A stretch of 64,000 bases of DNA from a virus. The position numbers and the translations under genes are program-made. The stretch is from positions 28,737 through 92,736 of IMG/VR virus record IMGVR_UViG_3300043823_000671; one strand, 5' to 3'. This document shows, piece after piece, positions 1-64,000 of this stretch (within the stretch, counting starts at the first letter, position 1; each line of letters starts with the position of its first letter). The notes below the pieces were generated by a model that saw only the letters and a program-made list of their open reading frames with translations, had not been told where the DNA came from and searched no databases.

Positions 1-214
1 GCTGTGAAGGCAAAAAAGGACAAGGGTGCCAACTAAGCAAAACAACCTATGGGCGGTAGAAACGCCTCAAGGACAGATGTTATTTCGCTTTGAAAAAAGC
101 GCACTAATCGCAGAGGAATGCGTAAAAGAAATGAAGGGAGAAACATGGCAATTGTCATTGGAGTCATAGTCGTTTTGGCTAGTGTGTATCTATTATCTGG
201 CGGAGAGGAAACAA

Positions 215-403
215 ATGCCTGACAACAACGATTTCACGGAAATCGAAATAGAATTCTCTGAAGAAGAGGCAGAGGCTATTCGAAAAGCCTCATCCCTCAA
301 GGGCGTAACGTTCGAAAAGTACGTTGAAGATGCGCTCGCCTCTTTCATCACCAGATGGAAAGAGAATGCCAATGGACAACCAGACTCCGAGACCGAGGGA
401 TAA
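215..403 (+). CDS. Small putative ribbon-helix-helix-like DNA-binding protein
   Basis: IEIEFSEEEAEAIRKASSLKGVTFEKYV resembles a beta-helix-helix RHH pattern; start taken at ATG 215 after GAGGA. Confidence 0.35.
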   Translation: MPDNNDFTEIEIEFSEEEAEAIRKASSLKGVTFEKYVEDALASFITRWKENANGQPDSETEG

Positions 404-797
404 AAGCCCCTGGGCTACCTCTACTCCGGGGTTGTCGCCAGAAGAAGTAACGAAGAGGATTAATCAGAAAATGGTTGATTCGTTTGGGGACGACTACCCA
501 ACCATCTGGGCGGGAGCAGTGGCAATAGCCAGACCCAAAGGCGCTTCGATATTTGACTGGATAGAAAAGTTGGAATCAGCAAGGGCGTTGCCAACGTACC
601 TTGAGCGCAGAACCGCACTCTACGAACTTATAGTCGAGTACGCAGAAAAACTGGAAAATCAAGAAGCACGTGAAAACGTTGCTAAAAAATTGGAAAGAGT
701 CAATTTGAATCGTGAGATAAACGAGGATAAGTTTGACTACGAGTACAGAAGTACAAACGAAAAAAGGGAAGAGCAATACAAATGGTGGAACAACTAG
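372..797 (+). CDS. Hypothetical protein
   Basis: Open frame between overlapping neighbours; start uncertain. Confidence 0.5.
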   Translation: MDNQTPRPRDKSPWATSTPGLSPEEVTKRINQKMVDSFGDDYPTIWAGAVAIARPKGASIFDWIEKLESARALPTYLERRTALYELIVEYAEKLENQEARENVAKKLERVNLNREINEDKFDYEYRSTNEKREEQYKWWNN

Positions 798-1033
798 GTG
801 ACTACTGGTGGGAAAATGCCTCATGCAAGGGCATGGATACCGAAATCTTTTTCCCCGAACGAGGGCGCTCGCACTTGTCGGAGCGAGTCATCTTTGAGGT
901 GTGCGGTAACTGCCCCGTGCAGGAGAAGTGTCTTGAGTATGCAATTGAAAACGACTGCACCGTCGGATACTACGGTGGCGTCAGTGCTAGGAACCGTCGA
1001 GTTGCTCGTCAACGAAATGTTTGGGTCGCATAA
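782..1033 (+). CDS. whiB: WhiB-family transcription factor
   Basis: WWENASC..DTEIFFP..C..CPV...CLEYA....GYYGG: four Cys plus the G-x-x-G-G turn. Confidence 0.9.
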   Translation: MVEQLGDYWWENASCKGMDTEIFFPERGRSHLSERVIFEVCGNCPVQEKCLEYAIENDCTVGYYGGVSARNRRVARQRNVWVA

Positions 1034-1196
1034 TGGCTAAGTGGCGCATTAGGCACGATGCGAGGATTGCACGGGCTTATGAATCGCACATTATTGAAGC
1101 CCACAACATCAACCACGCAGAATCACTAATGCGAGCGACGGAAGACCTCGACTGGGACAGCGGGCGCTTCGATTGGACTATTGAAATGGTGGCTGA

Positions 1197-1586
1197 GTGA
1201 GCGAAACGGTTGGACGCTGGACCATAGACGCAAGCGGGAAACTCGTAGCGGTGCGGGGGGCAAGGAACAGCACCGGCTCTCCAGGCGAGCACGGCACTGC
1301 GAATATGTACTTCACCAAAAAGTGCAGATGTAAACCCTGTCGCAAGGCGGCAACTGAGTACAGCAAGATGGTTCGCTATCAGCGCTATGCGACACCATAC
1401 GAAAAAATCCCACACGGCACAAAAAACGGGTACTGCAACTACGGGTGTAGGTGCAAGCCATGCCTCAAAGCAGTGCAGGCGTACAAGAAAAAGTACACAC
1501 AATCACCAGAGTCAAAGAAGCGCCAGAACGAAAAGCGAAACGAGAGACGTCGCTTGCAACGGGAAGCGCTAAGGGGCGCCAACTAG
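1197..1586 (+). CDS. Zn-binding protein with two HGT..Y..CRCxxC repeats
   Basis: HGTANMYFTKKCRCKPC and HGTKNGYCNYGCRCKPC; basic C-terminus. Confidence 0.65.
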   Translation: MSETVGRWTIDASGKLVAVRGARNSTGSPGEHGTANMYFTKKCRCKPCRKAATEYSKMVRYQRYATPYEKIPHGTKNGYCNYGCRCKPCLKAVQAYKKKYTQSPESKKRQNEKRNERRRLQREALRGAN

Positions 1587-1608
1587 AACCCCGTTGTAGC
1601 ATTGATGC

Positions 1609-2820
1609 ATGGGAATCAACGTTTCAGCGGAAGTAATAGCAATTGACAGCATCAAGCCCCACCCGCTCAACCCACGGCTGGGCGACATTGTCGCTATTGC
1701 GGACTCGCTAAAAACCCACGGTCAGTACTCACCGGTCGTCATTTGGAATGACACCATCATCGCTGGAACGCACACCTGGAAAGCGGCAAAATCCCTTGGG
1801 TGGAAGGAAATAGCGGTAACACGCTACAAGGGCGATGAAGACAGCGCCATGAGGGTCCTGGTAGCCGATAACAGGACGAGTGACATAGCGGTCTACAACA
1901 ATGAAATACTTCTACAGTTGCTAAAAGCAGTCCCAGAATTGGATGGGACGGGCTGGGAAACAGCGGAGATAGAAGCGCTAAATATCTCTCACGAACTCGA
2001 TTCCGGCGGGGTGGCAGGTGCTGGCGGTGGCGGAGCGGGTAAAAAAGACGGCGCCGAAACAGTCAAAATACGTATCGGTGAGTTTCAGGGCGACCTCGAC
2101 CCAGAAATTTACGGCATTTGGATACAAAGCCTTATCGATGCGGTTGGCGAAAAAAAGGCGAAGATAAATAAAGAACTGAGGGACCGTCTAGATGTCCCCA
2201 AGGAACCGAGGGCGCCCAAAAAAGACACCAAAGAGCCTCCAAAGCCCCGTTTGAGCCAGCAAAATTTCAGCATGGGCGAGACGACCCTCGAACCCATATC
2301 GAGCCTAAAAAGGTATCCAGCGAACCCCAGAGAAGGCGATATAGGTGCAATCAGCGAGTCGCTCAGGACCCTGGGGCAATACCGACCCGTTGTCGTCAAC
2401 CGCTCCACGAGGGAAATCCTGAAAGGCAACCACACCGTAGCGGGCGCTTCGTCGCTTGGCTGGACGGAAATAGCGGTCGTCTGGGTCGACGTAGACACCG
2501 TCGAGGCTACCAAAATTGTTCTCGTAGACAACAAAACCTCAGACAAAGCGACCTACGACAAAGACCTGCTCACTGGAGTTTTGGAAGATATCAGCACCCT
2601 GGAAGGTACGGGCTTCGATGCCGACGACTTCCACCAAGAAATTCGTGGGAACGATACGACACCAAAGCAATCCAAAGTCAAGTTTAGGATTGGTGAGTAC
2701 GGATTTACAAGCACGCAAAACGTTTACGAAACGTGGCGGGAAGAAGTTGACCTACCAAACGATGCTCTACATCGACTGGGGTTGCCGTTGACCGCCCTTG
2801 TAAACAAGACCGAGGAATAA
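1609..2820 (+). CDS. Tandem ParB/Srx-like domain protein
   Basis: Two copies of P.NPR.GDI.AI..SL...GQY.PVV....I..G.HT..A..LGW.EIAV....L.DN.TSD.A.Y. Confidence 0.85.
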   Translation: MGINVSAEVIAIDSIKPHPLNPRLGDIVAIADSLKTHGQYSPVVIWNDTIIAGTHTWKAAKSLGWKEIAVTRYKGDEDSAMRVLVADNRTSDIAVYNNEILLQLLKAVPELDGTGWETAEIEALNISHELDSGGVAGAGGGGAGKKDGAETVKIRIGEFQGDLDPEIYGIWIQSLIDAVGEKKAKINKELRDRLDVPKEPRAPKKDTKEPPKPRLSQQNFSMGETTLEPISSLKRYPANPREGDIGAISESLRTLGQYRPVVVNRSTREILKGNHTVAGASSLGWTEIAVVWVDVDTVEATKIVLVDNKTSDKATYDKDLLTGVLEDISTLEGTGFDADDFHQEIRGNDTTPKQSKVKFRIGEYGFTSTQNVYETWREEVDLPNDALHRLGLPLTALVNKTEE

Positions 2821-2822
2821 AC

Positions 2823-3215
2823 GTGGACGAACTAAACGAAATTGCGGACTGGTTGGACCAAGCAGATAACGAAAATGTTATTTCCAAGTCCGGCGAGACA
2901 TATGTTCCACCACAAGGAGTCCAAGACTCAGCAAAGCAAGCCCTCGAATGGATGGCTGATGGCAAGGCTGGAGTTGGGTTTACGTCCGTCGGGCGAAAGC
3001 GTGCAAGCGACCTAGCCAACGGTCACCACGTCTCAGAGAAAACGCTACGACGCATGAAGGCATACTTCGACCGTCACCAACCCGACAAAAAGTCTCCGCA
3101 CTGGGACGAGCCGAGCCCGGGGAAAGTTGCGTGGTACGCATGGGGCGGTGACCCTGGCTACTCATGGGCTAAAAAAATGGTCGACCAATTCAACCGAGCC
3201 GACGAGAAGAAGTAG
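2823..3215 (+). CDS. Conserved phage head-associated small protein with IxxW leader
   Basis: PP.GV...A..ALEW...G.T.VG..RA..LA.G..VS..T..RM..YF.RH...SPG.VAW..WGG..G..WA is a pattern seen in phage head-morphogenesis proteins; leader EIADWL..VISK|SG. Confidence 0.6.
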   Translation: MDELNEIADWLDQADNENVISKSGETYVPPQGVQDSAKQALEWMADGKAGVGFTSVGRKRASDLANGHHVSEKTLRRMKAYFDRHQPDKKSPHWDEPSPGKVAWYAWGGDPGYSWAKKMVDQFNRADEKK

Positions 3216-3232
3216 TCAGAAAGTCTATTCAA

Positions 3233-4843
3233 ATGCCAGAGGAACTTACTCTCATTCAAAAACTCGCCATCATCATGAAGGGCGACGTTCCGGGTCATGA
3301 GTTTCATGGCAATCAATACACGGGTGGCGAAGGGGCAACGGGGGAAGGTCTACTAACCGGAGCACAAGTTAAGTCCGCAATTTTCTCCCCCAAAGGCATT
3401 GAAGCATTTAATCAAGTGATGATGAAACAGGGTTACCTCGCCTATCCAAATAACCACCCCATGTTTGGCGGTTGCGGAGTGGTCGCTAAAGCGTTGCTCA
3501 ACATTTACCCCAACGGGAAAATGGTTGCTATTGGCGACCGAATAACGCCAGAAGAAGGGCAAAACTACCCGCCTATTTTCGTTCAGCACTATGCAGTGCA
3601 AATTGGACCAGATAAGTTTGTTGATGCCGAAGGCGAAAGAAGTTTCGAACAAATAAAGAAAGACTCAGACCCATTTTCATTTACCTCTAGGTGGGAAGTT
3701 GAGCCCGCCACGCCAAGCCTTATATCAAGGTTCCAAAGCATCGCTACTTGCACCGACCAAGAAGCCAAAGACTACGCCAACGCATTACTGGAGGCGAGTG
3801 GCAGTGACCAAGTAGTCAAGGGCGACAAGCCCGGGCACGACTTCCACGGCAATCAGTATGAAGAAGTCGCAAGCGAAGGAACCCAAAAAGTAGACAACGT
3901 TTTTGGGTACAAATTGCCAACTGGGTGGAGTCGCCTCGTGGACCAAAATGGTAAAGACGTTGACCCGTCCGTCGTCACCCTCGTTTCCGACAAGGGGAAC
4001 AAAGCAATTTTCCCAGAGTACCCAGACGACAACCCGTCACGGATGTCTGACCCGTCAGCCAATTTCTGGCAACCGGCGCTACCCGAAGCAAAATCAGCAA
4101 TGGCGACAATCGACCAGTACGCATCCGGCGTCACTTTGAATTTCTTGAACCAAGCCGGTAAAAACGCAATGGGCGCATTTAACCCCAAGCACCCAGACAC
4201 CATCGAAATTGGCAATTACAGGAAATGGAATCCAGAAACACGCCTAAGCAACGGTAAGACCGCAGAAACCCCCCACAACAGCATCAATCCACCTTATGGC
4301 GAACTAGGTGGCTGGAGCGTAAGCAGTATGTTCAAGGGTGGTGACGGTATACGGGCAACCGTACTGCACGAATTGGGTCATTTGACTTTTTTTGGCACCG
4401 GACACGAAGTGAACAAAATCTACGACGTGCTGGAGCAGACCAAAAAAGATATCGGTGACACCGGGCGAGCGGTCAATTGGGAAAACGCACACGTTGCGTC
4501 AATCCGCAGGGCGCTCGTGGCATCATCAAAAAACTACTCGGGCATAATTCTTGAAGGCAAAGACTACAAGTTTTCATACGACGAGCGAGGTAAGCCAAAC
4601 GTCGACGAACTTACCCAACGAATTATTGATGATGGCGTGGATGCGACATTCCCCCTTACGGAAGCGCAAGCAAGCACCCTATCCAGGTATGGGACCACAA
4701 GATATGGTGCGACAAACTTGGGCGAAATGTTCGCAGAAACATACGCAATGTATAGAACACCTCAGTTTGAGATGACGCCACTAATGTCGAACATGGCAAA
4801 AGCATTCAACTGGGGCGAACGACCCAACCAAGGACAGCAATAA
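3233..4843 (+). CDS. Tagged effector polyprotein: papain/transglutaminase-like domain plus zincin metallopeptidase
   Basis: Two KGDxPGHxFHGNQY tags (3278, 3818). Domain 1 has GGCGVVAKAL..HYAV..FVDAEG (C-H-D). Domain 2 has VLHELGH (4367-4381) and YGATNLGEMFAETY. Confidence 0.7.
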   Translation: MPEELTLIQKLAIIMKGDVPGHEFHGNQYTGGEGATGEGLLTGAQVKSAIFSPKGIEAFNQVMMKQGYLAYPNNHPMFGGCGVVAKALLNIYPNGKMVAIGDRITPEEGQNYPPIFVQHYAVQIGPDKFVDAEGERSFEQIKKDSDPFSFTSRWEVEPATPSLISRFQSIATCTDQEAKDYANALLEASGSDQVVKGDKPGHDFHGNQYEEVASEGTQKVDNVFGYKLPTGWSRLVDQNGKDVDPSVVTLVSDKGNKAIFPEYPDDNPSRMSDPSANFWQPALPEAKSAMATIDQYASGVTLNFLNQAGKNAMGAFNPKHPDTIEIGNYRKWNPETRLSNGKTAETPHNSINPPYGELGGWSVSSMFKGGDGIRATVLHELGHLTFFGTGHEVNKIYDVLEQTKKDIGDTGRAVNWENAHVASIRRALVASSKNYSGIILEGKDYKFSYDERGKPNVDELTQRIIDDGVDATFPLTEAQASTLSRYGTTRYGATNLGEMFAETYAMYRTPQFEMTPLMSNMAKAFNWGERPNQGQQ

Positions 4844-4992
4844 TGGAAAAGCCAAATCTCAAAAACGGGATGGCGGAAATTTCGTATGTCGAGACAGAGC
4901 GTGGCGGGTACACCGCCATCGGAAAATACTTTTTGTCTCGGGATGGTGAACTGAAGCCAGAGTCTGAGTACAGCGAAGAAAACGAGATGTAG
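4843..4992 (+). CDS. 49-aa acidic protein coupled to the effector gene (possible immunity/accessory)
   Basis: TAATG stop/start overlap; MEKPNLKNGMAEISY...EYSEENEM. Confidence 0.4.
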   Translation: MEKPNLKNGMAEISYVETERGGYTAIGKYFLSRDGELKPESEYSEENEM

Positions 4993-5074
4993 GCACCAGT
5001 TTCCAAAACTGGCGCAACGAAAATCACCATAAGTAAGTGATTACTTAATCATTCAAATCTTTAGCCCGGGTTAC

Positions 5075-5103
5075 TTGACACCAGTACACCAGGTCACTAC
5101 AGT
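5075..5103 (+). promoter_or_regulatory. SigA-type promoter
   Basis: TTGACA-N17-TACAGT upstream of an AAGGAG RBS and ATG 5133. Confidence 0.65.
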
Positions 5104-5132
5104 GTGCTACACCTAGTTAAAGGAGTAGCCAC

Positions 5133-5330
5133 ATGGCATCAATCCTCATTTTGGCAGTAGTCGTGTTGTACTGGTTCTGCCTAATCGAAGCAATTCTCAT
5201 CCCGGGTCCGCAGTGGCTCCGGGCTGGAAAGAGCAAGGGCGCATGGGTCACGTTGCTCATTTTCTTCGGAATCTTTGCAGGAATCCCGTACCTAATCAGC
5301 ATTCGTAACGCCGTTAAGTCGGCTAAGTAG
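5133..5330 (+). CDS. Small two-TM membrane protein
   Basis: Two hydrophobic segments around W..AG.SK..W; strong RBS. Confidence 0.7.
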   Translation: MASILILAVVVLYWFCLIEAILIPGPQWLRAGKSKGAWVTLLIFFGIFAGIPYLISIRNAVKSAK

Positions 5331-5470
5331 CAATTGGCGGTACGTCTAACTAAACGTTATTCGTACTTCTAATTGACAAAAGTTCGTTCGTCGGTACCCG
5401 GTTTTCCCTTACTTCCCGGGTACCGGCGGGCGTCCCAAGCCGAGCGTGCTAAAAGCCGATAGGACCGAAC

Positions 5471-6637
5471 GTGCCCGAAGAAGAGCAGTTATCGCTAACG
5501 CTAACCGAACAGCCGTCGCACGACGTATGGTTACCGCTCGAACGCTCAACGACGCCACTCGTCTCAGTACTTGAACTAGACGAAATAACGCAACAAGCAG
5601 TCGCTAAATTCGACTACTCATCAGTTTCCACCGAGTTCTACCCGTGGAAAATACCCGAAGACTTACCAGAAGAGTATGGGATTGGTCTAATCGTTGGCGG
5701 GTCGGGAACTGGTAAAACCGTACTGTTGGAAGAGTTTGGCACACCGTCATCACCGGCGTGGGACAACAACAAAACCATTGCGAGTCACTTCGACGACCAC
5801 GAGATGGCACTTCAGCGGTTCTACGCAGTCGGGTTGTCGTCAGTCCCGGCGTGGACAAAGCCGTACGGCGTACTTAGCAACGGCGAAAAATTTAGAGCGA
5901 ATTTGGCTCGACTTCTAACCAGCGACACCGTTATAGATGAGTTCACCTCAGTAGTTGACCGGACGGTCGCAAAAGCATCGTCAAAGACCATGCGAAAGTA
6001 CGTAGAAGAGTGCGGAATCCAGCACCTCGTTCTCGCATCGTGTCACCACGACATAATCCCATGGCTCGAACCTGACTGGATAATTGACACCGATTCAGGT
6101 ATGTACTGCATCAAGCCAAAGGAGTGTCTTCATCGGGAACCCATGGTGGCAGAAATATACGAAGTCAAAAGAGAAATGTGGGGAAATTTCATGGAACACC
6201 ACTACCTCACTAAAGATATTCACAGGTCAGCAACCTGTTTCCTAGCAGTTGTAGAAGGAAGACCAGCGGGCTTCGCCAGTTCGTTGTATTTCCCAAGTGG
6301 GTCAATACAAAACGCCTACCGGGAGCACCGGACCGTAGTCAAGCCAGACTTCCAGGGTCTCGGGCTGGGACCGAGGATGGCTGACTGGCTAGGCGAGTAC
6401 TACTTAAACCGTGGATTTAGGTTTTTTTCAAGGAGCAAGCACGGTCGGTTGGGCGAGTGGCGAGAAGCATCACCCCGATGGCGGGCTACGTCAACCAACA
6501 AAAAGGCACGACTCAGCAAAGACGCCAAACGAAATAATGATTTAGCGCACTGGGGTCACGCCAGGCAATGGGCGTATTCGCACGAGTATGTGGGCGACGT
6601 GGCAGAAGTTCTAGTCTCCGAAGGAGAAAAAATATGA
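5471..6637 (+). CDS. ABC-type ATPase fused to a GNAT acetyltransferase
   Basis: Walker A GGSGTGKT, LSNGEKFRA, Walker B IDEFTSVVDR; C-terminal HHYL...RTVVKPDFQGLGLG acetyl-CoA motif. Confidence 0.85.
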   Translation: MPEEEQLSLTLTEQPSHDVWLPLERSTTPLVSVLELDEITQQAVAKFDYSSVSTEFYPWKIPEDLPEEYGIGLIVGGSGTGKTVLLEEFGTPSSPAWDNNKTIASHFDDHEMALQRFYAVGLSSVPAWTKPYGVLSNGEKFRANLARLLTSDTVIDEFTSVVDRTVAKASSKTMRKYVEECGIQHLVLASCHHDIIPWLEPDWIIDTDSGMYCIKPKECLHREPMVAEIYEVKREMWGNFMEHHYLTKDIHRSATCFLAVVEGRPAGFASSLYFPSGSIQNAYREHRTVVKPDFQGLGLGPRMADWLGEYYLNRGFRFFSRSKHGRLGEWREASPRWRATSTNKKARLSKDAKRNNDLAHWGHARQWAYSHEYVGDVAEVLVSEGEKI

Positions 6638-7328
6638 AGAAATTAGGGTGGCTAACGTTGATAGGTATGGCGGTTGTGTTTATGCTGGCATACCTCGCTA
6701 TCGACACCATGGAGAACGCACCGTGAAAACCAAACTGGGCTACGACTTTTACCTCCGTAGCGGGGCGATGGAGTTCAACCGGCACGCAAAGAAGAAAAAT
6801 GGCCGCTCAACCGAAGGATGGCTAGAGTTTTCATGGCGTCACGTCGGTCTGGGTATCAACGTACGGTTCTCACGTCATAACTTCACGCTCGACATCAACC
6901 TTCCATTCGTGCAGTTCTATGTCGATAGTTACAACTTCACCAAGTTAGTAGAGAAACCAGTCGATGCGTGGGGGGACAAATGGTAAAAGCCAAGACAAAG
7001 CGCAACACTAGACGGTTCCACGTAGCAAGCGCCACAGCCTTTCCAAATATCAGGGTGTGGTTCGCACGGTGTTCAGACTGTTCGACCGTACTGCGCTTCA
7101 CAGACAAACCACCGTTAGGGTACGCACGCAACACCTATTTAGCAAAATCCGAAGACATGGTCCGGATGCAACTAGACGAGATACTTAGGTGGCGAGTCCT
7201 CGGTAATGGCGACCAAGTCTGCCACGAGTGTTTCGTCAAGCACAACACCGGGGCGGGCGAATAGTGGACACCGTGATAGTCATGGCGGTTGGGGTGGTCT
7301 TGTTACTGCTCCTGATGGGAGTGACTTC

Positions 7329-8093
7329 GTGGTAGGTGGAACAGTTGAGGTACAAAACAAAGACTGCCTCGACTTCCTGCGCTCCGTAGAAGACGCCAGC
7401 GTCTCTTTGGTTATTGCTGACCCTCCGTATTTCATAGGATACGACGGAGGCAAAGGCTGGGACTCGCAATGGGCGAGTGAAGCAGAGTATCTCGACTGGT
7501 GTAGGTCGTGGACAAGCGAGTGTGTCCGAGTCTTGCGCCCTGGTGGTGTTCTGGTTGTTTGGGGCACGCTAAAAACTGACACGTTCCTTCGCTACAAACT
7601 TGATGTGCTGAATACTTTCGACGAGTTGGTGGCGCAGAATGAAATTGTCTGGTCGTACAACTGGGGCGGTAGAACAAAAAAGAACTTCGCTAGGAAGCAC
7701 GAATATATGTGGTGCTACTCAAAGGGCACCGACTTTTTATTCAACGCTGATGACGTTCGGGTAGAGCGCAAAGTAAAGAAAAACATACGGACTGGTCTCC
7801 CGTATGAGCAAGGGACAATACCAACGTGCGTATGGCAGATAAATAACCACACAACGTCGCTAGACAATTGCTCATGGCACCCGACAACAAAGAATCTTGA
7901 CGTATTGGAGCGACTGGTACGTGCCTACTCAAATGCGGGCGACTTGGTAATCGACCCGTTCTCGGGCTCGGGGAGTACAGCAATTGCATCCCTCCGTAGC
8001 AACAGAAGTTTCAAAGGTTCCGAGTTAGACGAAGAATATTACGAACTTTCACTTGGCCGCATCCGGTCATGTGTGGAAAAGGCAACCCAATGA
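7329..8093 (+). CDS. DNA N6-adenine/N4-cytosine methyltransferase (beta class)
   Basis: IADPPY near the N-terminus, HPTTK, and VIDPFSGSGST SAM motif near the C-terminus; GTG 7329 after GGGAG chosen as start. Confidence 0.9.
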   Translation: MVGGTVEVQNKDCLDFLRSVEDASVSLVIADPPYFIGYDGGKGWDSQWASEAEYLDWCRSWTSECVRVLRPGGVLVVWGTLKTDTFLRYKLDVLNTFDELVAQNEIVWSYNWGGRTKKNFARKHEYMWCYSKGTDFLFNADDVRVERKVKKNIRTGLPYEQGTIPTCVWQINNHTTSLDNCSWHPTTKNLDVLERLVRAYSNAGDLVIDPFSGSGSTAIASLRSNRSFKGSELDEEYYELSLGRIRSCVEKATQ

Positions 8094-8653
8094 GCGAGAA
8101 GTACGACATTATCGTTGCGGACCCACCGTGGTCCTACTACGGACAGCAAGACAAGTGGGGTAGCGCACAAAAGTTCTACAACACCATGTCGCTAGACGAC
8201 ATTATCGAAACCGGCGGGCTACCAGACAACCTAAGCGACAATGGAATCTTGTTCTTATGGGCTACTTCACCACTGCTCGACGTAGCAATGGAAGCGATAC
8301 GCCGGTGGGGACTGCACTTCAGGGGCGTAGCCTTCGTATGGGTCAAGACTAAGAAAAACGAGCCGGAGACGCCAATAAAAGCACAGGGCGTACGACCGTC
8401 AATTGTCAAGCCAACCACCGAGTACGTGCTGGCGTGTTCACGGGTAGCCAAAGGCAGACCGCTACCACTCAATGACGAGTCAATTTGCCAAGTCATATTG
8501 GCACCAAAGCGTGAGCACAGTCGCAAGCCAGACGAACTTTTTACCAGAATCGAATCCATGTACCCGGATGCGACAAAACTGGAGATGTACGCACGCCAGT
8601 CACGACCGGGCTGGGACAACTGGGGCAACCAAACCGACCTATTCGACGAGTAG
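8090..8653 (+). CDS. MT-A70 family adenine methyltransferase
   Basis: IVADPPW, LFLWAT, FVWVK, HSRKP, LEMYAR, GWDNWGNQ. Confidence 0.9.
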   Translation: MSEKYDIIVADPPWSYYGQQDKWGSAQKFYNTMSLDDIIETGGLPDNLSDNGILFLWATSPLLDVAMEAIRRWGLHFRGVAFVWVKTKKNEPETPIKAQGVRPSIVKPTTEYVLACSRVAKGRPLPLNDESICQVILAPKREHSRKPDELFTRIESMYPDATKLEMYARQSRPGWDNWGNQTDLFDE

Positions 8654-8665
8654 CAGGAGCAAGCA

Positions 8666-9034
8666 ATGGACCGGGCGCAACGACAAAGCCTACGAGAAGC
8701 ACACAGACCCTTCTTCATGACCCTAGAAGACCAAGACCTAGAGGCAATAGTCTGCGAAGTATGCGAAACGCCCTATCCGTGCGACATGGTCCAATTGCTC
8801 AACGAAACAGAACCAACTTTGTGCCAACGTTGCGATAGGGAGATAACCAAAAACGGGGCGGGGTGGAAACACCTCATAGACGACGGGAAGTTATGTAGCG
8901 CACCATCCCCAGAGGGCGAAGAACCACTACTACCCACTATGCGACTCAACCCCAAGTACAAGTTCCCAGAACAGACCTTTGTACGATGCACCTATGGACC
9001 ACCACCGTGGGCAATGGAAACAAAGACCCAATGA
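8666..9034 (+). CDS. Small Zn-binding protein of the R..LR..H..C..C..PCD paralog family
   Basis: QRQSLREAH...CEVCETPYPCDMVQLLNE matches the paralogs at 13.6-15.5 kb. Confidence 0.6.
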   Translation: MDRAQRQSLREAHRPFFMTLEDQDLEAIVCEVCETPYPCDMVQLLNETEPTLCQRCDREITKNGAGWKHLIDDGKLCSAPSPEGEEPLLPTMRLNPKYKFPEQTFVRCTYGPPPWAMETKTQ

Positions 9035-9393
9035 ATACTGAACTGGGGTAAAATAAACCCCATGGATGAACGCACGTACACCCTTCAACTAACACTTGAA
9101 GACCTAGAGGAACTAGACAACCTAGCCCACCTACTAGGCGAGTCACGGGGCGGACACCACCTAACCGGAACGCTGAAAATGGTATGCGAGTTGTACCAGG
9201 AAGCAAGCGCAAAAAACCCGGGCGAAAACAAACCACGTAGCAAGCCAGACACACCCACCTACTGGGGAATGACACAAGAACCCATAAAGGGAGAGACACC
9301 CAAATGTCTCACAGGCAACCACTCATGGAACTACGTATCCCAAAACGCCTTCTCAATGGGTATATGGGAATGCACAGAGTGCGGAAGACAGGC

Positions 9394-10203
9394 ATGACCA
9401 ACAAAGAACCAGTAATCCCAGACCCAGATACACCACTGGCAGAGGTAACCCCTAAGCGTTACGTACCAGAGGTAAAAAAGGTACGACCACCAGTACAGAC
9501 TGGACGCAAGACCACCTTGACACCAGAGTTGGTGAAAGAGATAAGCGACACGTTACGCATATGTGCAACCATGGCAGATACTGCTAGTTACCTAGGAGTG
9601 CCATATGGAACCATGCAGTCATGGATACGTAAGGGCAATGAAGTAGCCCAAGAAGCAGAGGTATCTGGACGTGAACTGACAGATAACGAACACCTGTTCG
9701 TATCGTTATCGGTAGAAGTAGAAAAAGCAAGGGCAGAGGCACGGATTAGGGCAGTCGGTAAAATCAGAACAGCCATGGACGGCAACTGGCAAGCGGCAGC
9801 CTGGTACCTAGAAAGGTCCAAACCAGATGAATGGGCACGGGTATCGAGGACTGAATTGTCAGGTATCAATGGGGAATCCATAAAGGTTGACGTGGATGCG
9901 GTCAACCGGAAGTTAGAAGCACTGATACAGGCGAACATTATTGACGCTGAGGTTGTGGAGGGACCTGAGTTCGATATGGAGGCTGAACTGGTCTCGGATG
10001 CGGTTGAGGTTGTGGTGGAAGAAGTTCCAAAAGTGGCGAAAAAGACGCCCCGCTCTCACGAGCCCCGGAAAAAATCTCAGGACACAACCCCGCCAAAAAC
10101 CCAGGATGCAGAGCCCCCGGTCGATGGCACCGAGCCGGAGCAAGCAAGCACGCCCAGCGACGTTGACACAAGCACTGGGCAGACGCCCCACTCCGAGCAA
10201 TAA
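9394..10203 (+). CDS. terS: Terminase small subunit (HTH type)
   Basis: GRKTTLTPE...ASYLGV...TMQSW HTH, KARAEA, NWQAAAWYLER...W, ELSG.NG.SI; ATGA overlap with the upstream ORF. Confidence 0.75.
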   Translation: MTNKEPVIPDPDTPLAEVTPKRYVPEVKKVRPPVQTGRKTTLTPELVKEISDTLRICATMADTASYLGVPYGTMQSWIRKGNEVAQEAEVSGRELTDNEHLFVSLSVEVEKARAEARIRAVGKIRTAMDGNWQAAAWYLERSKPDEWARVSRTELSGINGESIKVDVDAVNRKLEALIQANIIDAEVVEGPEFDMEAELVSDAVEVVVEEVPKVAKKTPRSHEPRKKSQDTTPPKTQDAEPPVDGTEPEQASTPSDVDTSTGQTPHSEQ

Positions 10204-10372
10204 ACCCACCCTGAAGTCGAGTACCCGTTCCACGGGCACGCCGAGATATTGGCATTCCACTAGGGCTATGGGCGCACGACCCACTTCTTCCAAAACCCAC
10301 GAACGCCGACGCCGGAGAACCACTACAGGTTGTGGTCGGTACCCGAATAAACAACACGGGCGTAGGAGTATC

Positions 10373-10387
10373 TAGTGGAATCCACTA
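10373..10387. repeat. Palindrome TAGTGGA-A-TCCACTA (copy 1)
   Basis: Identical copy at 12235-12249, variant at 12089-12104, half-sites at 10255 and 12031. Confidence 0.85.
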
Positions 10388-11089
10388 CCGGAAGCCGTAC
10401 GAGCCAGAAGCATTTAGGAACCAGAACCCGTACCAGCCAGAAGGAAGTCGCAGAACCGAAGCATCCGGGATTTTCCAAAACTCAGAAGCGGTAAGCCGCC
10501 GGGTTAACAACCCTCAGAAGACCAGGTCAAGCCCCGCTAAGCCAAACCCTTGCAAATAAAGGGCAGTGCTAAAAGCGAAAGCCCGCCGGTTAACAGGACC
10601 AGAATCACGGGCGTCCAAGAAGCCCGAGCCTTGTGACAAAACCCACAAGCAGTCGCTACCACATGACACTAAACCCGTGTACACTTATTTATGAAGGTAA
10701 GTAAGGAGATGGAAATGGCAATATTGGACAGTGACCTAGAAGGCAAGGTTCGTTGCTACTGCGGAGCCAAGTACTGGGAGAACGGTATCTGCGTGGACTG
10801 CGGACTCGATATCTACAGCCTTGACGGGCAAGCCCTGTTGATGGACAACCACCAGTGGCAGTATCGTCTGCGGACGTTCGAGCAATCGGTGCGTGGATAG
10901 ATGTTGAGCGACCAGTTCCTTATTGACGCCGAGCACGGTGCGGGAGACGGCAAGCGCTACCGGGCGACATACTCGGACGAAGTTGTCTTTTTTACGGCAC
11001 GCAACAAGCAAGAAGCAGTACGGATAGCCCGTGAGTGGGGATTCCGTTTCAAGAACGCCCAGCGGGTCTTGGCGTTAGAGGTTGCGTAA

Positions 11090-11788
11090 ATGGCGGAAGT
11101 AGAGCGCTACGAAGTCGAAGTTGACACCCAGATAGTTGACCTATATGCCGAACTCAGCGGGAAGGGCATAAACGTAGACCTCGCAGAGTCACGGGTACGC
11201 AGTATTGTCGCCCACGCCGAATACGGCGGTTGGGGGCAGTACGAATACATAATCCAACTGGACACCGGCGAGAGATACCCGTTCTCAATCCTCAAGACTG
11301 TTGAGTTGACCCTCGGGGGCGAAATAAAAAGCACCGAGAGGCTCATTGACGCAATCGCAGAATACGACGAAGCACTACGCCTATTCTTTGTTACCCAAGC
11401 AGAGTTACTTGAGTGGACGAGTCAGTACACCGGATGGAGTCGGTTCTATCTCGTCGCCGGGGGACACATACACAGTTCCATGGACTGTTCGTCATGCAAT
11501 AAAGGCAGAGACGCTACAAAGTTCATATGGCTACCCAATCTCAGCGGGCTAACCGAAGCGGAGGCGGTAGAAGACCAAGGAGCAATCCTGTGTACAGTTT
11601 GTTTCCCCAGCGCCCCAGTCGAGTACACCAACGCCCACGAACTGGCTAGGGAGCAAAGACAAGCCAACCGATGCCCAGGGTCAGGCAAGTACGTAAGCAA
11701 CGACACGTACCGTTGCCCCGAATGCAACGAGCCAATCTCGGTATCGTGGCAGACCGGAAAAATCCGGGCGCACAACAAGCCTAAATAG
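11090..11788 (+). CDS. Conserved actinophage-type Cys/His-rich hypothetical protein
   Basis: WSRFYLV..GHIHSSMDCSSC...WLP.LSG...LCTVCFPSAP plus a C-terminal CPGSG..CPEC..H Zn ribbon. Confidence 0.7.
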   Translation: MAEVERYEVEVDTQIVDLYAELSGKGINVDLAESRVRSIVAHAEYGGWGQYEYIIQLDTGERYPFSILKTVELTLGGEIKSTERLIDAIAEYDEALRLFFVTQAELLEWTSQYTGWSRFYLVAGGHIHSSMDCSSCNKGRDATKFIWLPNLSGLTEAEAVEDQGAILCTVCFPSAPVEYTNAHELAREQRQANRCPGSGKYVSNDTYRCPECNEPISVSWQTGKIRAHNKPK

Positions 11789-12234
11789 GCACCAGAAGCC
11801 CCTAGAAGCCGATTCTGAGCCCTAGGGGTATTTCCACGCCCAGATGCACCACACCGGGCGGGAAAAGACAACCGGGCGCACAAGCACACACCTCGCACCA
11901 CATACCAGACGTCCCCACATACCCATAGACGTACGTAGTATTACAAATCTAAGTACGTAAGTAGTTCAAAACACGGCGGGCAGAACTAAAACCTATAGAC
12001 CAGCCACCCCCAGGTGCCACCGATAGCGCAAATCCACTAGGCACCGACCCCCTACCCCGGCACACATACCCCCCGTACCCGCCAGAAGTAGTGGGATTCC
12101 ACTAGAACGAAGCCCCGCCATCAGGTGCGATGCATACAGGAACCCTGAAGTATCCCCCGGGTACCCAGATATGTAAGTAGTTACTTAACATACCCACGCT
12201 TGTGAATCCAAACCCCAGTGTTTGCACGGAACCC

Positions 12235-12249
12235 TAGTGGAATCCACTA
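12235..12249. repeat. Palindrome TAGTGGA-A-TCCACTA (copy 2)
   Basis: Identical to 10373-10387. Confidence 0.85.
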
Positions 12250-13597
12250 TGACTTCACAAGGGACGTCTCGCCCTCGGCGTTTCCCACGGGTTCGAGTCA
12301 CGTAGTCCGCCCATGTGGTGAGGCGCTGGGGACCCCCCCCGTCAATTATTTCAAGCGACTTTGGATTTTTCAGACAGCGGGAGTGCGCCCTTGCACCTCC
12401 CAGAATCACTTTTGGATACTAGAGCGTCCTCTAGCCCGGAAATGTCAGGAGAGAGGCATACACACGTTCGCTTGACCCGGGGGAAGTTTTGGAAAAGCCA
12501 GACCCTAGAAAAAACAAAGGCAAACGAGTTCGAAGGGCACCCTACTCTAGCAGGCTCCGGGGTTTTAGCACTGCATCGCTCCACTTAGAGCGGGGTTGCT
12601 AGTTGCTTGACGAGTTCGAGTCAGTTGCTTCGTTAGCACTCTCGCTAGTCGAGTGCGAGTGTGACTTAATCTCCTTGTAAGTGACGTAAGCAATGCCACT
12701 GAGGATGAATAGCCAAGCAGTACAGAAGATAAAGGCAACGAGAGTCATGAAACGATTGTAACCCACTTTGGAAAATAGGCAAGGTCGGTTTACCCACCCC
12801 CCCACTTAGTTCGGGGGTTCGTGAGGATGAATCAGAAGATGCCAAAAATACAAAAATTTTTTTAGGAGGCTAGATACAGATGAACATGAATCTCTATCCG
12901 AGGATATGAAAACTTAGAAGGGGCGCCCCGGCGATGCTTGACACCGCTCTAGTAATCGGTGTAGGGTTGTCTCAACGTATACGCAGAAGGTGAGGTAGGC
13001 GCATGGGGTGTGTGCCCGGATGTGGAAGCAGTTGCCCTTGTGAGGAACCAATGGGCGTCGATGCGGACCGTGAACTGACCTGTGATGAGTGCGGTTTCGA
13101 AGGAATGTTCGAAGGCGTGGATACCCCTTGTGGCGGTGGCGAGACCCACTTTGGGGCTGACTGTCCTAAGTGTGGGAACTACATGGAGTTATGGGAGCAG
13201 AGCAATGACTGGTAAGGATTCTGCTACCGAGTATCGCCCTTCTAGCGTTACTGGTAGCGATGAAGCCCTTGAAGGGTTTCCCCCGGGGTCGGAATCTGAT
13301 GAGTCTGTTGTAAACGCACTTGATATATGGATGGAGTATTTGCATGGAACGAAGTAATGGGGTGCACCTAATCCACGTAGACGATATTGCCTTCTGGGTT
13401 GAGTCTGCGTATATGGGCGATGAGGGTCCCTGCCGGGTTTTGGTCAGCAATGTCCCCCGAGCGAAGCACAATCAGTTGCACGCCGTCGGTCATTTCGGCG
13501 GAAGGATTATTGACGGCGGGCGGTTTAGTACTTATGAGTCAATCGAGGCGTGGGCGCTTGTTCACTACCGAGAGGTTTTGTCTAGCCGGGAGTCGCA

Positions 13598-13771
13598 ATG
13601 AAGAAAAAGCACCGTGATGAGATTAGGAAGGCGCATCGCAGGAATGGTCGATTCTGCAATGAGTGCATTGAGTTTTATCCGTGCGAGACGATTGAGTTGC
13701 TAGACGACTACGAGTGGTTGATTCAGTACGTAGAGATGAATGAAGGCGCTACGCCGGAAAGTGTGCAATAG
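13598..13771 (+). CDS. Paralog-family small protein
   Basis: HRDEIRKAH...CNEC..YPCETIELLDDYE; ATGA overlap. Confidence 0.6.
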   Translation: MKKKHRDEIRKAHRRNGRFCNECIEFYPCETIELLDDYEWLIQYVEMNEGATPESVQ

Positions 13772-14248
13772 AAATGCCACGTGACACAGACGGAACTAAC
13801 TGGATGACGGTTAGATACACCATTGATGTAGATGTTATGGCGGAAGATGCGGATGACGCTTTGTTTCACGCCCAGTTTTTCTTGAAAGACGCAATAGAAG
13901 ACTGCAGGTACACCGAAGAAGTCATTTCGCAATGATGAGCCAAATCGGGAATAACTAATGAGCAAAATAGGGAATAACTAATGCCACCTTTATATGTTTT
14001 AGTTTTTTTGTTCAAGTTGATTAGGCGGTTGTCGAGATGACAAAAGAAACACGACCCGGTGGGGGCGAGGACGTAGTTTTGTCGAAGAGAGACAAACTCA
14101 GAATCCTGTTTTATTGCATTACCCCGGCGTGGGCACGACACACGAAGTGCACCAACAACGGGCTTACATATTTCTATTCAGAAAAAATAGTCAATGGTGA
14201 GTGGACTGCTATCGATACCACCCGTTGTCCTATGTGTGGAGAGAAACT

Positions 14249-14500
14249 ATGAACCAGCAAGAACGAGACGAACTGCGAGCAAAGCACCACGTCGGAACGA
14301 ACGAAGCCGACGACCAATGCCAAGCCTGCTTCAGTATTGATGGCTACCCCTGCGATGTAATCCGGTTGCTGGATGAACTGGAAAACAAGACCGAGTGCGA
14401 CCACAAAGAAATCGATGGTAGTTACTACGGAACTTCTATCCCGGACAACGAGATGGATTACCAATACGGTTACTGCCCCAAGTGTGGAGAGAAACTATGA
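14249..14500 (+). CDS. Paralog-family small protein with C-terminal CPKCGEKL
   Basis: MNQQERDELRAKHH..CQAC..YPCDVIRLLDELE. Confidence 0.7.
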   Translation: MNQQERDELRAKHHVGTNEADDQCQACFSIDGYPCDVIRLLDELENKTECDHKEIDGSYYGTSIPDNEMDYQYGYCPKCGEKL

Positions 14501-14925
14501 CCCTCTACGACTTCGACCAATACGTTGAGGACAACAACATCCAGCCCGACGAACTGGGTCAAGCCTTCGCCGCATGGATGCACCTCACGACTGGGTGGGA
14601 CGGAGAAGCAAATCGAGTGGAACGTGGAGAGAAATCATGAACAGTCCATGGGAACTTTGTCTATTTTTGGTTCCAATCCCAGCGATTATGTTTTTCTTTG
14701 ATTGGCTTGACAACAGAGGGGACAAGCAGTGAAACACTTACTTATATTCGCATTAGTGATAATCGGCATCGGCATCTACTCAAACTTCTTGTGGAAGTTT
14801 TTGCACAAGCACCCACCGTTCAGCGGCGACATGGACACAGCAGAGTACGTTGTGACGGTGTTTGTCGCAGTATGCGCTTCTGTGCTAGTTGGACTACTCA
14901 TCGGAGTTATTTGGACGGTGACGCC

Positions 14926-15117
14926 ATGAACCAACAAGAACGAGACGAACTACGAGCCAAGCACCACGTCCAAGATGGTGACGACGGTTCTACATACTGC
15001 AAAGAAGATGACTCATTGTGGCCCTGCGACGTAATCCGAGTATTGGACGCTTGGGAGAATGAGCGGAACATGGTCGCACTAACTGATTTGATGAGAGAGC
15101 AGGGTTATCCCGAATGA
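14926..15117 (+). CDS. Paralog-family small protein
   Basis: MNQQERDELRAKHH..WPCDVIRVLDAWE. Confidence 0.7.
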   Translation: MNQQERDELRAKHHVQDGDDGSTYCKEDDSLWPCDVIRVLDAWENERNMVALTDLMREQGYPE

Positions 15118-15362
15118 ACCAGCAAGTGCGAGACGCAATCCGCTACAACCACAGACAAGCACCGAATGGAATTTGTATGGGCTGTAGCGTTGAAGAGTTG
15201 GATGACAACATGAACCCGACTGGTCGGAGAATCGGAGGGCGTCCAGGACCCTGCGACGTAATCCGAGTGCTGGATGCCTGGGAAGATAAATACCAAGCGA
15301 CCTACGAAGACGGATACGATGCCGGATACCAAGATGGGGTCAAGGAAGGATTGGAGTCATGA
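15114..15362 (+). CDS. Paralog-family small protein
   Basis: MNQQVRDAIRYNH..CMGC..GPCDVIRVLDAWE. Confidence 0.7.
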   Translation: MNQQVRDAIRYNHRQAPNGICMGCSVEELDDNMNPTGRRIGGRPGPCDVIRVLDAWEDKYQATYEDGYDAGYQDGVKEGLES

Positions 15363-15517
15363 ACATGACCCAGCAAGAACGAGATGTTCTGCGAAACCTA
15401 GCAAAAATTAATATCGACAACAAAACCCACTACGTCGGTTGCTGGCAGAGCCACGGCTGGTGCGCCGTGGAAAGGGTTCTCGATGCATACGAGTCCCTCG
15501 TGAAAGAATCTGGATGA
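15359..15517 (+). CDS. Paralog-family small protein (not in ORF track)
   Basis: MNMTQQERDVLRNL..HYVGCWQSHGWCAVERVLDAYE; ATGA overlaps at both ends. Confidence 0.6.
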   Translation: MNMTQQERDVLRNLAKINIDNKTHYVGCWQSHGWCAVERVLDAYESLVKESG

Positions 15518-15653
15518 GTTTTCCAAACCCCGGGGAAGATGCTTGCGTTTGCGGGCATAGGCGCTCTACCCACAAAGACTGGTGCACCGCAAAGTGCGGT
15601 TGTCGCTCGTTTCGCCCCGCCGTCGAATGGACCAGCATCTACAAAAAGGGTGC

Positions 15654-15683
15654 TTGACATACCTAACTGTAGGGGCGTATAGT
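15654..15683 (+). promoter_or_regulatory. SigA-type promoter
   Basis: TTGACA-N18-TATAGT upstream of a GGAGG RBS and ATG 15719. Confidence 0.65.
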
Positions 15684-15718
15684 GTATATATAAGTTTACA
15701 AACCTATTTGGAGGGAAT

Positions 15719-16285
15719 ATGTCAGAAGTAAACGAACAAAACCAACCGTGCATTTCATGCGAGACAATCATCAATGTCGATGAGGGCGATTACTGTACCT
15801 ACTTCACAAACGGGAAGGTCATCAACCTTTGCTATGGGTGTGACGAAGACCAGTTGAACAGCGCAAGCAACGTCTACTTGGTGGAGGACGGGGAAGTGAA
15901 GCACTTCTACGTCACCGACTACTTTTCGTGCGACGCACTCTACCGTGAGCAGGTCGAAGACTTGTTCGAGCGGTCGTGGGTAAGCAACTACGGTCGTGGG
16001 CACTACGACACAACGATTCAGGGTTTTCAAGAAATCAAAGACCTAACCGGGTGGACCACGGCATGGGTAGACGAAACGGTATCCCGGAAGACAACTTTCA
16101 ACGACTGGGCTGGGGAAGTTATTAGCGGGGACATTGTCCCGCCGGTTACCCTCGCCATTGTCCTCGACCCCACTAGCAATGTGTTCTCAACCGGTGTTAG
16201 CGTTTGGGTAAAGGACGGCGACATCGACGAATTTGCCAAGTGGATTTTGGCAGAGCGTGAAGAACTAGCAGAAGCGGTCCGGTAA
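15719..16285 (+). CDS. Hypothetical protein with N-terminal CxxC..CxxC
   Basis: Good RBS and promoter; CISC..CYGC. Confidence 0.7.
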   Translation: MSEVNEQNQPCISCETIINVDEGDYCTYFTNGKVINLCYGCDEDQLNSASNVYLVEDGEVKHFYVTDYFSCDALYREQVEDLFERSWVSNYGRGHYDTTIQGFQEIKDLTGWTTAWVDETVSRKTTFNDWAGEVISGDIVPPVTLAIVLDPTSNVFSTGVSVWVKDGDIDEFAKWILAEREELAEAVR

Positions 16286-17289
16286 GGAGTATCGGGTGCA
16301 TTGGTTTTATTACTTGATTGGTTGGGCGACCGGTCTTTTGGGCGTCTATGGTCTTTACCGAATCGGTCGCCACTAGGGGGTTGTCAACAATGATGCTTAG
16401 CGAAAGCGTTTCCAAACTTCCACATGACGTTCAGCGTGCAATGACCGAAGGAATGCGACAGTTCATAAAGACCCGTGAAGGATTGTTCCCGGGAGAATCA
16501 TCGGATGAATCTTTGTACCACCTTGTCTACTCAATCTTGAGCGAACAACTTGAACCATTCCAGGGCGACAGCAATGACTTCGTTTCATTCTGTATTGGAA
16601 TAAATGAATCACGACGAATTTGGATTTCCCGCCCGATGAAATACTGTATTGACTTCCCGGAGATTGAGAACGAGAGTCTTCGTGAGAGCGTGGAGAAGGC
16701 GAAAGAAGAAGGAGCCGTCTATCTCGCTGGCGATAACTGGTCCCTTGGTATCGACTCCGAAATCGAAGGCAAGGAAATCCGCTCCGTTGTCTCCGACAAC
16801 TTGGTTTTTGAAATAGCAGTAATTGGATGCGCTGTATTGGCGCTTATGCAAAATAATCTCGACAACATTGAGCCAGTCGACTGGGATAAAGAAGTGTTTG
16901 AATGAACGGATATGTTTGGGTGGTCGACTACGTTGGCGACTTAGGTTTTGAGACTCTCGTTGTCAACGATTTCGAAGAGTTTTATATTTACGGCGACCCC
17001 AGGCAAGGGGTAACGGCTTGGTACAAAAACGAAGATGTCGAGACACGTCTGCCAAAGACATTTTTCATTATGGAAGATGCACAGCGATACGTCGAAGCAA
17101 TCGTTGATGTCATGTATGAAGAAAGATACGTTGAATCACGATTTGACGTACCAAAATCATTCTGCTTCCACTCAAGGAACAGCCTGGAATGCCACCGTGA
17201 GTACAACCACGAAGGACCGCACCATCATGAATTGGAAAGCGGTGTGCGTTTTTCTTGGTTAGGAAAAAAAGAAAGCACTTCTAAGGTTT

Positions 17290-17832
17290 CTAAATAAACC
17301 CAGCGTACGTCATTAGGCTGGAAAGACTTTTTAGGGAACCAGAGCGGAGAACCAGGCGCTCCCCGTATCCAAAGTCGTGCTTGTAGCAAGTCGACAAAAA
17401 CTCGTCCCTAGTAATCCATCCCCAAACAAGAAACTTTGGGTCATTTTCGGGGTTTTTCTTGTCGCTACCAACGTATTGGACAAGAACCGCAACGTCCGCA
17501 TCGAATGCACCGACGTTATTGAAGATAAGTTTGTCTAGTTCGCTCGTTTTTACCTGGATACGGACATACCCAAGTTGCAAATCGAGTCCACCATCGCCCT
17601 CTGTGCGTACATTGGTGTCGTATTCGATACCAAGAACACGGGCAACCGCTACTTCCCCCAGATGACCGACCTTGTTGATGCCCTCAGATGTGTTCTTGCG
17701 GTCAAAAGCCAAGTCACGAACTGACTTCTGGTCTTTGTCACGGCGCATCGTCTTCACGAACGCCATTGAGCGCTCGATGTCGAATGGTTTGATTAGTACT
17801 TTGATTGGTTGTCGTGTCAGATAGTCGCCCAT
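17290..17832 (-). CDS. Putative PD-(D/E)XK-fold protein
   Basis: GHLGEVAV...GDGGLDL...IQVKT pattern. Confidence 0.5.
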   Translation of the reverse strand: MGDYLTRQPIKVLIKPFDIERSMAFVKTMRRDKDQKSVRDLAFDRKNTSEGINKVGHLGEVAVARVLGIEYDTNVRTEGDGGLDLQLGYVRIQVKTSELDKLIFNNVGAFDADVAVLVQYVGSDKKNPENDPKFLVWGWITRDEFLSTCYKHDFGYGERLVLRSGSLKSLSSLMTYAGFI

Positions 17833-17837
17833 GAAAC

Positions 17838-18428
17838 CTACTTTGGAAGTAACTCAACAAACGGCGGGCGTAAACCGCCCCAAAATACGTGCAATGATTC
17901 TATGAATGAACGGAAAAGGTCTTCGGGACTTCCGTTGTTTTCAATAACAAAGTCTTGGTCGGAATACGCAGTCTCGGAGACGTGGGCGTTCACTGGGCTA
18001 TTGCCCGCACGAACAATGCGGACAACCACACCGCCACGTTCCTTGATGGCGAGAGCCTCATTTGGAAAACGAACATCCGGTATGACAAGCATCGATGAAT
18101 GTGGTTTCTCAAAAAGAGAGCGGACCCAAACGTCTTCTCCAATATGGCGCCGACCGCCCTCGGTCCCGAGGCGCTGGAGCAACTCCCTGACTTCGGGGTA
18201 GATTTTTTTAGCGTCTTCCCAGCCGATTAGGTCAACTATTTCTTGTATTCGACGTGAGCGGGAAAAGCCACCCCAGTCAACTACTGGGTTTATGTCGTAC
18301 AGCATCCCACGGAGCGCATCTCCAAATGCCCGAACCTCAAACCCAAGTCTGGTTCGCAACTGGGTTGCGAGGGTGTCTTTCCCAGACTGGGCGAATCCAC
18401 AAATGCCAACGTATGTTTTATTTTCCAT
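17838..18428 (-). CDS. Deoxynucleoside monophosphate kinase
   Basis: GICGFAQSGKDT P-loop, RELLQRLGTE, VIPDVRFPNE, HVSE; TAATG overlap with the macro gene. Confidence 0.9.
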   Translation of the reverse strand: MENKTYVGICGFAQSGKDTLATQLRTRLGFEVRAFGDALRGMLYDINPVVDWGGFSRSRRIQEIVDLIGWEDAKKIYPEVRELLQRLGTEGGRRHIGEDVWVRSLFEKPHSSMLVIPDVRFPNEALAIKERGGVVVRIVRAGNSPVNAHVSETAYSDQDFVIENNGSPEDLFRSFIESLHVFWGGLRPPFVELLPK

Positions 18429-18877
18429 TAGCCACGTGGCGCAAGGTCGTAAATGTAAACCTGTGCTTCGCCAAGCGTCTCGTTGATGATTGACTCGACT
18501 TCTTCCCATGAGCCACCACCGATACCACAACCGATTCTCGGGGCGTGGAAAGTGAACTCTTCGGGGAGATTTGCGAGAGCACCAAGACAGGCACGCAGGG
18601 CATCGTAGTCAACTGCGACCGGCTTTTCAGCCCGGGGAAACCCGTCCTGTGCAATCATGTTCGCAACGTAAGTGTCTTCATCGACCTGAACAAGTTGTAC
18701 GTCCCCAAGCGGATACTCCGGCAAAGAGCGGTACATTGACTCAGGCTCATCCCACTTGTCGCTAAGTGCGATAACAAATCCCGCACCCCAGGCTCCAAGA
18801 TTGTTGCAGATGTGCATAATGACGCACTTGCCATCAACCTGTGGCTCGGTGGCGTCCCCAATCAAGTAGTTAATCAT
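18428..18877 (-). CDS. Macro domain protein (ADP-ribose binding/hydrolase, Poa1p-like)
   Basis: GDAT, HICNNLGAWGAGF, ANMIAQ, PRIGCGIGGGSW. Confidence 0.9.
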   Translation of the reverse strand: MINYLIGDATEPQVDGKCVIMHICNNLGAWGAGFVIALSDKWDEPESMYRSLPEYPLGDVQLVQVDEDTYVANMIAQDGFPRAEKPVAVDYDALRACLGALANLPEEFTFHAPRIGCGIGGGSWEEVESIINETLGEAQVYIYDLAPRG

Positions 18878-19801
18878 TATTACTTCCCTTCTTTTTTAGT
18901 AGTTATAACTACTATTCGTAACGGTTCCGAATAGAACTAATTATTCTCAAAGCCTCTGCATATCCGCTGGCAAAACCAGCGTCAAAAACATTGTCCGGGC
19001 GAGACTGAGAAAGACGCAAGTAGTGCTCAGCCTCCACTCGAATAAGGCTGTACGCTTCATTTAATTTTTTACCCATGTCACTCCTGACTAAGTATTTGGT
19101 CTAATGCATCATTGAGTTCGTTTTGCTGAGACTTGCCAGAGGTAACTCCATCCAAAACGATTTGGTTCAATCGTGAGATGTTTTTATCAAAAGCCATTTT
19201 GATGGAGTCGGTAAAACTGGCGGTCGCTTCAGCCAAGGTTGCCTGTAACTCCGATGCCTGCTCATCAGATAGTTCGCCATCAAGCCATTTGCGCTCGATA
19301 GCCATGCTCTCTAATGAGTGGGCGATAAGAGCCTGTCGACGCTCATACGTGACACGGCTACGAAACATCTCTTCGACACGAGCAACTAAATACCCCAACT
19401 TCTCCGCTTCATGTCGAATCGAGGCGACAAGGGAGGGGTCTGGCGACTCGTAGGGGATAGACATTTGGCTAAAGGCTCAAACCGAGTTGCTTGTCGGCGT
19501 AGTCTTTGACAATCTGAACCGCAGTATTTTGTGCGGTGTCAAGAGAAGAGGCGACACGCTTTTCTCCAAAAGCCTCTGTTTCGCTACCAGCCTCAGCAGT
19601 CCAATCTGCGCCAGTGGGATAGGCGTAAAGGGTGCCCATCAAACGGATGCCAGAATCGTCGCTAACTTTGAAATCGGCTGTGACGCCCTGGGTGTATGTG
19701 ACCCACGGGTCTACTTCTAGGGTTGCCATAATCGGGCTCCTGTCGCTCGTTAGTTTGGCGTCGGTCAAGACCCCTGACGGGGTCAAAAATGACGTTACAT
19801 A

Positions 19802-19830
19802 AGTGTAGTGGGGTTTAGGCGCAAAGTCAA
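19802..19830 (-). promoter_or_regulatory. Phage promoter with CTAAAC-N5-TACACT motif
   Basis: Minus strand TTGACT-N17-TACACT containing CTAAACCCCAC. Confidence 0.65.
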
Positions 19831-20336
19831 GCATGATGCCCCAAAAAGCGCCCCACGGAGCCGTATATCTGTTGATTGGATGATGGGCGGTAACTAAAAT
19901 TTGAAAATCCAAATGAAAGGACGATTTTGCAGGTTTTTACGATTAGCGAGTTTGTAGCAGTAACGCCGTCGGGCGCCCGGGTGAGCCTGGGGGTCCGACA
20001 GGTCGAAGACGGCTGGATTGTTTTTAGCGGAGAGACTGCATTGATTAAGTGCTCCGACTCGGCGTCTGCCACTACGTACACCCAAAAGATTATTGATTGC
20101 TTCGAAGACGCCAGCCTCGCCACGGCGGGTGACACGTCAATCGTCGATGCGGAAATTGTTGAGCCCGACGAAATCATCCCCCCCGGGAAAAACTAAACCG
20201 CAACTAGGATTTTGGAGAGGTCTATATGTCAAGCAATGTCCACCACCTTATTTCCGAAGCAGAAATGATTGGAATCGGCGTCGTAATCGGATTCGTTTTA
20301 GCACTCGTAATTTCTTTTTTCCGCCAGCAGTAATAG

Positions 20337-21281
20337 ATGAACCCGCTCATCAGAAAACTTGCCTCGGCTTCGTCCGAGCAACGTAAAGCGATTCTTTCCA
20401 AACTTTCCCCGGAAGAACTGGCGCAAGTTCTCAAAGAACTGGAGACCATCGAGTCTTCCCCGATGAGGCGTTGGTATTGCACCCGGGAATATTGCGATGG
20501 AAACCCGCACGCTGGATATCACTGGTGCGAGCATCCAATCGATGGGAAGCACACTCCTTTCTGCAAGCACTCACGCACGCCACAAAGACCGCCTGAAAGC
20601 GACCCCGATAACCCCTGGTTGGTTTGGTTCTTCTCTGGTGGACGTGGAACGGGCAAGACACGGGCTGGTGCAGAGTGGGTACTAGACCTAGTTTGGAATC
20701 AGGGATACAAGCGAATCGCTTTGGTCGGTCGAACGCCAGCCGACGTTCGAGACGTAATGATTTACGGGGACTCGGGGATTATGTCCGTTTCGGACCCACA
20801 CCCACGACCAGTGCACGAGCCTACGAAGCGCCGACTCGTTTGGGAAAATGGCGCACAGGCTTTCACTTACTCAGCGGCGGCTCCGAGTCAGTTGCGTGGA
20901 CCGCAACATGACGCATCATGGTGCGACGAGTTAGCAGCATGGACAGATGCACCGAAGGGTGACTCCCTGGATACGAGTTGGAACAACCTAATGCTTGGGT
21001 TGCGTCTTGGAACTGACCCGAAGTGTCTTGTAACCACAACACCAAAACGTGTGAAGTTGGTACGCCAAATCATGGAGCGCAAAACGACGGTCATCACGAA
21101 CGGAACAACGTACGAAAACCTAGACAACCTTGCACCATCATTCAAAGAACAGGTCCTCACATCATATGAAGGGACACGAATCGGGCGCCAGGAACTTGAC
21201 GGCGTCGTTCTAACGGACGTAGAGGGCGCACTTTGGAGTCTGGAGATGATTGATTCTCTCCGTGGAGAGTTGGTCGAATGA
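20337..21281 (+). CDS. terL: Terminase large subunit, ATPase part
   Basis: GGRGTGKTRAGAEW, LRGPQHD, WCDELAAW, VTTTPK, TYENLDNL, YEGTRIGRQEL. Confidence 0.92.
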   Translation: MNPLIRKLASASSEQRKAILSKLSPEELAQVLKELETIESSPMRRWYCTREYCDGNPHAGYHWCEHPIDGKHTPFCKHSRTPQRPPESDPDNPWLVWFFSGGRGTGKTRAGAEWVLDLVWNQGYKRIALVGRTPADVRDVMIYGDSGIMSVSDPHPRPVHEPTKRRLVWENGAQAFTYSAAAPSQLRGPQHDASWCDELAAWTDAPKGDSLDTSWNNLMLGLRLGTDPKCLVTTTPKRVKLVRQIMERKTTVITNGTTYENLDNLAPSFKEQVLTSYEGTRIGRQELDGVVLTDVEGALWSLEMIDSLRGELVE

Positions 21282-21916
21282 TTACAGTTCGTGCCGAGGA
21301 TTTTCTTCGGGTTGTTGTTGGGGTTGACCCCGCCGTTACAGCAGGGGAAGACGCAGACGAAACGGGAATCGTTGTAGTCGCAAGCGGTCCGCATCAGCCA
21401 GACACCTGCGCCATTGAGCACTGCACAATGCACGCTTACGTTTTGGAAGACGCCACTTTGCCCCGTGGGACAAAAGCAAGCCCAGAGAAATGGGGAACAA
21501 GGGTCGTTGAGGCGTACGACGAATGGAATGCCGGAATCGTAGTTGTCGAAGGAAACCAGGGCAGGGAGTTGCTACGGAGCGTTCTGCATAACATCAGACC
21601 GACAATGCCGGTTGATATTCCAAATGCAAAATACAACAAGACAACTCGTGCAGAGCCAATCGTTTCACTTTATGAGCAAGGTCGAGTCCATCACCTTGGG
21701 GACCCCGCAAAGTTTGCGCTCTTGGAAGACCAAATGACAACATGGGTACCGACCGGGGTGCGAGGGCGTGGAGGCAAATCCCCTGACCGAATGGACGCAC
21801 TCGTTTGGGCTATAAGTGAACTCGATATCAATACCGGAGTGCGACGCCGTCGCTGGGAAGTAGAAGAAGGCATTACGCCAATCGGTTTCAGCCAGTCAAA
21901 TGGCTGGTCTTTCTAG
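21278..21916 (+). CDS. terL: Terminase large subunit, RNase H-like nuclease part
   Basis: VVVGVDPA, DETGIVV, VVEGNQG, KTTRAEP, SPDRMDALVWA; own GGAGAG RBS and ATGA overlap. Confidence 0.92.
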   Translation: MITVRAEDFLRVVVGVDPAVTAGEDADETGIVVVASGPHQPDTCAIEHCTMHAYVLEDATLPRGTKASPEKWGTRVVEAYDEWNAGIVVVEGNQGRELLRSVLHNIRPTMPVDIPNAKYNKTTRAEPIVSLYEQGRVHHLGDPAKFALLEDQMTTWVPTGVRGRGGKSPDRMDALVWAISELDINTGVRRRRWEVEEGITPIGFSQSNGWSF

Positions 21917-22568
21917 AGACCGAACTCCGCAAGCCTAGATAAACGAAACTTTTCCAATTCAAGATTGAAAATCTCGACGCTCAACGCATTTGTCTGGTTT
22001 TTAGAAAAAGCAATCCTTGCTTCGCTCAAACGCTGGTTGACAGTCTCCAAAAACGCTTCGGCGTACGCCTGTACATCCATTATTTACCCTCGCTTCGAAT
22101 AGTTATCGCCCCAAGTTCTCCAACTGGGTCACCGAAGGCTACCCCCAATAACGGCTCATCAGTCCAGCCGTGAATAGCATCAAGTTCCTCGTCTGTAACA
22201 AAGGGGACCAAGTTTACGCAACCCTCTGAGTGAGCCCAGTCTTCAAACTTCCAATACTTCCGTTCGTCGTTGAAGAATTTGTATTCAGACTCATCGGCTA
22301 CAGCATCGCAACACTTCTCGAAAGAGTCAAGAACCGACGCACGCACGACGGTCCCGTCTTCTCCCGATAAAAGCCGATTGAAGTTCCAGCGACTCGCCGG
22401 GGAAACGGAACGACCCAAAGCGGTCTGTGAGTCGTCATATTCAATTTCTAGGACTACAACTTCTTTACGCATTGCCATTTGGCTCTCCTTTGTATGTAAT
22501 CAAAAGTAACGCAAGGGTGTGACACGACGAAGGGAGGCATCGCATCACACCCTTACGAGGGTGGGCAC

Positions 22569-23546
22569 TCAGGCGTCCTGTAACTGACGCTCGCTTGCCA
22601 TTGAGTCGTTCGACTCATCGATTGAAGTGAATATGAAGTTGTTTACGTCGACGCCCGACTCTTCGTTTACAGCAAGGGCGCAGTTGCTAATTGCGTTACC
22701 GATGTAGACCAAGAGTTGCTTGTAGAGAGCAAGAAGAAAGTTTTCGGCTTCGCTCTTAGCGTCTTCAAAGTTCAGGAACCAGCAGTTCTCGTTGTAGAGG
22801 CGAAGCAAAAAGTTCTCGTCACCAGCACCAGCAAGGTGGTTGATAAGTCGGTTCAAGCGGTTTGCGCTGTTGTTCGAAGAATCGCCAAAGTAGTTTCTGG
22901 TGGAGTGGCGAACCGTGTACCGGGTCTGCACCGAGTCGCCACCCATAACAAATTCCTGCCCCACGAAAGCGTAGGTATCGGATTCAGAGCCATTCTGGGG
23001 AACGTACTTGACGAACTTACCGGAGTTGGCAATGACGGGGACGAGGGCGCCACTAGCGACAATGTTGATGCGGTCAACCAGTTCATTCCAAAGTTCAATC
23101 AACGAATCAAGACCAAGACCGATAATCGATTCGTTGCTGTGGTCGAAAGATGTAAGACCATCATCACCAAAGAACGAGCGGATGGAGCGTGTCTGCTCTG
23201 CGACGGCATTCGAAAGCGAATTTTCTTCGCTCTCTTTCATCTGATTCAAGAACGTGCTAATCGAGCGACGGATTTTCGTGTTGTCGATTGACGAGCGGTA
23301 TGCGTTTGCACGCTGGCGGAAAGCGGATGGGTCCTGAACCCACATCCGAACCGTGGAGTCTCCTTCTCGCTGGCGAACGTCAATGTCGAAAATATCTCCG
23401 ACCAAGTATCCGACAGAGACGGTGGATGCTACGTTCACCGGAACCGTACCGCTCTCGGCAGAGGCGATTGCTCTCTCGGCATTCTGGTTTACAAGGTTGA
23501 AAAACCCGACCTTGTCAAACTGGATTCTCTTCACATTCTCTGGCAT
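22569..23546 (-). CDS. Hypothetical protein (early gene)
   Basis: 325-aa ORF with its own promoter (TTGCAA-N17-TACAAT, 23604-23576) and RBS. Confidence 0.7.
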   Translation of the reverse strand: MPENVKRIQFDKVGFFNLVNQNAERAIASAESGTVPVNVASTVSVGYLVGDIFDIDVRQREGDSTVRMWVQDPSAFRQRANAYRSSIDNTKIRRSISTFLNQMKESEENSLSNAVAEQTRSIRSFFGDDGLTSFDHSNESIIGLGLDSLIELWNELVDRINIVASGALVPVIANSGKFVKYVPQNGSESDTYAFVGQEFVMGGDSVQTRYTVRHSTRNYFGDSSNNSANRLNRLINHLAGAGDENFLLRLYNENCWFLNFEDAKSEAENFLLALYKQLLVYIGNAISNCALAVNEESGVDVNNFIFTSIDESNDSMASERQLQDA

Positions 23547-23608
23547 ATGAGCCCCCTTCTTTTTCCTACATATCCATTGTATCTAAACCATGGTTTAGTT
23601 GCAAGTAC

Positions 23609-23965
23609 CTACAGCCCTTTGTCTGCAAGGTATTTGTCGTCTCCGCCGTACCATGCTTTGGCAAAATCAACCGCTTCTTGAAAGGAGTCTGCTGGCGATG
23701 AACCGCTAACGGTCAACGTAATGACACCAAACTCGGCAAGACGGGCTAGGAAAAACTCATCCGGCAAGTTCTCGTCGATGACGATTCCATACTGGATGAA
23801 TAGCCTGTACGAGATACCTACCTTGGGATGCTTGTGGTCATCGGGTAGATACGAGCGCTCTCCGATGTTGTGGAGAATGTCGAAAGCGGATGGGGCAACG
23901 ATTGTCTCATCGCCCCAAACGACTGTCCACTTTGCGTTGCTTGGGTATGCATTATTAGTACTCAT
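23609..23965 (-). CDS. Hypothetical protein of the amidoligase operon
   Basis: Co-oriented ORF downstream of the GATase gene. Confidence 0.6.
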   Translation of the reverse strand: MSTNNAYPSNAKWTVVWGDETIVAPSAFDILHNIGERSYLPDDHKHPKVGISYRLFIQYGIVIDENLPDEFFLARLAEFGVITLTVSGSSPADSFQEAVDFAKAWYGGDDKYLADKGL

Positions 23966-24022
23966 GAGTCCCTTCAATCCTTTCCATCAAGTGTACATAA
24001 ACCGGTGTATAGTCGCAAACGA

Positions 24023-24757
24023 CTAGGCGATATTTTTGACGCTGTCTTTGATAACCGATAGGTCGACAATCTCGCCGTTACGGATTCGCATATACGTGTA
24101 AGGCATAACTTCCTCCGACCAAGCCAACTCAACGCCAGCGCTCTTGCAGGCATTGAGCAACAACTGCTCGGTAGAAGCAAAGAACAACGACCCACGCTCG
24201 GTACGACCGATAGCGAGCGGAGACCCATCGAGTCGGGCAAGGTGCAAGTCACGCTTGTCACGTGCGTTGAACCAAGCGAGAGAAGCACGACCTTCGATAG
24301 AGCGCAAGACACGAATGGGCTCGTGCTTGGTCGCATCAAGAAGGGCGAAAGCGGATTCGCTGTCAACTTGGGCGATGCGACGGCTACCAATGTGCTTGAA
24401 GATTTTGTCATCATTGGTAATGACGCCATTGTGAACACCGACGATTCGACCCGAAACGATTGGGTGGTTATTCAGATTGTTTTCAGGCGAACCCTTTGTA
24501 GCCCAGCGTGTGTGCAAAATCGCACGCTTTGCGCTTGCTGGCATTTTTGTGATGTAGTGCTCGAACTGGTCTGCGGGGACCGGAGCCTTGCTCACCGCAA
24601 TTGTCGGGCGGTCGCCCGAGCCCTTCGACGGGACAACCCACGATGCGCCGGTTGCGTCTTCGCCACGAACGACAATCTGGTCAAGCAAGCACTTAGACAA
24701 CTTGCGTGCATTGAACTTCTCATTTGGACTTAGGCAGAATCCTGCGATACCACACAT
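24023..24757 (-). CDS. Class II glutamine amidotransferase
   Basis: N-terminal MCGIAG, RG.DATG, HTRWATKG, NNHP, VHNGVI, VDSE, FASTE. Confidence 0.92.
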   Translation of the reverse strand: MCGIAGFCLSPNEKFNARKLSKCLLDQIVVRGEDATGASWVVPSKGSGDRPTIAVSKAPVPADQFEHYITKMPASAKRAILHTRWATKGSPENNLNNHPIVSGRIVGVHNGVITNDDKIFKHIGSRRIAQVDSESAFALLDATKHEPIRVLRSIEGRASLAWFNARDKRDLHLARLDGSPLAIGRTERGSLFFASTEQLLLNACKSAGVELAWSEEVMPYTYMRIRNGEIVDLSVIKDSVKNIA

Positions 24758-24768
24758 ATTTTTACCTC

Positions 24769-25869
24769 CTATGAACGTGTGCTGGCAAGGTTGACAGCAC
24801 GGGTCTTGAGAAACTGACCAACATTGTTGGGAAGATTGATTTCATCAACCATCGCTTCGAGCGAACCGAAGTTCGTCTTTGCGTCTTCGATTGCTACCGC
24901 CTTCTCGATGAGGGCGAGCACAAACTGAATCCAGGAAGTCAACTTCTCGCCGTTGAGTGTTCCCTGGTGCTGGCGGAACTCGATTGTTCCGTACTTCGAG
25001 TAGGCGTGAGCGTTGATAGCACGGTAGCGGTTGATGTTGCGTAGCGCAATCCTTGAACTGTTGAGGTCCGCTTCCGACACCGCACCATTGAAGGCATTGG
25101 CGATTGCGTTGTACTCGGCAATGACGCCAGAACCGTAGCGACTGTTGATTCGGTCGTTGGGGTCGAACGATGGGCAGAAGCGGTTCTCGTGACGGCTATT
25201 CGCAAGAATCTGGTTGATGTTCTTCTGGTTAGCGATGTAGAGGTCGATGACCTTCATAATCTCAGCACCAACCAAGTTGTCCATGCCGACGTGCAAGTGG
25301 AGCCCGCACGTGCGGTCTACACGAGCACCAGCATTGAGCAGTGCGCCAACGGACTTGGAAGCCATTTCCAATCCTTCGATACCACGAAGAATCGGGGAGA
25401 CCAACTCAAGACCGTGACCGAGACCGGTGCCACGACTCGTAACCGAAGCGTCGGTAACAATCTTCCAGGAAGCGGTTACGTTGTGGTTGTAGCGCTCGTA
25501 GTTGACATCAATGCCAACAGCACGAAGGGCTTCGACGGCGACCTCGGGACGGATGTTGAAGAACTCCGCTTCGAAACCGAAAGTGCGATTCGAGGGAATC
25601 TGAATATCCGGCGAGTTCTGCTCGGACACGATTGCAACTGCACGCTCAGCGTTACGGGAAGCCTGGCGACGCTGAGCCGTACGGACCGCTTCGTAAGCGC
25701 TCTGGGCACGGGGCACTCCATTTGGCGTGAACCCTAGAGCCCGAGCGATGTCGATGTACGACTCGCCAGCCAGACGGAGGCGCAAAGCCTCGTCCTGCCG
25801 AGCGTGAGTAGCCTCACGGCTCCGGTTGATACTTGAGCGATTGTAACGCTCTGGTCGGTTTGCAGGCAC
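24769..25869 (-). CDS. Putative amidoligase (COOH-NH2 ligase type 2) with N-terminal HTH
   Basis: TFGFEAEF, WKIVTDASV, ELVSPIL, CGLHLHVG, RYRAIN, TIEFRQHQGT; N-terminal ALRLRLAGESYIDIARALG HTH. Confidence 0.88.
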   Translation of the reverse strand: MPANRPERYNRSSINRSREATHARQDEALRLRLAGESYIDIARALGFTPNGVPRAQSAYEAVRTAQRRQASRNAERAVAIVSEQNSPDIQIPSNRTFGFEAEFFNIRPEVAVEALRAVGIDVNYERYNHNVTASWKIVTDASVTSRGTGLGHGLELVSPILRGIEGLEMASKSVGALLNAGARVDRTCGLHLHVGMDNLVGAEIMKVIDLYIANQKNINQILANSRHENRFCPSFDPNDRINSRYGSGVIAEYNAIANAFNGAVSEADLNSSRIALRNINRYRAINAHAYSKYGTIEFRQHQGTLNGEKLTSWIQFVLALIEKAVAIEDAKTNFGSLEAMVDEINLPNNVGQFLKTRAVNLASTRS

Positions 25870-25903
25870 CTGAACTCCCTTCGTTGGTTTTTCCTACATA
25901 AAC

Positions 25904-25932
25904 AGTGTAGCGGGGTTTAGCGCCCGGCGCAA
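25904..25932 (-). promoter_or_regulatory. Phage promoter with CTAAAC-N5-TACACT motif
   Basis: Minus strand TTGCGC-N17-TACACT containing CTAAACCCCGC. Confidence 0.65.
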
Positions 25933-27764
25933 GTACTCTACAGCCCTTGGGAAATAAGGGGTTTCAGAAAACCTTGACACGACATCCAAAAAGGATGTAC
26001 TGTGGTTTAGTCAAAAAAAGGGAGTTCAAATGACACAACTTAGATACAAGCCAAAGCGCCGTCGTTCGGTTCGCCGGGGAAGACCGGAAACGGAAGACAT
26101 TTACAGCATCGGATTCATCCTCGGGTTTGCGACATGGTTTTTTGCGCCGGTCTACTCGAAGGCTCTGGGCGATGCTCAGGCGAGCGGAAATGACCACACG
26201 AGGTTGCTCTCTCTGCTTTGGATTTTTGTGTTTGCTGGCGGGTGGTCAGTAATCGTTGCTATCGCCTACACGATAAGAGAGGGTCGCAGGGGTCGCTAAA
26301 CACGGCATCAGCAATCCCAGTTTGGTAGTCTCTCTACCATGACTCACATCGAAATCAAGAAGTCAACTGGCGCAATCAATGTGTGCAAGAGGAATGCCGT
26401 AAACGGCATCGTGACACGCTCTGTATGTATTGGATATGTCGAAACTTCAACCCCCGAAGACGAGATTCACGCTTCCGCAGAAGAAGTCGCAGGGGATTTT
26501 GGATGGGTTATTGACGACCAATATGGATGGTCAAAAAGCGAAGACTACGAGTGGGTTGACTGCTTCGCAAAGCCTGTATCTGTGTCTTTTGTTGGGAACT
26601 CCGTACCGGCGGACGCCGTATTTTTAGCACGTAGCGCCGGAGTCGAGACAGACGAAATCTTTTACGCCGACTCCTACGATGAGGAATCTGGGAAGACTCG
26701 GGTTTGGTTCTCTGTCGGGGAGCCGAAGGGGTGGGTCTGGGAAACCAATCTTCCTTGGGGAGACTGGTTTGACGAATGAGAAAACTACCTTTCCATAGGC
26801 GCATCGTCATAATGGCGACTGGCTACGTAGAGCCGAGAGATTTGGAAAACTACGGTCGTATTGAAGGTCATGCGTTTGAAGACGATGACCTAGTTAGGGT
26901 CGCAACGCAAGAGGCTCTAGGCGCTTCTTTAGAGATTATCGGTCTCCACGGCGCTATATGGGATGACCTTATTTCCCACCTATCTACGATGGGGCTCTTT
27001 GTTGAGGTCGAATTCGAAACCGCACGAAGAATGGAAGATGCAACAAAACGCCTAGAGGCATCACTTATTATTGCAAAGGACGCAATCAACCTAGAGGTCG
27101 ATTGGGAAAGCAACGAACATGAGTAATGAAAAAGAAAAAGAAGAACTGTCTCTACAGGAGCAGTTTGACAGTCTTACAAAACTTAGCGAGATTGAGCGAC
27201 GTATGCTCAGCCGGGCTATTTATGTTCTTTGCGAGTTGACCGGTAAGCGTCCGCCGGAAGTTGTCCAACTTCTTTCACTCGACTTAGACGATGAGTATTC
27301 AAAGGCTGTAGACACGGCGACCGAAGATAAGAAGCCCAAACTCTACGTTCCGAGTAGAAAATTAATCTAACGAATTATTTGAAAATGATGGGTGACCTTT
27401 TTGGGGTCGACCAAACGCCTCTTTGATTTCTTCGCCATTGGTGACGGCTTGGAGTAGTGGGAGTTTTCAAACAATGAACTCTGCACCGGCTTTTTCTTTT
27501 TTGAACTGCCAATAGGGATTATGTCAGCAGGTTCCGAGTTACGTGCTCTCAACTTTGGCGATATGAAGATGTCATCGTCAGCGTACTCATCGAGAATCAA
27601 ATCGTCGCACTCTTCGAAAAAGTAAAAGGGAAGGTCTTCCCTTTGGCAACCAAGGAACGTCATCCACTCCTTGTCGTTCATTCCTAGTACAAAATTGCGT
27701 TCAAGACCCCAGCGCTTGCTCAAGTAATCTATGTCGTGCGAGTCAAGAAGACTAGAAAAAGTTC

Positions 27765-28187
27765 TCACCACCACACCGCCCTTTCTGCGGAAAGCCAATC
27801 GTTATCGGGAACTGCCTGCCCGTGGGTTTTGTCCCAAGTGCAAATCAAAGCCATTTTCTGAGTCCCATCAGCCAAGGTCACCTCACCCTCGCTAAGACGG
27901 TAGCCAGCACTAACCTCCATAGAGAGCATTTGAGCCAAGTCGGAATTGACAACTACTTCAAAAACCTCACCGACCGCCTCATCGTCAAACTTCCCCGTCC
28001 ATACGCAGTATGGGTAGCGCTTGTGGTCGGTTGGGTAGAAAAGGCGGGCAAATCGCAAAGAAGCCTTCCCCAAGTCATCTACGACGAGGTCTTTGAGCCA
28101 ATGCTCGTAAAGAGCCCCATCTTTCCTCAGGGTCCCGTAAGCGAAAAACAAAAGGGTGTCGCTTGGTGCGGTAACGTCGTTATTCAT
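27765..28187 (-). CDS. Gamma-glutamylcyclotransferase (AIG2-like)
   Basis: FFAYGTLR, YP, AVGEVFEV, E...GY, WL. Confidence 0.85.
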   Translation of the reverse strand: MNNDVTAPSDTLLFFAYGTLRKDGALYEHWLKDLVVDDLGKASLRFARLFYPTDHKRYPYCVWTGKFDDEAVGEVFEVVVNSDLAQMLSMEVSAGYRLSEGEVTLADGTQKMALICTWDKTHGQAVPDNDWLSAERAVWW

Positions 28188-28549
28188 ATAGTCCACTATA
28201 GCGTTTTTAGCAACTGGATGCAAGCACCCATAGAACAAAAGCATTGACAGATGAAGTATGGTCTTTGCAATGAGTGCCGAGCCCGCAAAGAAAACTTTCC
28301 AATTCTTTGTGTCTCAGGCTGAATCGGCTAAGCATCCTGGGAAAGTAAGCGTGGGGATGATTGAGCGACACGACGATTCCAATATTCTCGCAACAATGAT
28401 GCCGGTTGGTCTTTGCAAGAAAGAGCAAGCGGTTCAGCAGGCGGAGTTGTTTGCAATCAAGAACGGATTGCAGATTGTAAGTAAGTGGAGTACAAGCGGA
28501 AGCGGGCGCCACCTTACCGCTATCGCCCAAGAGCACCCGGGGTACAAGC

Positions 28550-28993
28550 ATGAATAGTTATTGGCGTGATGAGGCTAACTGCAAGTCTCTCAACAAGGAT
28601 TTGTTTTTCCCGCAAAAGAAAATGCGTGTCACCAGCCAAGCGGTTGAGGCGTGCAAGGCTTGCCCAGTAGTCAAAGAATGCGCCGAGTGGTCAATAAAGC
28701 ACGAAATACATGGATACTGGGGTGGCATGACTGCCCACGAGCGTGCACAGATTAGGGCACGCAATAACATCTTCCCCGACATCCCCGAGTCACGCATTTT
28801 CGGCGCCGGACTAAAAGTGCGTCGTCAGCGTCGACCGCTCTGTGGCACCCCGGGTGGATACAAGAGCCATCGTCTTTATGGCGAGCCCATGTACACCATA
28901 GAAAATGGCGGATGCGGGTGCATCGAGGCACACTCAGAGCGAATGCGCCAGTACCAGAAGACCTACCAGGACCGCAGGGCGCAAAGCAAATAA
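28550..28993 (+). CDS. whiB: WhiB-family transcription factor with C-terminal CGT..GY..H extension
   Basis: WRDEANC..LFFP..ACKACPVVKEC...GYWGG.T..ER. Confidence 0.9.
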   Translation: MNSYWRDEANCKSLNKDLFFPQKKMRVTSQAVEACKACPVVKECAEWSIKHEIHGYWGGMTAHERAQIRARNNIFPDIPESRIFGAGLKVRRQRRPLCGTPGGYKSHRLYGEPMYTIENGGCGCIEAHSERMRQYQKTYQDRRAQSK

Positions 28994-29019
28994 TTGAAAA
29001 CGCAATGTACCCTTGATGC

Positions 29020-30087
29020 ATGGGTAAAACGAAAAAAGGCATCTATTCGTGCGCCCTTTTTTCGGTAATTGCTCTTGTCGCATTGCTTCTTTTTAGCGCA
29101 ACTCCGGCTCAGGCGGTCAGCCAGGGAGTCTGCTCGTCCTGGGTTCAGTTAATCGATATTTCTGACAACCAAGTCCACCCAATCAACTGGTCTGAACTGG
29201 CTAAATCCGGCACGGCGGGCGTTTACATCAAGAACTCCGAAGGCGCTTCGTACGTCAACGAGTATTGGAAAACCGACACGACGTATGCAACAAAATACGG
29301 ACTGCCATGGGGCGGTTACTACTTCGCCCAGCCACAACAACTCAATGCAGTGGCGTCTGCAAAATTTTTTGTCAAGTCGGGCGGAGCAAGCGGAATTCTC
29401 CCGCCCGCCCTTGACATCGAGGTTTCAAAATTATCAGGACCCGCAACAGCGCAGTGGGCATATGACTGGCTAAACGAAGTCCGTTATTTGACAAACCGTA
29501 CTCCGATTATTTACACGGGCTCGTACTATGGCTGGTCAGACGACAACCGGTTGGGTGGCTTCTCACTGTGGCTCGCCGCATACCCTTTGCAATACAAAAC
29601 CGTAACCAATCTTTGCAGGTTGCCACTTCCATATTTGGCAAACCCTTGGTCCAAAGAAGGTTGGTCGATTTGGCAATTTACTAGCGTTGCTTATGTATAC
29701 GGAATTCAGAATCATGTTGACAGGTCCGTCGCAGTGTCAAGTTGGTGGACTCAATACACTGGAGCGGGCGTACAGGCGCCTGTTCCCGGGACGTCAAAAT
29801 TGCCAAGCCCGATTTACACGACCAGTTCTCACGGACCGGCGGTTGTGGCAATACAAACACTTTTGATAGCGCACAAACTTTTACCTGCTGGGTCTGCGGA
29901 TGGAGTTTTCGGTCCGGCGACAAAAACTTCAGTCGAAAAGTGGCAAGTGATAATTGGGGTAACTCCAGATGGCGAATGGTCGGCATCAACGGCGCAGGCT
30001 TCAAGTTTTTACCTCAGCCATGGAATAAAAATGTCTGTTTATAACGCAATGCTCGTAGCGGGTTCTGCGATGAAAGGAAATAACTAA
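29020..30087 (+). CDS. Endolysin: signal peptide, GH25 muramidase, peptidoglycan-binding domain
   Basis: IDISDNQ, IKNSEG, GGYYF, PPALDIE, PIIYT, LWLAAY, IWQFT; C-terminal ADGVFGPAT..WQ..GVTPDG. Confidence 0.9.
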   Translation: MGKTKKGIYSCALFSVIALVALLLFSATPAQAVSQGVCSSWVQLIDISDNQVHPINWSELAKSGTAGVYIKNSEGASYVNEYWKTDTTYATKYGLPWGGYYFAQPQQLNAVASAKFFVKSGGASGILPPALDIEVSKLSGPATAQWAYDWLNEVRYLTNRTPIIYTGSYYGWSDDNRLGGFSLWLAAYPLQYKTVTNLCRLPLPYLANPWSKEGWSIWQFTSVAYVYGIQNHVDRSVAVSSWWTQYTGAGVQAPVPGTSKLPSPIYTTSSHGPAVVAIQTLLIAHKLLPAGSADGVFGPATKTSVEKWQVIIGVTPDGEWSASTAQASSFYLSHGIKMSVYNAMLVAGSAMKGNN

Positions 30088-30431
30088 TGCTTCTAGTTGC
30101 GGGGAACATAAACCTAAGTGTTTCGCAGAACACATATCTATTCATCAGTTTTATTTCAATGCTGTTGACGATGGTATCAACGTCAATACTCATTTACCGA
30201 AACGTAAAGAATGCAGACAAGAAGACGCTAAGCGACTTTGAGCGCAAGGCTCTTTCGGCAATCAGGGACCTAAAGAACGACGTTGCAGACGTAAAAAAAG
30301 ATGTTTGGGACACGACTGTACGACTGGAAAACCACATCGACAAAGCGGGGGGCGAAGAAGTGCCAGTAAAAACACTCGCAAAAAAGCCAGCAAAAAGAAT
30401 CGCAAAGAAAGTTGCTCCCAAGAATGACTGA
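30087..30431 (+). CDS. Single-TM holin-like protein
   Basis: One TM plus coiled coil ending RLENHI, directly after the endolysin. Confidence 0.5.
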   Translation: MLLVAGNINLSVSQNTYLFISFISMLLTMVSTSILIYRNVKNADKKTLSDFERKALSAIRDLKNDVADVKKDVWDTTVRLENHIDKAGGEEVPVKTLAKKPAKRIAKKVAPKND

Positions 30432-30852
30432 AGAACACATACAAAAGATGACGCACTCATATGCGGTTAGATTCCCCGACCACACGCCACGGGAGCATGA
30501 CCCGCACTATGTCGACTTCGACCACATTCATCGTGCGTGGAAAAAAGACCCCGAAAAGTGGCAATGCCACATCGGGAAGCACCGCAACGATTTTTCAGAG
30601 TGTGATTTGAATAACCCGCTCGAACTACACCACGCCCATATTGAATTTGCGCTAATGAACGCAGTTGAACTCAAGTGGCTTGCGGTTGATTACCCCGGAG
30701 TCGATGACCCGGAAAAATTGGGCGCATGGGTGGAGAGCGCAGACAACCTGTGGGTTCTCTGCCGGTTCCATCACCGTGGTCATGGCGGGGCGCACGTCGC
30801 TTCGAGCAGTGACTTTGAAGGGCTCAAGTACGTAAGGGGATTGATTATCTAA
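30424..30852 (+). CDS. HNH-like protein
   Basis: C....C...LELHH....NLWVLCRFHHRG..G.H. Confidence 0.55.
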   Translation: MTEEHIQKMTHSYAVRFPDHTPREHDPHYVDFDHIHRAWKKDPEKWQCHIGKHRNDFSECDLNNPLELHHAHIEFALMNAVELKWLAVDYPGVDDPEKLGAWVESADNLWVLCRFHHRGHGGAHVASSSDFEGLKYVRGLII

Positions 30853-31250
30853 TGCTTTTTGTTTTTACCATCACGACGGTCTCGTTTGTAATTTCAAATA
30901 TCGCCAGCGTTTTTATGGTGCAGGCAGAAAACCGCTCTAAGCCAGTCCTTGCTGGCGTTTTTGAAGCGGTATATGCGTTGCTTTTTATCGTAGGCGCCAA
31001 GTACTCCGTCTCAATTGGCGGTGCCAATCACACCCGAACATTCGTATTGATTTGCGCCATCATTATTGGAAACTTTTTGGGCGCATTCATTGGGACCAAG
31101 TGGGGAGACCGCTTTATCGTTGACCATGATGAAATAAAAATGGACAACACGATTGCAGAGCACGAGGCTTCACTGGCTCTAGCCCATCAAGCGCTGGAAG
31201 AGTTGGTGCGTGAAGTAGAAATGCACCACGAACTAGACGGCGAAGACTAA
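30852..31250 (+). CDS. Three-TM membrane protein
   Basis: Three hydrophobic segments and an acidic tail. Confidence 0.65.
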   Translation: MLFVFTITTVSFVISNIASVFMVQAENRSKPVLAGVFEAVYALLFIVGAKYSVSIGGANHTRTFVLICAIIIGNFLGAFIGTKWGDRFIVDHDEIKMDNTIAEHEASLALAHQALEELVREVEMHHELDGED

Positions 31251-31801
31251 CGACGACGGAAAAGATGCTTGCGGTAGTAGCGAGCCTCTTCGATTGAGTA
31301 GTGGATGTCGTCAAGCGCACGGTGTGCCACCCCGCCGTTGTCCATCTTCTTCTTGCGACGAGACTGCGTCTTCTTGTTCCAGCGATTTGCCAGTTCCTTG
31401 ATGGTCGACACGTCAATTGTGCGATACGACAAAAGGCTTTCAAAATAAGGCATCTGCTTCTTGAGAAAAGCACGGTCAAAACCAACGGAAGAGCCTGCGA
31501 GTGGCGCACGCTTGAGCGCCTCGGCACCAAAGTGGTCGACAAGGAAGCCGGAGAGAATGTCCTGGACATCTTCCACGGTAAATTCTGCACCGTCTAGTTC
31601 ATTCAGCAATCCAGACTTGGCGTGCATCGTGGCGACATACGGGTCGAGTTCGTCGGGGTTGACAGGAGACTCTTGCTTCAGAACAGAGTTGAGGGAAAAA
31701 ACTTCGGTCAAGTTGTCATCAGTTATAACAACAGCAATCTCAAGCAACTTGTCGGTCTCGGGGTCAAGCCCGGTCGTCTCTGTGTCTACCCAAACAATCA
31801 T
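31247..31801 (-). CDS. orn: Oligoribonuclease (DEDDh)
   Basis: VWVDTETTGLDP, LEIAVVITD, MHAKSGL, LAGSSVGFDRAFL, YRTIDVSTIKELA.RW, HRALDDI..SIEE. Confidence 0.92.
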   Translation of the reverse strand: MIVWVDTETTGLDPETDKLLEIAVVITDDNLTEVFSLNSVLKQESPVNPDELDPYVATMHAKSGLLNELDGAEFTVEDVQDILSGFLVDHFGAEALKRAPLAGSSVGFDRAFLKKQMPYFESLLSYRTIDVSTIKELANRWNKKTQSRRKKKMDNGGVAHRALDDIHYSIEEARYYRKHLFRRR

Positions 31802-31863
31802 GATGCACCTTTCTTTATCACCAGATTACAAATCTGCTGTTACACCGTTATTGCGTTGGATAA

Positions 31864-31892
31864 AGTGTACAGGGGTTTAGCAATCAAGTCAA
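31864..31892 (-). promoter_or_regulatory. Phage promoter with CTAAAC-N5-TACACT motif (orn)
   Basis: Minus strand TTGACT-N17-TACACT containing CTAAACCCCTG. Confidence 0.65.
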
Positions 31893-32841
31893 GCCTCCTT
31901 GCGCTTTGCGCCCAACGGGGCTAACCTTCACTCGGGTTAGGACTTGGAGGGAAGGCGTGCTTACGCCAGAAGAGATTCAAATAAAAATTGAGCAGTACCA
32001 AGAGCACATAGAAAATCTCGTGGATGAGATACGTGAGGCTGGAGTCAAATCTGCGATAGCAGAAACTGATTACGAGATTGCTTTCGCACAAGAACGACTA
32101 ACCGTTCGATACGAGGCGCAAACTCAAGGTGTGAAAACGACGGTAGATATTGTTGACGATAATGCGACCGTTCGAACAGCAGAGTTACGAAAAGAAGCGA
32201 TGCTCGCAAAGAACAATCTTTCAACACTGCGTGAAGCGCTAAGCGCAACAAGAACAAATTTGGAAAGTATGCGTACGCTCGCCGCATCAAATAGAGCGAT
32301 TGTCTAAATGGCATACACGATAGACACCAAGCAACAGGTAACAAGGGAAGTACTTGTATCCCTTGCACGGAAATGCCAACGCTGTTCAGTTGCTTACAAT
32401 GACCCGTATCTAATTGAAACTTGCATAGAAATAGGCGAGGAATGTTGGGAAGCCTGCCCTGCGTGCAACCCCAACAGATACCAACACCGCTAAATAAACC
32501 ATTGGGTAGTTAGGGCTCCGTGTTAGCCTTTCAATAACAACACCAATGTTGGATAGCGGTATGTCACCTGAACCAATTACACCTCAAGAGATGAAGGCGA
32601 TTGCGCTCGAAGAAGGTCTTCGGGCGTCCATCACTCTCGACAAACTGAGGATTCTGATGCTCAAAGAAGCAGTCGATTGGTTGTGTGACCTAACTGATTT
32701 ACCCAAATTCGAAGTCCGCCGACAAATTGCCAACAACAAAGGTGGACAAGTGATGCAGAACCTTGCTACTATCAACGCAGTTCGTGAACTCGTTAAAGAG
32801 CCGAACGCATAAAAAAATAATTAACAAATAGAAAGGACATC

Positions 32842-33312
32842 ATGTCCGATAACAACATCACCATCGTCGGGAACTTGACAAAGGACCCCGAACTTAAGTA
32901 CGGCGAAAATGGTACGGCTTACTTGCTGTACTCCATCGCTGTAAACCGAGGAAAGAAGAACGCTCAAGGCGAGTGGGAAAACGTTGCCCACTACTTTGAC
33001 TGCGTTTCCTACGGTGACTTGGCTGAGAACATTGCCAACACCTTTTCCAAGGGCAACCGCTTGATTGTCTCGGGCAACCTCCAGCAACGAAACTGGGAGA
33101 CGCCAGAGGGTCAGCGCCGTAGTAGCGTGCAAATCCTCGCAGACGAGGTGGGCGCCAGCGTTCGCTGGGCAACCGCTCTTGTAACCAAGACCGAGCGCCC
33201 CGACGCAGGGCAGTTCAACCGTCAGCAAGCACGCTCAAGCGCACCCCAGCGAGAGACTGTTCCGGCGACTTCTTCAAGCGAGCAGTACTCCTTCGAGGAA
33301 GAGCCCTTTTAG
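32842..33312 (+). CDS. ssb: Single-stranded DNA-binding protein
   Basis: ITIVGNLTKDPEL, LAEN...KG.RLIVSG.L.QRNWET, ADEVGAS.RWA, acidic tail EEEPF. Confidence 0.95.
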   Translation: MSDNNITIVGNLTKDPELKYGENGTAYLLYSIAVNRGKKNAQGEWENVAHYFDCVSYGDLAENIANTFSKGNRLIVSGNLQQRNWETPEGQRRSSVQILADEVGASVRWATALVTKTERPDAGQFNRQQARSSAPQRETVPATSSSEQYSFEEEPF

Positions 33313-33340
33313 TCGGTAGCGGAATACCGCTTACCGGATA

Positions 33341-33435
33341 GATAAGACCACTTGGGTCTAGCAGGCGCCTACTCCCGTTTGCGAAAAGCGATTCAGTTCC
33401 CCTTCACTGAACGACCGACCCAAGTGGTGCTTATC
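33341..33435 (+). other. Long intergenic inverted repeat / candidate structured RNA
   Basis: GATAAG-ACCACTTGGGTC ... GACCCAAGTGGT-G-CTTATC enclosing smaller hairpins. Confidence 0.5.
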
Positions 33436-33682
33436 ATTACTAAAGACTTACATTGATGTAACTTGTTGTTGTAGCATCCATTTACATGGATTTGCCCGAA
33501 AACAACGACAGTGACTTTGACCGTGACATAACGGAAAACTTTGGCGAGCGGTTCGTCACACGGGAAATGATTTTCTCGGAAATGCGTGAATCCTTTTCGG
33601 CAATGATGAGTTCGGGTTTTACCGAAACCCAGGCTCTGAAGTTTCTTGCATTTTGTACAATTTATGACGGGGATTCTTTCTA

Positions 33683-34078
33683 GTGCCCTCTTTCGAAGAA
33701 GAGGCAGAAGCCTTTCTGGGCACGGAGCCGTTGACCTTCAAGTATGAGTTCATGGCGCTTGATGTCGTCTTGGCATCACGCCCACCGGCTTGGTTCGTTG
33801 ACGCAGTTTGCAGGTCTGTCCCCGACGCAAAGCACGTCGATGTTTTCTTCCCCGAAACCACTACGCACGGGGGGAATCACCTTATTCCTGCACGAAAAAT
33901 GTGCCTTGGTTGCCCCGTCAGGTATGAATGTTTGGAAGAGGGGCTAGAAGAGCCCTGGGGGGTCTGGGGAGGTCACTCACCGACCCAGCGGAAGCGCATA
34001 AGTTCCGCTGTAAAAAAGGGTAGTAGCCTTATTGATGCGAGCAAGGCAATAGACGCACGGAGTAGAGATGCCCGATAA
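33683..34078 (+). CDS. whiB: WhiB-family transcription factor
   Basis: AVC..VFFP..MCLGCPVRYECL...GVWGG.SP.QR. Confidence 0.88.
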   Translation: MPSFEEEAEAFLGTEPLTFKYEFMALDVVLASRPPAWFVDAVCRSVPDAKHVDVFFPETTTHGGNHLIPARKMCLGCPVRYECLEEGLEEPWGVWGGHSPTQRKRISSAVKKGSSLIDASKAIDARSRDAR

Positions 34079-35708
34079 GCCAAATCCCGCCTATCAGGTG
34101 GACAACTTCAGCGAACTGGGCGCCTCAGGTCTTTGGCGCACCGGTGGATTCGTCATTGACGACATACTCCCCCAACTTCGAGGGAAGCAAGCCCAAACAG
34201 CATACCGTGATATGTCGGAGAACGACCCCATTATTGGGGCTGTTCTTTTTGCGATTGAGCGGGTAATCCTCCAAGTCGACTGGCGCATCGACCCATATGA
34301 CGACACCACCGGCGCCACCCCGACCCCAGAAGACTCGGAAGCGGCTGAGTTTGTAACTCAGTGCATGAACGACATGAGCCACTCGTGGCACGAGTTGATG
34401 ATTGCCATTCTTTCGTTTTTACCATACGGCTGGTCGTTCTTTGAGATTGTTTACAAGCAACGCAAGGGACCTGACCAGAAAGACCCCGCAAAGCGAAGCA
34501 AGTACAGCGACAACAAGGTCGGATGGCGCAAGATTGTCATGCGCTCGCAAGACTCACTCTGGCAATGGCAGTTTGATGAAAGCGGTGGCATCAAGGCGAT
34601 GATTCAGCGTGACCCAACGACGGGTCGCCTGAACGTAATCCCAATCGAAAAGGGTCTTCTTTTCCGCACAACTTCAGCACGTGGCAACCCCGAAGGTCGC
34701 TCGGTTCTCCGCAACGCCTTCAAGTCGTGGTACTACAAGCGCCGTATTGAAGAATTCGAAGCGGTTGGCGTCGAGCGTGACCTTGCTGGTCTTCCAGTCG
34801 GTTATGTCCCACCAGAGTGGATGAGCGCAAACGCAACTCCAGCGGAAAGAGCCGCTTTGAACGCAATGGAGCGCATTGTCCGTGGCGTGAAGCGTAACGA
34901 GACCGAAGGCGTCATCCTCCCCTCCATCTACGACGAGTCGGGCAAGCCCCTTGTTGACTTCAAACTCCTGAACTCGGGTGGAACTCGCCAGTTCAACACC
35001 GACAAGATTATTGAGCGGTACAACCAGCACATTGCGATGACGGTTCTTGCAGACTTCATCATGCTCGGTCACGAATCCGTCGGCTCCTTTGCCCTCGGAA
35101 CGTCAAAAGTAGACCTTTTTGTTGCCGCAGTTGAGTCGTGGATTCGATTGATTGCAGAAATCTTCAACACGCACGCAATCCCACGCCTCATGTCGATGAA
35201 CGGATACGACTCCGCTCGCCTTCCAAAACTGACTTATGGACAGGTTTCAGCAATCGACTTGCAGGAACTCGGGGCATTCTTGCTCAACCTCTCACAGAGC
35301 CAACTCATTACCCCAGACAACAACCTCGAAGAGTACTTGCGAGAACTGGCTGGTTTGCCAAGTTTCCGCCCGGAGCCAGACGGTGTTGCCGACAACCAGC
35401 GCTATGGCGACGGGATGATGACAGCGGACGAGACCGCTCAAATGGAAGCGGGACAGGGCTCCACCGAGGCATCGCCCCAAGACAACACAGAATCAGAAGA
35501 AGTACAAAACCCGCAGGGCGGGCTTAGCGACCTTTCCGGTGGCTCAGGGCTACAAGCGGATATCACCTCTTCCGGGTACACGGGAGAGGCACCTCCGACA
35601 TCGCAGATGAGTGGGGCGAAGGGCGGAGTCCGTACCGGCGGGCAAATCAAGCGACCCCCAAGCGGTATGAGCGGTCCGCTAACCAATAACCAGCGCTCGA
35701 CATCATGA
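34068..35708 (+). CDS. Portal protein (DUF935-like)
   Basis: Y..M...DP.I, L.FLPYGWSFFEIVYK, GNPEGRS.LR.A...W..K, G.ERDLAG.P, I.RY...IA..VLA.F..LG..GSFALG; position before the protease. Confidence 0.88.
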   Translation: MPDKPNPAYQVDNFSELGASGLWRTGGFVIDDILPQLRGKQAQTAYRDMSENDPIIGAVLFAIERVILQVDWRIDPYDDTTGATPTPEDSEAAEFVTQCMNDMSHSWHELMIAILSFLPYGWSFFEIVYKQRKGPDQKDPAKRSKYSDNKVGWRKIVMRSQDSLWQWQFDESGGIKAMIQRDPTTGRLNVIPIEKGLLFRTTSARGNPEGRSVLRNAFKSWYYKRRIEEFEAVGVERDLAGLPVGYVPPEWMSANATPAERAALNAMERIVRGVKRNETEGVILPSIYDESGKPLVDFKLLNSGGTRQFNTDKIIERYNQHIAMTVLADFIMLGHESVGSFALGTSKVDLFVAAVESWIRLIAEIFNTHAIPRLMSMNGYDSARLPKLTYGQVSAIDLQELGAFLLNLSQSQLITPDNNLEEYLRELAGLPSFRPEPDGVADNQRYGDGMMTADETAQMEAGQGSTEASPQDNTESEEVQNPQGGLSDLSGGSGLQADITSSGYTGEAPPTSQMSGAKGGVRTGGQIKRPPSGMSGPLTNNQRSTS

Positions 35709-35803
35709 CGCTAAGAATTCGCAAAGTAAAATCTTCGGCACCCAAGAAGAACGTAACGAAAATGCGTAGGGTTGCGCCTAAGGCAGTACAGCGAGCACGG
35801 TAA
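35705..35803 (+). CDS. 32-aa highly basic peptide
   Basis: MTLRIRKVKSSAPKKNVTKMRRVAPKAVQRAR; ATGA overlap with the portal stop. Confidence 0.4.
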   Translation: MTLRIRKVKSSAPKKNVTKMRRVAPKAVQRAR

Positions 35804-35865
35804 ATAAACGGGTTTTCCGAAACCCTGCGGTAGCATATTTCAAAGCGCCCAAGGAGAATTCCTTA

Positions 35866-37587
35866 ATGGAAAAAATGAACGTTATCGATGTTGTGGCAGG
35901 CGTTTCCCTTATTGGGATTGCCACCAACACCACATTGCCAGAAGACGTTCGTAAGAGCGCCGAAGAAATGGTTGCAGATGGTCACACGTCGGCAGACCTC
36001 TTGGCGCTTGCTGGCTCCGACAGCGAAGTATCTCTTATTTTGGTCCCCGCCACCAGCCAAAATGACTCCCCCGACTGGGAGCGTTATTTGGAAAAGGCTG
36101 TTGGTTTTCCGTTCACCATGGCACCTTCCCCCGTTCCTGAGCAAGAGGACACAACGGGACCTGGCGCCGTGCAAGTAAAACTCGACCCCAATACAGTCGC
36201 ATCAATTCTCAATGCTGTACAGGGAGATGATTCATCAGACTCTTCTGATTCTTCAAGTTCGGAAGAAGGGGAATCATCCTCAAGCAGTTCATCCTCCAGC
36301 GATTCCTCTTCTTCCAGCAGTTCTTCTTCCAGCAGTTCTTCTTCCAGCAGTTCTTCGTCAAGCAGTTCATCTTCAAGTAGTTCGTCGTCCAGCAGTTCGT
36401 CCAGCAGTTCGTCAAGCAGTTCGTCAAGCAGTTCAGACGACTCTGGTGTATTCATGATTTCCGATGACAGCAGTTCATCTTCAAGCAGTTCTTCGTCCAG
36501 CAGTTCTTCGTCCAGCAGTTCAGACGACTCTGGCGTATTCATGATTTCCGATGACAGCAGTTCATCTTCAAGCAGTTCGTCTAGTTCAGACGAATCAATT
36601 CTTGGAGAGAATTGGAAAGATGGTCTCGACCCATGGCAAGTAGAAATTGCCGAAGCGTTAGACGACATGGTCGATGAACTGGGTCGCATCCCTTCTGGAG
36701 ATGTCGACTATGTAGACATCTCGCCAAAGTTATCAATGGGCATGACTTGCTCTAACTGCATCGCCCAAGGCGACTCGGGCTGTGACTGGGTTGCGGTTTC
36801 CTGCGCCCCTACAGGTTGGTGCAAGTTGAATCTTGTGCCCGTCCTTATTCGCTCATCAAGCGAAGCAAATTCTTTTTACCAAAAGTCTGCAGGCGAGGAA
36901 AACTCAGAAGATACTTCCGCTGAGGATGACTCTTCGATGGTCCCGACCGAGGGCGACTTCGGTGTAATGATGCCAAAGGACATTGCGAAGGACGGTGATG
37001 CGGGCGCACCCGCCCCGGCACCCGCTGGCTCTAACGCCGGGCTTGCTTTTGATAACGGTCCGACGACTGAGGGCGTTCACCTCGACACCCCGGTTTGGGA
37101 TGACGGGAAAAAGAAGCGCAAGAAGCGAGTAGCCAAGTCTGAGGAAATCCCCGGTACCATCCGCAAGGACGCAGAACAGCGTTACACCCTCGGTCCCTGG
37201 TACGTTCCAAACCGGAGCGACGCACACGGCGAGTGGACTGACCCGCAGGAACTACAGCAGGCTTTGTGGGGATACGTCCGCAATGGCGACCGTGACATCC
37301 GACTCCAGCACAATGTTGACATTGTTGCGGGCGAGTGGCTTGAGGCTTTGACGATGCCTTATGAAGTTGAATTCCCAATGTTGCAAGCGGACAGCGGGCG
37401 AGTGAACAATGTTAAGTTCCCTCCCGGAACCGTTTTCTTGGGAGTCCAGTGGAAGCCGTGGGCTTGGGAACTCGTCAAGGCTGGAGAAATCCGTGGTTTC
37501 TCAATCGGAGGAACTGGGGCGGGTATTGAGGTTGACCTCCCGACTGCGGACGAACAACCAGCAACGTTCCCAACTGTTCAGCAGTAA
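35866..37587 (+). CDS. Prohead protease (XkdF-like) with long acidic/poly-Ser N-terminal region
   Basis: C-terminal EQRYTLG..Y.P...DAHGEW....L.......I.LQH....GE..E....GT...G......WE.VK.GEIRGFSIGG. Confidence 0.82.
   Translation: MEKMNVIDVVAGVSLIGIATNTTLPEDVRKSAEEMVADGHTSADLLALAGSDSEVSLILVPATSQNDSPDWERYLEKAVGFPFTMAPSPVPEQEDTTGPGAVQVKLDPNTVASILNAVQGDDSSDSSDSSSSEEGESSSSSSSSSDSSSSSSSSSSSSSSSSSSSSSSSSSSSSSSSSSSSSSSSSSSSSDDSGVFMISDDSSSSSSSSSSSSSSSSSSDDSGVFMISDDSSSSSSSSSSSDESILGENWKDGLDPWQVEIAEALDDMVDELGRIPSGDVDYVDISPKLSMGMTCSNCIAQGDSGCDWVAVSCAPTGWCKLNLVPVLIRSSSEANSFYQKSAGEENSEDTSAEDDSSMVPTEGDFGVMMPKDIAKDGDAGAPAPAPAGSNAGLAFDNGPTTEGVHLDTPVWDDGKKKRKKRVAKSEEIPGTIRKDAEQRYTLGPWYVPNRSDAHGEWTDPQELQQALWGYVRNGDRDIRLQHNVDIVAGEWLEALTMPYEVEFPMLQADSGRVNNVKFPPGTVFLGVQWKPWAWELVKAGEIRGFSIGGTGAGIEVDLPTADEQPATFPTVQQ
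36228..36590 (+). repeat. Poly-serine-encoding low-complexity tract with 87-bp direct repeat
   Basis: Iterated (TCN TCN AGC AGT)-type units; SSSDDSGVFMISDDSSS duplicated at 36427 and 36514. Confidence 0.95.
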
Positions 37588-37595
37588 GGAATGCC

Positions 37596-39074
37596 GTGGC
37601 GCTAACCAATGAAGAACAACTTGAAATAGCGCAGTGGATTGAGGTCGCCAAGGGCGACAAGGCTGGACACCGTTTTCACGGCAACCAGTGGGAAAAGGTC
37701 GGCGCTGATGGCGGTACGGCAGGGACCGCCAGCCACAATGTGAAAACCCCGCACGGGCAGAGCGATGGCGACATCAAGGCGTGGGCTAAGAAAATAGCAA
37801 TTTCCCTAAATGAAGGGAAGCACCCGAATATCAACGGCTCCGACTTGCCGAAGTTGTTTACCGCATTCAAAGAATTGGACAGCGGTAACCCGGATATTTC
37901 AAAGTTACGTATAAATGGAACCGAACTGATGGGCGGACAGGGGAAGGGGCTGTTGCGGTCCCAAATGCCACAAATTCCGCCTTCCGAGCGAGAGGCGTTT
38001 CTCGACTGGGCTAGGGAAGAACACGGCGTCATTATTGAGCGTAAGGATATGGACCCGACGCTACTCAAGCCAATCCAAAGCGAGATTTCAGGGACACGCT
38101 CCGGGTGGCTTTTTACCAAATATGAAAACGGCGGAATCCCGAGAGAGCAAAGAATCCTCGTTTCCAAAGACAACTACATTATCGATGGTCACCACACCTG
38201 GGGCGCTTCAGTGGGTCTGAAGTTCTTGAACAACGACTACAACATCCACGTTTATCAAATGGACCTGAACTGGCGGGACGCCCTAAATATTACGCATGAA
38301 TATGCGGCGAAAATGGGCTACGAAGCCCAGACGCTTGAGGGCAAGAAGGTTGATGGCACAACCAGCAACCTATCCAAAGAGGCTGAGGGGCACGCCTTCC
38401 ACGGCAACCAGCACACGGGCGGGCTCGGGGGCGCCGGTAAGACGGAAACGCCACGTCAGATTGACCCAAACCGCTACGAAGTACCGGAAGACCGCAATGA
38501 ATCGCCAAAGATGGATTTAGGCGGAATTTTTGACTCGGTCAAGGCGGAAGGGGGAGTCACCGCCAGCACGATTGGCGAAGGAATCCCAACTTCTGGGTAT
38601 TTCTGTGCAATGGGCAATCCCCATGCAGACCAAGCCCCGATTTCCATTATGGAGAACGAAGACGACTTTACAAAGTTCACCTCTGACTTCTTACAAAAAA
38701 ACGCAGAACTTTTGGCAGAAAAAGGCAATTTCCTTGGAATTTTCAAAGATGAAGAAACTGGGACTGTTGACTTTGACGTGTCTCAGCACTTCTCAGATTT
38801 GGAAGAAGCCAAGCAAGCGGGCGCTTCAAGGGACCAGAAGTCAATTTGGGATATCGGTAATTCCGACATAATCGACACCGGCGGTTCTGGTAAGATTGAT
38901 AAATCAATTCGTAGGAGTGCATTCATGGCTAAGGCAAAGCAAGAACTGACGTTCGTTCAGACACCTAAGAACCTAAAAGAAATGTCTCGTGCCGAGATTG
39001 AAGATTTTGCCCGCAACCTTTTCAAACAACTTACGAATTCTTCGGACGAAGAGAAGCCGACTCAAGCGGAGTAG
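37596..39074 (+). CDS. Tagged polyprotein: ParB/Srx-like domain plus unknown domain
   Basis: Tags at 37650 and 38376; LKPIQSEI..ILVSKDNYIIDGHHTWGA. Confidence 0.65.
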   Translation: MALTNEEQLEIAQWIEVAKGDKAGHRFHGNQWEKVGADGGTAGTASHNVKTPHGQSDGDIKAWAKKIAISLNEGKHPNINGSDLPKLFTAFKELDSGNPDISKLRINGTELMGGQGKGLLRSQMPQIPPSEREAFLDWAREEHGVIIERKDMDPTLLKPIQSEISGTRSGWLFTKYENGGIPREQRILVSKDNYIIDGHHTWGASVGLKFLNNDYNIHVYQMDLNWRDALNITHEYAAKMGYEAQTLEGKKVDGTTSNLSKEAEGHAFHGNQHTGGLGGAGKTETPRQIDPNRYEVPEDRNESPKMDLGGIFDSVKAEGGVTASTIGEGIPTSGYFCAMGNPHADQAPISIMENEDDFTKFTSDFLQKNAELLAEKGNFLGIFKDEETGTVDFDVSQHFSDLEEAKQAGASRDQKSIWDIGNSDIIDTGGSGKIDKSIRRSAFMAKAKQELTFVQTPKNLKEMSRAEIEDFARNLFKQLTNSSDEEKPTQAE

Positions 39075-39206
39075 AGAAACCGGCATTTTGCAAATCTGAG
39101 GGTAAGATTTCTGCGGAAGTCGCCCACCCGGAGATTGCAAATGCAAAATTTCAATACCTACGCATTCTCTGGCACTCACTCGTGCACCCACGGGGGTTTT
39201 TAGCAA

Positions 39207-39839
39207 ATGGCTGTAAAAACCTTTGAGCAAATCTACGGCTGGCTAGAACTCGCAAAGGGTGGAGCGGGCTCCGGTCCCCCGGTGGGTCACACTTTTCGGG
39301 GCAATCGCTACACCAGCGGTGTGGGGGCTGGGCGCACACACGATATCCGACCTGGCACCGAAAATTTCCGTTATTCGCAGAACCTAGACTCCGCAAAGGC
39401 GCACGTAATTTCTGCCCAAACAGCAGTAAGGAATGCGGACTTTGGCGAAGCATACCGCCAGTTGAACGAGGGCGCCTACCACTCATCGCAGGCGGCAATG
39501 AAACTACAAGAGCCGGGTGGTTACACGAACAGAAGCCTTGGTAATGAGGCAAAGGGAAACTACGTCCTGTTTCACCACACCGCCAACTTGTGCGAAATCG
39601 CAAACAAGGCAATCCACGATTATGCAAGCGCCTTGAAGGGCGCACAGTCCCAAGAGGAAATCGAATCTGCCCGCTCGGTGGCGGAAAATTCCCGCCTCGT
39701 CGCAGAAGAGAGCATGAAGTCGTGTATGCAACATCTGGTTACGGTTGACCGAATCAGAATCGCCACCAAAGACCCGGCTTTTAGCACGACGACGTTTACG
39801 GCGCCGTCAACGATTCAAGGAGCACCAGTCGTAGCATGA
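39207..39839 (+). CDS. Tagged helical protein
   Basis: Leader QIYGWLELAK|GG then GHTFRGNRY (39255-39311). Confidence 0.65.
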   Translation: MAVKTFEQIYGWLELAKGGAGSGPPVGHTFRGNRYTSGVGAGRTHDIRPGTENFRYSQNLDSAKAHVISAQTAVRNADFGEAYRQLNEGAYHSSQAAMKLQEPGGYTNRSLGNEAKGNYVLFHHTANLCEIANKAIHDYASALKGAQSQEEIESARSVAENSRLVAEESMKSCMQHLVTVDRIRIATKDPAFSTTTFTAPSTIQGAPVVA

Positions 39840-40282
39840 CACAACCAACTACCCTCCCAATGGCTCTTGGAAATGCCCTTGCTGACGCAACGGTCATGTA
39901 CCACCGGACACACGGTTTCCACTGGAACGTCACCGGGAAAGACTTTCCCCAGTGGCACGCCAAGTTTGAGGAAATCTACGAGGACGTCCTCGACAGCCTG
40001 GACCCAATGGCTGAGTGCATCCGCAAGTGCAACGGGTATGCGCCGTTTCGCCTGGGCGACCTTTCCGCACGAACAAGCGTGAGCGATAGCCAGCCATCTG
40101 ACTATTCACCCGAAACGCTTGTCCCAGACCTGCTCGCAACAAACGACGCAGTTCTAGTAAGTCTGAACATCGCTTTCCAAATGGCAAGCGCACAGAATCA
40201 GCAAGGGGTTGCCAACTTCCTTGCCGACCGCATCGACCAACACAATAAGTGGCAGTGGCAACTCTCTGCCTCACTGTCATAG
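39836..40282 (+). CDS. dps: Dps/ferritin-like protein
   Basis: HGFHWNVTGKDF.QWH.KFEEIYE..D..AE, G.ANFLADRI..H.K..W.L. Confidence 0.9.
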   Translation: MTQPTTLPMALGNALADATVMYHRTHGFHWNVTGKDFPQWHAKFEEIYEDVLDSLDPMAECIRKCNGYAPFRLGDLSARTSVSDSQPSDYSPETLVPDLLATNDAVLVSLNIAFQMASAQNQQGVANFLADRIDQHNKWQWQLSASLS

Positions 40283-40289
40283 GAGAAAC

Positions 40290-41441
40290 ATGAACAACCC
40301 TTTTCTTATCAACAAGAACCACGGCGGTTCGACTGCAAATGAAATCATCGCAATCGCAGACAAGAACGTCGCTATCGCAGATTCACTCTGCGAACAGGCA
40401 AAGCAGTCTGCGACTAATGGCGACTTCAAGACCGCTGGCGACTTCTGCCTAACTGCGGCGGACCGCTACTTTGCCTCGTTCCACTTGTACGAGCAGGCAT
40501 CACGCACGGCGCACATGGACCGTCAACAGTACATCGACTTGTCAAAGGGCGCATTCGACGCTTCCGTCGGAGCCACCGAGCAAGCAAAGGCTTACTACGA
40601 CGCCATCGCTTCAGCAAAGAACCCGACTGTTGCAACAATCCCAGACCGCTATGACTCGACTTTCAAGAAGTCATCTGGCTTTGGCGCAGGCGACCTTTTG
40701 TTCCCGATTCTGGGTGGCGAAGACGTTGTTGCAAAGGCGACAAGCGAGGCTCAGGGCGACGCCTTTGCCGACAACAAAGACTTCGAGAGTGCAATCAATG
40801 CGTATCTAGCCCAGGCGGTAAAGCACGACCAGGCTATCCCCGGCGCAAAGGCTAAGGGGGACACCGACGCTGTTGCTCACCACGTCAACGAGGCACAACG
40901 CCTGCGTTCGAAGGTCAAGGACCTCAAGAGCAAAAAGTTGGCAGAAGGCGACATCGCAAACGAAATCAACAAGTCGGTGACTAGCGGATTCAGTAGCGAC
41001 GCACTTCTCTACCCGTTGACCAAGGAAACCCCGGTCGGTCACGCCTTCCGTGGCAACCAGTACTCAAAGGTCGACTCGGACAACGCACGCCAAATTTCTG
41101 AGCGAGCCTCGGACGCATGGTCAAAAATTGGTACGAGTTCACCCCTGGAGATGGCACGGCAACACGTTAGTTTGGCGAATATGCACAACGCCGAAGCAGA
41201 GCGACTTCGTGCTGAAGGTGGCAAGCAGGACCTAATTGACGCTCACGTAAAAGCGATGAAGGCACACGTAAGCGCCTACAAAAAGTGGGATGCGGTCGCA
41301 AAGCAACCTGCAAACTCGGGCGAATCCAACGACGCAACCAGTAGTGCCTGGAACGCAAGCCAAAAGGCTTCGACCTTGAGCGGTAGCGCATTGTCCGTTA
41401 TCCCAGAAATCAATGGAGCCGGTTCGGGCACAATCGAATAG
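40290..41441 (+). CDS. Tagged helical multi-module protein
   Basis: AGGAG RBS before ATG 40290; tag GHAFRGNQY at 41022-41063; two F(S/G)xxxLL(Y/F)P motifs. Confidence 0.7.
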   Translation: MNNPFLINKNHGGSTANEIIAIADKNVAIADSLCEQAKQSATNGDFKTAGDFCLTAADRYFASFHLYEQASRTAHMDRQQYIDLSKGAFDASVGATEQAKAYYDAIASAKNPTVATIPDRYDSTFKKSSGFGAGDLLFPILGGEDVVAKATSEAQGDAFADNKDFESAINAYLAQAVKHDQAIPGAKAKGDTDAVAHHVNEAQRLRSKVKDLKSKKLAEGDIANEINKSVTSGFSSDALLYPLTKETPVGHAFRGNQYSKVDSDNARQISERASDAWSKIGTSSPLEMARQHVSLANMHNAEAERLRAEGGKQDLIDAHVKAMKAHVSAYKKWDAVAKQPANSGESNDATSSAWNASQKASTLSGSALSVIPEINGAGSGTIE

Positions 41442-41503
41442 GCGAACTCCGTTTTACCAAATCCCGGTGTACGATTTTTCAGGAAAGAAAGGACATTTCC
41501 ATC

Positions 41504-42700
41504 ATGATTCGTGTAGCAAACACAACCCCAGGCATCGTCTCGTTTGAGCAGACGGTTGCAAAGGGCTCAACCGCCCAAATCGCTTCAGCGCAGATTGCCA
41601 AGGCGAGTGCAGAACTGGGTTCCGCCCGTGTCGAAATGGACAATGCCACCTTCCGTCTCCAAAAGGCAGAAGAGTCGATGAAGGCAACCAAGATTGCCTA
41701 CTTTGAGGCAGTCGAAAAGTCCGCCTGGAACAAGGACGAACTGCGTAAGTCGTATAACAACGCCCTCGCCGGTTACCGTGAAGCAGATGCTCGTTTCGCC
41801 AAGGCAAGCGAAGTTTTTACCACCGCCGAATCCGTGTTCAACTCGCTAAACGACTTGGCTAAGGGGAAGACCCCCAAGGCTCTCCGCTCGGAGGCTGATG
41901 CCCACGACAAGAAGACCGAAGAAGCAAAGGCTTCTGGAGACTTTGACGCCGTTCAGCAACACGCCCAAGCAAGCGCTAAGTTGCGTGCTGAGGCGAAGGA
42001 AATGGAAGACGACTCAAACGAAGAGAAGCGTGGTCAAGAAGTTTCAGATGTCGCCAAGCGGGAGTTCTCGGACGCCAAGCGCCAGTCCCTCGCCCAAGAG
42101 GGCAAGGCAATGCCTGACGGCTCCTACCCAATCGAAACCAAGGGAGACCTTGCGAACGCCGTCCAGTCCTTCGGGCGTGCCAAGTCACCCGCTCAAGTAA
42201 AGAGTCACATCATCCGCCAGGCTCAGGCGCTCAACGCCGTAGACCTCTTGCCGGAAGAGTGGATGAAGCCCGCTGTACAAAAGGCTGAAAAGGGCGAATG
42301 GAAAAAGCCGTGGCTAGACGACTCATCGGACGAATCATCGGACGACTCATCGGATGACACTGGCGACGACTCATCCAAGGAAGCACCGGCAAAGACCGTC
42401 GGCAAGGCTCAGGCTTGGCTCGTTATTTGCCCCACCTGTGGCGGAGAAGACGACACCTGCCCGACTTGCGACGGAACCGGTTCTGTCCCCGAAGACCAGT
42501 CAGACGAAACATCTGACACATCAGATGAGATGACTAAGGCAAAGAAGAAGCCAGCAGTCGCTGAGTCCCCCGAGGACGACTCCACGGACGACTCCGAAAT
42601 GGATGACTCGGGTATGGAAGATAGCGATTCTGACGAGGGTTACGTTGCTAAGTCTGCTTTCAGCACAGAGTCTTTGCTCTACCCACACATCTCGAAGTAA
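41504..42700 (+). CDS. Head-associated scaffold-like protein
   Basis: Coiled coil; REFS...R..LA..G.AMPDGSYPI....DL.NA...GRA domain seen in phage maturation proteins; CPTC..CPTC finger; many [VIL]xK sites. Confidence 0.65.
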   Translation: MIRVANTTPGIVSFEQTVAKGSTAQIASAQIAKASAELGSARVEMDNATFRLQKAEESMKATKIAYFEAVEKSAWNKDELRKSYNNALAGYREADARFAKASEVFTTAESVFNSLNDLAKGKTPKALRSEADAHDKKTEEAKASGDFDAVQQHAQASAKLRAEAKEMEDDSNEEKRGQEVSDVAKREFSDAKRQSLAQEGKAMPDGSYPIETKGDLANAVQSFGRAKSPAQVKSHIIRQAQALNAVDLLPEEWMKPAVQKAEKGEWKKPWLDDSSDESSDDSSDDTGDDSSKEAPAKTVGKAQAWLVICPTCGGEDDTCPTCDGTGSVPEDQSDETSDTSDEMTKAKKKPAVAESPEDDSTDDSEMDDSGMEDSDSDEGYVAKSAFSTESLLYPHISK

Positions 42701-42718
42701 CAGGGGGCACGTAAGACC

Positions 42719-45313
42719 GTGTCTACCAATGAATCTTCGTTGAGTTCAATTGCCGGATGGGTAACATCATTTTTTAGCAACCGTTCAGAAACGGTCGCTA
42801 AGGGCGACGTGCCGGGGCACGAGTTCCACGGCAATCAATGGAGCAAGGAAGCAGTTGCCCAACTTCGTGAGCGCTCACTCATGCACGCCGATAAGACACG
42901 TCAGGTCAACGCCCCGTATACAGACCCCATGCGAATCACGTGGGACTCGGGCAAGGATGCCCACCAAGTCAACAGTGAAAAGTTAGCGGATATCGCAAAC
43001 AAGATTGAGAACGACCCGTCGAAAACGCTCAACGAGCACCTGGCGGACCTCAAGCAAGAGCACGATGGGCTCAAGCAACAACAGGCTAAAGATTTATTGT
43101 CGAACTACTTCAATCGAAAAAGCCACTTCACCACTGACGCCATTGAGCAGGCTATGGAAGTTATCAAGCCGATTGCCGATAAAGAAAACCTGTCGGTAGA
43201 AAAACAGATTATTCAAAAGGGCGACGTGCCGGGTCACCCCTTCCACGGCAACCAATATCAGACAGTCGAAGCGATGGCTAGTGATATAAAAGCCAAGTAC
43301 CCAAGAATGTCTTCGGTCAGCCGGGGCAAAGACAGGTTGGCTGAGTCCGTCAAAAGGGGAGGGGATAGGTCCATCTTTAACGTTGGCGAAAGTGCTCACC
43401 TCGCCATGGACGCAAATGAATTATCGAAGCAATTCAATAGTCTAAGAAGCAACCACCCGGGCGCAGATAACCCCGACACCGTTTTAGCGTCAAGCCCGTC
43501 CTCAAGTGTAACCATGAATACGATGGATACACTTTTTCGAAGTAGTGAAGCACCAGACTCTCTGATTCAAAATGCTTTAGAAAAATCTTTCAAAGAGTAC
43601 AACGGTAATACCAAATCACTTTTTGACTCGTCAGGGAAAATCCGCCCTGGGCGTATGGATGAAATTAATAAACAATACGCAGACTCGGTAACAGACCTAA
43701 CCCAAAAGTTGACATTGGCTGATTCAGCAAAAACAAAACTTCTATCTGACCCGACAGTCGAAAACGCCACAAGTTTTATTAACGCCGTAAATGATGCGAC
43801 AACTCAAATGTCGGATATGCGTCGTCTTGGGCTTTTCTCTAGCGCCGTAGACCGTTTCGCCGGAGATAAAACGGTTGCGGAAACCAACTACCAGCAAACG
43901 CTATCCCTAGCAAAACAAACATACGGCTTGACTGACGCAAAATCCTTGCTCCCGGCAATTACGGGACTTCAAAAAAATGTAACAGACGCCTACTCTCAAA
44001 TTAATAAAGTGCTAGAGAAAACCGGATTTGACAACCTAACCCCAGAAGTGGTCAAGGGGCTCGACGGGAAATACGCACAAGTGGCTGAGGGGAGTTCGGC
44101 AATCAGTGTGTTGGCTAAATTGCCCAATTTCGATAGAACGACAAGTTACTTTGACTCGACACCAAAATTTGGGTCATCAGGAAAAACCAGCGAAGAAAAT
44201 CAGAAAATTCTCACAGATGTCGTGGATGCAAGTCATAAACTCGCCAATGAAACTGAATCAGGGAAAAACATTGTTAGTGCGTATGCGACACTCAATGATT
44301 TAACGAATGAACTCTCGGCAATAAAAAGCGCCAGTGACCTGGCTCCGACTTTGGGGAAGTGGGCGGGCGAAATCGACAATGCTTACAGAAAAGCACAAAC
44401 GGCTTACAACTCTTCTAATTATGGAACACCAGAAGAAGCGTTGGCTCAAAGTACCATGCGCTTGCTTAGCGACAACAAAGATTCTTTACAGGAACTTGAA
44501 AATAAAATCAACTACGCCAATTCTTATGAAGAGGCAAACAATCTGATGAGCGGAAGCGACTCCCGCCCTTTAGAAGAACGCCTGGCAGACGCAGAGGGTC
44601 TACTTAGTACGATGTCGCCTGCCGCTAGGGGGCACGGTTTCGACGGTAACACATTGAGTTTTGAAAATACTTTCAAGAAAGCGGACGGTACCGAACAGGC
44701 GATACTTCCGAGCGATGCTCAACCATCTAGAATTACCCGTCAAGATTTTACAAACACTTACGACAATCTCCGTAACACGGTGACCGGTTTGAAAGCGGAG
44801 GTTGCATCAAACCGTGCAAGCCAACTCATGGGCGACATACAAAAAATAGACACTGCAAACCCGACGGATGAAGACTTTGCAAAAATCGAAGAAGTGAAAA
44901 ATCTTTTGTCGGAGTCAATAAATTCTTATGGCGACGGATACGATTTGACAAATTCCGCGGACGCAACAAGGTTGCAAGGCGAACTTCCAAAACTGCTGGC
45001 GAGCCACGCCAATTTAGACCTAGTAAAGAACATTGAAGCCAAGGCTTCCGGACCTTATTATTACTCCAAGTTGATGTCAATTGTCAACGGCGGAGGAAAC
45101 AACACCACTTACAAGCCAAGTACTTTGGCAAAAAAAGCGGTTGATGGCTACGACCGCTTGAGAAGTGAACTATTGCCAACCGGTCAAGACGAATCGTCAT
45201 TGAGCAGTAGCGACAAGGCGCTTTACGATTTTTACACCTCCCAGATAAATAGCGTCAATTCGATGGCTGACAAAATTGAACTCGCAAATCAACTCCAAAG
45301 GCACAACCTCTAA
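42719..45313 (+). CDS. 864-aa tagged alpha-helical protein (candidate internal/ejection protein)
   Basis: Tags at 42800 and 43217; no recognisable catalytic motif. Confidence 0.65.
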   Translation: MSTNESSLSSIAGWVTSFFSNRSETVAKGDVPGHEFHGNQWSKEAVAQLRERSLMHADKTRQVNAPYTDPMRITWDSGKDAHQVNSEKLADIANKIENDPSKTLNEHLADLKQEHDGLKQQQAKDLLSNYFNRKSHFTTDAIEQAMEVIKPIADKENLSVEKQIIQKGDVPGHPFHGNQYQTVEAMASDIKAKYPRMSSVSRGKDRLAESVKRGGDRSIFNVGESAHLAMDANELSKQFNSLRSNHPGADNPDTVLASSPSSSVTMNTMDTLFRSSEAPDSLIQNALEKSFKEYNGNTKSLFDSSGKIRPGRMDEINKQYADSVTDLTQKLTLADSAKTKLLSDPTVENATSFINAVNDATTQMSDMRRLGLFSSAVDRFAGDKTVAETNYQQTLSLAKQTYGLTDAKSLLPAITGLQKNVTDAYSQINKVLEKTGFDNLTPEVVKGLDGKYAQVAEGSSAISVLAKLPNFDRTTSYFDSTPKFGSSGKTSEENQKILTDVVDASHKLANETESGKNIVSAYATLNDLTNELSAIKSASDLAPTLGKWAGEIDNAYRKAQTAYNSSNYGTPEEALAQSTMRLLSDNKDSLQELENKINYANSYEEANNLMSGSDSRPLEERLADAEGLLSTMSPAARGHGFDGNTLSFENTFKKADGTEQAILPSDAQPSRITRQDFTNTYDNLRNTVTGLKAEVASNRASQLMGDIQKIDTANPTDEDFAKIEEVKNLLSESINSYGDGYDLTNSADATRLQGELPKLLASHANLDLVKNIEAKASGPYYYSKLMSIVNGGGNNTTYKPSTLAKKAVDGYDRLRSELLPTGQDESSLSSSDKALYDFYTSQINSVNSMADKIELANQLQRHNL

Positions 45314-47139
45314 TGTCTAACGTACCCCAATCGCTTATTCGCCTTCTTGAAATCACCAAAGGCGGGAAGGGCTCGGGACGCAAGCCCGGTCACAACTTTG
45401 GTGGTAACCAGTACGTAAAGTACGATGAAAACGGCAACCCCATAGCCACTGACCGGTCACCAAAAAAAACTCCAAGTGTCGATTCACCAACCCAGGAAGA
45501 GCCCAAGCCATTAGTCGAGCCAAAAATCCAAAGGGCTATCGACGCATCTACCGCAATTGCATCAATGATTCACATTCCTGAGGCTCGGAGGGACACATAC
45601 ATCAAAAACCTAACGACGATTCTTACTGACAAAGAAAGTTATGAACTGAATTATTCCCGTCAGAAAGATGTACAAACTGCCGACACTACCAATGGCGCAA
45701 TCCTCGGGATGCTCGGATACACAGCAAAACCAAAAGTTGTTTCGACTGATGAATTCAATAAGATTGACTCAACCTGCTATTACTCGGGTCTTAATTCTGG
45801 AAGCAAGTCTGTGCCAATCCCCGGCAAGATGTCAAACCTCTTGTACGGCGAGACTCCACGGTATGGCGGTCCAATGTTTGGTGCGGCGTTCTACACATCA
45901 GAAAAAGTCGACACTCCAATGTCGTACGCAACGAATCAAGGAAACGAACAAGCCATATTTAGATTTAAGTGGGCTGACCCTTCAAACGTTTACAACGAAA
46001 ATACAGGAACCCTTACAAGCACCACTGCCTTCACTGACGTCGTATTGCCGTCTTCGAACAAAACCATTTGGGACGCTAACGGTCTGACCGATATTATGAA
46101 GGAGAACGGTTACAGCGATAGGGAAATTAGCCAGATATCCATAGCATTTTCGGACTCTTCAATGGCAAAGAGCATCACGCCAGCCCTCGCTGGCTATGAC
46201 GGATATTACGCAGGAAGACAGAACTACATGATGGGCTTGAACCGTGGTGCGATGATATTCCCAGATACGTTCATCCGTGTCCAGGCGAGCGACAACGCAA
46301 CCGTTAGAAACGCCATCAGCAATTATGACTTGGGTAGCGCACGGGGGCTGACGGAAGAGACCGTCCCGCAGGACAAGGTGCTGACCACGAGCAAATCTTA
46401 CGAGCCAAGTGAGGTTTTGGAAAAAGGCGATGTAGTAGGTCACGTTTTTCACGGCAACCAATGGCAAAACGGTTTCGGCGGGGGCTCTAGTAAAAGCGCA
46501 ATTTTCCGCTATTCACGAGTTGTTGCCCACCAAATGTATGTTCGTGCCACAACGAATGAGCCCGACATCACCGCACACTTGTTCAAGGTTGCAAACTCGA
46601 CAGGTGGTACGCCCGTCAAGCCGGAGTTCAGAATCAAGGCAGAGGCTTCTCTATCTCGCAAGATTCGTAGCGACGCACAGGATTTGATGGGCGTTCCCGG
46701 AGAAACACCACGAAGCGCTATTGAGAAAGCGGGCGCCGATATCGGAGACAGCCTGCGCTACACAATTTCTTATCCCGACGCCAAGTTTGGTGCTGGCGTG
46801 TCGGAGACCCTCAAGCAAATGCAAGATACTTTTGGGTACGTCCCTCTGAAAATCAAAAATTATTTCAATGACGACCCCGGGAACTCATATCGTGGAATCA
46901 ACTGCGTTTTCAAAGACCCAAAAACAAGCCAGTTGTTCGAGTTGCAGTTCCACACACCTTCGTCTAGCGCAATGGTTGAAGAGGTCCACGGTTTATACGA
47001 AAAGTACCGTGTGTTAGACAAGTCTTCGGACGAGTACGAGGCTGGTCAGCAACAAATGCGCTCGCTATGGGGCACGGTTCCAATCCCACCTGGCGCAGAA
47101 GGCATCGGCGCCCATTCGGTCAAGAAGCAACTTGACTAG
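45313..47139 (+). CDS. Tagged polyprotein: ART-like domain plus RelA/SpoT-type alarmone synthetase
   Basis: Tags at 45358 and 46423. C-terminal RIKAEASLSRKI, DSLRYT, KNYF, YRGINCVF, FELQFHT, H.LYEKYR. Central FGAAFYTS..GYDG is PARP/ART-like (weaker). Confidence 0.8.
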   Translation: MSNVPQSLIRLLEITKGGKGSGRKPGHNFGGNQYVKYDENGNPIATDRSPKKTPSVDSPTQEEPKPLVEPKIQRAIDASTAIASMIHIPEARRDTYIKNLTTILTDKESYELNYSRQKDVQTADTTNGAILGMLGYTAKPKVVSTDEFNKIDSTCYYSGLNSGSKSVPIPGKMSNLLYGETPRYGGPMFGAAFYTSEKVDTPMSYATNQGNEQAIFRFKWADPSNVYNENTGTLTSTTAFTDVVLPSSNKTIWDANGLTDIMKENGYSDREISQISIAFSDSSMAKSITPALAGYDGYYAGRQNYMMGLNRGAMIFPDTFIRVQASDNATVRNAISNYDLGSARGLTEETVPQDKVLTTSKSYEPSEVLEKGDVVGHVFHGNQWQNGFGGGSSKSAIFRYSRVVAHQMYVRATTNEPDITAHLFKVANSTGGTPVKPEFRIKAEASLSRKIRSDAQDLMGVPGETPRSAIEKAGADIGDSLRYTISYPDAKFGAGVSETLKQMQDTFGYVPLKIKNYFNDDPGNSYRGINCVFKDPKTSQLFELQFHTPSSSAMVEEVHGLYEKYRVLDKSSDEYEAGQQQMRSLWGTVPIPPGAEGIGAHSVKKQLD

Positions 47140-47187
47140 AGTACGGTACGGTGCTATCATGTATGTCTTGGTTAGGAAAGTTGCATC

Positions 47188-47466
47188 ATGAGCACGGATA
47201 GTGTCTTTTTCTACAGCATTGCACAACCAGACGCAGGAGTAATCGGAAGTGCGACTCTTGAAGATGGGAAGTTCGGCGCCGAAACGGGTGTAGCAAGTCT
47301 TATGATTGAAAGCGTACGCAAGCGTTTTTATTTAGAAGATGGCGACAGCACGGCTATTACTGACCAAAAGGTTTTTGACACCCTCAGTGATAACTGGGTT
47401 AGCGGTGTTTTTTTCACGCTTCCCAAAGAGTTCACCGGGGCTCAGATAAAGGAATACGTGGGATGA
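47188..47466 (+). CDS. Small acidic protein downstream of the alarmone synthetase
   Basis: AGGA RBS; position next to a toxin-like gene. Confidence 0.55.
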   Translation: MSTDSVFFYSIAQPDAGVIGSATLEDGKFGAETGVASLMIESVRKRFYLEDGDSTAITDQKVFDTLSDNWVSGVFFTLPKEFTGAQIKEYVG

Positions 47467-47678
47467 GCGACGCAAAAGATTATTACTATTATCAACTGAC
47501 TTCTTTGACGACCGGGGAGCCGTCGCTGTACTACCGCCTGGCTACCAACTTCACCAACCCAGAGGTTTGGAGCGGTGTGGCAAAAAGTTGGGTCCCAAGC
47601 GAATCTTTGATGGACAAGTTGATGAGTGGGGACCCGGCGGTCGACGAACTCGATTCTGACCCCACCAAGAACCTCTAA
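47463..47678 (+). CDS. Candidate immunity protein of the RelA/SpoT toxin domain
   Basis: 71 aa, YYY..L.RL..EVW...W..S..L.......D..EL pattern reminiscent of small immunity proteins of MuF-linked (p)ppApp synthetases (recalled resemblance). Confidence 0.45.
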   Translation: MSDAKDYYYYQLTSLTTGEPSLYYRLATNFTNPEVWSGVAKSWVPSESLMDKLMSGDPAVDELDSDPTKNL

Positions 47679-47743
47679 GTTTCTCGGTTTCTGTATTGTT
47701 GGGATAAAGTATGGGGTAGTCACGCCCCGATTTAAAGGTCCCT

Positions 47744-49186
47744 ATGAGCGATACATTCACGGAAATCAGCACGTGGCTAACTGACGCTCGTAATATCCAG
47801 GTGCACAAGGCTGGTAACGCAAGTGCGCTTATTGACTGGTACAACGCCGGGGCGGATGGTCAAATCAACTGGGGCTCGGAAGGCGACTTTGACGCCTGCG
47901 TATCAATTGCCTCAAAGTACATGGATGACGACCAGGCAAAAGGCTTCTGCCAAAATCGCCACATCGATGCGACCGGGGAGCCAGCAGGCAAGGCTCCGGG
48001 CGAGGTAAAAAAGGGCAAGATTCTCAACAGCGTCATTGCCGGTGTAGTCGCCTCACATAACCTAAATATGAGTTCAGCAATGGTTGGCGGTATTGCGGGA
48101 ATAGCGACAGCAATCGCCCTTGCAAGCAAGAGTCTCAATGGCTCAGTCAACCCAACAACCGTCCAAAGTGCCGTGCAGAATGCGGTGGGCGCTTCGGTAA
48201 CAATCGACTCAAGTTCCCTGGCAGATGCCCTGTACAACTTGTATAGCGACGCTGGAAACGCCGGAATATCCGTCGGGGCGAGCCAAACAGGTTTCACCAA
48301 CGTAGATGGAGCCAAGGCTCTGAATAGCCTTATGCAGAATAGAGCCGATATCCTCAAGGGGCTCGACAAAACGACACTCTCCCTAATCTCAGACTCGATA
48401 AGCCAAGGGCTAATCAACGGTCAGGATTTGGGTGATATTGGAACGCAGATTAATGCCCTGGTCAACAACCCGACAAGGCTCGACATGATTCTCCTTACCG
48501 AGACAAGCCGTGCTTACAATGCGGGTCTTATCGGCGCATACCAGCAGGCTGGCATTCAGCAGTTCAACTGGATTTGCACCGAAAGCGCTTGTCAGCCCTG
48601 CGAAGAAATGCAGGGCGTCCACGATATTGACGAACAGGAGCCACCGCTCCACCCAAACTGTCAATGCGAAATCTCGCCGGTAATGGCTGAGGATTTGACT
48701 AAAGATGCGCTGGGGTCATTTACGCCCAAGGCTTCAATCTCCGCCCAAAGCGCCCTGGAGTCAGCGACAAAGGGGTACCAACTCCGGAACTTAGGCAAGT
48801 GGGAATCTGCAACAATCGCCCATCAGTTCGCCGCTAAAAAGTACCGTGAGGCGTCTGCCCACGAGCGTTCAGCACACGCACCGAACAGCCAAGATAACGC
48901 CCGAATTCTGGACGAAAAGGCTGGCGAGCAGGACCAACTAGCGAATATGTCACAACTCATGTCGGTAGCCCCAACGCACTCACCGGCTGAAGTATCTAAG
49001 TACGAAAATCCAAAGTCGAAGCCCGGGTCACAAGACTGGGGATATCTCGACCCGGCAGAAAATGTTCTACTGCCGGACACCGTCGCCTCGTTTGAAACGG
49101 AAGATGAGTCAAGCAGTTCCGAGGGGAACATAAAGCCAATCAGCGTTGCCTACATCCAAGGGCAACAAGACGCCACAAAGAAGTGA
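47744..49186 (+). CDS. MuF/gp7-like minor head protein with N- and C-terminal extensions
   Basis: R..MI..TE..RA.N.G....Y...G....W......C..C....G......PPLHPNC.C; N-terminal WG..GDF..C....KY.....G.C..RH domain. Confidence 0.85.
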   Translation: MSDTFTEISTWLTDARNIQVHKAGNASALIDWYNAGADGQINWGSEGDFDACVSIASKYMDDDQAKGFCQNRHIDATGEPAGKAPGEVKKGKILNSVIAGVVASHNLNMSSAMVGGIAGIATAIALASKSLNGSVNPTTVQSAVQNAVGASVTIDSSSLADALYNLYSDAGNAGISVGASQTGFTNVDGAKALNSLMQNRADILKGLDKTTLSLISDSISQGLINGQDLGDIGTQINALVNNPTRLDMILLTETSRAYNAGLIGAYQQAGIQQFNWICTESACQPCEEMQGVHDIDEQEPPLHPNCQCEISPVMAEDLTKDALGSFTPKASISAQSALESATKGYQLRNLGKWESATIAHQFAAKKYREASAHERSAHAPNSQDNARILDEKAGEQDQLANMSQLMSVAPTHSPAEVSKYENPKSKPGSQDWGYLDPAENVLLPDTVASFETEDESSSSEGNIKPISVAYIQGQQDATKK

Positions 49187-50901
49187 GCCTAGAAATGGGC
49201 GATATTGAAAAGGGCATTTTCCAGCCCAACTTCTACACGTTCACCAATACAGACATAGTTCGCCGGGAGCCACTGGGCGGGGATTACAAGGGAAACCAAA
49301 ATGCCGGTTTTACCTACGTCCAATTCAAAGACGGCTCACGGGGTATAGAAAAGCAAATGAAAGACTGGTACGGGAATAAAACCGGTCGCCTTTACAAAGC
49401 CGAGGTTCTTGCGACGCAAGAATACTTAGCATCACGTGTCGGTGAGGTAATGAATGCCCCGATTCGGGATTGCCTTTTTACCTCAGATGACGCCAAGACA
49501 ATCATCATGCCTTACGTTTTGGGCAAGTCGGGGGAGGAACTTGGCGGGGAGGGTGTCCCGGAAAACGAGCAAGGCGTAGCCCTGAATCTCTTCGATTACT
49601 TGACAGCCAACTCCGACCGTAGACCCAAGAATCTCTTGTTCACCGATGACAATCGAATCGTCGGAATCGACCACGCTCTTTGTAACTTCAGACCCCGTAC
49701 GCCAAGTCCAGAACTTGTTTCGCAACTTTGGAATTTTGGGGTAAACGCCGAGAGCCTCAATATTTTGAAGCCAAAGTTGGAGAACCTCGTCACCATTTTT
49801 GGGACGTTGGGGATGCTGGATAAGTTCCAAAACATGATTGGCAACTTAGACCTTCTTATAAAAGACCTAGAAGAAATCGCCCAGTATGCGACAATCACCA
49901 AGAACGATGACTTCGAATCCCGCCTGGGGCGATGCTACGAATTGGCTGGTTCCTATGCGCCAACGCAACCTGGCTCAACACTTATCCACGGGAGCATCCA
50001 GGGGTTTGGATATCCACGGATTGGTCACGCCTGGGTTCAGTTGAAAGACGGCTCTGTATGGGAGCCGACCACGGACACGGTCTACCCCGAAAAAACCTTT
50101 CGCTCTTATTTCAATGCGGAAATAACCAAGGCTTATGACCCGGCATCAGTGGCTAAAGGGGACGTAGCCGGACACGAATTCCATGGGAACCAGTACACCG
50201 GCGGGTTTGTGGCGCTCACATCAACGACGATTGATAAAAAACTGGGGAATAAGGAAATCCTGGGCGGGATACAAAACACAGGTTTTACCAAAGTCAGACT
50301 TTCCGATGGCTCAATCGGCATTATCAAGCATGGGATGAAGGAAGAAGAAGCAAACCGTGAAGTGCTTTCAGCGGATATCGCCCGTGCGATTGATGCGCCA
50401 ATCAGGGATGCTGTAATCGTAAAGCAAAGTCCCACGACGAATCGATGCGACGTGTTGCACCCTTTTGTTGCGGGAGAAACGCTGGCTCAAACATTTGGGA
50501 GCGAAGATATCGGCGCCGAAGAAACGCTGGGCTTAGTAAAAAATGAACTTGGTCCACAGGCGCTCAAGGATTTGCAGGGCATAGATTTTGCGGACTCCGT
50601 AATGGGTAACTCTGATGTCCACCTTGGCAACATCATGCAGTATGAAGAGAACGGCGTTACCCGGTTGGTTGGGATTGACCATGGACTATCAATCATGTAC
50701 CCCGAGTCGCCGGAAGAACTTGTTTCAAAAGCAGAAGCGCTCGGCATTGACAGCAAAACTATCAACGAGTACAACACCCACATGGAAGATGTGAAGAAGA
50801 CGACGAACGTAATACCCGCCCTTCGTGATGACTTCTCTTACGTCATGGAAAATTGGTCACAGTTTTATGACCTATGGAAGCGCAAAAACGCTCAAAAATA
50901 A
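49183..50901 (+). CDS. Tagged polyprotein: HipA/PI3-4K-like kinase, papain-like domain, second kinase
   Basis: FDYLTANSDRRPKNLL..GIDHAL; GRCYELA..LIHG..HAWV..VWEPT; tag at 50155; DSVMGNSDVHLGNIM..GIDHGL. Confidence 0.78.
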   Translation: MSLEMGDIEKGIFQPNFYTFTNTDIVRREPLGGDYKGNQNAGFTYVQFKDGSRGIEKQMKDWYGNKTGRLYKAEVLATQEYLASRVGEVMNAPIRDCLFTSDDAKTIIMPYVLGKSGEELGGEGVPENEQGVALNLFDYLTANSDRRPKNLLFTDDNRIVGIDHALCNFRPRTPSPELVSQLWNFGVNAESLNILKPKLENLVTIFGTLGMLDKFQNMIGNLDLLIKDLEEIAQYATITKNDDFESRLGRCYELAGSYAPTQPGSTLIHGSIQGFGYPRIGHAWVQLKDGSVWEPTTDTVYPEKTFRSYFNAEITKAYDPASVAKGDVAGHEFHGNQYTGGFVALTSTTIDKKLGNKEILGGIQNTGFTKVRLSDGSIGIIKHGMKEEEANREVLSADIARAIDAPIRDAVIVKQSPTTNRCDVLHPFVAGETLAQTFGSEDIGAEETLGLVKNELGPQALKDLQGIDFADSVMGNSDVHLGNIMQYEENGVTRLVGIDHGLSIMYPESPEELVSKAEALGIDSKTINEYNTHMEDVKKTTNVIPALRDDFSYVMENWSQFYDLWKRKNAQK

Positions 50902-50964
50902 ATAAAACGTTTTTACTAAACGTTGAAATACCAGCGTTTTGCCCACTACACGGCATTAGGGTGC

Positions 50965-50993
50965 TTGACCCCGAACGCACGTTCGGGTAAACT
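50965..50993 (+). promoter_or_regulatory. Promoter with a LexA (SOS/Cheo) box between -35 and -10
   Basis: TTGACC-N17-TAAACT; the spacer contains CGAAC-GCAC-GTTCG (50972-50985) within palindrome CCCGAACG-CA-CGTTCGGG. Confidence 0.7.
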
Positions 50994-51106
50994 CGGTAAA
51001 GCCCCCTAAGGGGGGCGCTACCCAAGGAGGCGTCTGTGACGAACAGCACCAACGTAAGTAGCCAAGCAGTGTTGCTTGGTTTTTGTCCCTCTGGCATTGG
51101 AGCCCG

Positions 51107-51691
51107 TTGAGGGGTCCGGTGCGAGGGATTGTGTTAGCCCTCGCTACTTCAGTAGGAATCTTGCACCCGCATATTCCGGCTTCTAGCACCGCCGTATCCC
51201 CGCACGTCCAAACTGCTAACCCGACCACAACCACTTCGGTCATGGTCGATAAGCCCCACGACGTGAGCGTAAGGCTCTCGCTTGAGACCCCCGTGAGCGT
51301 CAGCCCAACCCTGACCCCATTTGTGCAACAGACGGGTCAGAGGTTTGGAAAGGGAGCCCAAATTTCAGCACCTCGCCAAGCGATGGACGTAACGGCTGGC
51401 TCCCCGATGTCGCTTCTCCCCCCGGCAAGCCGAGCGGGGTTTACGTGCATTATGTGGATTGAGAGTCGGTCTACCCCGACAGACCTCCACCCGACTGACT
51501 TGAATACGAGTTCGTATGCAGGTGGCATCTTCCAGTTCTTGCCGTGGATTTGGCAGTATGCGGCTGGTCAACTTGGTATATCGGCTACCTACGCAAACGA
51601 AGCGACCATCTCCGAGCAGTTTCAGGTTGCCGGGTGGTATTACACACGCAATGGTGGTTTCTCGCCGGAGTGGACTGGCGACAACTGCTAG
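51107..51691 (+). CDS. Secreted Rpf/lysozyme-like transglycosylase
   Basis: Signal-like N-terminus, Thr/Pro linker, CI..IES....A.G.FQF...W......A..A...EQ...A...Y...G...W...C. Confidence 0.75.
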   Translation: MRGPVRGIVLALATSVGILHPHIPASSTAVSPHVQTANPTTTTSVMVDKPHDVSVRLSLETPVSVSPTLTPFVQQTGQRFGKGAQISAPRQAMDVTAGSPMSLLPPASRAGFTCIMWIESRSTPTDLHPTDLNTSSYAGGIFQFLPWIWQYAAGQLGISATYANEATISEQFQVAGWYYTRNGGFSPEWTGDNC

Positions 51692-52098
51692 TTGCTTTTT
51701 AGCAACAGGTTTGGTACGTTGGCTCCATGAACCTTACATTTGATGAATGGCTAGAGCACGGGCTGAGCAACGGATATTGCACTGAGCAATTTTGCGACAC
51801 TCATGACGGAATACCCGTAACAGAATCCGAAGACCGGTTATTCGAAGAAGGCTATGACCCTTGCATCCATTTGGTGAGGTTGGGCAACCCTGGAATCTGG
51901 AAAGAAAACGCCGACAACTACGGCACGGAATACGATGGGTAAGAACTGCAACCACAATTGGGTTATGAACTACGTTTCACCAAAGGTATTCGCCCGTTGC
52001 ATCAACTGCTCGGACCGCTTCCCCCTGGATGAGTCTGTAACTGGCACGCCATACAGAGGACCGGTCCCGGCGAAGTTCAAGAACGCCGAGGGGAATTC

Positions 52099-52127
52099 TT
52101 GATTCACTGACTAAACGGTGCTACACT
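52099..52127 (+). promoter_or_regulatory. Promoter with CTAAAC-N5-TACACT motif
   Basis: TTGATT-N17-TACACT upstream of the LexA-like gene. Confidence 0.6.
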
Positions 52128-52151
52128 TTTCCGAATCAGCCGAAGGAAGAA

Positions 52152-52538
52152 ATGACACGGAGTAACTACGTAACTCGCTCTGGCGATGACATTGTCAGGT
52201 ACATATCAAGGTACTGGAGCGAGTTGAATTGCTCCCCCACAATCAGGGATATTTGCAGGGCGTTCGACATCGCCAGCACTTCTACGGCGCTGTCAATTAT
52301 CAGAAACCTTGAGGCTCACGGAAAGATTGTCCGGGACCCTTACCGGCGCTCGATTCAAGTGGTCCAGGGCAAAACCCAGGGGGTCTGTCAGCACGATTGG
52401 AGGGTAAAAAACCCGAGTGCAAGTGACGGTATCTTTATTGTCCAGTGCCTGCACTGCGACAGGGTTACCGAGGTCGAATCTTCACCTCAAAGCGAAAAAC
52501 CAGAGACTTGGTTGAGATTTATGGGTGAAGTGCGGTAA
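52152..52538 (+). CDS. LexA-type winged-HTH protein lacking the S24 peptidase, with a Zn ribbon
   Basis: I..YI......SPTIRDI..AF.I.STST....I..LE..G.I.R...RSI; C-terminal CQHDW..CLHC. Confidence 0.78.
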   Translation: MTRSNYVTRSGDDIVRYISRYWSELNCSPTIRDICRAFDIASTSTALSIIRNLEAHGKIVRDPYRRSIQVVQGKTQGVCQHDWRVKNPSASDGIFIVQCLHCDRVTEVESSPQSEKPETWLRFMGEVR

Positions 52539-53179
52539 AGTGACAAGGGTATGGTAGTATCTGTGGAAACCCTGTTCACAAGGAGCACCCCCATGTCACT
52601 AAGTGTCCAAGAACTTTCAGACAAGGTATGGCAATCAGTAACCCAGGATGCGTACAGCGCATCCGACATTGGACGGCTTATTTCAATCGCTCTTTCTTTA
52701 GAGGAAGAGCGCAATTCGCTTTTGATTGAGAACGACCAACTCAAAGTCCACAACAAGTATCTGACCGATGCCGTAGAGTCGGCTGGGAAAAAGATTCAGC
52801 AACTTGAGCAGTTTGAGCAAACGTCACACCTTGTCCAGTACGCTGAAGAAAACGTATCTGGCAACTCATCGGAGAACTAATGGCAAAACTCGACTGGCGC
52901 AACGAAGATTTCAATCAATTCACGGTCGACGCCACGCCGTACCGCTACACCATCTGGGAAAACCCGCATGGTCCGTCGGAGTTGCGTATTATTCGCCGTG
53001 AAAATTTGGGCGGAATAATTACCCCAATGTATGACTTCTCCATTTTCACCTCGGACGTAAAGTCCGCAAAGAAGTTGGCAAAGAAGATTAATAAAGAGTT
53101 CCAAAAGCAGGCGGAATTCAATCCGCCTGCGACCCTTTAGTTCCACCACTTTGTCACACCACCGTGTTATGGTGGTTAG

Positions 53180-53995
53180 ATGAACTCAACCCCGGTAAAC
53201 ATAGGCATCAAGCCAACAGGCATTTCTCCTAGTCGTGTCAACCAAATAGAAACCTGCCCCAAGCAGTACCAATATGTTTCTATTGAGAAGTTGCACGAGA
53301 GCAAGAAGATGGCTACTTACCGTGGGACTTTCTTCCATGAAGTAATGGAGAAGGCGTTCCTCCGCACGATGGACGACCCAACTCAGCGTTCCCCGGAACT
53401 TGCTTTAGAGATTATGCGTGAGATTGTCCCCGTATCTTTGAGCGAAGAAATCGCCCAAGAGATGGGTCTCGATGGTCGTGGGGTCCAGGAGTTTTTAGCA
53501 GACGTATCGAAGTACATCCGCAATTATTTTTTGATGGAAGACCCCATGTCCATTGTCTCCGAGGGCATCGAAGTCAGGTATGACCTTGATATGGGCGGAT
53601 TTGGATTGAGGGGAATTCTTGACCGCCTCGACCGTGACCCTGACGGCTCGCTTGTTATTGCGGACTACAAGACGGGGAAGGTGCCGTCGGGTCGGTACAA
53701 AGATTCAGCACTCTTGCCTGCAAAAATCTACGCCTATTTATGCCAGGAAGTCCTTGGAGAGCGCCCCAAAACGATACGTCTTTACTACGTCCAGTTTGGG
53801 AAAACCATTGAGATTCGGGTGACCGATGATGATGTCGCATACGCCGAACAGCGTGTCCGACAGGCGTGGGCAAAGATTGAAGGATGGTGGGCTGACCAGT
53901 ATTTCCCAGCCACACCAAACAATCTTTGCAACGGGTGGTGCTCGTTCAAAAACATTTGCCCGGCGTGGAACCGGGAAGAAGACTTTCCATTCTGA
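53180..53995 (+). CDS. RecB/Cas4-like PD-(D/E)XK exonuclease
   Basis: SPS......CP..Y, RGT..H, RGILDRLD, IADYKTG, C..WC.F...CP. Confidence 0.9.
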   Translation: MNSTPVNIGIKPTGISPSRVNQIETCPKQYQYVSIEKLHESKKMATYRGTFFHEVMEKAFLRTMDDPTQRSPELALEIMREIVPVSLSEEIAQEMGLDGRGVQEFLADVSKYIRNYFLMEDPMSIVSEGIEVRYDLDMGGFGLRGILDRLDRDPDGSLVIADYKTGKVPSGRYKDSALLPAKIYAYLCQEVLGERPKTIRLYYVQFGKTIEIRVTDDDVAYAEQRVRQAWAKIEGWWADQYFPATPNNLCNGWCSFKNICPAWNREEDFPF

Positions 53996-54089
53996 TTCAA
54001 CACTTGCTTTTTTGAAAAAGCACTCTACGATTTGTTCTGTCAAGTCTGTTCGGGTTTTCACCTGACAGAATAAGTCGCAAGGAGATTGC

Positions 54090-54833
54090 GTGGCACGAAA
54101 GTTAGTGCGACTCAACATCAAGGAGACCAGTGGCGTAGACCGCCCTGCACACCTTCACGATGGATGGGTAGTTATGAAGTCTGCCTCCGCCTCCGATGTA
54201 ACTGCCGTACTTGACGCAATCCGCCCTGACCAAACTGGTGAGGGCGACCCCTCTGAGGCACCCGTCTCAGAGGTTTCCAAGACGGAAGGAATTTCCATGC
54301 CTGACACGGCTCTCGACGCAACTGAAGTTGTCGTCATCCCAGAGACCGCTACCGAGGACGAGATTTTGAAGGCTATGCCCGCTGTTGTCAAGAAGATGCT
54401 TGACGAGAGCAAGGCTACGGCTGAATCGGCTCTTCGTAAGGCGCAGGCTTCAGAGCAAGCCCTCATTGCCGAGCGTAACGCTCGTGCAGATGAGGCTTCA
54501 GTTCTGAAGGCTTCGCAGTGGTCGCACTTGAACATTGACCCGACCATCGTTGGTCCTAGCCTTCGTCAACTTTCCGAAGTTGACAACGCTTTGGCTACCG
54601 AGGTCGTAAAGGCTTTGGACTCGGCTAACGCCCAACTTGAGGCAAACACCGTGTTCACTGAAATCGGTACGGACGCCACGGTTTCCGCTGACGACGCTTT
54701 CTCCAAGATGGAATCGCTTGCCAAGGCTTCTGTAGCCAACGGCACGTCGCCCTCTTTTGAGTCGGCTCTGATGTCGGTCGCTCAGTCGAACCCGGACCTC
54801 TACACCGCTTACCTTAGCGAGAAGGCTCGATAA
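54090..54833 (+). CDS. Capsid scaffolding protein with an N-terminal protease-like strand
   Basis: MARKLVRLNIKETSGVDRPAH...WVVMK|S followed by coiled coil; directly upstream of decoration and MCP genes. Confidence 0.75.
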   Translation: MARKLVRLNIKETSGVDRPAHLHDGWVVMKSASASDVTAVLDAIRPDQTGEGDPSEAPVSEVSKTEGISMPDTALDATEVVVIPETATEDEILKAMPAVVKKMLDESKATAESALRKAQASEQALIAERNARADEASVLKASQWSHLNIDPTIVGPSLRQLSEVDNALATEVVKALDSANAQLEANTVFTEIGTDATVSADDAFSKMESLAKASVANGTSPSFESALMSVAQSNPDLYTAYLSEKAR

Positions 54834-54835
54834 CC

Positions 54836-55312
54836 ATGGCTTTTGAACAGAATCCATACGCAATTAAGGTGACGATGGTTGCCGACGCTTCTGCGGCGTC
54901 CGGTACCAGCACGTCGGTTGCCCTCCAGACCCAGTACACCTTCGTGAAGATTGCTTCGGCAAGCATCACGGGTGCCAACGAGTCCGGCTCGGTTGCTACT
55001 GCAGTCACCGCCATCACTGACCGTCCTTTGGGCATCCTTCAGAACCAGCCCAAGGCTTGGTTCAACGCCTCAAGCGCCCTCGAAGGCGTTTCGGAGGCTG
55101 AAGTCACCGTTTCTGGTGTGACGAAGGTTGTCGCTGGCGGAACCATTTCGGTTGGTTCGGTTATTGGTACGAGCGCAACTGGCACCGCCGTTGCGATTGT
55201 CCCCGGCACTGCTACCACTCAATACATCCTCGGGACCGCTTTGACTGCGGGCGTCGCTGGTGACATCATCACCATTGCCGTCGCTTGTCACAACAGCGCC
55301 CGTGCGGCGTAA
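54836..55312 (+). CDS. Capsid decoration/cement protein (DUF2190-like)
   Basis: Y.FVK..GILQN.P..V...G..KV.AG..I..G...G.A...G.AL...AGDII.I; between scaffold and MCP. Confidence 0.75.
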   Translation: MAFEQNPYAIKVTMVADASAASGTSTSVALQTQYTFVKIASASITGANESGSVATAVTAITDRPLGILQNQPKAWFNASSALEGVSEAEVTVSGVTKVVAGGTISVGSVIGTSATGTAVAIVPGTATTQYILGTALTAGVAGDIITIAVACHNSARAA

Positions 55313-55335
55313 GGCATAGAAAGGAATAACCAAAA

Positions 55336-56331
55336 ATGCCACAGCCCAACGTTAACAACGTTCACATCGATGCAATCTTGACCAACATCTCGGTTGCCTA
55401 CATCCAGAACACCAACAACTTCATTGCTGACAAGGTGTTCCCCGTTATCCCGGTTGACAAGAAGTCCAACCTGTACTTCAAGTACACGAAGGACGACTGG
55501 TTCCGTGACGAGGCTCAGCGCCGTGCCGATGGCACCGCTTCTGCTGGTTCCGGCTACGGTCTGTCGACTGACAACTACCAAGCGGACGTCTTCGCCTTCC
55601 ACAAGGACATTGGCGACCAGACCCGTGCCAACAGCGACAACCCGCTGAACCCCGACATGGAAGCGACTCAGTTCGTTACCCAGCGTCTTCTGCTTCGTCG
55701 TGAAGTCCAGTGGGCGACTGACTACTTCCAGTCAGGCGTTTGGAACAACAACGTCACCGGTTCGACCTCGTACTCGGCTGGTAGCACCACCTACAAGTGG
55801 AGCGACTACGTTGAGTCGACTACGTACAACTCGAACCCCATCACGGACGTAGAGTTGGCTAAGGCGACCGTTCTTCAGACCACTGGTTACGAGCCGAACA
55901 CGCTCGTTCTCGGCTACGCCGTATTCCAGACGTTGAAGAACCACCCGCTCTTGGTGGACCGCTACAAGTACACCCAAGCCGGTGCCATTGTCACCGAGGA
56001 CCTCTTGGCTCAACTCTTCGGCGTTGACCGTGTTCTCGTTGCCAAGGCTGTTGTCAACAGCGGTAAGGAAGGCTCGAACTCGCAGTCTTACAACTTCACC
56101 GTTGGCAACAACGCCCTGCTTTGCTACACCGCTCCGAACCCGGGTCTCATGACTCCTTCGGCTGGTTACACCTTCATGTGGACCGGCGTTTCGGGTGGTT
56201 TGGGCACGACCGTCGGCGTTTCTCGCTTCCGCATGGAAGAGTTGAAGGCTGACCGTGTTGAGGGCGAAGTCGCCTTCGACAACAAGGTCGTTGCCGCTGA
56301 CCTCGGCTACTTCTGGTCGAGCATCATCTAA
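55336..56331 (+). CDS. Major capsid protein
   Basis: DAILTNIS.AY..FIAD.VFP.IPV, LL.RE...A, W.D....PI.D, G..PN.LV.G, L..HP, PS.GYTF; strong codon bias. Confidence 0.88.
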   Translation: MPQPNVNNVHIDAILTNISVAYIQNTNNFIADKVFPVIPVDKKSNLYFKYTKDDWFRDEAQRRADGTASAGSGYGLSTDNYQADVFAFHKDIGDQTRANSDNPLNPDMEATQFVTQRLLLRREVQWATDYFQSGVWNNNVTGSTSYSAGSTTYKWSDYVESTTYNSNPITDVELAKATVLQTTGYEPNTLVLGYAVFQTLKNHPLLVDRYKYTQAGAIVTEDLLAQLFGVDRVLVAKAVVNSGKEGSNSQSYNFTVGNNALLCYTAPNPGLMTPSAGYTFMWTGVSGGLGTTVGVSRFRMEELKADRVEGEVAFDNKVVAADLGYFWSSII

Positions 56332-56333
56332 TC

Positions 56334-56633
56334 ATGGCTACCTCGCCCCGTCGTCAATACATAGTTGTAGAACCTTTCGAAACAAAGGGACCCAGCGCAT
56401 CATTGACGGCGGGGCAGGTAGTACCTGACATCTTCCAAGATGACTTCCTCCTTATCATGGAGACTCTTGGAAAAATCAAGGTAGTAGAAACGCCTACGCC
56501 TGCACCTGCTACAAAAACTGAGTCGGCACCTGTAAAGGATGCGACAGAAACCGCTCCAGCAGAGAGCGCACCAGCAGTCGCTGAAACAGCACCTGCCAAG
56601 CCCGCTCGTGGCGCCAAAAACGCCAAGAATTAG
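56334..56633 (+). CDS. Small Ala/Pro-rich virion-associated protein
   Basis: Position after the MCP. Confidence 0.5.
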   Translation: MATSPRRQYIVVEPFETKGPSASLTAGQVVPDIFQDDFLLIMETLGKIKVVETPTPAPATKTESAPVKDATETAPAESAPAVAETAPAKPARGAKNAKN

Positions 56634-56919
56634 TTCTTGCGTAGCCCCACATACAGGGGTATTCTTTCTTCATGTCACTTAAAGATGCTCAAAAGCGTTT
56701 GAGCAAGGACGTGAATTGTCGGGCATTCATTGTCTATCAATCTCTCAACGAAGAGGACCAGGCTGTTTTTGATTCCTTCATCGAAGAAGGTCTCCCGCCG
56801 GGAACTATTTGTCGCATCCTTGTTGCAGACGGTCACTCTATCGGAGACAAGACCATCCGTTATCACCTCATGGGTTCTTGCGCTTGTCCTCCATCAACAA
56901 AGCATCGTGGGGTTATGAA

Positions 56920-58170
56920 ATGAGCCTGAAAGACGCAGAGCGCTCGTTGCCGAAGCGCTTTTTACCAAAGGTCCCAAAGGGTTTCGAGCCCGAAATCCGC
57001 TGGGATGGCAACAAGGGCAGTGGCTTCATTGATAGCCAAATCAAACTGACGCCAGAAGACGCAACCGACCCCGCTATCTGGTCGGAGATTATTGCTGACT
57101 GGGGACTTTCACCAGATGCCGTCGAAATCGTTGATGGCTCAGTGCACATTCGTGCATGGGACACGAATGCGGGCGAGGGTGAGGTAAAGAGGCTCAAGTA
57201 TTACCGTGCCCAGATTAGGCGCCGTACAGAGCCAGATAACGTCGAGAGCGTCAACGTAGAGAAGTTGATTGACTCTGTTATGAAGCGCAAGTCGCTTGGG
57301 CGACTAAAAAAGCATGAAACTGGCAACCGTGCTTTCGTTGCACTTTTTTCTGACTGGCAACTAGGCAAGTCAGAAGGGGGCGGTGTCGAGGCGACTATTG
57401 AGCGAATCCAATTGGCTCAAGATATCGCTATCGAGCGAATCCGTGAACTAATCGCTGTCGGCAGGGCTCCGAGTTACGTTTATATCTGCGGAATGGGCGA
57501 TTTAGTAGAAAATTGCTCGGGACACTATGCGATGCAGGCATTTACAGTCCAACTCACACGCCGTGAGCAGAAAGACTTAGCGATTGTTCTTATTGACCGG
57601 TTTGTCGAGTTGGTTGTGGACAACTTTCCTGAATTGCAGGTTGTTTTGCTCGCTGTCCCGGGAAACCATGGGGAAAATAGAAACGCATCTGGGAAAAGTT
57701 TTACCGATTGGCTAGATAACGACGATTTGGACGTTTTTAGCACGACGTATCGAATGTACTTGAAGAACCAAAAGCGATACAAGAATGTATCAATGCCACA
57801 GTTTGATGGGTTCATACAAGAAGATTTGACTATAACCGCCGAAATAGCGGGCGTCCCTTGCACGCTGGCGCATGGTCACCAGTTTGGCAAGAACTCGTCT
57901 GGTGGGGTAGGAAAGATTGAGAACTGGTTGAAGGGTCAGGCTCTTGGGCGGACCCCCGCCTCACAGTGCGCCATCATGTTCTCCGGTCACTATCACCACT
58001 ATCTTGCCTCTGAAGCAACGGGGCGCCAGATTTTCCAATGCCCGGCGATGGATGGAGGCTCAAAATGGTTTACCTCCCAAACCGGTGCAAACTCCCCGGC
58101 AGGTATGCTGACGCTCGGCGTTGGTCTTGATTACGGCGCCCGTGGCTGGGGAGACCTACAAATCATATGA
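56920..58170 (+). CDS. Calcineurin-like metallophosphoesterase
   Basis: SDWQLGK, GDLVE, GNHGE, AHGHQ, GHYHH. Confidence 0.88.
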   Translation: MSLKDAERSLPKRFLPKVPKGFEPEIRWDGNKGSGFIDSQIKLTPEDATDPAIWSEIIADWGLSPDAVEIVDGSVHIRAWDTNAGEGEVKRLKYYRAQIRRRTEPDNVESVNVEKLIDSVMKRKSLGRLKKHETGNRAFVALFSDWQLGKSEGGGVEATIERIQLAQDIAIERIRELIAVGRAPSYVYICGMGDLVENCSGHYAMQAFTVQLTRREQKDLAIVLIDRFVELVVDNFPELQVVLLAVPGNHGENRNASGKSFTDWLDNDDLDVFSTTYRMYLKNQKRYKNVSMPQFDGFIQEDLTITAEIAGVPCTLAHGHQFGKNSSGGVGKIENWLKGQALGRTPASQCAIMFSGHYHHYLASEATGRQIFQCPAMDGGSKWFTSQTGANSPAGMLTLGVGLDYGARGWGDLQII

Positions 58171-58490
58171 TTTATTACTTATCAGGCGCTTTCGATGGCG
58201 ACGTAGCCACCCACGAAGATGCACAAAAGCGCTTGAACTGGAAAGAAATCGATGTGGTTTCGGGCTTACTTTTGGAAAGTTCACCACAGCAGGCGCTGAG
58301 CAAATTATTTACCTGTGACGGCGTCATTGTATTCCCCGGCTGGGCAAAGTCGGAAAAAGTTCGTGGAGAAGTCTTTTTAGCGCTAACACTTGGTATGCCT
58401 ATTTATGCGTACCACCAGCACCGCCCTGAACTTCTTGAAGAACTAAAGGGATTGCATATTGTCACCCGTGCAGAAATGATGGCGCAATAA
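58167..58490 (+). CDS. DUF4406/nucleoside deoxyribosyltransferase-like protein
   Basis: YYLSG...CDGV...PGW.KS.....E...A..LGMPI. Confidence 0.6.
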   Translation: MIYYLSGAFDGDVATHEDAQKRLNWKEIDVVSGLLLESSPQQALSKLFTCDGVIVFPGWAKSEKVRGEVFLALTLGMPIYAYHQHRPELLEELKGLHIVTRAEMMAQ

Positions 58491-58978
58491 TGGCAAGCGG
58501 TAGCGAGATTTGGAATGACGGGACCGATGGGGTCTGGGGAAACTCCCCATGGGAACTCCTTCCTGGCGTTAGAACTGGTGCAGAACTAAGCCTCGGTGAG
58601 CGCTCGGCGGACTGGGTTCGCAACAAGATGGGTTCTTGGGGTTTTGTTTTCTCTTTTACGGTTGCGATGATAATTTGGGCGTTCACTAACTCCTATGCCC
58701 TAGGCGAGTGGTTTCACCACAAGGCGTTCGACCCCTATCCCTACATTTTGTTGAACCTCTTGCTTTCGACGCTTGCCGGTCTGCAAGGCGCAATCCTGCT
58801 TATTGCCGCAAAGCGAGCGGATGCCATTTCAGCAGAGCAAGCCCTTTCCCACCTGACTATTTCCAAATCAAGCGGGGAAATAATCCGGGAAATCAAAGAG
58901 GAAGTTAGAACAATCCGCAATATGTCTCATGAGTTACACCAACTCCTGATTATTGAGAGGAATGAGCATGGTGATTAG
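58490..58978 (+). CDS. DUF1003-like membrane protein
   Basis: GER.AD.V...MGSW.F, FDPYPYILLNL.LS.LA.LQG.ILL. Confidence 0.8.
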   Translation: MASGSEIWNDGTDGVWGNSPWELLPGVRTGAELSLGERSADWVRNKMGSWGFVFSFTVAMIIWAFTNSYALGEWFHHKAFDPYPYILLNLLLSTLAGLQGAILLIAAKRADAISAEQALSHLTISKSSGEIIREIKEEVRTIRNMSHELHQLLIIERNEHGD

Positions 58979-59162
58979 GGATATTGATGTCCTTACTAGG
59001 GCGAAAACAGAAAAGCCTTATTTTGCCTTTCTTTGGCAACTCCAAAAAGAATGGGAAAACTTTTGCGCCAAGTATGAAAGTGACTACCCGGCTGAAGATT
59101 GCTACGACCCCCGAAACTCTCGTTAGCGTGGCAAAATAGATTGGTAACAATCGGAGATACCC

Positions 59163-59825
59163 ATGGCGCAGACATTCACCAACGCATTTTTGACAAAAGT
59201 TTTCAACCAATTGTCGATTGGTGGCACCCCCACTTCTAGTACGACGACATATTACGTCGGTCTTTTTACCGGTACCTCTGCAACCGATACCCCTGGCGCA
59301 ACTGCAACGCTCGCATCTATTTCCGAAGTTTCTGGCTCGGGATACCAAAGACAGCAAGTTACATTTGCGACCCCAAGTGCGACCAATGCGTACGACTCAA
59401 ATTCCCCAACGCTTGTTACTTCCCTGAGTGCCACCGCATCAAGTGGAAGCACAACCGTGGCACTGCAATCTGTGTCGGGTCTTGCAGTCGGTATGTTGAT
59501 AATCGTTGGAAGTGAACCAGTAAATACCATTGTCGATATCGCTGGCAACAACGTTACGCTTTCGTCTGCACTGTTTAACAATCAGCAGTCCGGCGCCTCT
59601 GTAGAGGCGGGCGCTCCGGTGCCTGGCGTCCAATCAGTGGGCTCTCCCGTTACCTTTTCCGCAACCGGCTCATGGTCGTATGCGGGTGGTTACTTTGTAA
59701 CTGATGCCCCTAGCGGTACGTCTGGAATGATTTACTATTTCAGCAACTTTTCCGAGGCGACACTACCCTCATTGCAAAACACAGACACGCTCCAAGTTTC
59801 ACCAACCTGGATTCTCAGCAATTAG
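59163..59825 (+). CDS. Virion structural protein
   Basis: YVGLFT...E.SG.GY.RQ..TF..F.ATG.W: Ser/Thr/Gly-rich beta protein. Confidence 0.6.
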   Translation: MAQTFTNAFLTKVFNQLSIGGTPTSSTTTYYVGLFTGTSATDTPGATATLASISEVSGSGYQRQQVTFATPSATNAYDSNSPTLVTSLSATASSGSTTVALQSVSGLAVGMLIIVGSEPVNTIVDIAGNNVTLSSALFNNQQSGASVEAGAPVPGVQSVGSPVTFSATGSWSYAGGYFVTDAPSGTSGMIYYFSNFSEATLPSLQNTDTLQVSPTWILSN

Positions 59826-59828
59826 ACC

Positions 59829-61565
59829 ATGTACGTTTTGGGCATAAACCCCGGCGAGCATGAAGGCTCTGCGTGTGTAGTAAAAAACGGTGAAATTATT
59901 TCGTTTGCCGAAACGGACCGCATTTCACGTGAGCGCTTTGGGACGATAGTTTCGTACGATATCCATCCGGATGAAAATCAATACAGGGTTGTCCCAACGC
60001 ACCTTGCGGTCGGTAACGCTCTCCGGCAGGCGGGATTGACACTCGATGATATAGACGCAATTGCAATCGGCTGGTCCATAGTGCAACTTGGCTGGACGTC
60101 AACGCACCTTGGTTCCCCAAAGAGGCTTCACTACGGGATGACAGTACATTTAGACGATGAGCGTTTTGACCAGAGTTTGTATTGCGAAGCGCTTTTCCCT
60201 ACTTCGCTTTTCCCAAGAAAAAAAATGCCACCAGTCCACTTTGTGCCCCATCACCTAAGCCACGCCTCAAGCGGTTTCTTCATTAGTGGTTATGAAGAAT
60301 CTGCAATTCTCGTCGCAGATGGCTGGGGGGAAAGTGAAGCGACTTCCTTGTTTTGGGGTAGCGGTAGAGAAATAAACTTAATACGAAGTTTCAAGCACTC
60401 ATTGGGTCATTTGTACAATCGTGCCGCTAGTGAAAGTGGATTTGACGCCCAAAGCCCGGGCAAACTTATGGGTCTTGCCCCATACGGTCAGGTTTACGAG
60501 GTGCAGAAATTTTACGGACTTACTGATTCTGGATACGAATTTTATCTTCCGCCCAATTGGACAAACGAAGACCTTTTCTATAACTGGAAAAAACCCAACG
60601 TCTTCTCCGTACCTATCAAGTACCCGCTGACAGCAGAAGAAAAAACACTGCTAACACTGGGCTTCTCCGATTTCGCCGCAACGGTTCAGCACCACTTTGA
60701 GAAGATAATGCTCCATCTCGTTGGAGTTTTAAAAGAAGAGACCGGGATAGACAATTTGGTTATTGCCGGTGGGTGTGGACAGAACTGTACTTTCAATGGT
60801 CTTGTCGCCTCGGCAGGCAAAGAAGTTTTCGTGCCACCCGTTCCCCATGACACCGGAGTGTCGCTGGGTTCGGCTCTTTACGTCGAGCGCTTGACCCACG
60901 CACGAAACAATGAGGCGCTTCAGCACGCCTATTACGGATATAAGCCATCTAGGGAAGAAATTAAGTACGCAGTAAAGCGCTCCGGATTGAATTTCAGAAA
61001 ACTCAATGAAAGCGAACTGCTGGAGGAAACAGTTCAGCACTTGATGCATGGGCGAATTGTGGGTTGGTACCAGGGGCGGGCGGAGATTGGTGCACGTGCC
61101 CTAGGCGCCAGAAGCCTCTTGATGGACCCACGCAAAAAAGAGAATTGGAAACGCCTAAATGAAGTAAAGGGTAGGGAAGCATGGCGCCCCCTCGCCCCCA
61201 GCATCTTGAAGGAGCGAGCCGGTGAGTTTTTTGATATTACGGAATCGCACTTGGCAAAATTCATGGTTGGCGCATTCAAAGTAAAAAAAGAAATGCGGGA
61301 TGAGGTCCCAGCAATTGTGCACGTTGACGGTTCCGCCAGACCTCAGTTCGTTGAATACACAACGAATCCTAGGTACTACAAATTGATAGAAGAATTTGCG
61401 TTGAAAACAGGCACCCCGATGTTGGTGAATACATCTTTCAACCTTTCTGGCGAGCCAATCGTGCACTTGCCCGAAGATGCAATTAGGTCATTTATGAAAA
61501 GCGAAATAGATGTTCTTGTTTTGGGCGATTACATTATTTCCAAGGCGGAGAAGCCAGGTGCGTAA
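59829..61565 (+). CDS. Carbamoyltransferase (NodU/CmcH family)
   Basis: HE.SAC, HHLSHA, ADG.GE, GKLMGLAPYG, AGGC.QN, WYQGRAE.G.RALG.RS, RE.WRP.AP, HVDGSARPQ, NTSFN..GEPIV. Confidence 0.93.
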   Translation: MYVLGINPGEHEGSACVVKNGEIISFAETDRISRERFGTIVSYDIHPDENQYRVVPTHLAVGNALRQAGLTLDDIDAIAIGWSIVQLGWTSTHLGSPKRLHYGMTVHLDDERFDQSLYCEALFPTSLFPRKKMPPVHFVPHHLSHASSGFFISGYEESAILVADGWGESEATSLFWGSGREINLIRSFKHSLGHLYNRAASESGFDAQSPGKLMGLAPYGQVYEVQKFYGLTDSGYEFYLPPNWTNEDLFYNWKKPNVFSVPIKYPLTAEEKTLLTLGFSDFAATVQHHFEKIMLHLVGVLKEETGIDNLVIAGGCGQNCTFNGLVASAGKEVFVPPVPHDTGVSLGSALYVERLTHARNNEALQHAYYGYKPSREEIKYAVKRSGLNFRKLNESELLEETVQHLMHGRIVGWYQGRAEIGARALGARSLLMDPRKKENWKRLNEVKGREAWRPLAPSILKERAGEFFDITESHLAKFMVGAFKVKKEMRDEVPAIVHVDGSARPQFVEYTTNPRYYKLIEEFALKTGTPMLVNTSFNLSGEPIVHLPEDAIRSFMKSEIDVLVLGDYIISKAEKPGA

Positions 61566-62220
61566 AGGCGAGAAAGTGGCTATTGGTTGGATTACCAGTG
61601 GCTCAATCTACAATGATTTTGCTATAAGCATTATCGAGATACTTCACCACCGGTCCGACATAATTATGCAAACGCCCCTATCGTCAAAGGGCTCTTATAT
61701 TTCAATGAATAGACATCATTTGGTCGAACAGTTTCTGGGGACCGATTGCGACTGGCTTTTGATGCTAGACACAGACGTGATTATCACCACAACGGATTTT
61801 GACGTCCTTATAGAAGGCGCCGACGATGAGACGACCCCGATTCTTTCCGGAAAATACTTTTTTTATTTCCCGGAAGAAGCGGTGAAGTACAAAGTCGGAG
61901 CAATGACGCCGGAGGGGTGGCTTGAGTCTTACCCTGAAAACTCTATTGTCAGGGGTCTTTCTAGCGTTGGCTGTGGCTATGTACTGATACACCGAAAAGT
62001 ATTTGAAAAAATACGTGACGATAACCCGGGCATGATTTCCCCTTGGTTTTGGAATGGGCTTGATGCAAAATCTGGCGTGGAGTTGAGCGAGGACAACAAT
62101 TTTTTCAACCAAGCGACAAAATCGGGGTTTCCGATAGCACTTCACACGGGGGCGTCTTCAAGGCACCTCGGCAAAATAGCCGTCACGGAAGACTTGTTTT
62201 TGAATCAGCACAACCAGTAG
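61558..62220 (+). CDS. GT-A fold glycosyltransferase
   Basis: R..LV..FL...DWLLMLDTD, GCGY.LIHR.VF, SED..F...A...GF.I. Confidence 0.8.
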   Translation: MRKGEKVAIGWITSGSIYNDFAISIIEILHHRSDIIMQTPLSSKGSYISMNRHHLVEQFLGTDCDWLLMLDTDVIITTTDFDVLIEGADDETTPILSGKYFFYFPEEAVKYKVGAMTPEGWLESYPENSIVRGLSSVGCGYVLIHRKVFEKIRDDNPGMISPWFWNGLDAKSGVELSEDNNFFNQATKSGFPIALHTGASSRHLGKIAVTEDLFLNQHNQ

Positions 62221-62229
62221 TCTTGGGAA

Positions 62230-63480
62230 ATGATTTCAGTTTTTACTCCTAGCCACAATACGCAATGGCTTAGCGAATGCTACAAAAGCCTCGCCTCACA
62301 AACCCACACAGACTGGGAGTGGATTGTTCTCCTAAACGGTGGCGTTGGCGAGGAAGACGTTGAGTGGTACGATAAGTCGGACAGCAGGGTTCGGGTTTTT
62401 TTCAGTGACACTGAGCCTGTAATTGGGGCGCTAAAGAATGAAGCAGTCTCTCTTTGTGAGGGCGACATTCTTTTAGAATTTGACCATGACGACATTCTCA
62501 TGCCAACTGCTTTAGAAGAAGTTCAGTCAGCATTTGACTCTGACCCCGAAATAGGGTTCGTGTATTCCGACTTCGCAGAAATTGACGAGCAAGGTAACCC
62601 AAGTAAGCGTGAGTTCAATACCGCCTATGGCTGGACTTATCACGATGACGAAAACGGCTATCACGTGTGCGAGGGGAAGTCGCCTCACCCGCACCACGTT
62701 GCATATATTTGGTATGCGCCGAATCACCTCCGTGCCTTTCGTGCTTCTGCGTATGACGAAATTGGCGGGTACAACAAAACCCTAAGAATCTGCGATGACG
62801 CAGACTTGATGGTTCGGTTTTACAAGAAAACCAAGTTCTATCACATCCAAAAAAACCTATATTTACAAAGACTCCATGGACAGCAAAGCCAGGCACAACA
62901 AGAATTGAACGATGAAATTCAACGCCTGACGGTATCTATTTACGATAAAAACATCATGGACATGATGGTCAAGTGGTCCAATGACAATGGGTTTTTAGCA
63001 CTTGACCTTGGCGGTGCCCACAACCCAGCGAAAGGGTTTAAAACAGTCGACCTTCATGAGCCCGCTGACATCGTTGGTGACATCTTCAACGTTTTGGGCG
63101 ACATGGAAGACGACTCTGTCGGGGTTATCCGTGCGTGTGATTTCCTTGAGCATATCCCGGACAAGATTCGCTTATGGAACGAGATGTACAGGGTTCTAGC
63201 ACCTGGCGGGATGATTCTTAGCCTTACTCCAAGCACCGACGGGCGTGGCGCTTTTCAAGACCCGACCCACTGCGCTTTTTACAATGAAAATTCTTTCTGG
63301 TATTGGATTGACGAAAACTACAGAAAGTATGTCCCGGAAATCAAGACCGACTTCCAGAAGAGCCGTTTCATGACTTTCTTCCCGTCACCTTGGCACGAGG
63401 AAAACCAAATACCGTATGTCTGTGCAAACCTTATTGCCATCAAAAATGGCGAAAGGTACGGCGGTCTGCTAGGCATTTAG
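62230..63480 (+). CDS. GT2 glycosyltransferase fused to a SAM-dependent methyltransferase
   Basis: SVFTPSHN, EFDHDD, CDD.DL; then LDLGGA, DFLEHI, YRVLAPGG, FQDPTH. Confidence 0.88.
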   Translation: MISVFTPSHNTQWLSECYKSLASQTHTDWEWIVLLNGGVGEEDVEWYDKSDSRVRVFFSDTEPVIGALKNEAVSLCEGDILLEFDHDDILMPTALEEVQSAFDSDPEIGFVYSDFAEIDEQGNPSKREFNTAYGWTYHDDENGYHVCEGKSPHPHHVAYIWYAPNHLRAFRASAYDEIGGYNKTLRICDDADLMVRFYKKTKFYHIQKNLYLQRLHGQQSQAQQELNDEIQRLTVSIYDKNIMDMMVKWSNDNGFLALDLGGAHNPAKGFKTVDLHEPADIVGDIFNVLGDMEDDSVGVIRACDFLEHIPDKIRLWNEMYRVLAPGGMILSLTPSTDGRGAFQDPTHCAFYNENSFWYWIDENYRKYVPEIKTDFQKSRFMTFFPSPWHEENQIPYVCANLIAIKNGERYGGLLGI

Positions 63481-63551
63481 CAAAAATGCTGGTGTAAGAT
63501 TTCTTCATACTGGGGAGCCCTAGCCCACCCACCCCGGTCACAGGTGAAGTC

Positions 63552-64000
63552 GTGTCCAGAACCCCATTTTCGCAGAATTCATATGTAGGCGGTGCGAAGT
63601 TCGCCGGTCTCTACTCTGCGATTAACCAATCAGCGACATCGATTCAGGTTGCAATCGTTAGTGTTGATTCAAGTGGTAATGTCACGCTTGTCAGCGGTCA
63701 AACCCTTTCTAGTTCTGGCTGGTCTGGCTTAGGCGTCGGTGGAGGATTTTTCCTTGACATCGGCTTAGGCGGGTCAAACGAAGAAAAGGTCTACGTTCCT
63801 GCCGGGACGTACACCTTTACTTCTTCTGTAGTCACTTTTTCCAATATTCAGCGTGGTGCGGACAACACAATCGCATCAGCACATGGTGCTGGCGAGCCAG
63901 TAGTACCCGTTGTAACAGCAACAGATTTGGAAGAGGCAAACCAAGCCGCATCTCAAACAATTGGACAAATCCAGTCTTCGGGTGACCTGCTCATCGGAAG
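63552..64000 (+). CDS. Virion/tail-fibre-like protein (runs off the window)
   Basis: GTG start, MSRTPFSQNSYVGGA...EEKV...RGADNT.A.AHGAG..V; open to the end. Confidence 0.6.
   Translation, partial: MSRTPFSQNSYVGGAKFAGLYSAINQSATSIQVAIVSVDSSGNVTLVSGQTLSSSGWSGLGVGGGFFLDIGLGGSNEEKVYVPAGTYTFTSSVVTFSNIQRGADNTIASAHGAGEPVVPVVTATDLEEANQAASQTIGQIQSSGDLLIG

Follow-up and report, generated by a model that had tools for sequence, protein, structure and literature searches.

The genome of an uncultured phage (92.7 kb) carries 14 copies of a short peptide, here called the header, which front 14 unrelated enzyme modules. Judging from sequence-level evidence, we put the chances slightly above even that the header opens each cargo module of a set of capsid-packaged effectors, which a head protease would cut and whose products would be injected. 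The header is a composite of two constrained preceding positions, a near-invariant core, and a Gly-rich linker. The core has the consensus G-[DE]-x-x-G-H-x-F-[HR]-G-N-Q-[WY]. Across 521 copies, the Gly four residues ahead of G-H is conserved in 97 per cent, the next residue is Asp or Glu in 97 per cent, and the G, H, F, G, N, and Q residues of the core are each conserved in 98–100 per cent; Trp or Tyr follows the Gln in 90 per cent of copies, with T-x-G and then a stretch rich in Gly and Ser behind it. Lys directly precedes the header in 65 per cent of these copies, and Val, Ile, or Leu stands two residues further back in 62 per cent.

A six-frame regular-expression scan of the 64,000-nt stretch of DNA analyzed here (the window) returned 11 headers, all on the + strand and within seven ORFs (chance expectation of the motif: mean of 0.02 in 50 shuffles of the window), and these are exactly the copies that an earlier note on this DNA had reported. 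Three additional headers precede the window, at 22148, 22666, and 23077 of the genome. Seven of the 11 window copies have the canonical form K-G-D-x-x-G-H-x-F-H-G-N-Q-[YW], and the other four are variants in which the spacer from the Lys to G-H-x-F is different or longer. An aliphatic residue stands two positions ahead of the Lys in all 11 window copies, as the [VIL]-x-K of the earlier note implied, and in all 14 genome copies.

ORF 3233–4843 has two canonical headers, one at 3278–3319 (residues 16–29, behind a 15-aa leader) and an internal one at 3818–3859 that separates its two modules. ORF 37596–39074 likewise has two, a canonical copy behind an 18-aa leader (37650–37691) and an internal short-spacer variant (38376–38414), in which the Lys and three residues precede a G-H-x-F-H-G-N-Q-H core. 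The only header of ORF 39207–39839 is a long-spacer variant behind a 16-aa leader (39255–39311; K-G-G-x-G-S-G-x-x-x-G-H-x-F-R-G-N-R-Y), a form also present in another carrier (L209), and that of ORF 40209–41441 is internal, with a variant spacer (41022–41063). Two canonical copies occur in ORF 42719–45313, at 42800–42841 behind a 27-aa leader and internally at 43217–43258. ORF 45313–47139 has a long-spacer variant behind a 15-aa leader (45358–45414) and a canonical copy between two folded modules (46423–46464), and ORF 49183–50901 has one internal canonical copy (50155–50196). The first modules of several polyproteins, such as the N-terminal parts of ORFs 40209–41441 and 49183–50901, are without a header. 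Among 150 related proteins, 74 begin with a leader of 6–45 aa that is directly followed by the header; five window ORFs likewise open with a short leader that ends in the lineage's own putative site, and even the shortest leaders, of 6–9 residues, retain the constrained site ahead of the header.

Identical residues use the same codon in 56 per cent of header pairs, compared to 45 per cent expected from codon usage. Copies within a genome have a mean nucleotide identity of 66 per cent over 42 nt, and their exact runs have a median length of 8 nt; the peptide stays conserved from a genome of 51 per cent G+C to one of 65 per cent. The copies are near-randomized at synonymous sites, and therefore selection acts on the peptide and not on the DNA, which agrees with the synonymous differences pointed out in the earlier note. 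We regard it as highly improbable, given these values, that the header serves chiefly for recombination at the DNA level, as a handle for swapping cargo cassettes in the way of the conserved motifs that mark off polymorphic toxin tips, and that the peptide is incidental. Such a handle would fit the approximately 460 cassette families, which occur in many neighbor combinations, and a relative with an 88 per cent identical portal and a 96 per cent identical capsid protein, in which insertions and replacements of cassettes fall precisely at headers. This precise exchange fits the 'plug-and-play' arrangement suggested earlier; in view of the protein-level selection, however, it is better read as a consequence.

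The ORFs with headers are found among head genes, all on the + strand. The Mu-type portal protein (34068–35708; Pfam Portal_Mu, E = 3.9e-35; phrog_113, E = 7e-89) is followed by the prohead protease ORF (35866–37587), which consists of a poly-Ser tract, a conserved Cys-rich region, and a C-terminal XkdF-type (Peptidase_S78_2) domain at residues 433–554 (PF14550, E = 4.5e-10, with 119 of 126 profile positions covered). His482 and Ser546 of this domain are invariant in 12 relatives, and by this family criterion the protease appears intact. The cargo block (37596–50901) comprises seven ORFs with headers or header-less leaders, Dps (39836–40282), and the MuF-family head protein (47744–49186; Pfam Phage_Mu_F, E = 5e-9), which has no header of its own. 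Further downstream are a header-less protein (54090–54833; phrog_13547, a family of unknown function), for which we infer a scaffold role from gene position, and the major capsid protein (55336–56331; phrog_1005, E = 2e-97, with a weak Phage_cap_E match below Pfam's cut-off). These gene coordinates confirm that nine of the 11 window headers lie between the protease gene and the scaffold/capsid genes (54090–56331), flanking MuF, with the portal and the protease on one side.

Three of these head proteins have candidate cleavage sites of the aliphatic-x-Lys kind without the core (a slash marks the putative cut): a conserved V-V-M-K/S-A behind a 30-aa N-terminal element of the scaffold-like protein (seven relatives aligned), V-H-K/A-G behind a 22-aa leader of MuF (also from an alignment), and a conserved aliphatic-x-Lys/Ser directly ahead of the XkdF domain. 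In the relative L113, a header occupies the MuF position at which the window protein has V-K-K/G.

Positions 3 and 1 ahead of the header are constrained. Any one protein or contig shows the same residues there, and lineages differ, with the types K, L (two subtypes), E-F, E, K-H, R/K-x-[LA], N, D, and A. The residue before the header is shared in 0.78 of header pairs within a protein and in 0.53 between proteins. This pattern fits a prohead-protease cut site ahead of a universal core. XkdF was found in eight of 15 long Lys-type contigs and in none of 20 non-Lys contigs, including the complete G019, G020, and G024, although these counts are not corrected for phylogeny and come from few, related lineages and mostly from contig fragments. 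All three Lys-type contigs that are at least 90 per cent complete have XkdF (the match in G008 is weak, with E = 2.4e-4, below Pfam's cut-off), as do 18 additional loci. The Mu gpI-type protease (Mu-like_Pro) is used by one Leu-type lineage, being present in the Leu-type contigs G020, G022, G023, and G032, and none of six protease families was found in the near-complete carriers G019 and G024; a search for the S77 protease had no match in five carrier contigs, but it matched none of its 14 control genomes either, which makes it a weak negative. As a correction to the earlier note, the peptide is not tied to XkdF proteases: it also occurs in complete genomes with a Mu gpI-type or no recognized protease, in which Leu, Phe, Glu, Asn, Asp, Ala, or His replaces the Lys. 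A protease site at the Lys, also proposed there, gains from preceding residues that are constrained, lineage-specific, and in step with the protease family; the cut itself we infer from sequence.

The same observations bear on whether the whole header is only the after-cut part of the recognition element of the prohead protease, functionless once cut, with N-terminal copies being leftovers of shuffling. The header always adjoins the putative cut site, occurs inside protease ORFs beside the XkdF domain, and travels together with its domain as a cassette unit. However, the core is missing from the candidate sites on the scaffold-like protein, on MuF, and ahead of the protease domain, and the same core accompanies unrelated as well as unrecognized protease families. 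Moreover, leader plus header are kept on single-module proteins, where they would be purposeless if the header only separated modules. We therefore consider this explanation unlikely. A single-chain fold of a natural protein that combines a header with XkdF was too poor to interpret (mean pLDDT of 42.5).

Alternatively, the core could process itself through Asn- or His-dependent backbone cleavage in the invariant G-N-Q, without any need for the prohead protease. Asn-mediated autoproteolysis is common in virus maturation, and the N/PTH type III secretion switch proteins, inteins, and several capsid proteins provide models. Near-invariant G, H, F, G, N, and Q residues across lineages without a common protease, portal, or capsid family would suit such chemistry, as would the missing recognized protease in some near-complete carriers. 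Self-cleavage would not, however, require lineage-specific residues that track the protease family. In addition, both headers of ORF 45313–47139 are predicted by AlphaFold2 to be disordered (pLDDT of 29–38 over residues 1–35 and of 26–30 over residues 355–395), which leaves no fold to position catalytic residues, and in the searches made no known autoproteolytic domain resembled the header. We give self-processing only a slim chance.

Under the cargo-module reading that we favor, aliphatic-x-Lys would be the cut site of the phage's own XkdF-type prohead protease, and a cut between the Lys and the next Gly would split polyproteins into single modules and strip the short N-terminal leaders. The core would then become the new N-terminus of every module, connected to the folded enzyme by the flexible Gly-rich linker. 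Modules would enter the procapsid on their own, with leader and header in front of the domain, or fused to the end of portal, MuF, DarA, or protease; they would be cut during maturation and exit with the DNA, on the model of the internal proteins of T4 and the Dar proteins of P1. As the core is missing from the putative sites of the scaffold-like protein, MuF, and the protease, it would be dispensable for cleavage as such, and its task is therefore most likely specific to cargo, such as keeping modules in the head, letting them leave via portal and tail, or acting in the host. The DNA-binding, ejection, and metal-binding functions named in the earlier note are guesses. So invariant a core is unusual for residues that are merely downstream of a cut, and this counts against the explanation that we prefer.

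In a bolder reading, the core would be a universal, portable cargo address that the head protease exposes as a new N-terminus and that is read across very different phages or hosts, a possibility that we treat as doubtful yet worth stating. Its reader may be the packaged DNA, a general feature of the portal channel, or a conserved host factor, and the core would then be sufficient for capsid retention or tail export of foreign proteins across lineages. Not one family of portal, capsid protein, or protease is shared by every carrier, and therefore none can be singled out as the reader of the core; for example, the phrog_1005 capsid protein is present in G000, G001, G009, G020, and G022 but absent from the complete G005, G008, and G019.

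Encapsulin cargo-loading peptides are short and conserved, have a flexible linker, and direct diverse enzymes into an HK97-fold shell; they mostly stand at the C-terminus, stay uncut, and recognize a single, defined family of shell proteins. The header resembles them in being a peptide with a flexible linker on diverse cargo, as seen from its sequence and predicted disorder, and it might never be cut, acting instead as a docking peptide that anchors whole polyproteins to the capsid wall, to the portal, or to DNA. The cassettes are not basic (median pI of 6.0), so that a dedicated retention handle could be needed. In contrast to encapsulins, carriers of the header have different capsid-protein families, which leaves no common capsid or portal family able to bind an invariant peptide. 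The lineage-specific residues ahead of the header also resemble a protease site, which is kept even in leaders of 6–9 residues. An uncut docking peptide accordingly seems to us quite unlikely.

A profile search identified at least 1,482 protein clusters with the header, with up to nine copies per protein and carrier proteins of up to 3,461 aa. In IMG/VR, more than 118 stretches contain the header, and 19 were found among 185,579 species genomes; the peptide is thus common in viral contigs and, contrary to one possibility raised earlier, rare in cellular genomes. Its known carriers are metagenomic sequences or unstudied prophages. Searches of Pfam, NCBIfam, and PDB returned no match to the header motif and literature searches no description of it, which agrees with the earlier note, to whose author no description of the tag was known.

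Domains in 63 header proteins include ART-PolyVal, ADPrib_exo_Tox, PARP, InPase, ParB_N, Zeta_toxin, 2H, Tpt1, and HipA/PI3K-like domains, and the proteins P0001–P0003 have eight or nine headers each, together with ART, kinase-like, InPase, and MuF domains. In prophages, headers accompany DarA_N, DarA_C, and PBECR1/2. In contigs of Luteolibacter, Akkermansia, and Bifidobacteriaceae, the header stands behind portals of the Portal_Mu family, and it is also fused behind a PF04860 portal, MuF, DarA_N/DarA_C, and the XkdF protease itself; portal, MuF, DarA, and protease all sit inside capsids. These fusions and the match in domain repertoire lend indirect support to the earlier identification of the proteins as capsid-cargo effectors, which would be packaged and injected.

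Phage-type polyvalent proteins are described as multi-domain proteins encoded among late or head genes that are proposed to be packaged, injected, and processed into units, with a repertoire of ART-PolyVal, ADP-ribosyl exotoxin, InPase, ParB, DarA, PBECR, 2H, zeta toxin, and MuF (PMC5512222). Header proteins share with them two or more effector domains, the late/virion gene position, and a matching repertoire (ART, kinase-like, InPase, ParB, DarA, and MuF). In that paper, however, processing is assigned to an embedded zincin-like metallopeptidase (MPTase) domain, and text searches of it found no mention of a repeated header peptide (PMC5512222), whereas here a conserved peptide with a protease-tracking site opens each module, single-module proteins included. 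Pfam matched no peptidase in the tagged ORFs of the window; ORF 3233–4843 contains an H-E-x-x-H string, which was spotted by eye.

In T4 IPIII and P1 DarB, short N-terminal leaders load proteins into the procapsid for delivery to the host, and the T4 leader runs up to a prohead-protease site that constrains two residues, an aliphatic one two positions ahead of the cut and a charged one immediately ahead of it; such T4/P1 leaders can carry foreign proteins (PMC9024508). The succession of leader and putative site in the 74 proteins mentioned above has the same layout at the sequence level. Unlike the T4/P1 signals, which are phage-specific and are removed or stand at one end only, the header has its conserved part after the putative cut, is repeated within polyproteins, and is near-identical across lineages that differ in protease, portal, and capsid protein. 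T4-style, gp21-type (S77) cleavage after Leu/Ile-x-Glu does not fit this phage, as its protease is of the XkdF type and its putative site ends in Lys. In the giant phages SPN3US (gp245) and phiKZ/201phi2-1, the prohead protease trims propeptides from many head-internal proteins, whose products are ejected (PMC5694885, PMC10052503). A short consensus with a fixed residue ahead of the (here putative) cut is shared with these phages, but their sites are three-residue small-x-Glu motifs with nothing conserved past the cut, and their proteins are not modular cassette arrays. MuF polymorphic toxins have swappable toxin tips on a head protein, with a conserved motif at the point of exchange or processing; here, in contrast, MuF of the window is a separate header-less ORF, and the header occurs on many other carriers and many times per protein. 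The demarcation motifs of polymorphic toxins (VENN and PxxxxDPxGL) have no sequence similarity to the header.

Outside T4, P1, P22, N4, and the giant phages, we know of no general way of recognizing injected cargo genes or their addressing. As a 13-residue sequence flag in approximately 1,500 protein clusters, fronting hundreds of unrelated enzyme families, the header would find candidate injected anti-defense and host-takeover effectors in metagenomes and would show where modules begin and end in hundreds of enzyme families without a known function. The preceding residues, which vary with the protease family, would let prohead-protease specificities be read from genomes alone, and if the header alone sufficed to load or deliver proteins, it would offer a means of placing them into phage capsids.

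The AlphaFold2 model of ORF 45313–47139 (+ strand) folds as two separate modules (residues 66–350 and 393–600; mean pLDDT of 73), the second of which has the predicted fold of a small alarmone synthetase (RelA/SpoT), with Foldseek matches to 8vx3 (E = 1.7e-12, target TM-score of 0.77) and to Tas1 (6ox6, E = 1e-6). ORF 3233–4843 contains an H-E-x-x-H string, which was spotted by eye.

A six-frame scan of the window for the repeated peptide that we call the header (constrained residues, here aliphatic-x-Lys, followed by the core G-[DE]-x-x-G-H-x-F-[HR]-G-N-Q-[WY] and a Gly-rich linker) gave 11 matches to the core pattern, where 0.02 are expected in shuffled sequence. All are on the plus strand, and they fall in seven ORFs, at the same positions as the 11 copies that an earlier note had read from this DNA. 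The window covers bases 28737–92736 of a single viral contig of 92,736 bases (CheckV completeness 74 per cent), and three further copies upstream bring the number to 14 for the whole contig. Seven of the 11 window copies are canonical; in the other four, the spacer that separates the Lys from the G-H-x-F-x-G-N-Q core is shorter or longer. Val, Ile or Leu stands two residues ahead of the Lys in all 14. The DNA of the copies is on average 66 per cent identical over 42 nt, with a median exact run of 8 nt, and identical residues use the same codon in 56 per cent of copy pairs (45 per cent expected). Because codons differ between copies, the peptide and not the DNA is what is conserved, as the earlier note had argued in proposing selection on the peptide.

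Gene annotation also agrees with the proposed location of nine copies between the prohead protease and the scaffold and capsid genes, around MuF (47744–49186): nine headers lie within a 13-kb cargo block (37596–50901) bounded by protease and scaffold. Upstream are a Mu-type portal (34068–35708) and an ORF (35866–37587) whose C-terminal XkdF-type protease domain (Peptidase_S78_2) is preceded by a poly-Ser tract and a conserved region rich in Cys. The N-terminal part of this ORF (35866–37116) is unusual, in that the poly-Ser tract of roughly 120 residues varies in length among relatives and is followed by a conserved region with four near-invariant Cys (residues 295–319), to which no family was assigned. 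Downstream are a scaffold-like protein (54090–54833), a match to a family annotated as head scaffolding protein (54836–55312) and the major capsid protein (55336–56331). The scaffold-like protein opens with a 30-residue element (54090–54180) that holds E-T-S-G-V-D-[RH]-P-A, is kept in all relatives and is followed by V-V-M-K/S-A (the slash marks a putative cut position). No close relative was found among cultured phages; the nearest by portal DNA, Arthrobacter phages of the Laroye group, are 65–67 per cent identical over about 480 nt, and Laroye, the one examined, has no header in the 24 kb spanning its head module.

A profile built from the 11 window copies matched 1,482 of 1.84 billion representative proteins at E<=1e-3 and 393 at E<=1e-10; the top-scoring ones reach 3,461 aa and nine header copies. 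Nearly all members are metagenomic and annotated as hypothetical or without a name; one is an SPP1 gp7 family head morphogenesis protein. The header is not mainly a feature of cellular proteins: a strict back-translated pattern matched at least 118 IMG/VR stretches, often several per contig, whereas a looser pattern matched just 19 stretches in 185,579 prokaryote species (one genome each), and those 19 belong to prophages or to phage-like contigs, with assignments to Verrucomicrobiota, Beta- and Gammaproteobacteria, Acidobacteriota, Actinomycetota, Chloroflexota, Bacteroidota and Saccharibacteria. In cultured or culturable bacteria, prophage regions of Ideonella livida TBM-1 (L125), Hydromonas duriensis DSM 102852 (L134) and an Akkermansia muciniphila MAG (L137) carry headers either behind a Mu-type portal or in proteins with a PBECR1 or DarA_N domain, and might be used as experimental systems. 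Among 50,697 records of cultured phages, tblastn with a 35-aa header had no match, a negative of little weight since one header is too short for significance there. The header sequence matched no family in Pfam or NCBIfam and no solved chain in the PDB, a literal motif search of 8.4 million papers returned nothing relevant, and text searches of the polyvalent-protein paper (PMC5512222) met no mention of the motif. Within these sources, the header is an undescribed feature of the polyvalent-protein and capsid-cargo world, in line with the earlier note, which knew of no description.

Across 521 header copies, the residue directly before the header is K in 65 per cent, L in 14 per cent, A in 7 per cent and F in 3 per cent, with V, I or L two positions ahead of it in 62 per cent. 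The core then reads G (97 per cent), D or E (97 per cent), two variable residues, G-H-x-F (99–100 per cent), H or R, G-N-Q (98–100 per cent), W or Y (90 per cent) and T, and leads into a Gly/Ser-rich stretch. The cassettes that headers open (median length between headers 205 aa) are varied: 1,101 of them fall into about 460 single-linkage families, 361 of which are singletons. Their Pfam domains (several kinds of ADP-ribosyltransferase, PI3K/HipA-like kinases, InPase, ParB, zeta toxin, 2H phosphoesterases, Tpt1, GNAT, topoisomerase I and MuF) are the polyvalent-protein repertoire. The cassettes are not basic (median pI 6.0), so that retention of cargo by positive charge, as in T4 internal proteins, is unsupported.

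Fusions suggest that header carriers are capsid-interior proteins. The header occurs in a C-terminal extension of the Mu-type portal in contigs of Luteolibacter, Akkermansia muciniphila and Bifidobacteriaceae, in one case followed by a PBECR2 nuclease domain; in proteobacterial prophages it occurs in proteins with DarA_N, DarA_C, InPase or PBECR1 domains, and in other carriers behind a PF04860-type portal, MuF or XkdF. P1 DarA, a head protein, undergoes proteolytic processing (PMC5512222), and loading of P1 DarB and T4 IPIII depends on short leaders at the N-terminus (PMC9024508). Similarly, 74 of 150 header proteins open with a leader of 6–45 aa and the header directly after it. Phage-type polyvalent proteins and the T4/P1 capsid-targeting leaders are the closest known systems.

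Just ahead of the conserved Gly, the residues are uniform in any one protein or contig and differ between lineages. They are aliphatic-x-K in the window phage, [LI]-x-L in 18 of 18 headers of one 192-kb contig, x-x-N in Verrucomicrobiota, x-x-D in proteobacterial prophages, x-x-A in a Bifidobacteriaceae contig, and x-[HL]-L, [RK]-x-[LA], x-E-F, x-x-E or K-H in further lineages. With synonymous sites nearly randomized, this uniformity must be maintained by selection. Two constrained positions with a free residue between them are also the pattern of prohead-protease sites in T4 and giant phages. An XkdF-type protease is encoded by eight of 15 long Lys-type contigs and 18 shorter loci, including all three Lys-type contigs that are at least 90 per cent complete (in one, G008, weakly and below Pfam's cut-off), and was found in none of 20 non-Lys contigs, three of them at least 92 per cent complete. 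The co-occurrence of tag and XkdF protease that the earlier note proposed to test is thus seen in part of the Lys-type contigs, and XkdF phages are not the only carriers of the tag.

Four contigs of one Leu subtype encode instead a Mu gpI-type protease (Mu-like_Pro). In the fully annotated one (G020, a 122-kb phage), this protease has a scaffold-like part fused to its C-terminus, and the portal and capsid genes beside it belong to the families seen in the window phage. Between portal and cargo block, this phage also has a 1,479-aa collagen-like/tail-fibre-like protein and an fn3-containing 804-aa protein (L199:4399–8838). Two near-complete carriers (G019 and G024) matched none of six protease families tried, and S78, S77, ClpP and S49 searches did not identify their protease, the S77 negative being weak because that search also missed its 14 control genomes. 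Among the loci examined, an iterative HMM built on the window's XkdF domain recovered only close relatives. Header type thus appears to track protease family, which is suggestive and not proof, because the lineages are few and related.

Candidate sites also occur without the core. The window phage and its relatives share a conserved aliphatic-x-Lys, with Ser, Ala or Gly as the next residue, at three positions: after the 30-residue element of the scaffold, directly ahead of the XkdF domain and after the MuF leader. Where the window protease reads I-A-K/D-G, two relatives (L087 and L209) have a whole insertion of header plus helical cassette between the Cys-rich region and the XkdF domain, and where the window MuF reads V-K-K/G, one relative has a full header. 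The putative cut site and the core can thus be separated, the core probably being specific to cargo.

Three families were considered as a common reader of the core. Mu-type portals and phrog_1005 capsid proteins occur in many carriers but are absent from some complete ones (G005, G008, G019) in searches whose positive controls matched; MuF detection is patchy and weak. Each of the three is missing from at least one complete carrier, and we reject them as a common reader, MuF with less certainty. A single-chain AlphaFold2 model of L209, used for docking because it joins header and XkdF, was too poor to interpret (mean pLDDT 42.5). That the core stays near-invariant in lineages without a common protease, portal or capsid family suggests that it may have either a universal partner or a chemical role of its own. 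The best-supported, though unproven, reading is that these proteins are capsid cargo, putatively cut after the Lys, so that every module would retain one and the same tag at its N-terminus; this reading is strengthened by the link of the residues ahead of the header to the protease and by the fusions to portal, MuF and DarA. The analysis adds three points: header type appears to covary with the protease family, site and core can be separated, and no structural reader common to all carriers is apparent.

In an AlphaFold2 model of ORF 45313–47139 (13 sequences, mean pLDDT 73), both headers lie in segments with pLDDT <40 (residues 1–35 and 355–395), outside the folded modules at residues 66–350 and 393–600. 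By this model the header does not belong to a folded domain next to it. Module 2 has a predicted small alarmone synthetase fold (best match 8vx3, E=1.7e-12, target TM-score 0.77), with Tas1, a type VI effector, as a further match. Its sequence (46459–47139) matches the C-terminal end of the XopAD/skwp type III effector model NF041399 (NCBIfam; E=4.4e-26, far below the full-length cut-off), so that the two share a domain.

Five metagenomic contigs, apparently overlapping fragments of a single close relative, encode a portal 88 per cent and a capsid protein 96 per cent identical to those of the window phage. Gene order is kept and whole cassettes differ: three extra ones lie between the two modules of the counterpart of ORF 49183–50901, two others precede the counterpart of the first module of ORF 37596–39074, and the content of ORF 42719–45313 is replaced. 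Every cassette junction falls at a header.

Within the cargo block, a Dps/ferritin-like gene (39836–40282; Pfam Ferritin, E=1.4e-16) overlaps with its start the stop of an ORF made of leader, header and helical domain (39207–39839). Relatives share it at 80–86 per cent identity, and a DNA-binding, iron-storing cage protein amid putative capsid cargo recalls the ferritin-like cargo of encapsulins. From cargo block to scaffold, the head module is split by genes without obvious head-assembly function (51083–53995), namely a 202-aa ORF with no family match, a 128-aa ORF of phrog_3502 (unknown function) and a PD-(D/E)XK/Cas4-like exonuclease (phrog_69, E=7.5e-30). After the head and neck genes, inspection by eye suggests a sugar-modifying cluster (59829–63480) with a 578-aa carbamoyltransferase-like ORF and two glycosyltransferase- or methyltransferase-like ORFs.
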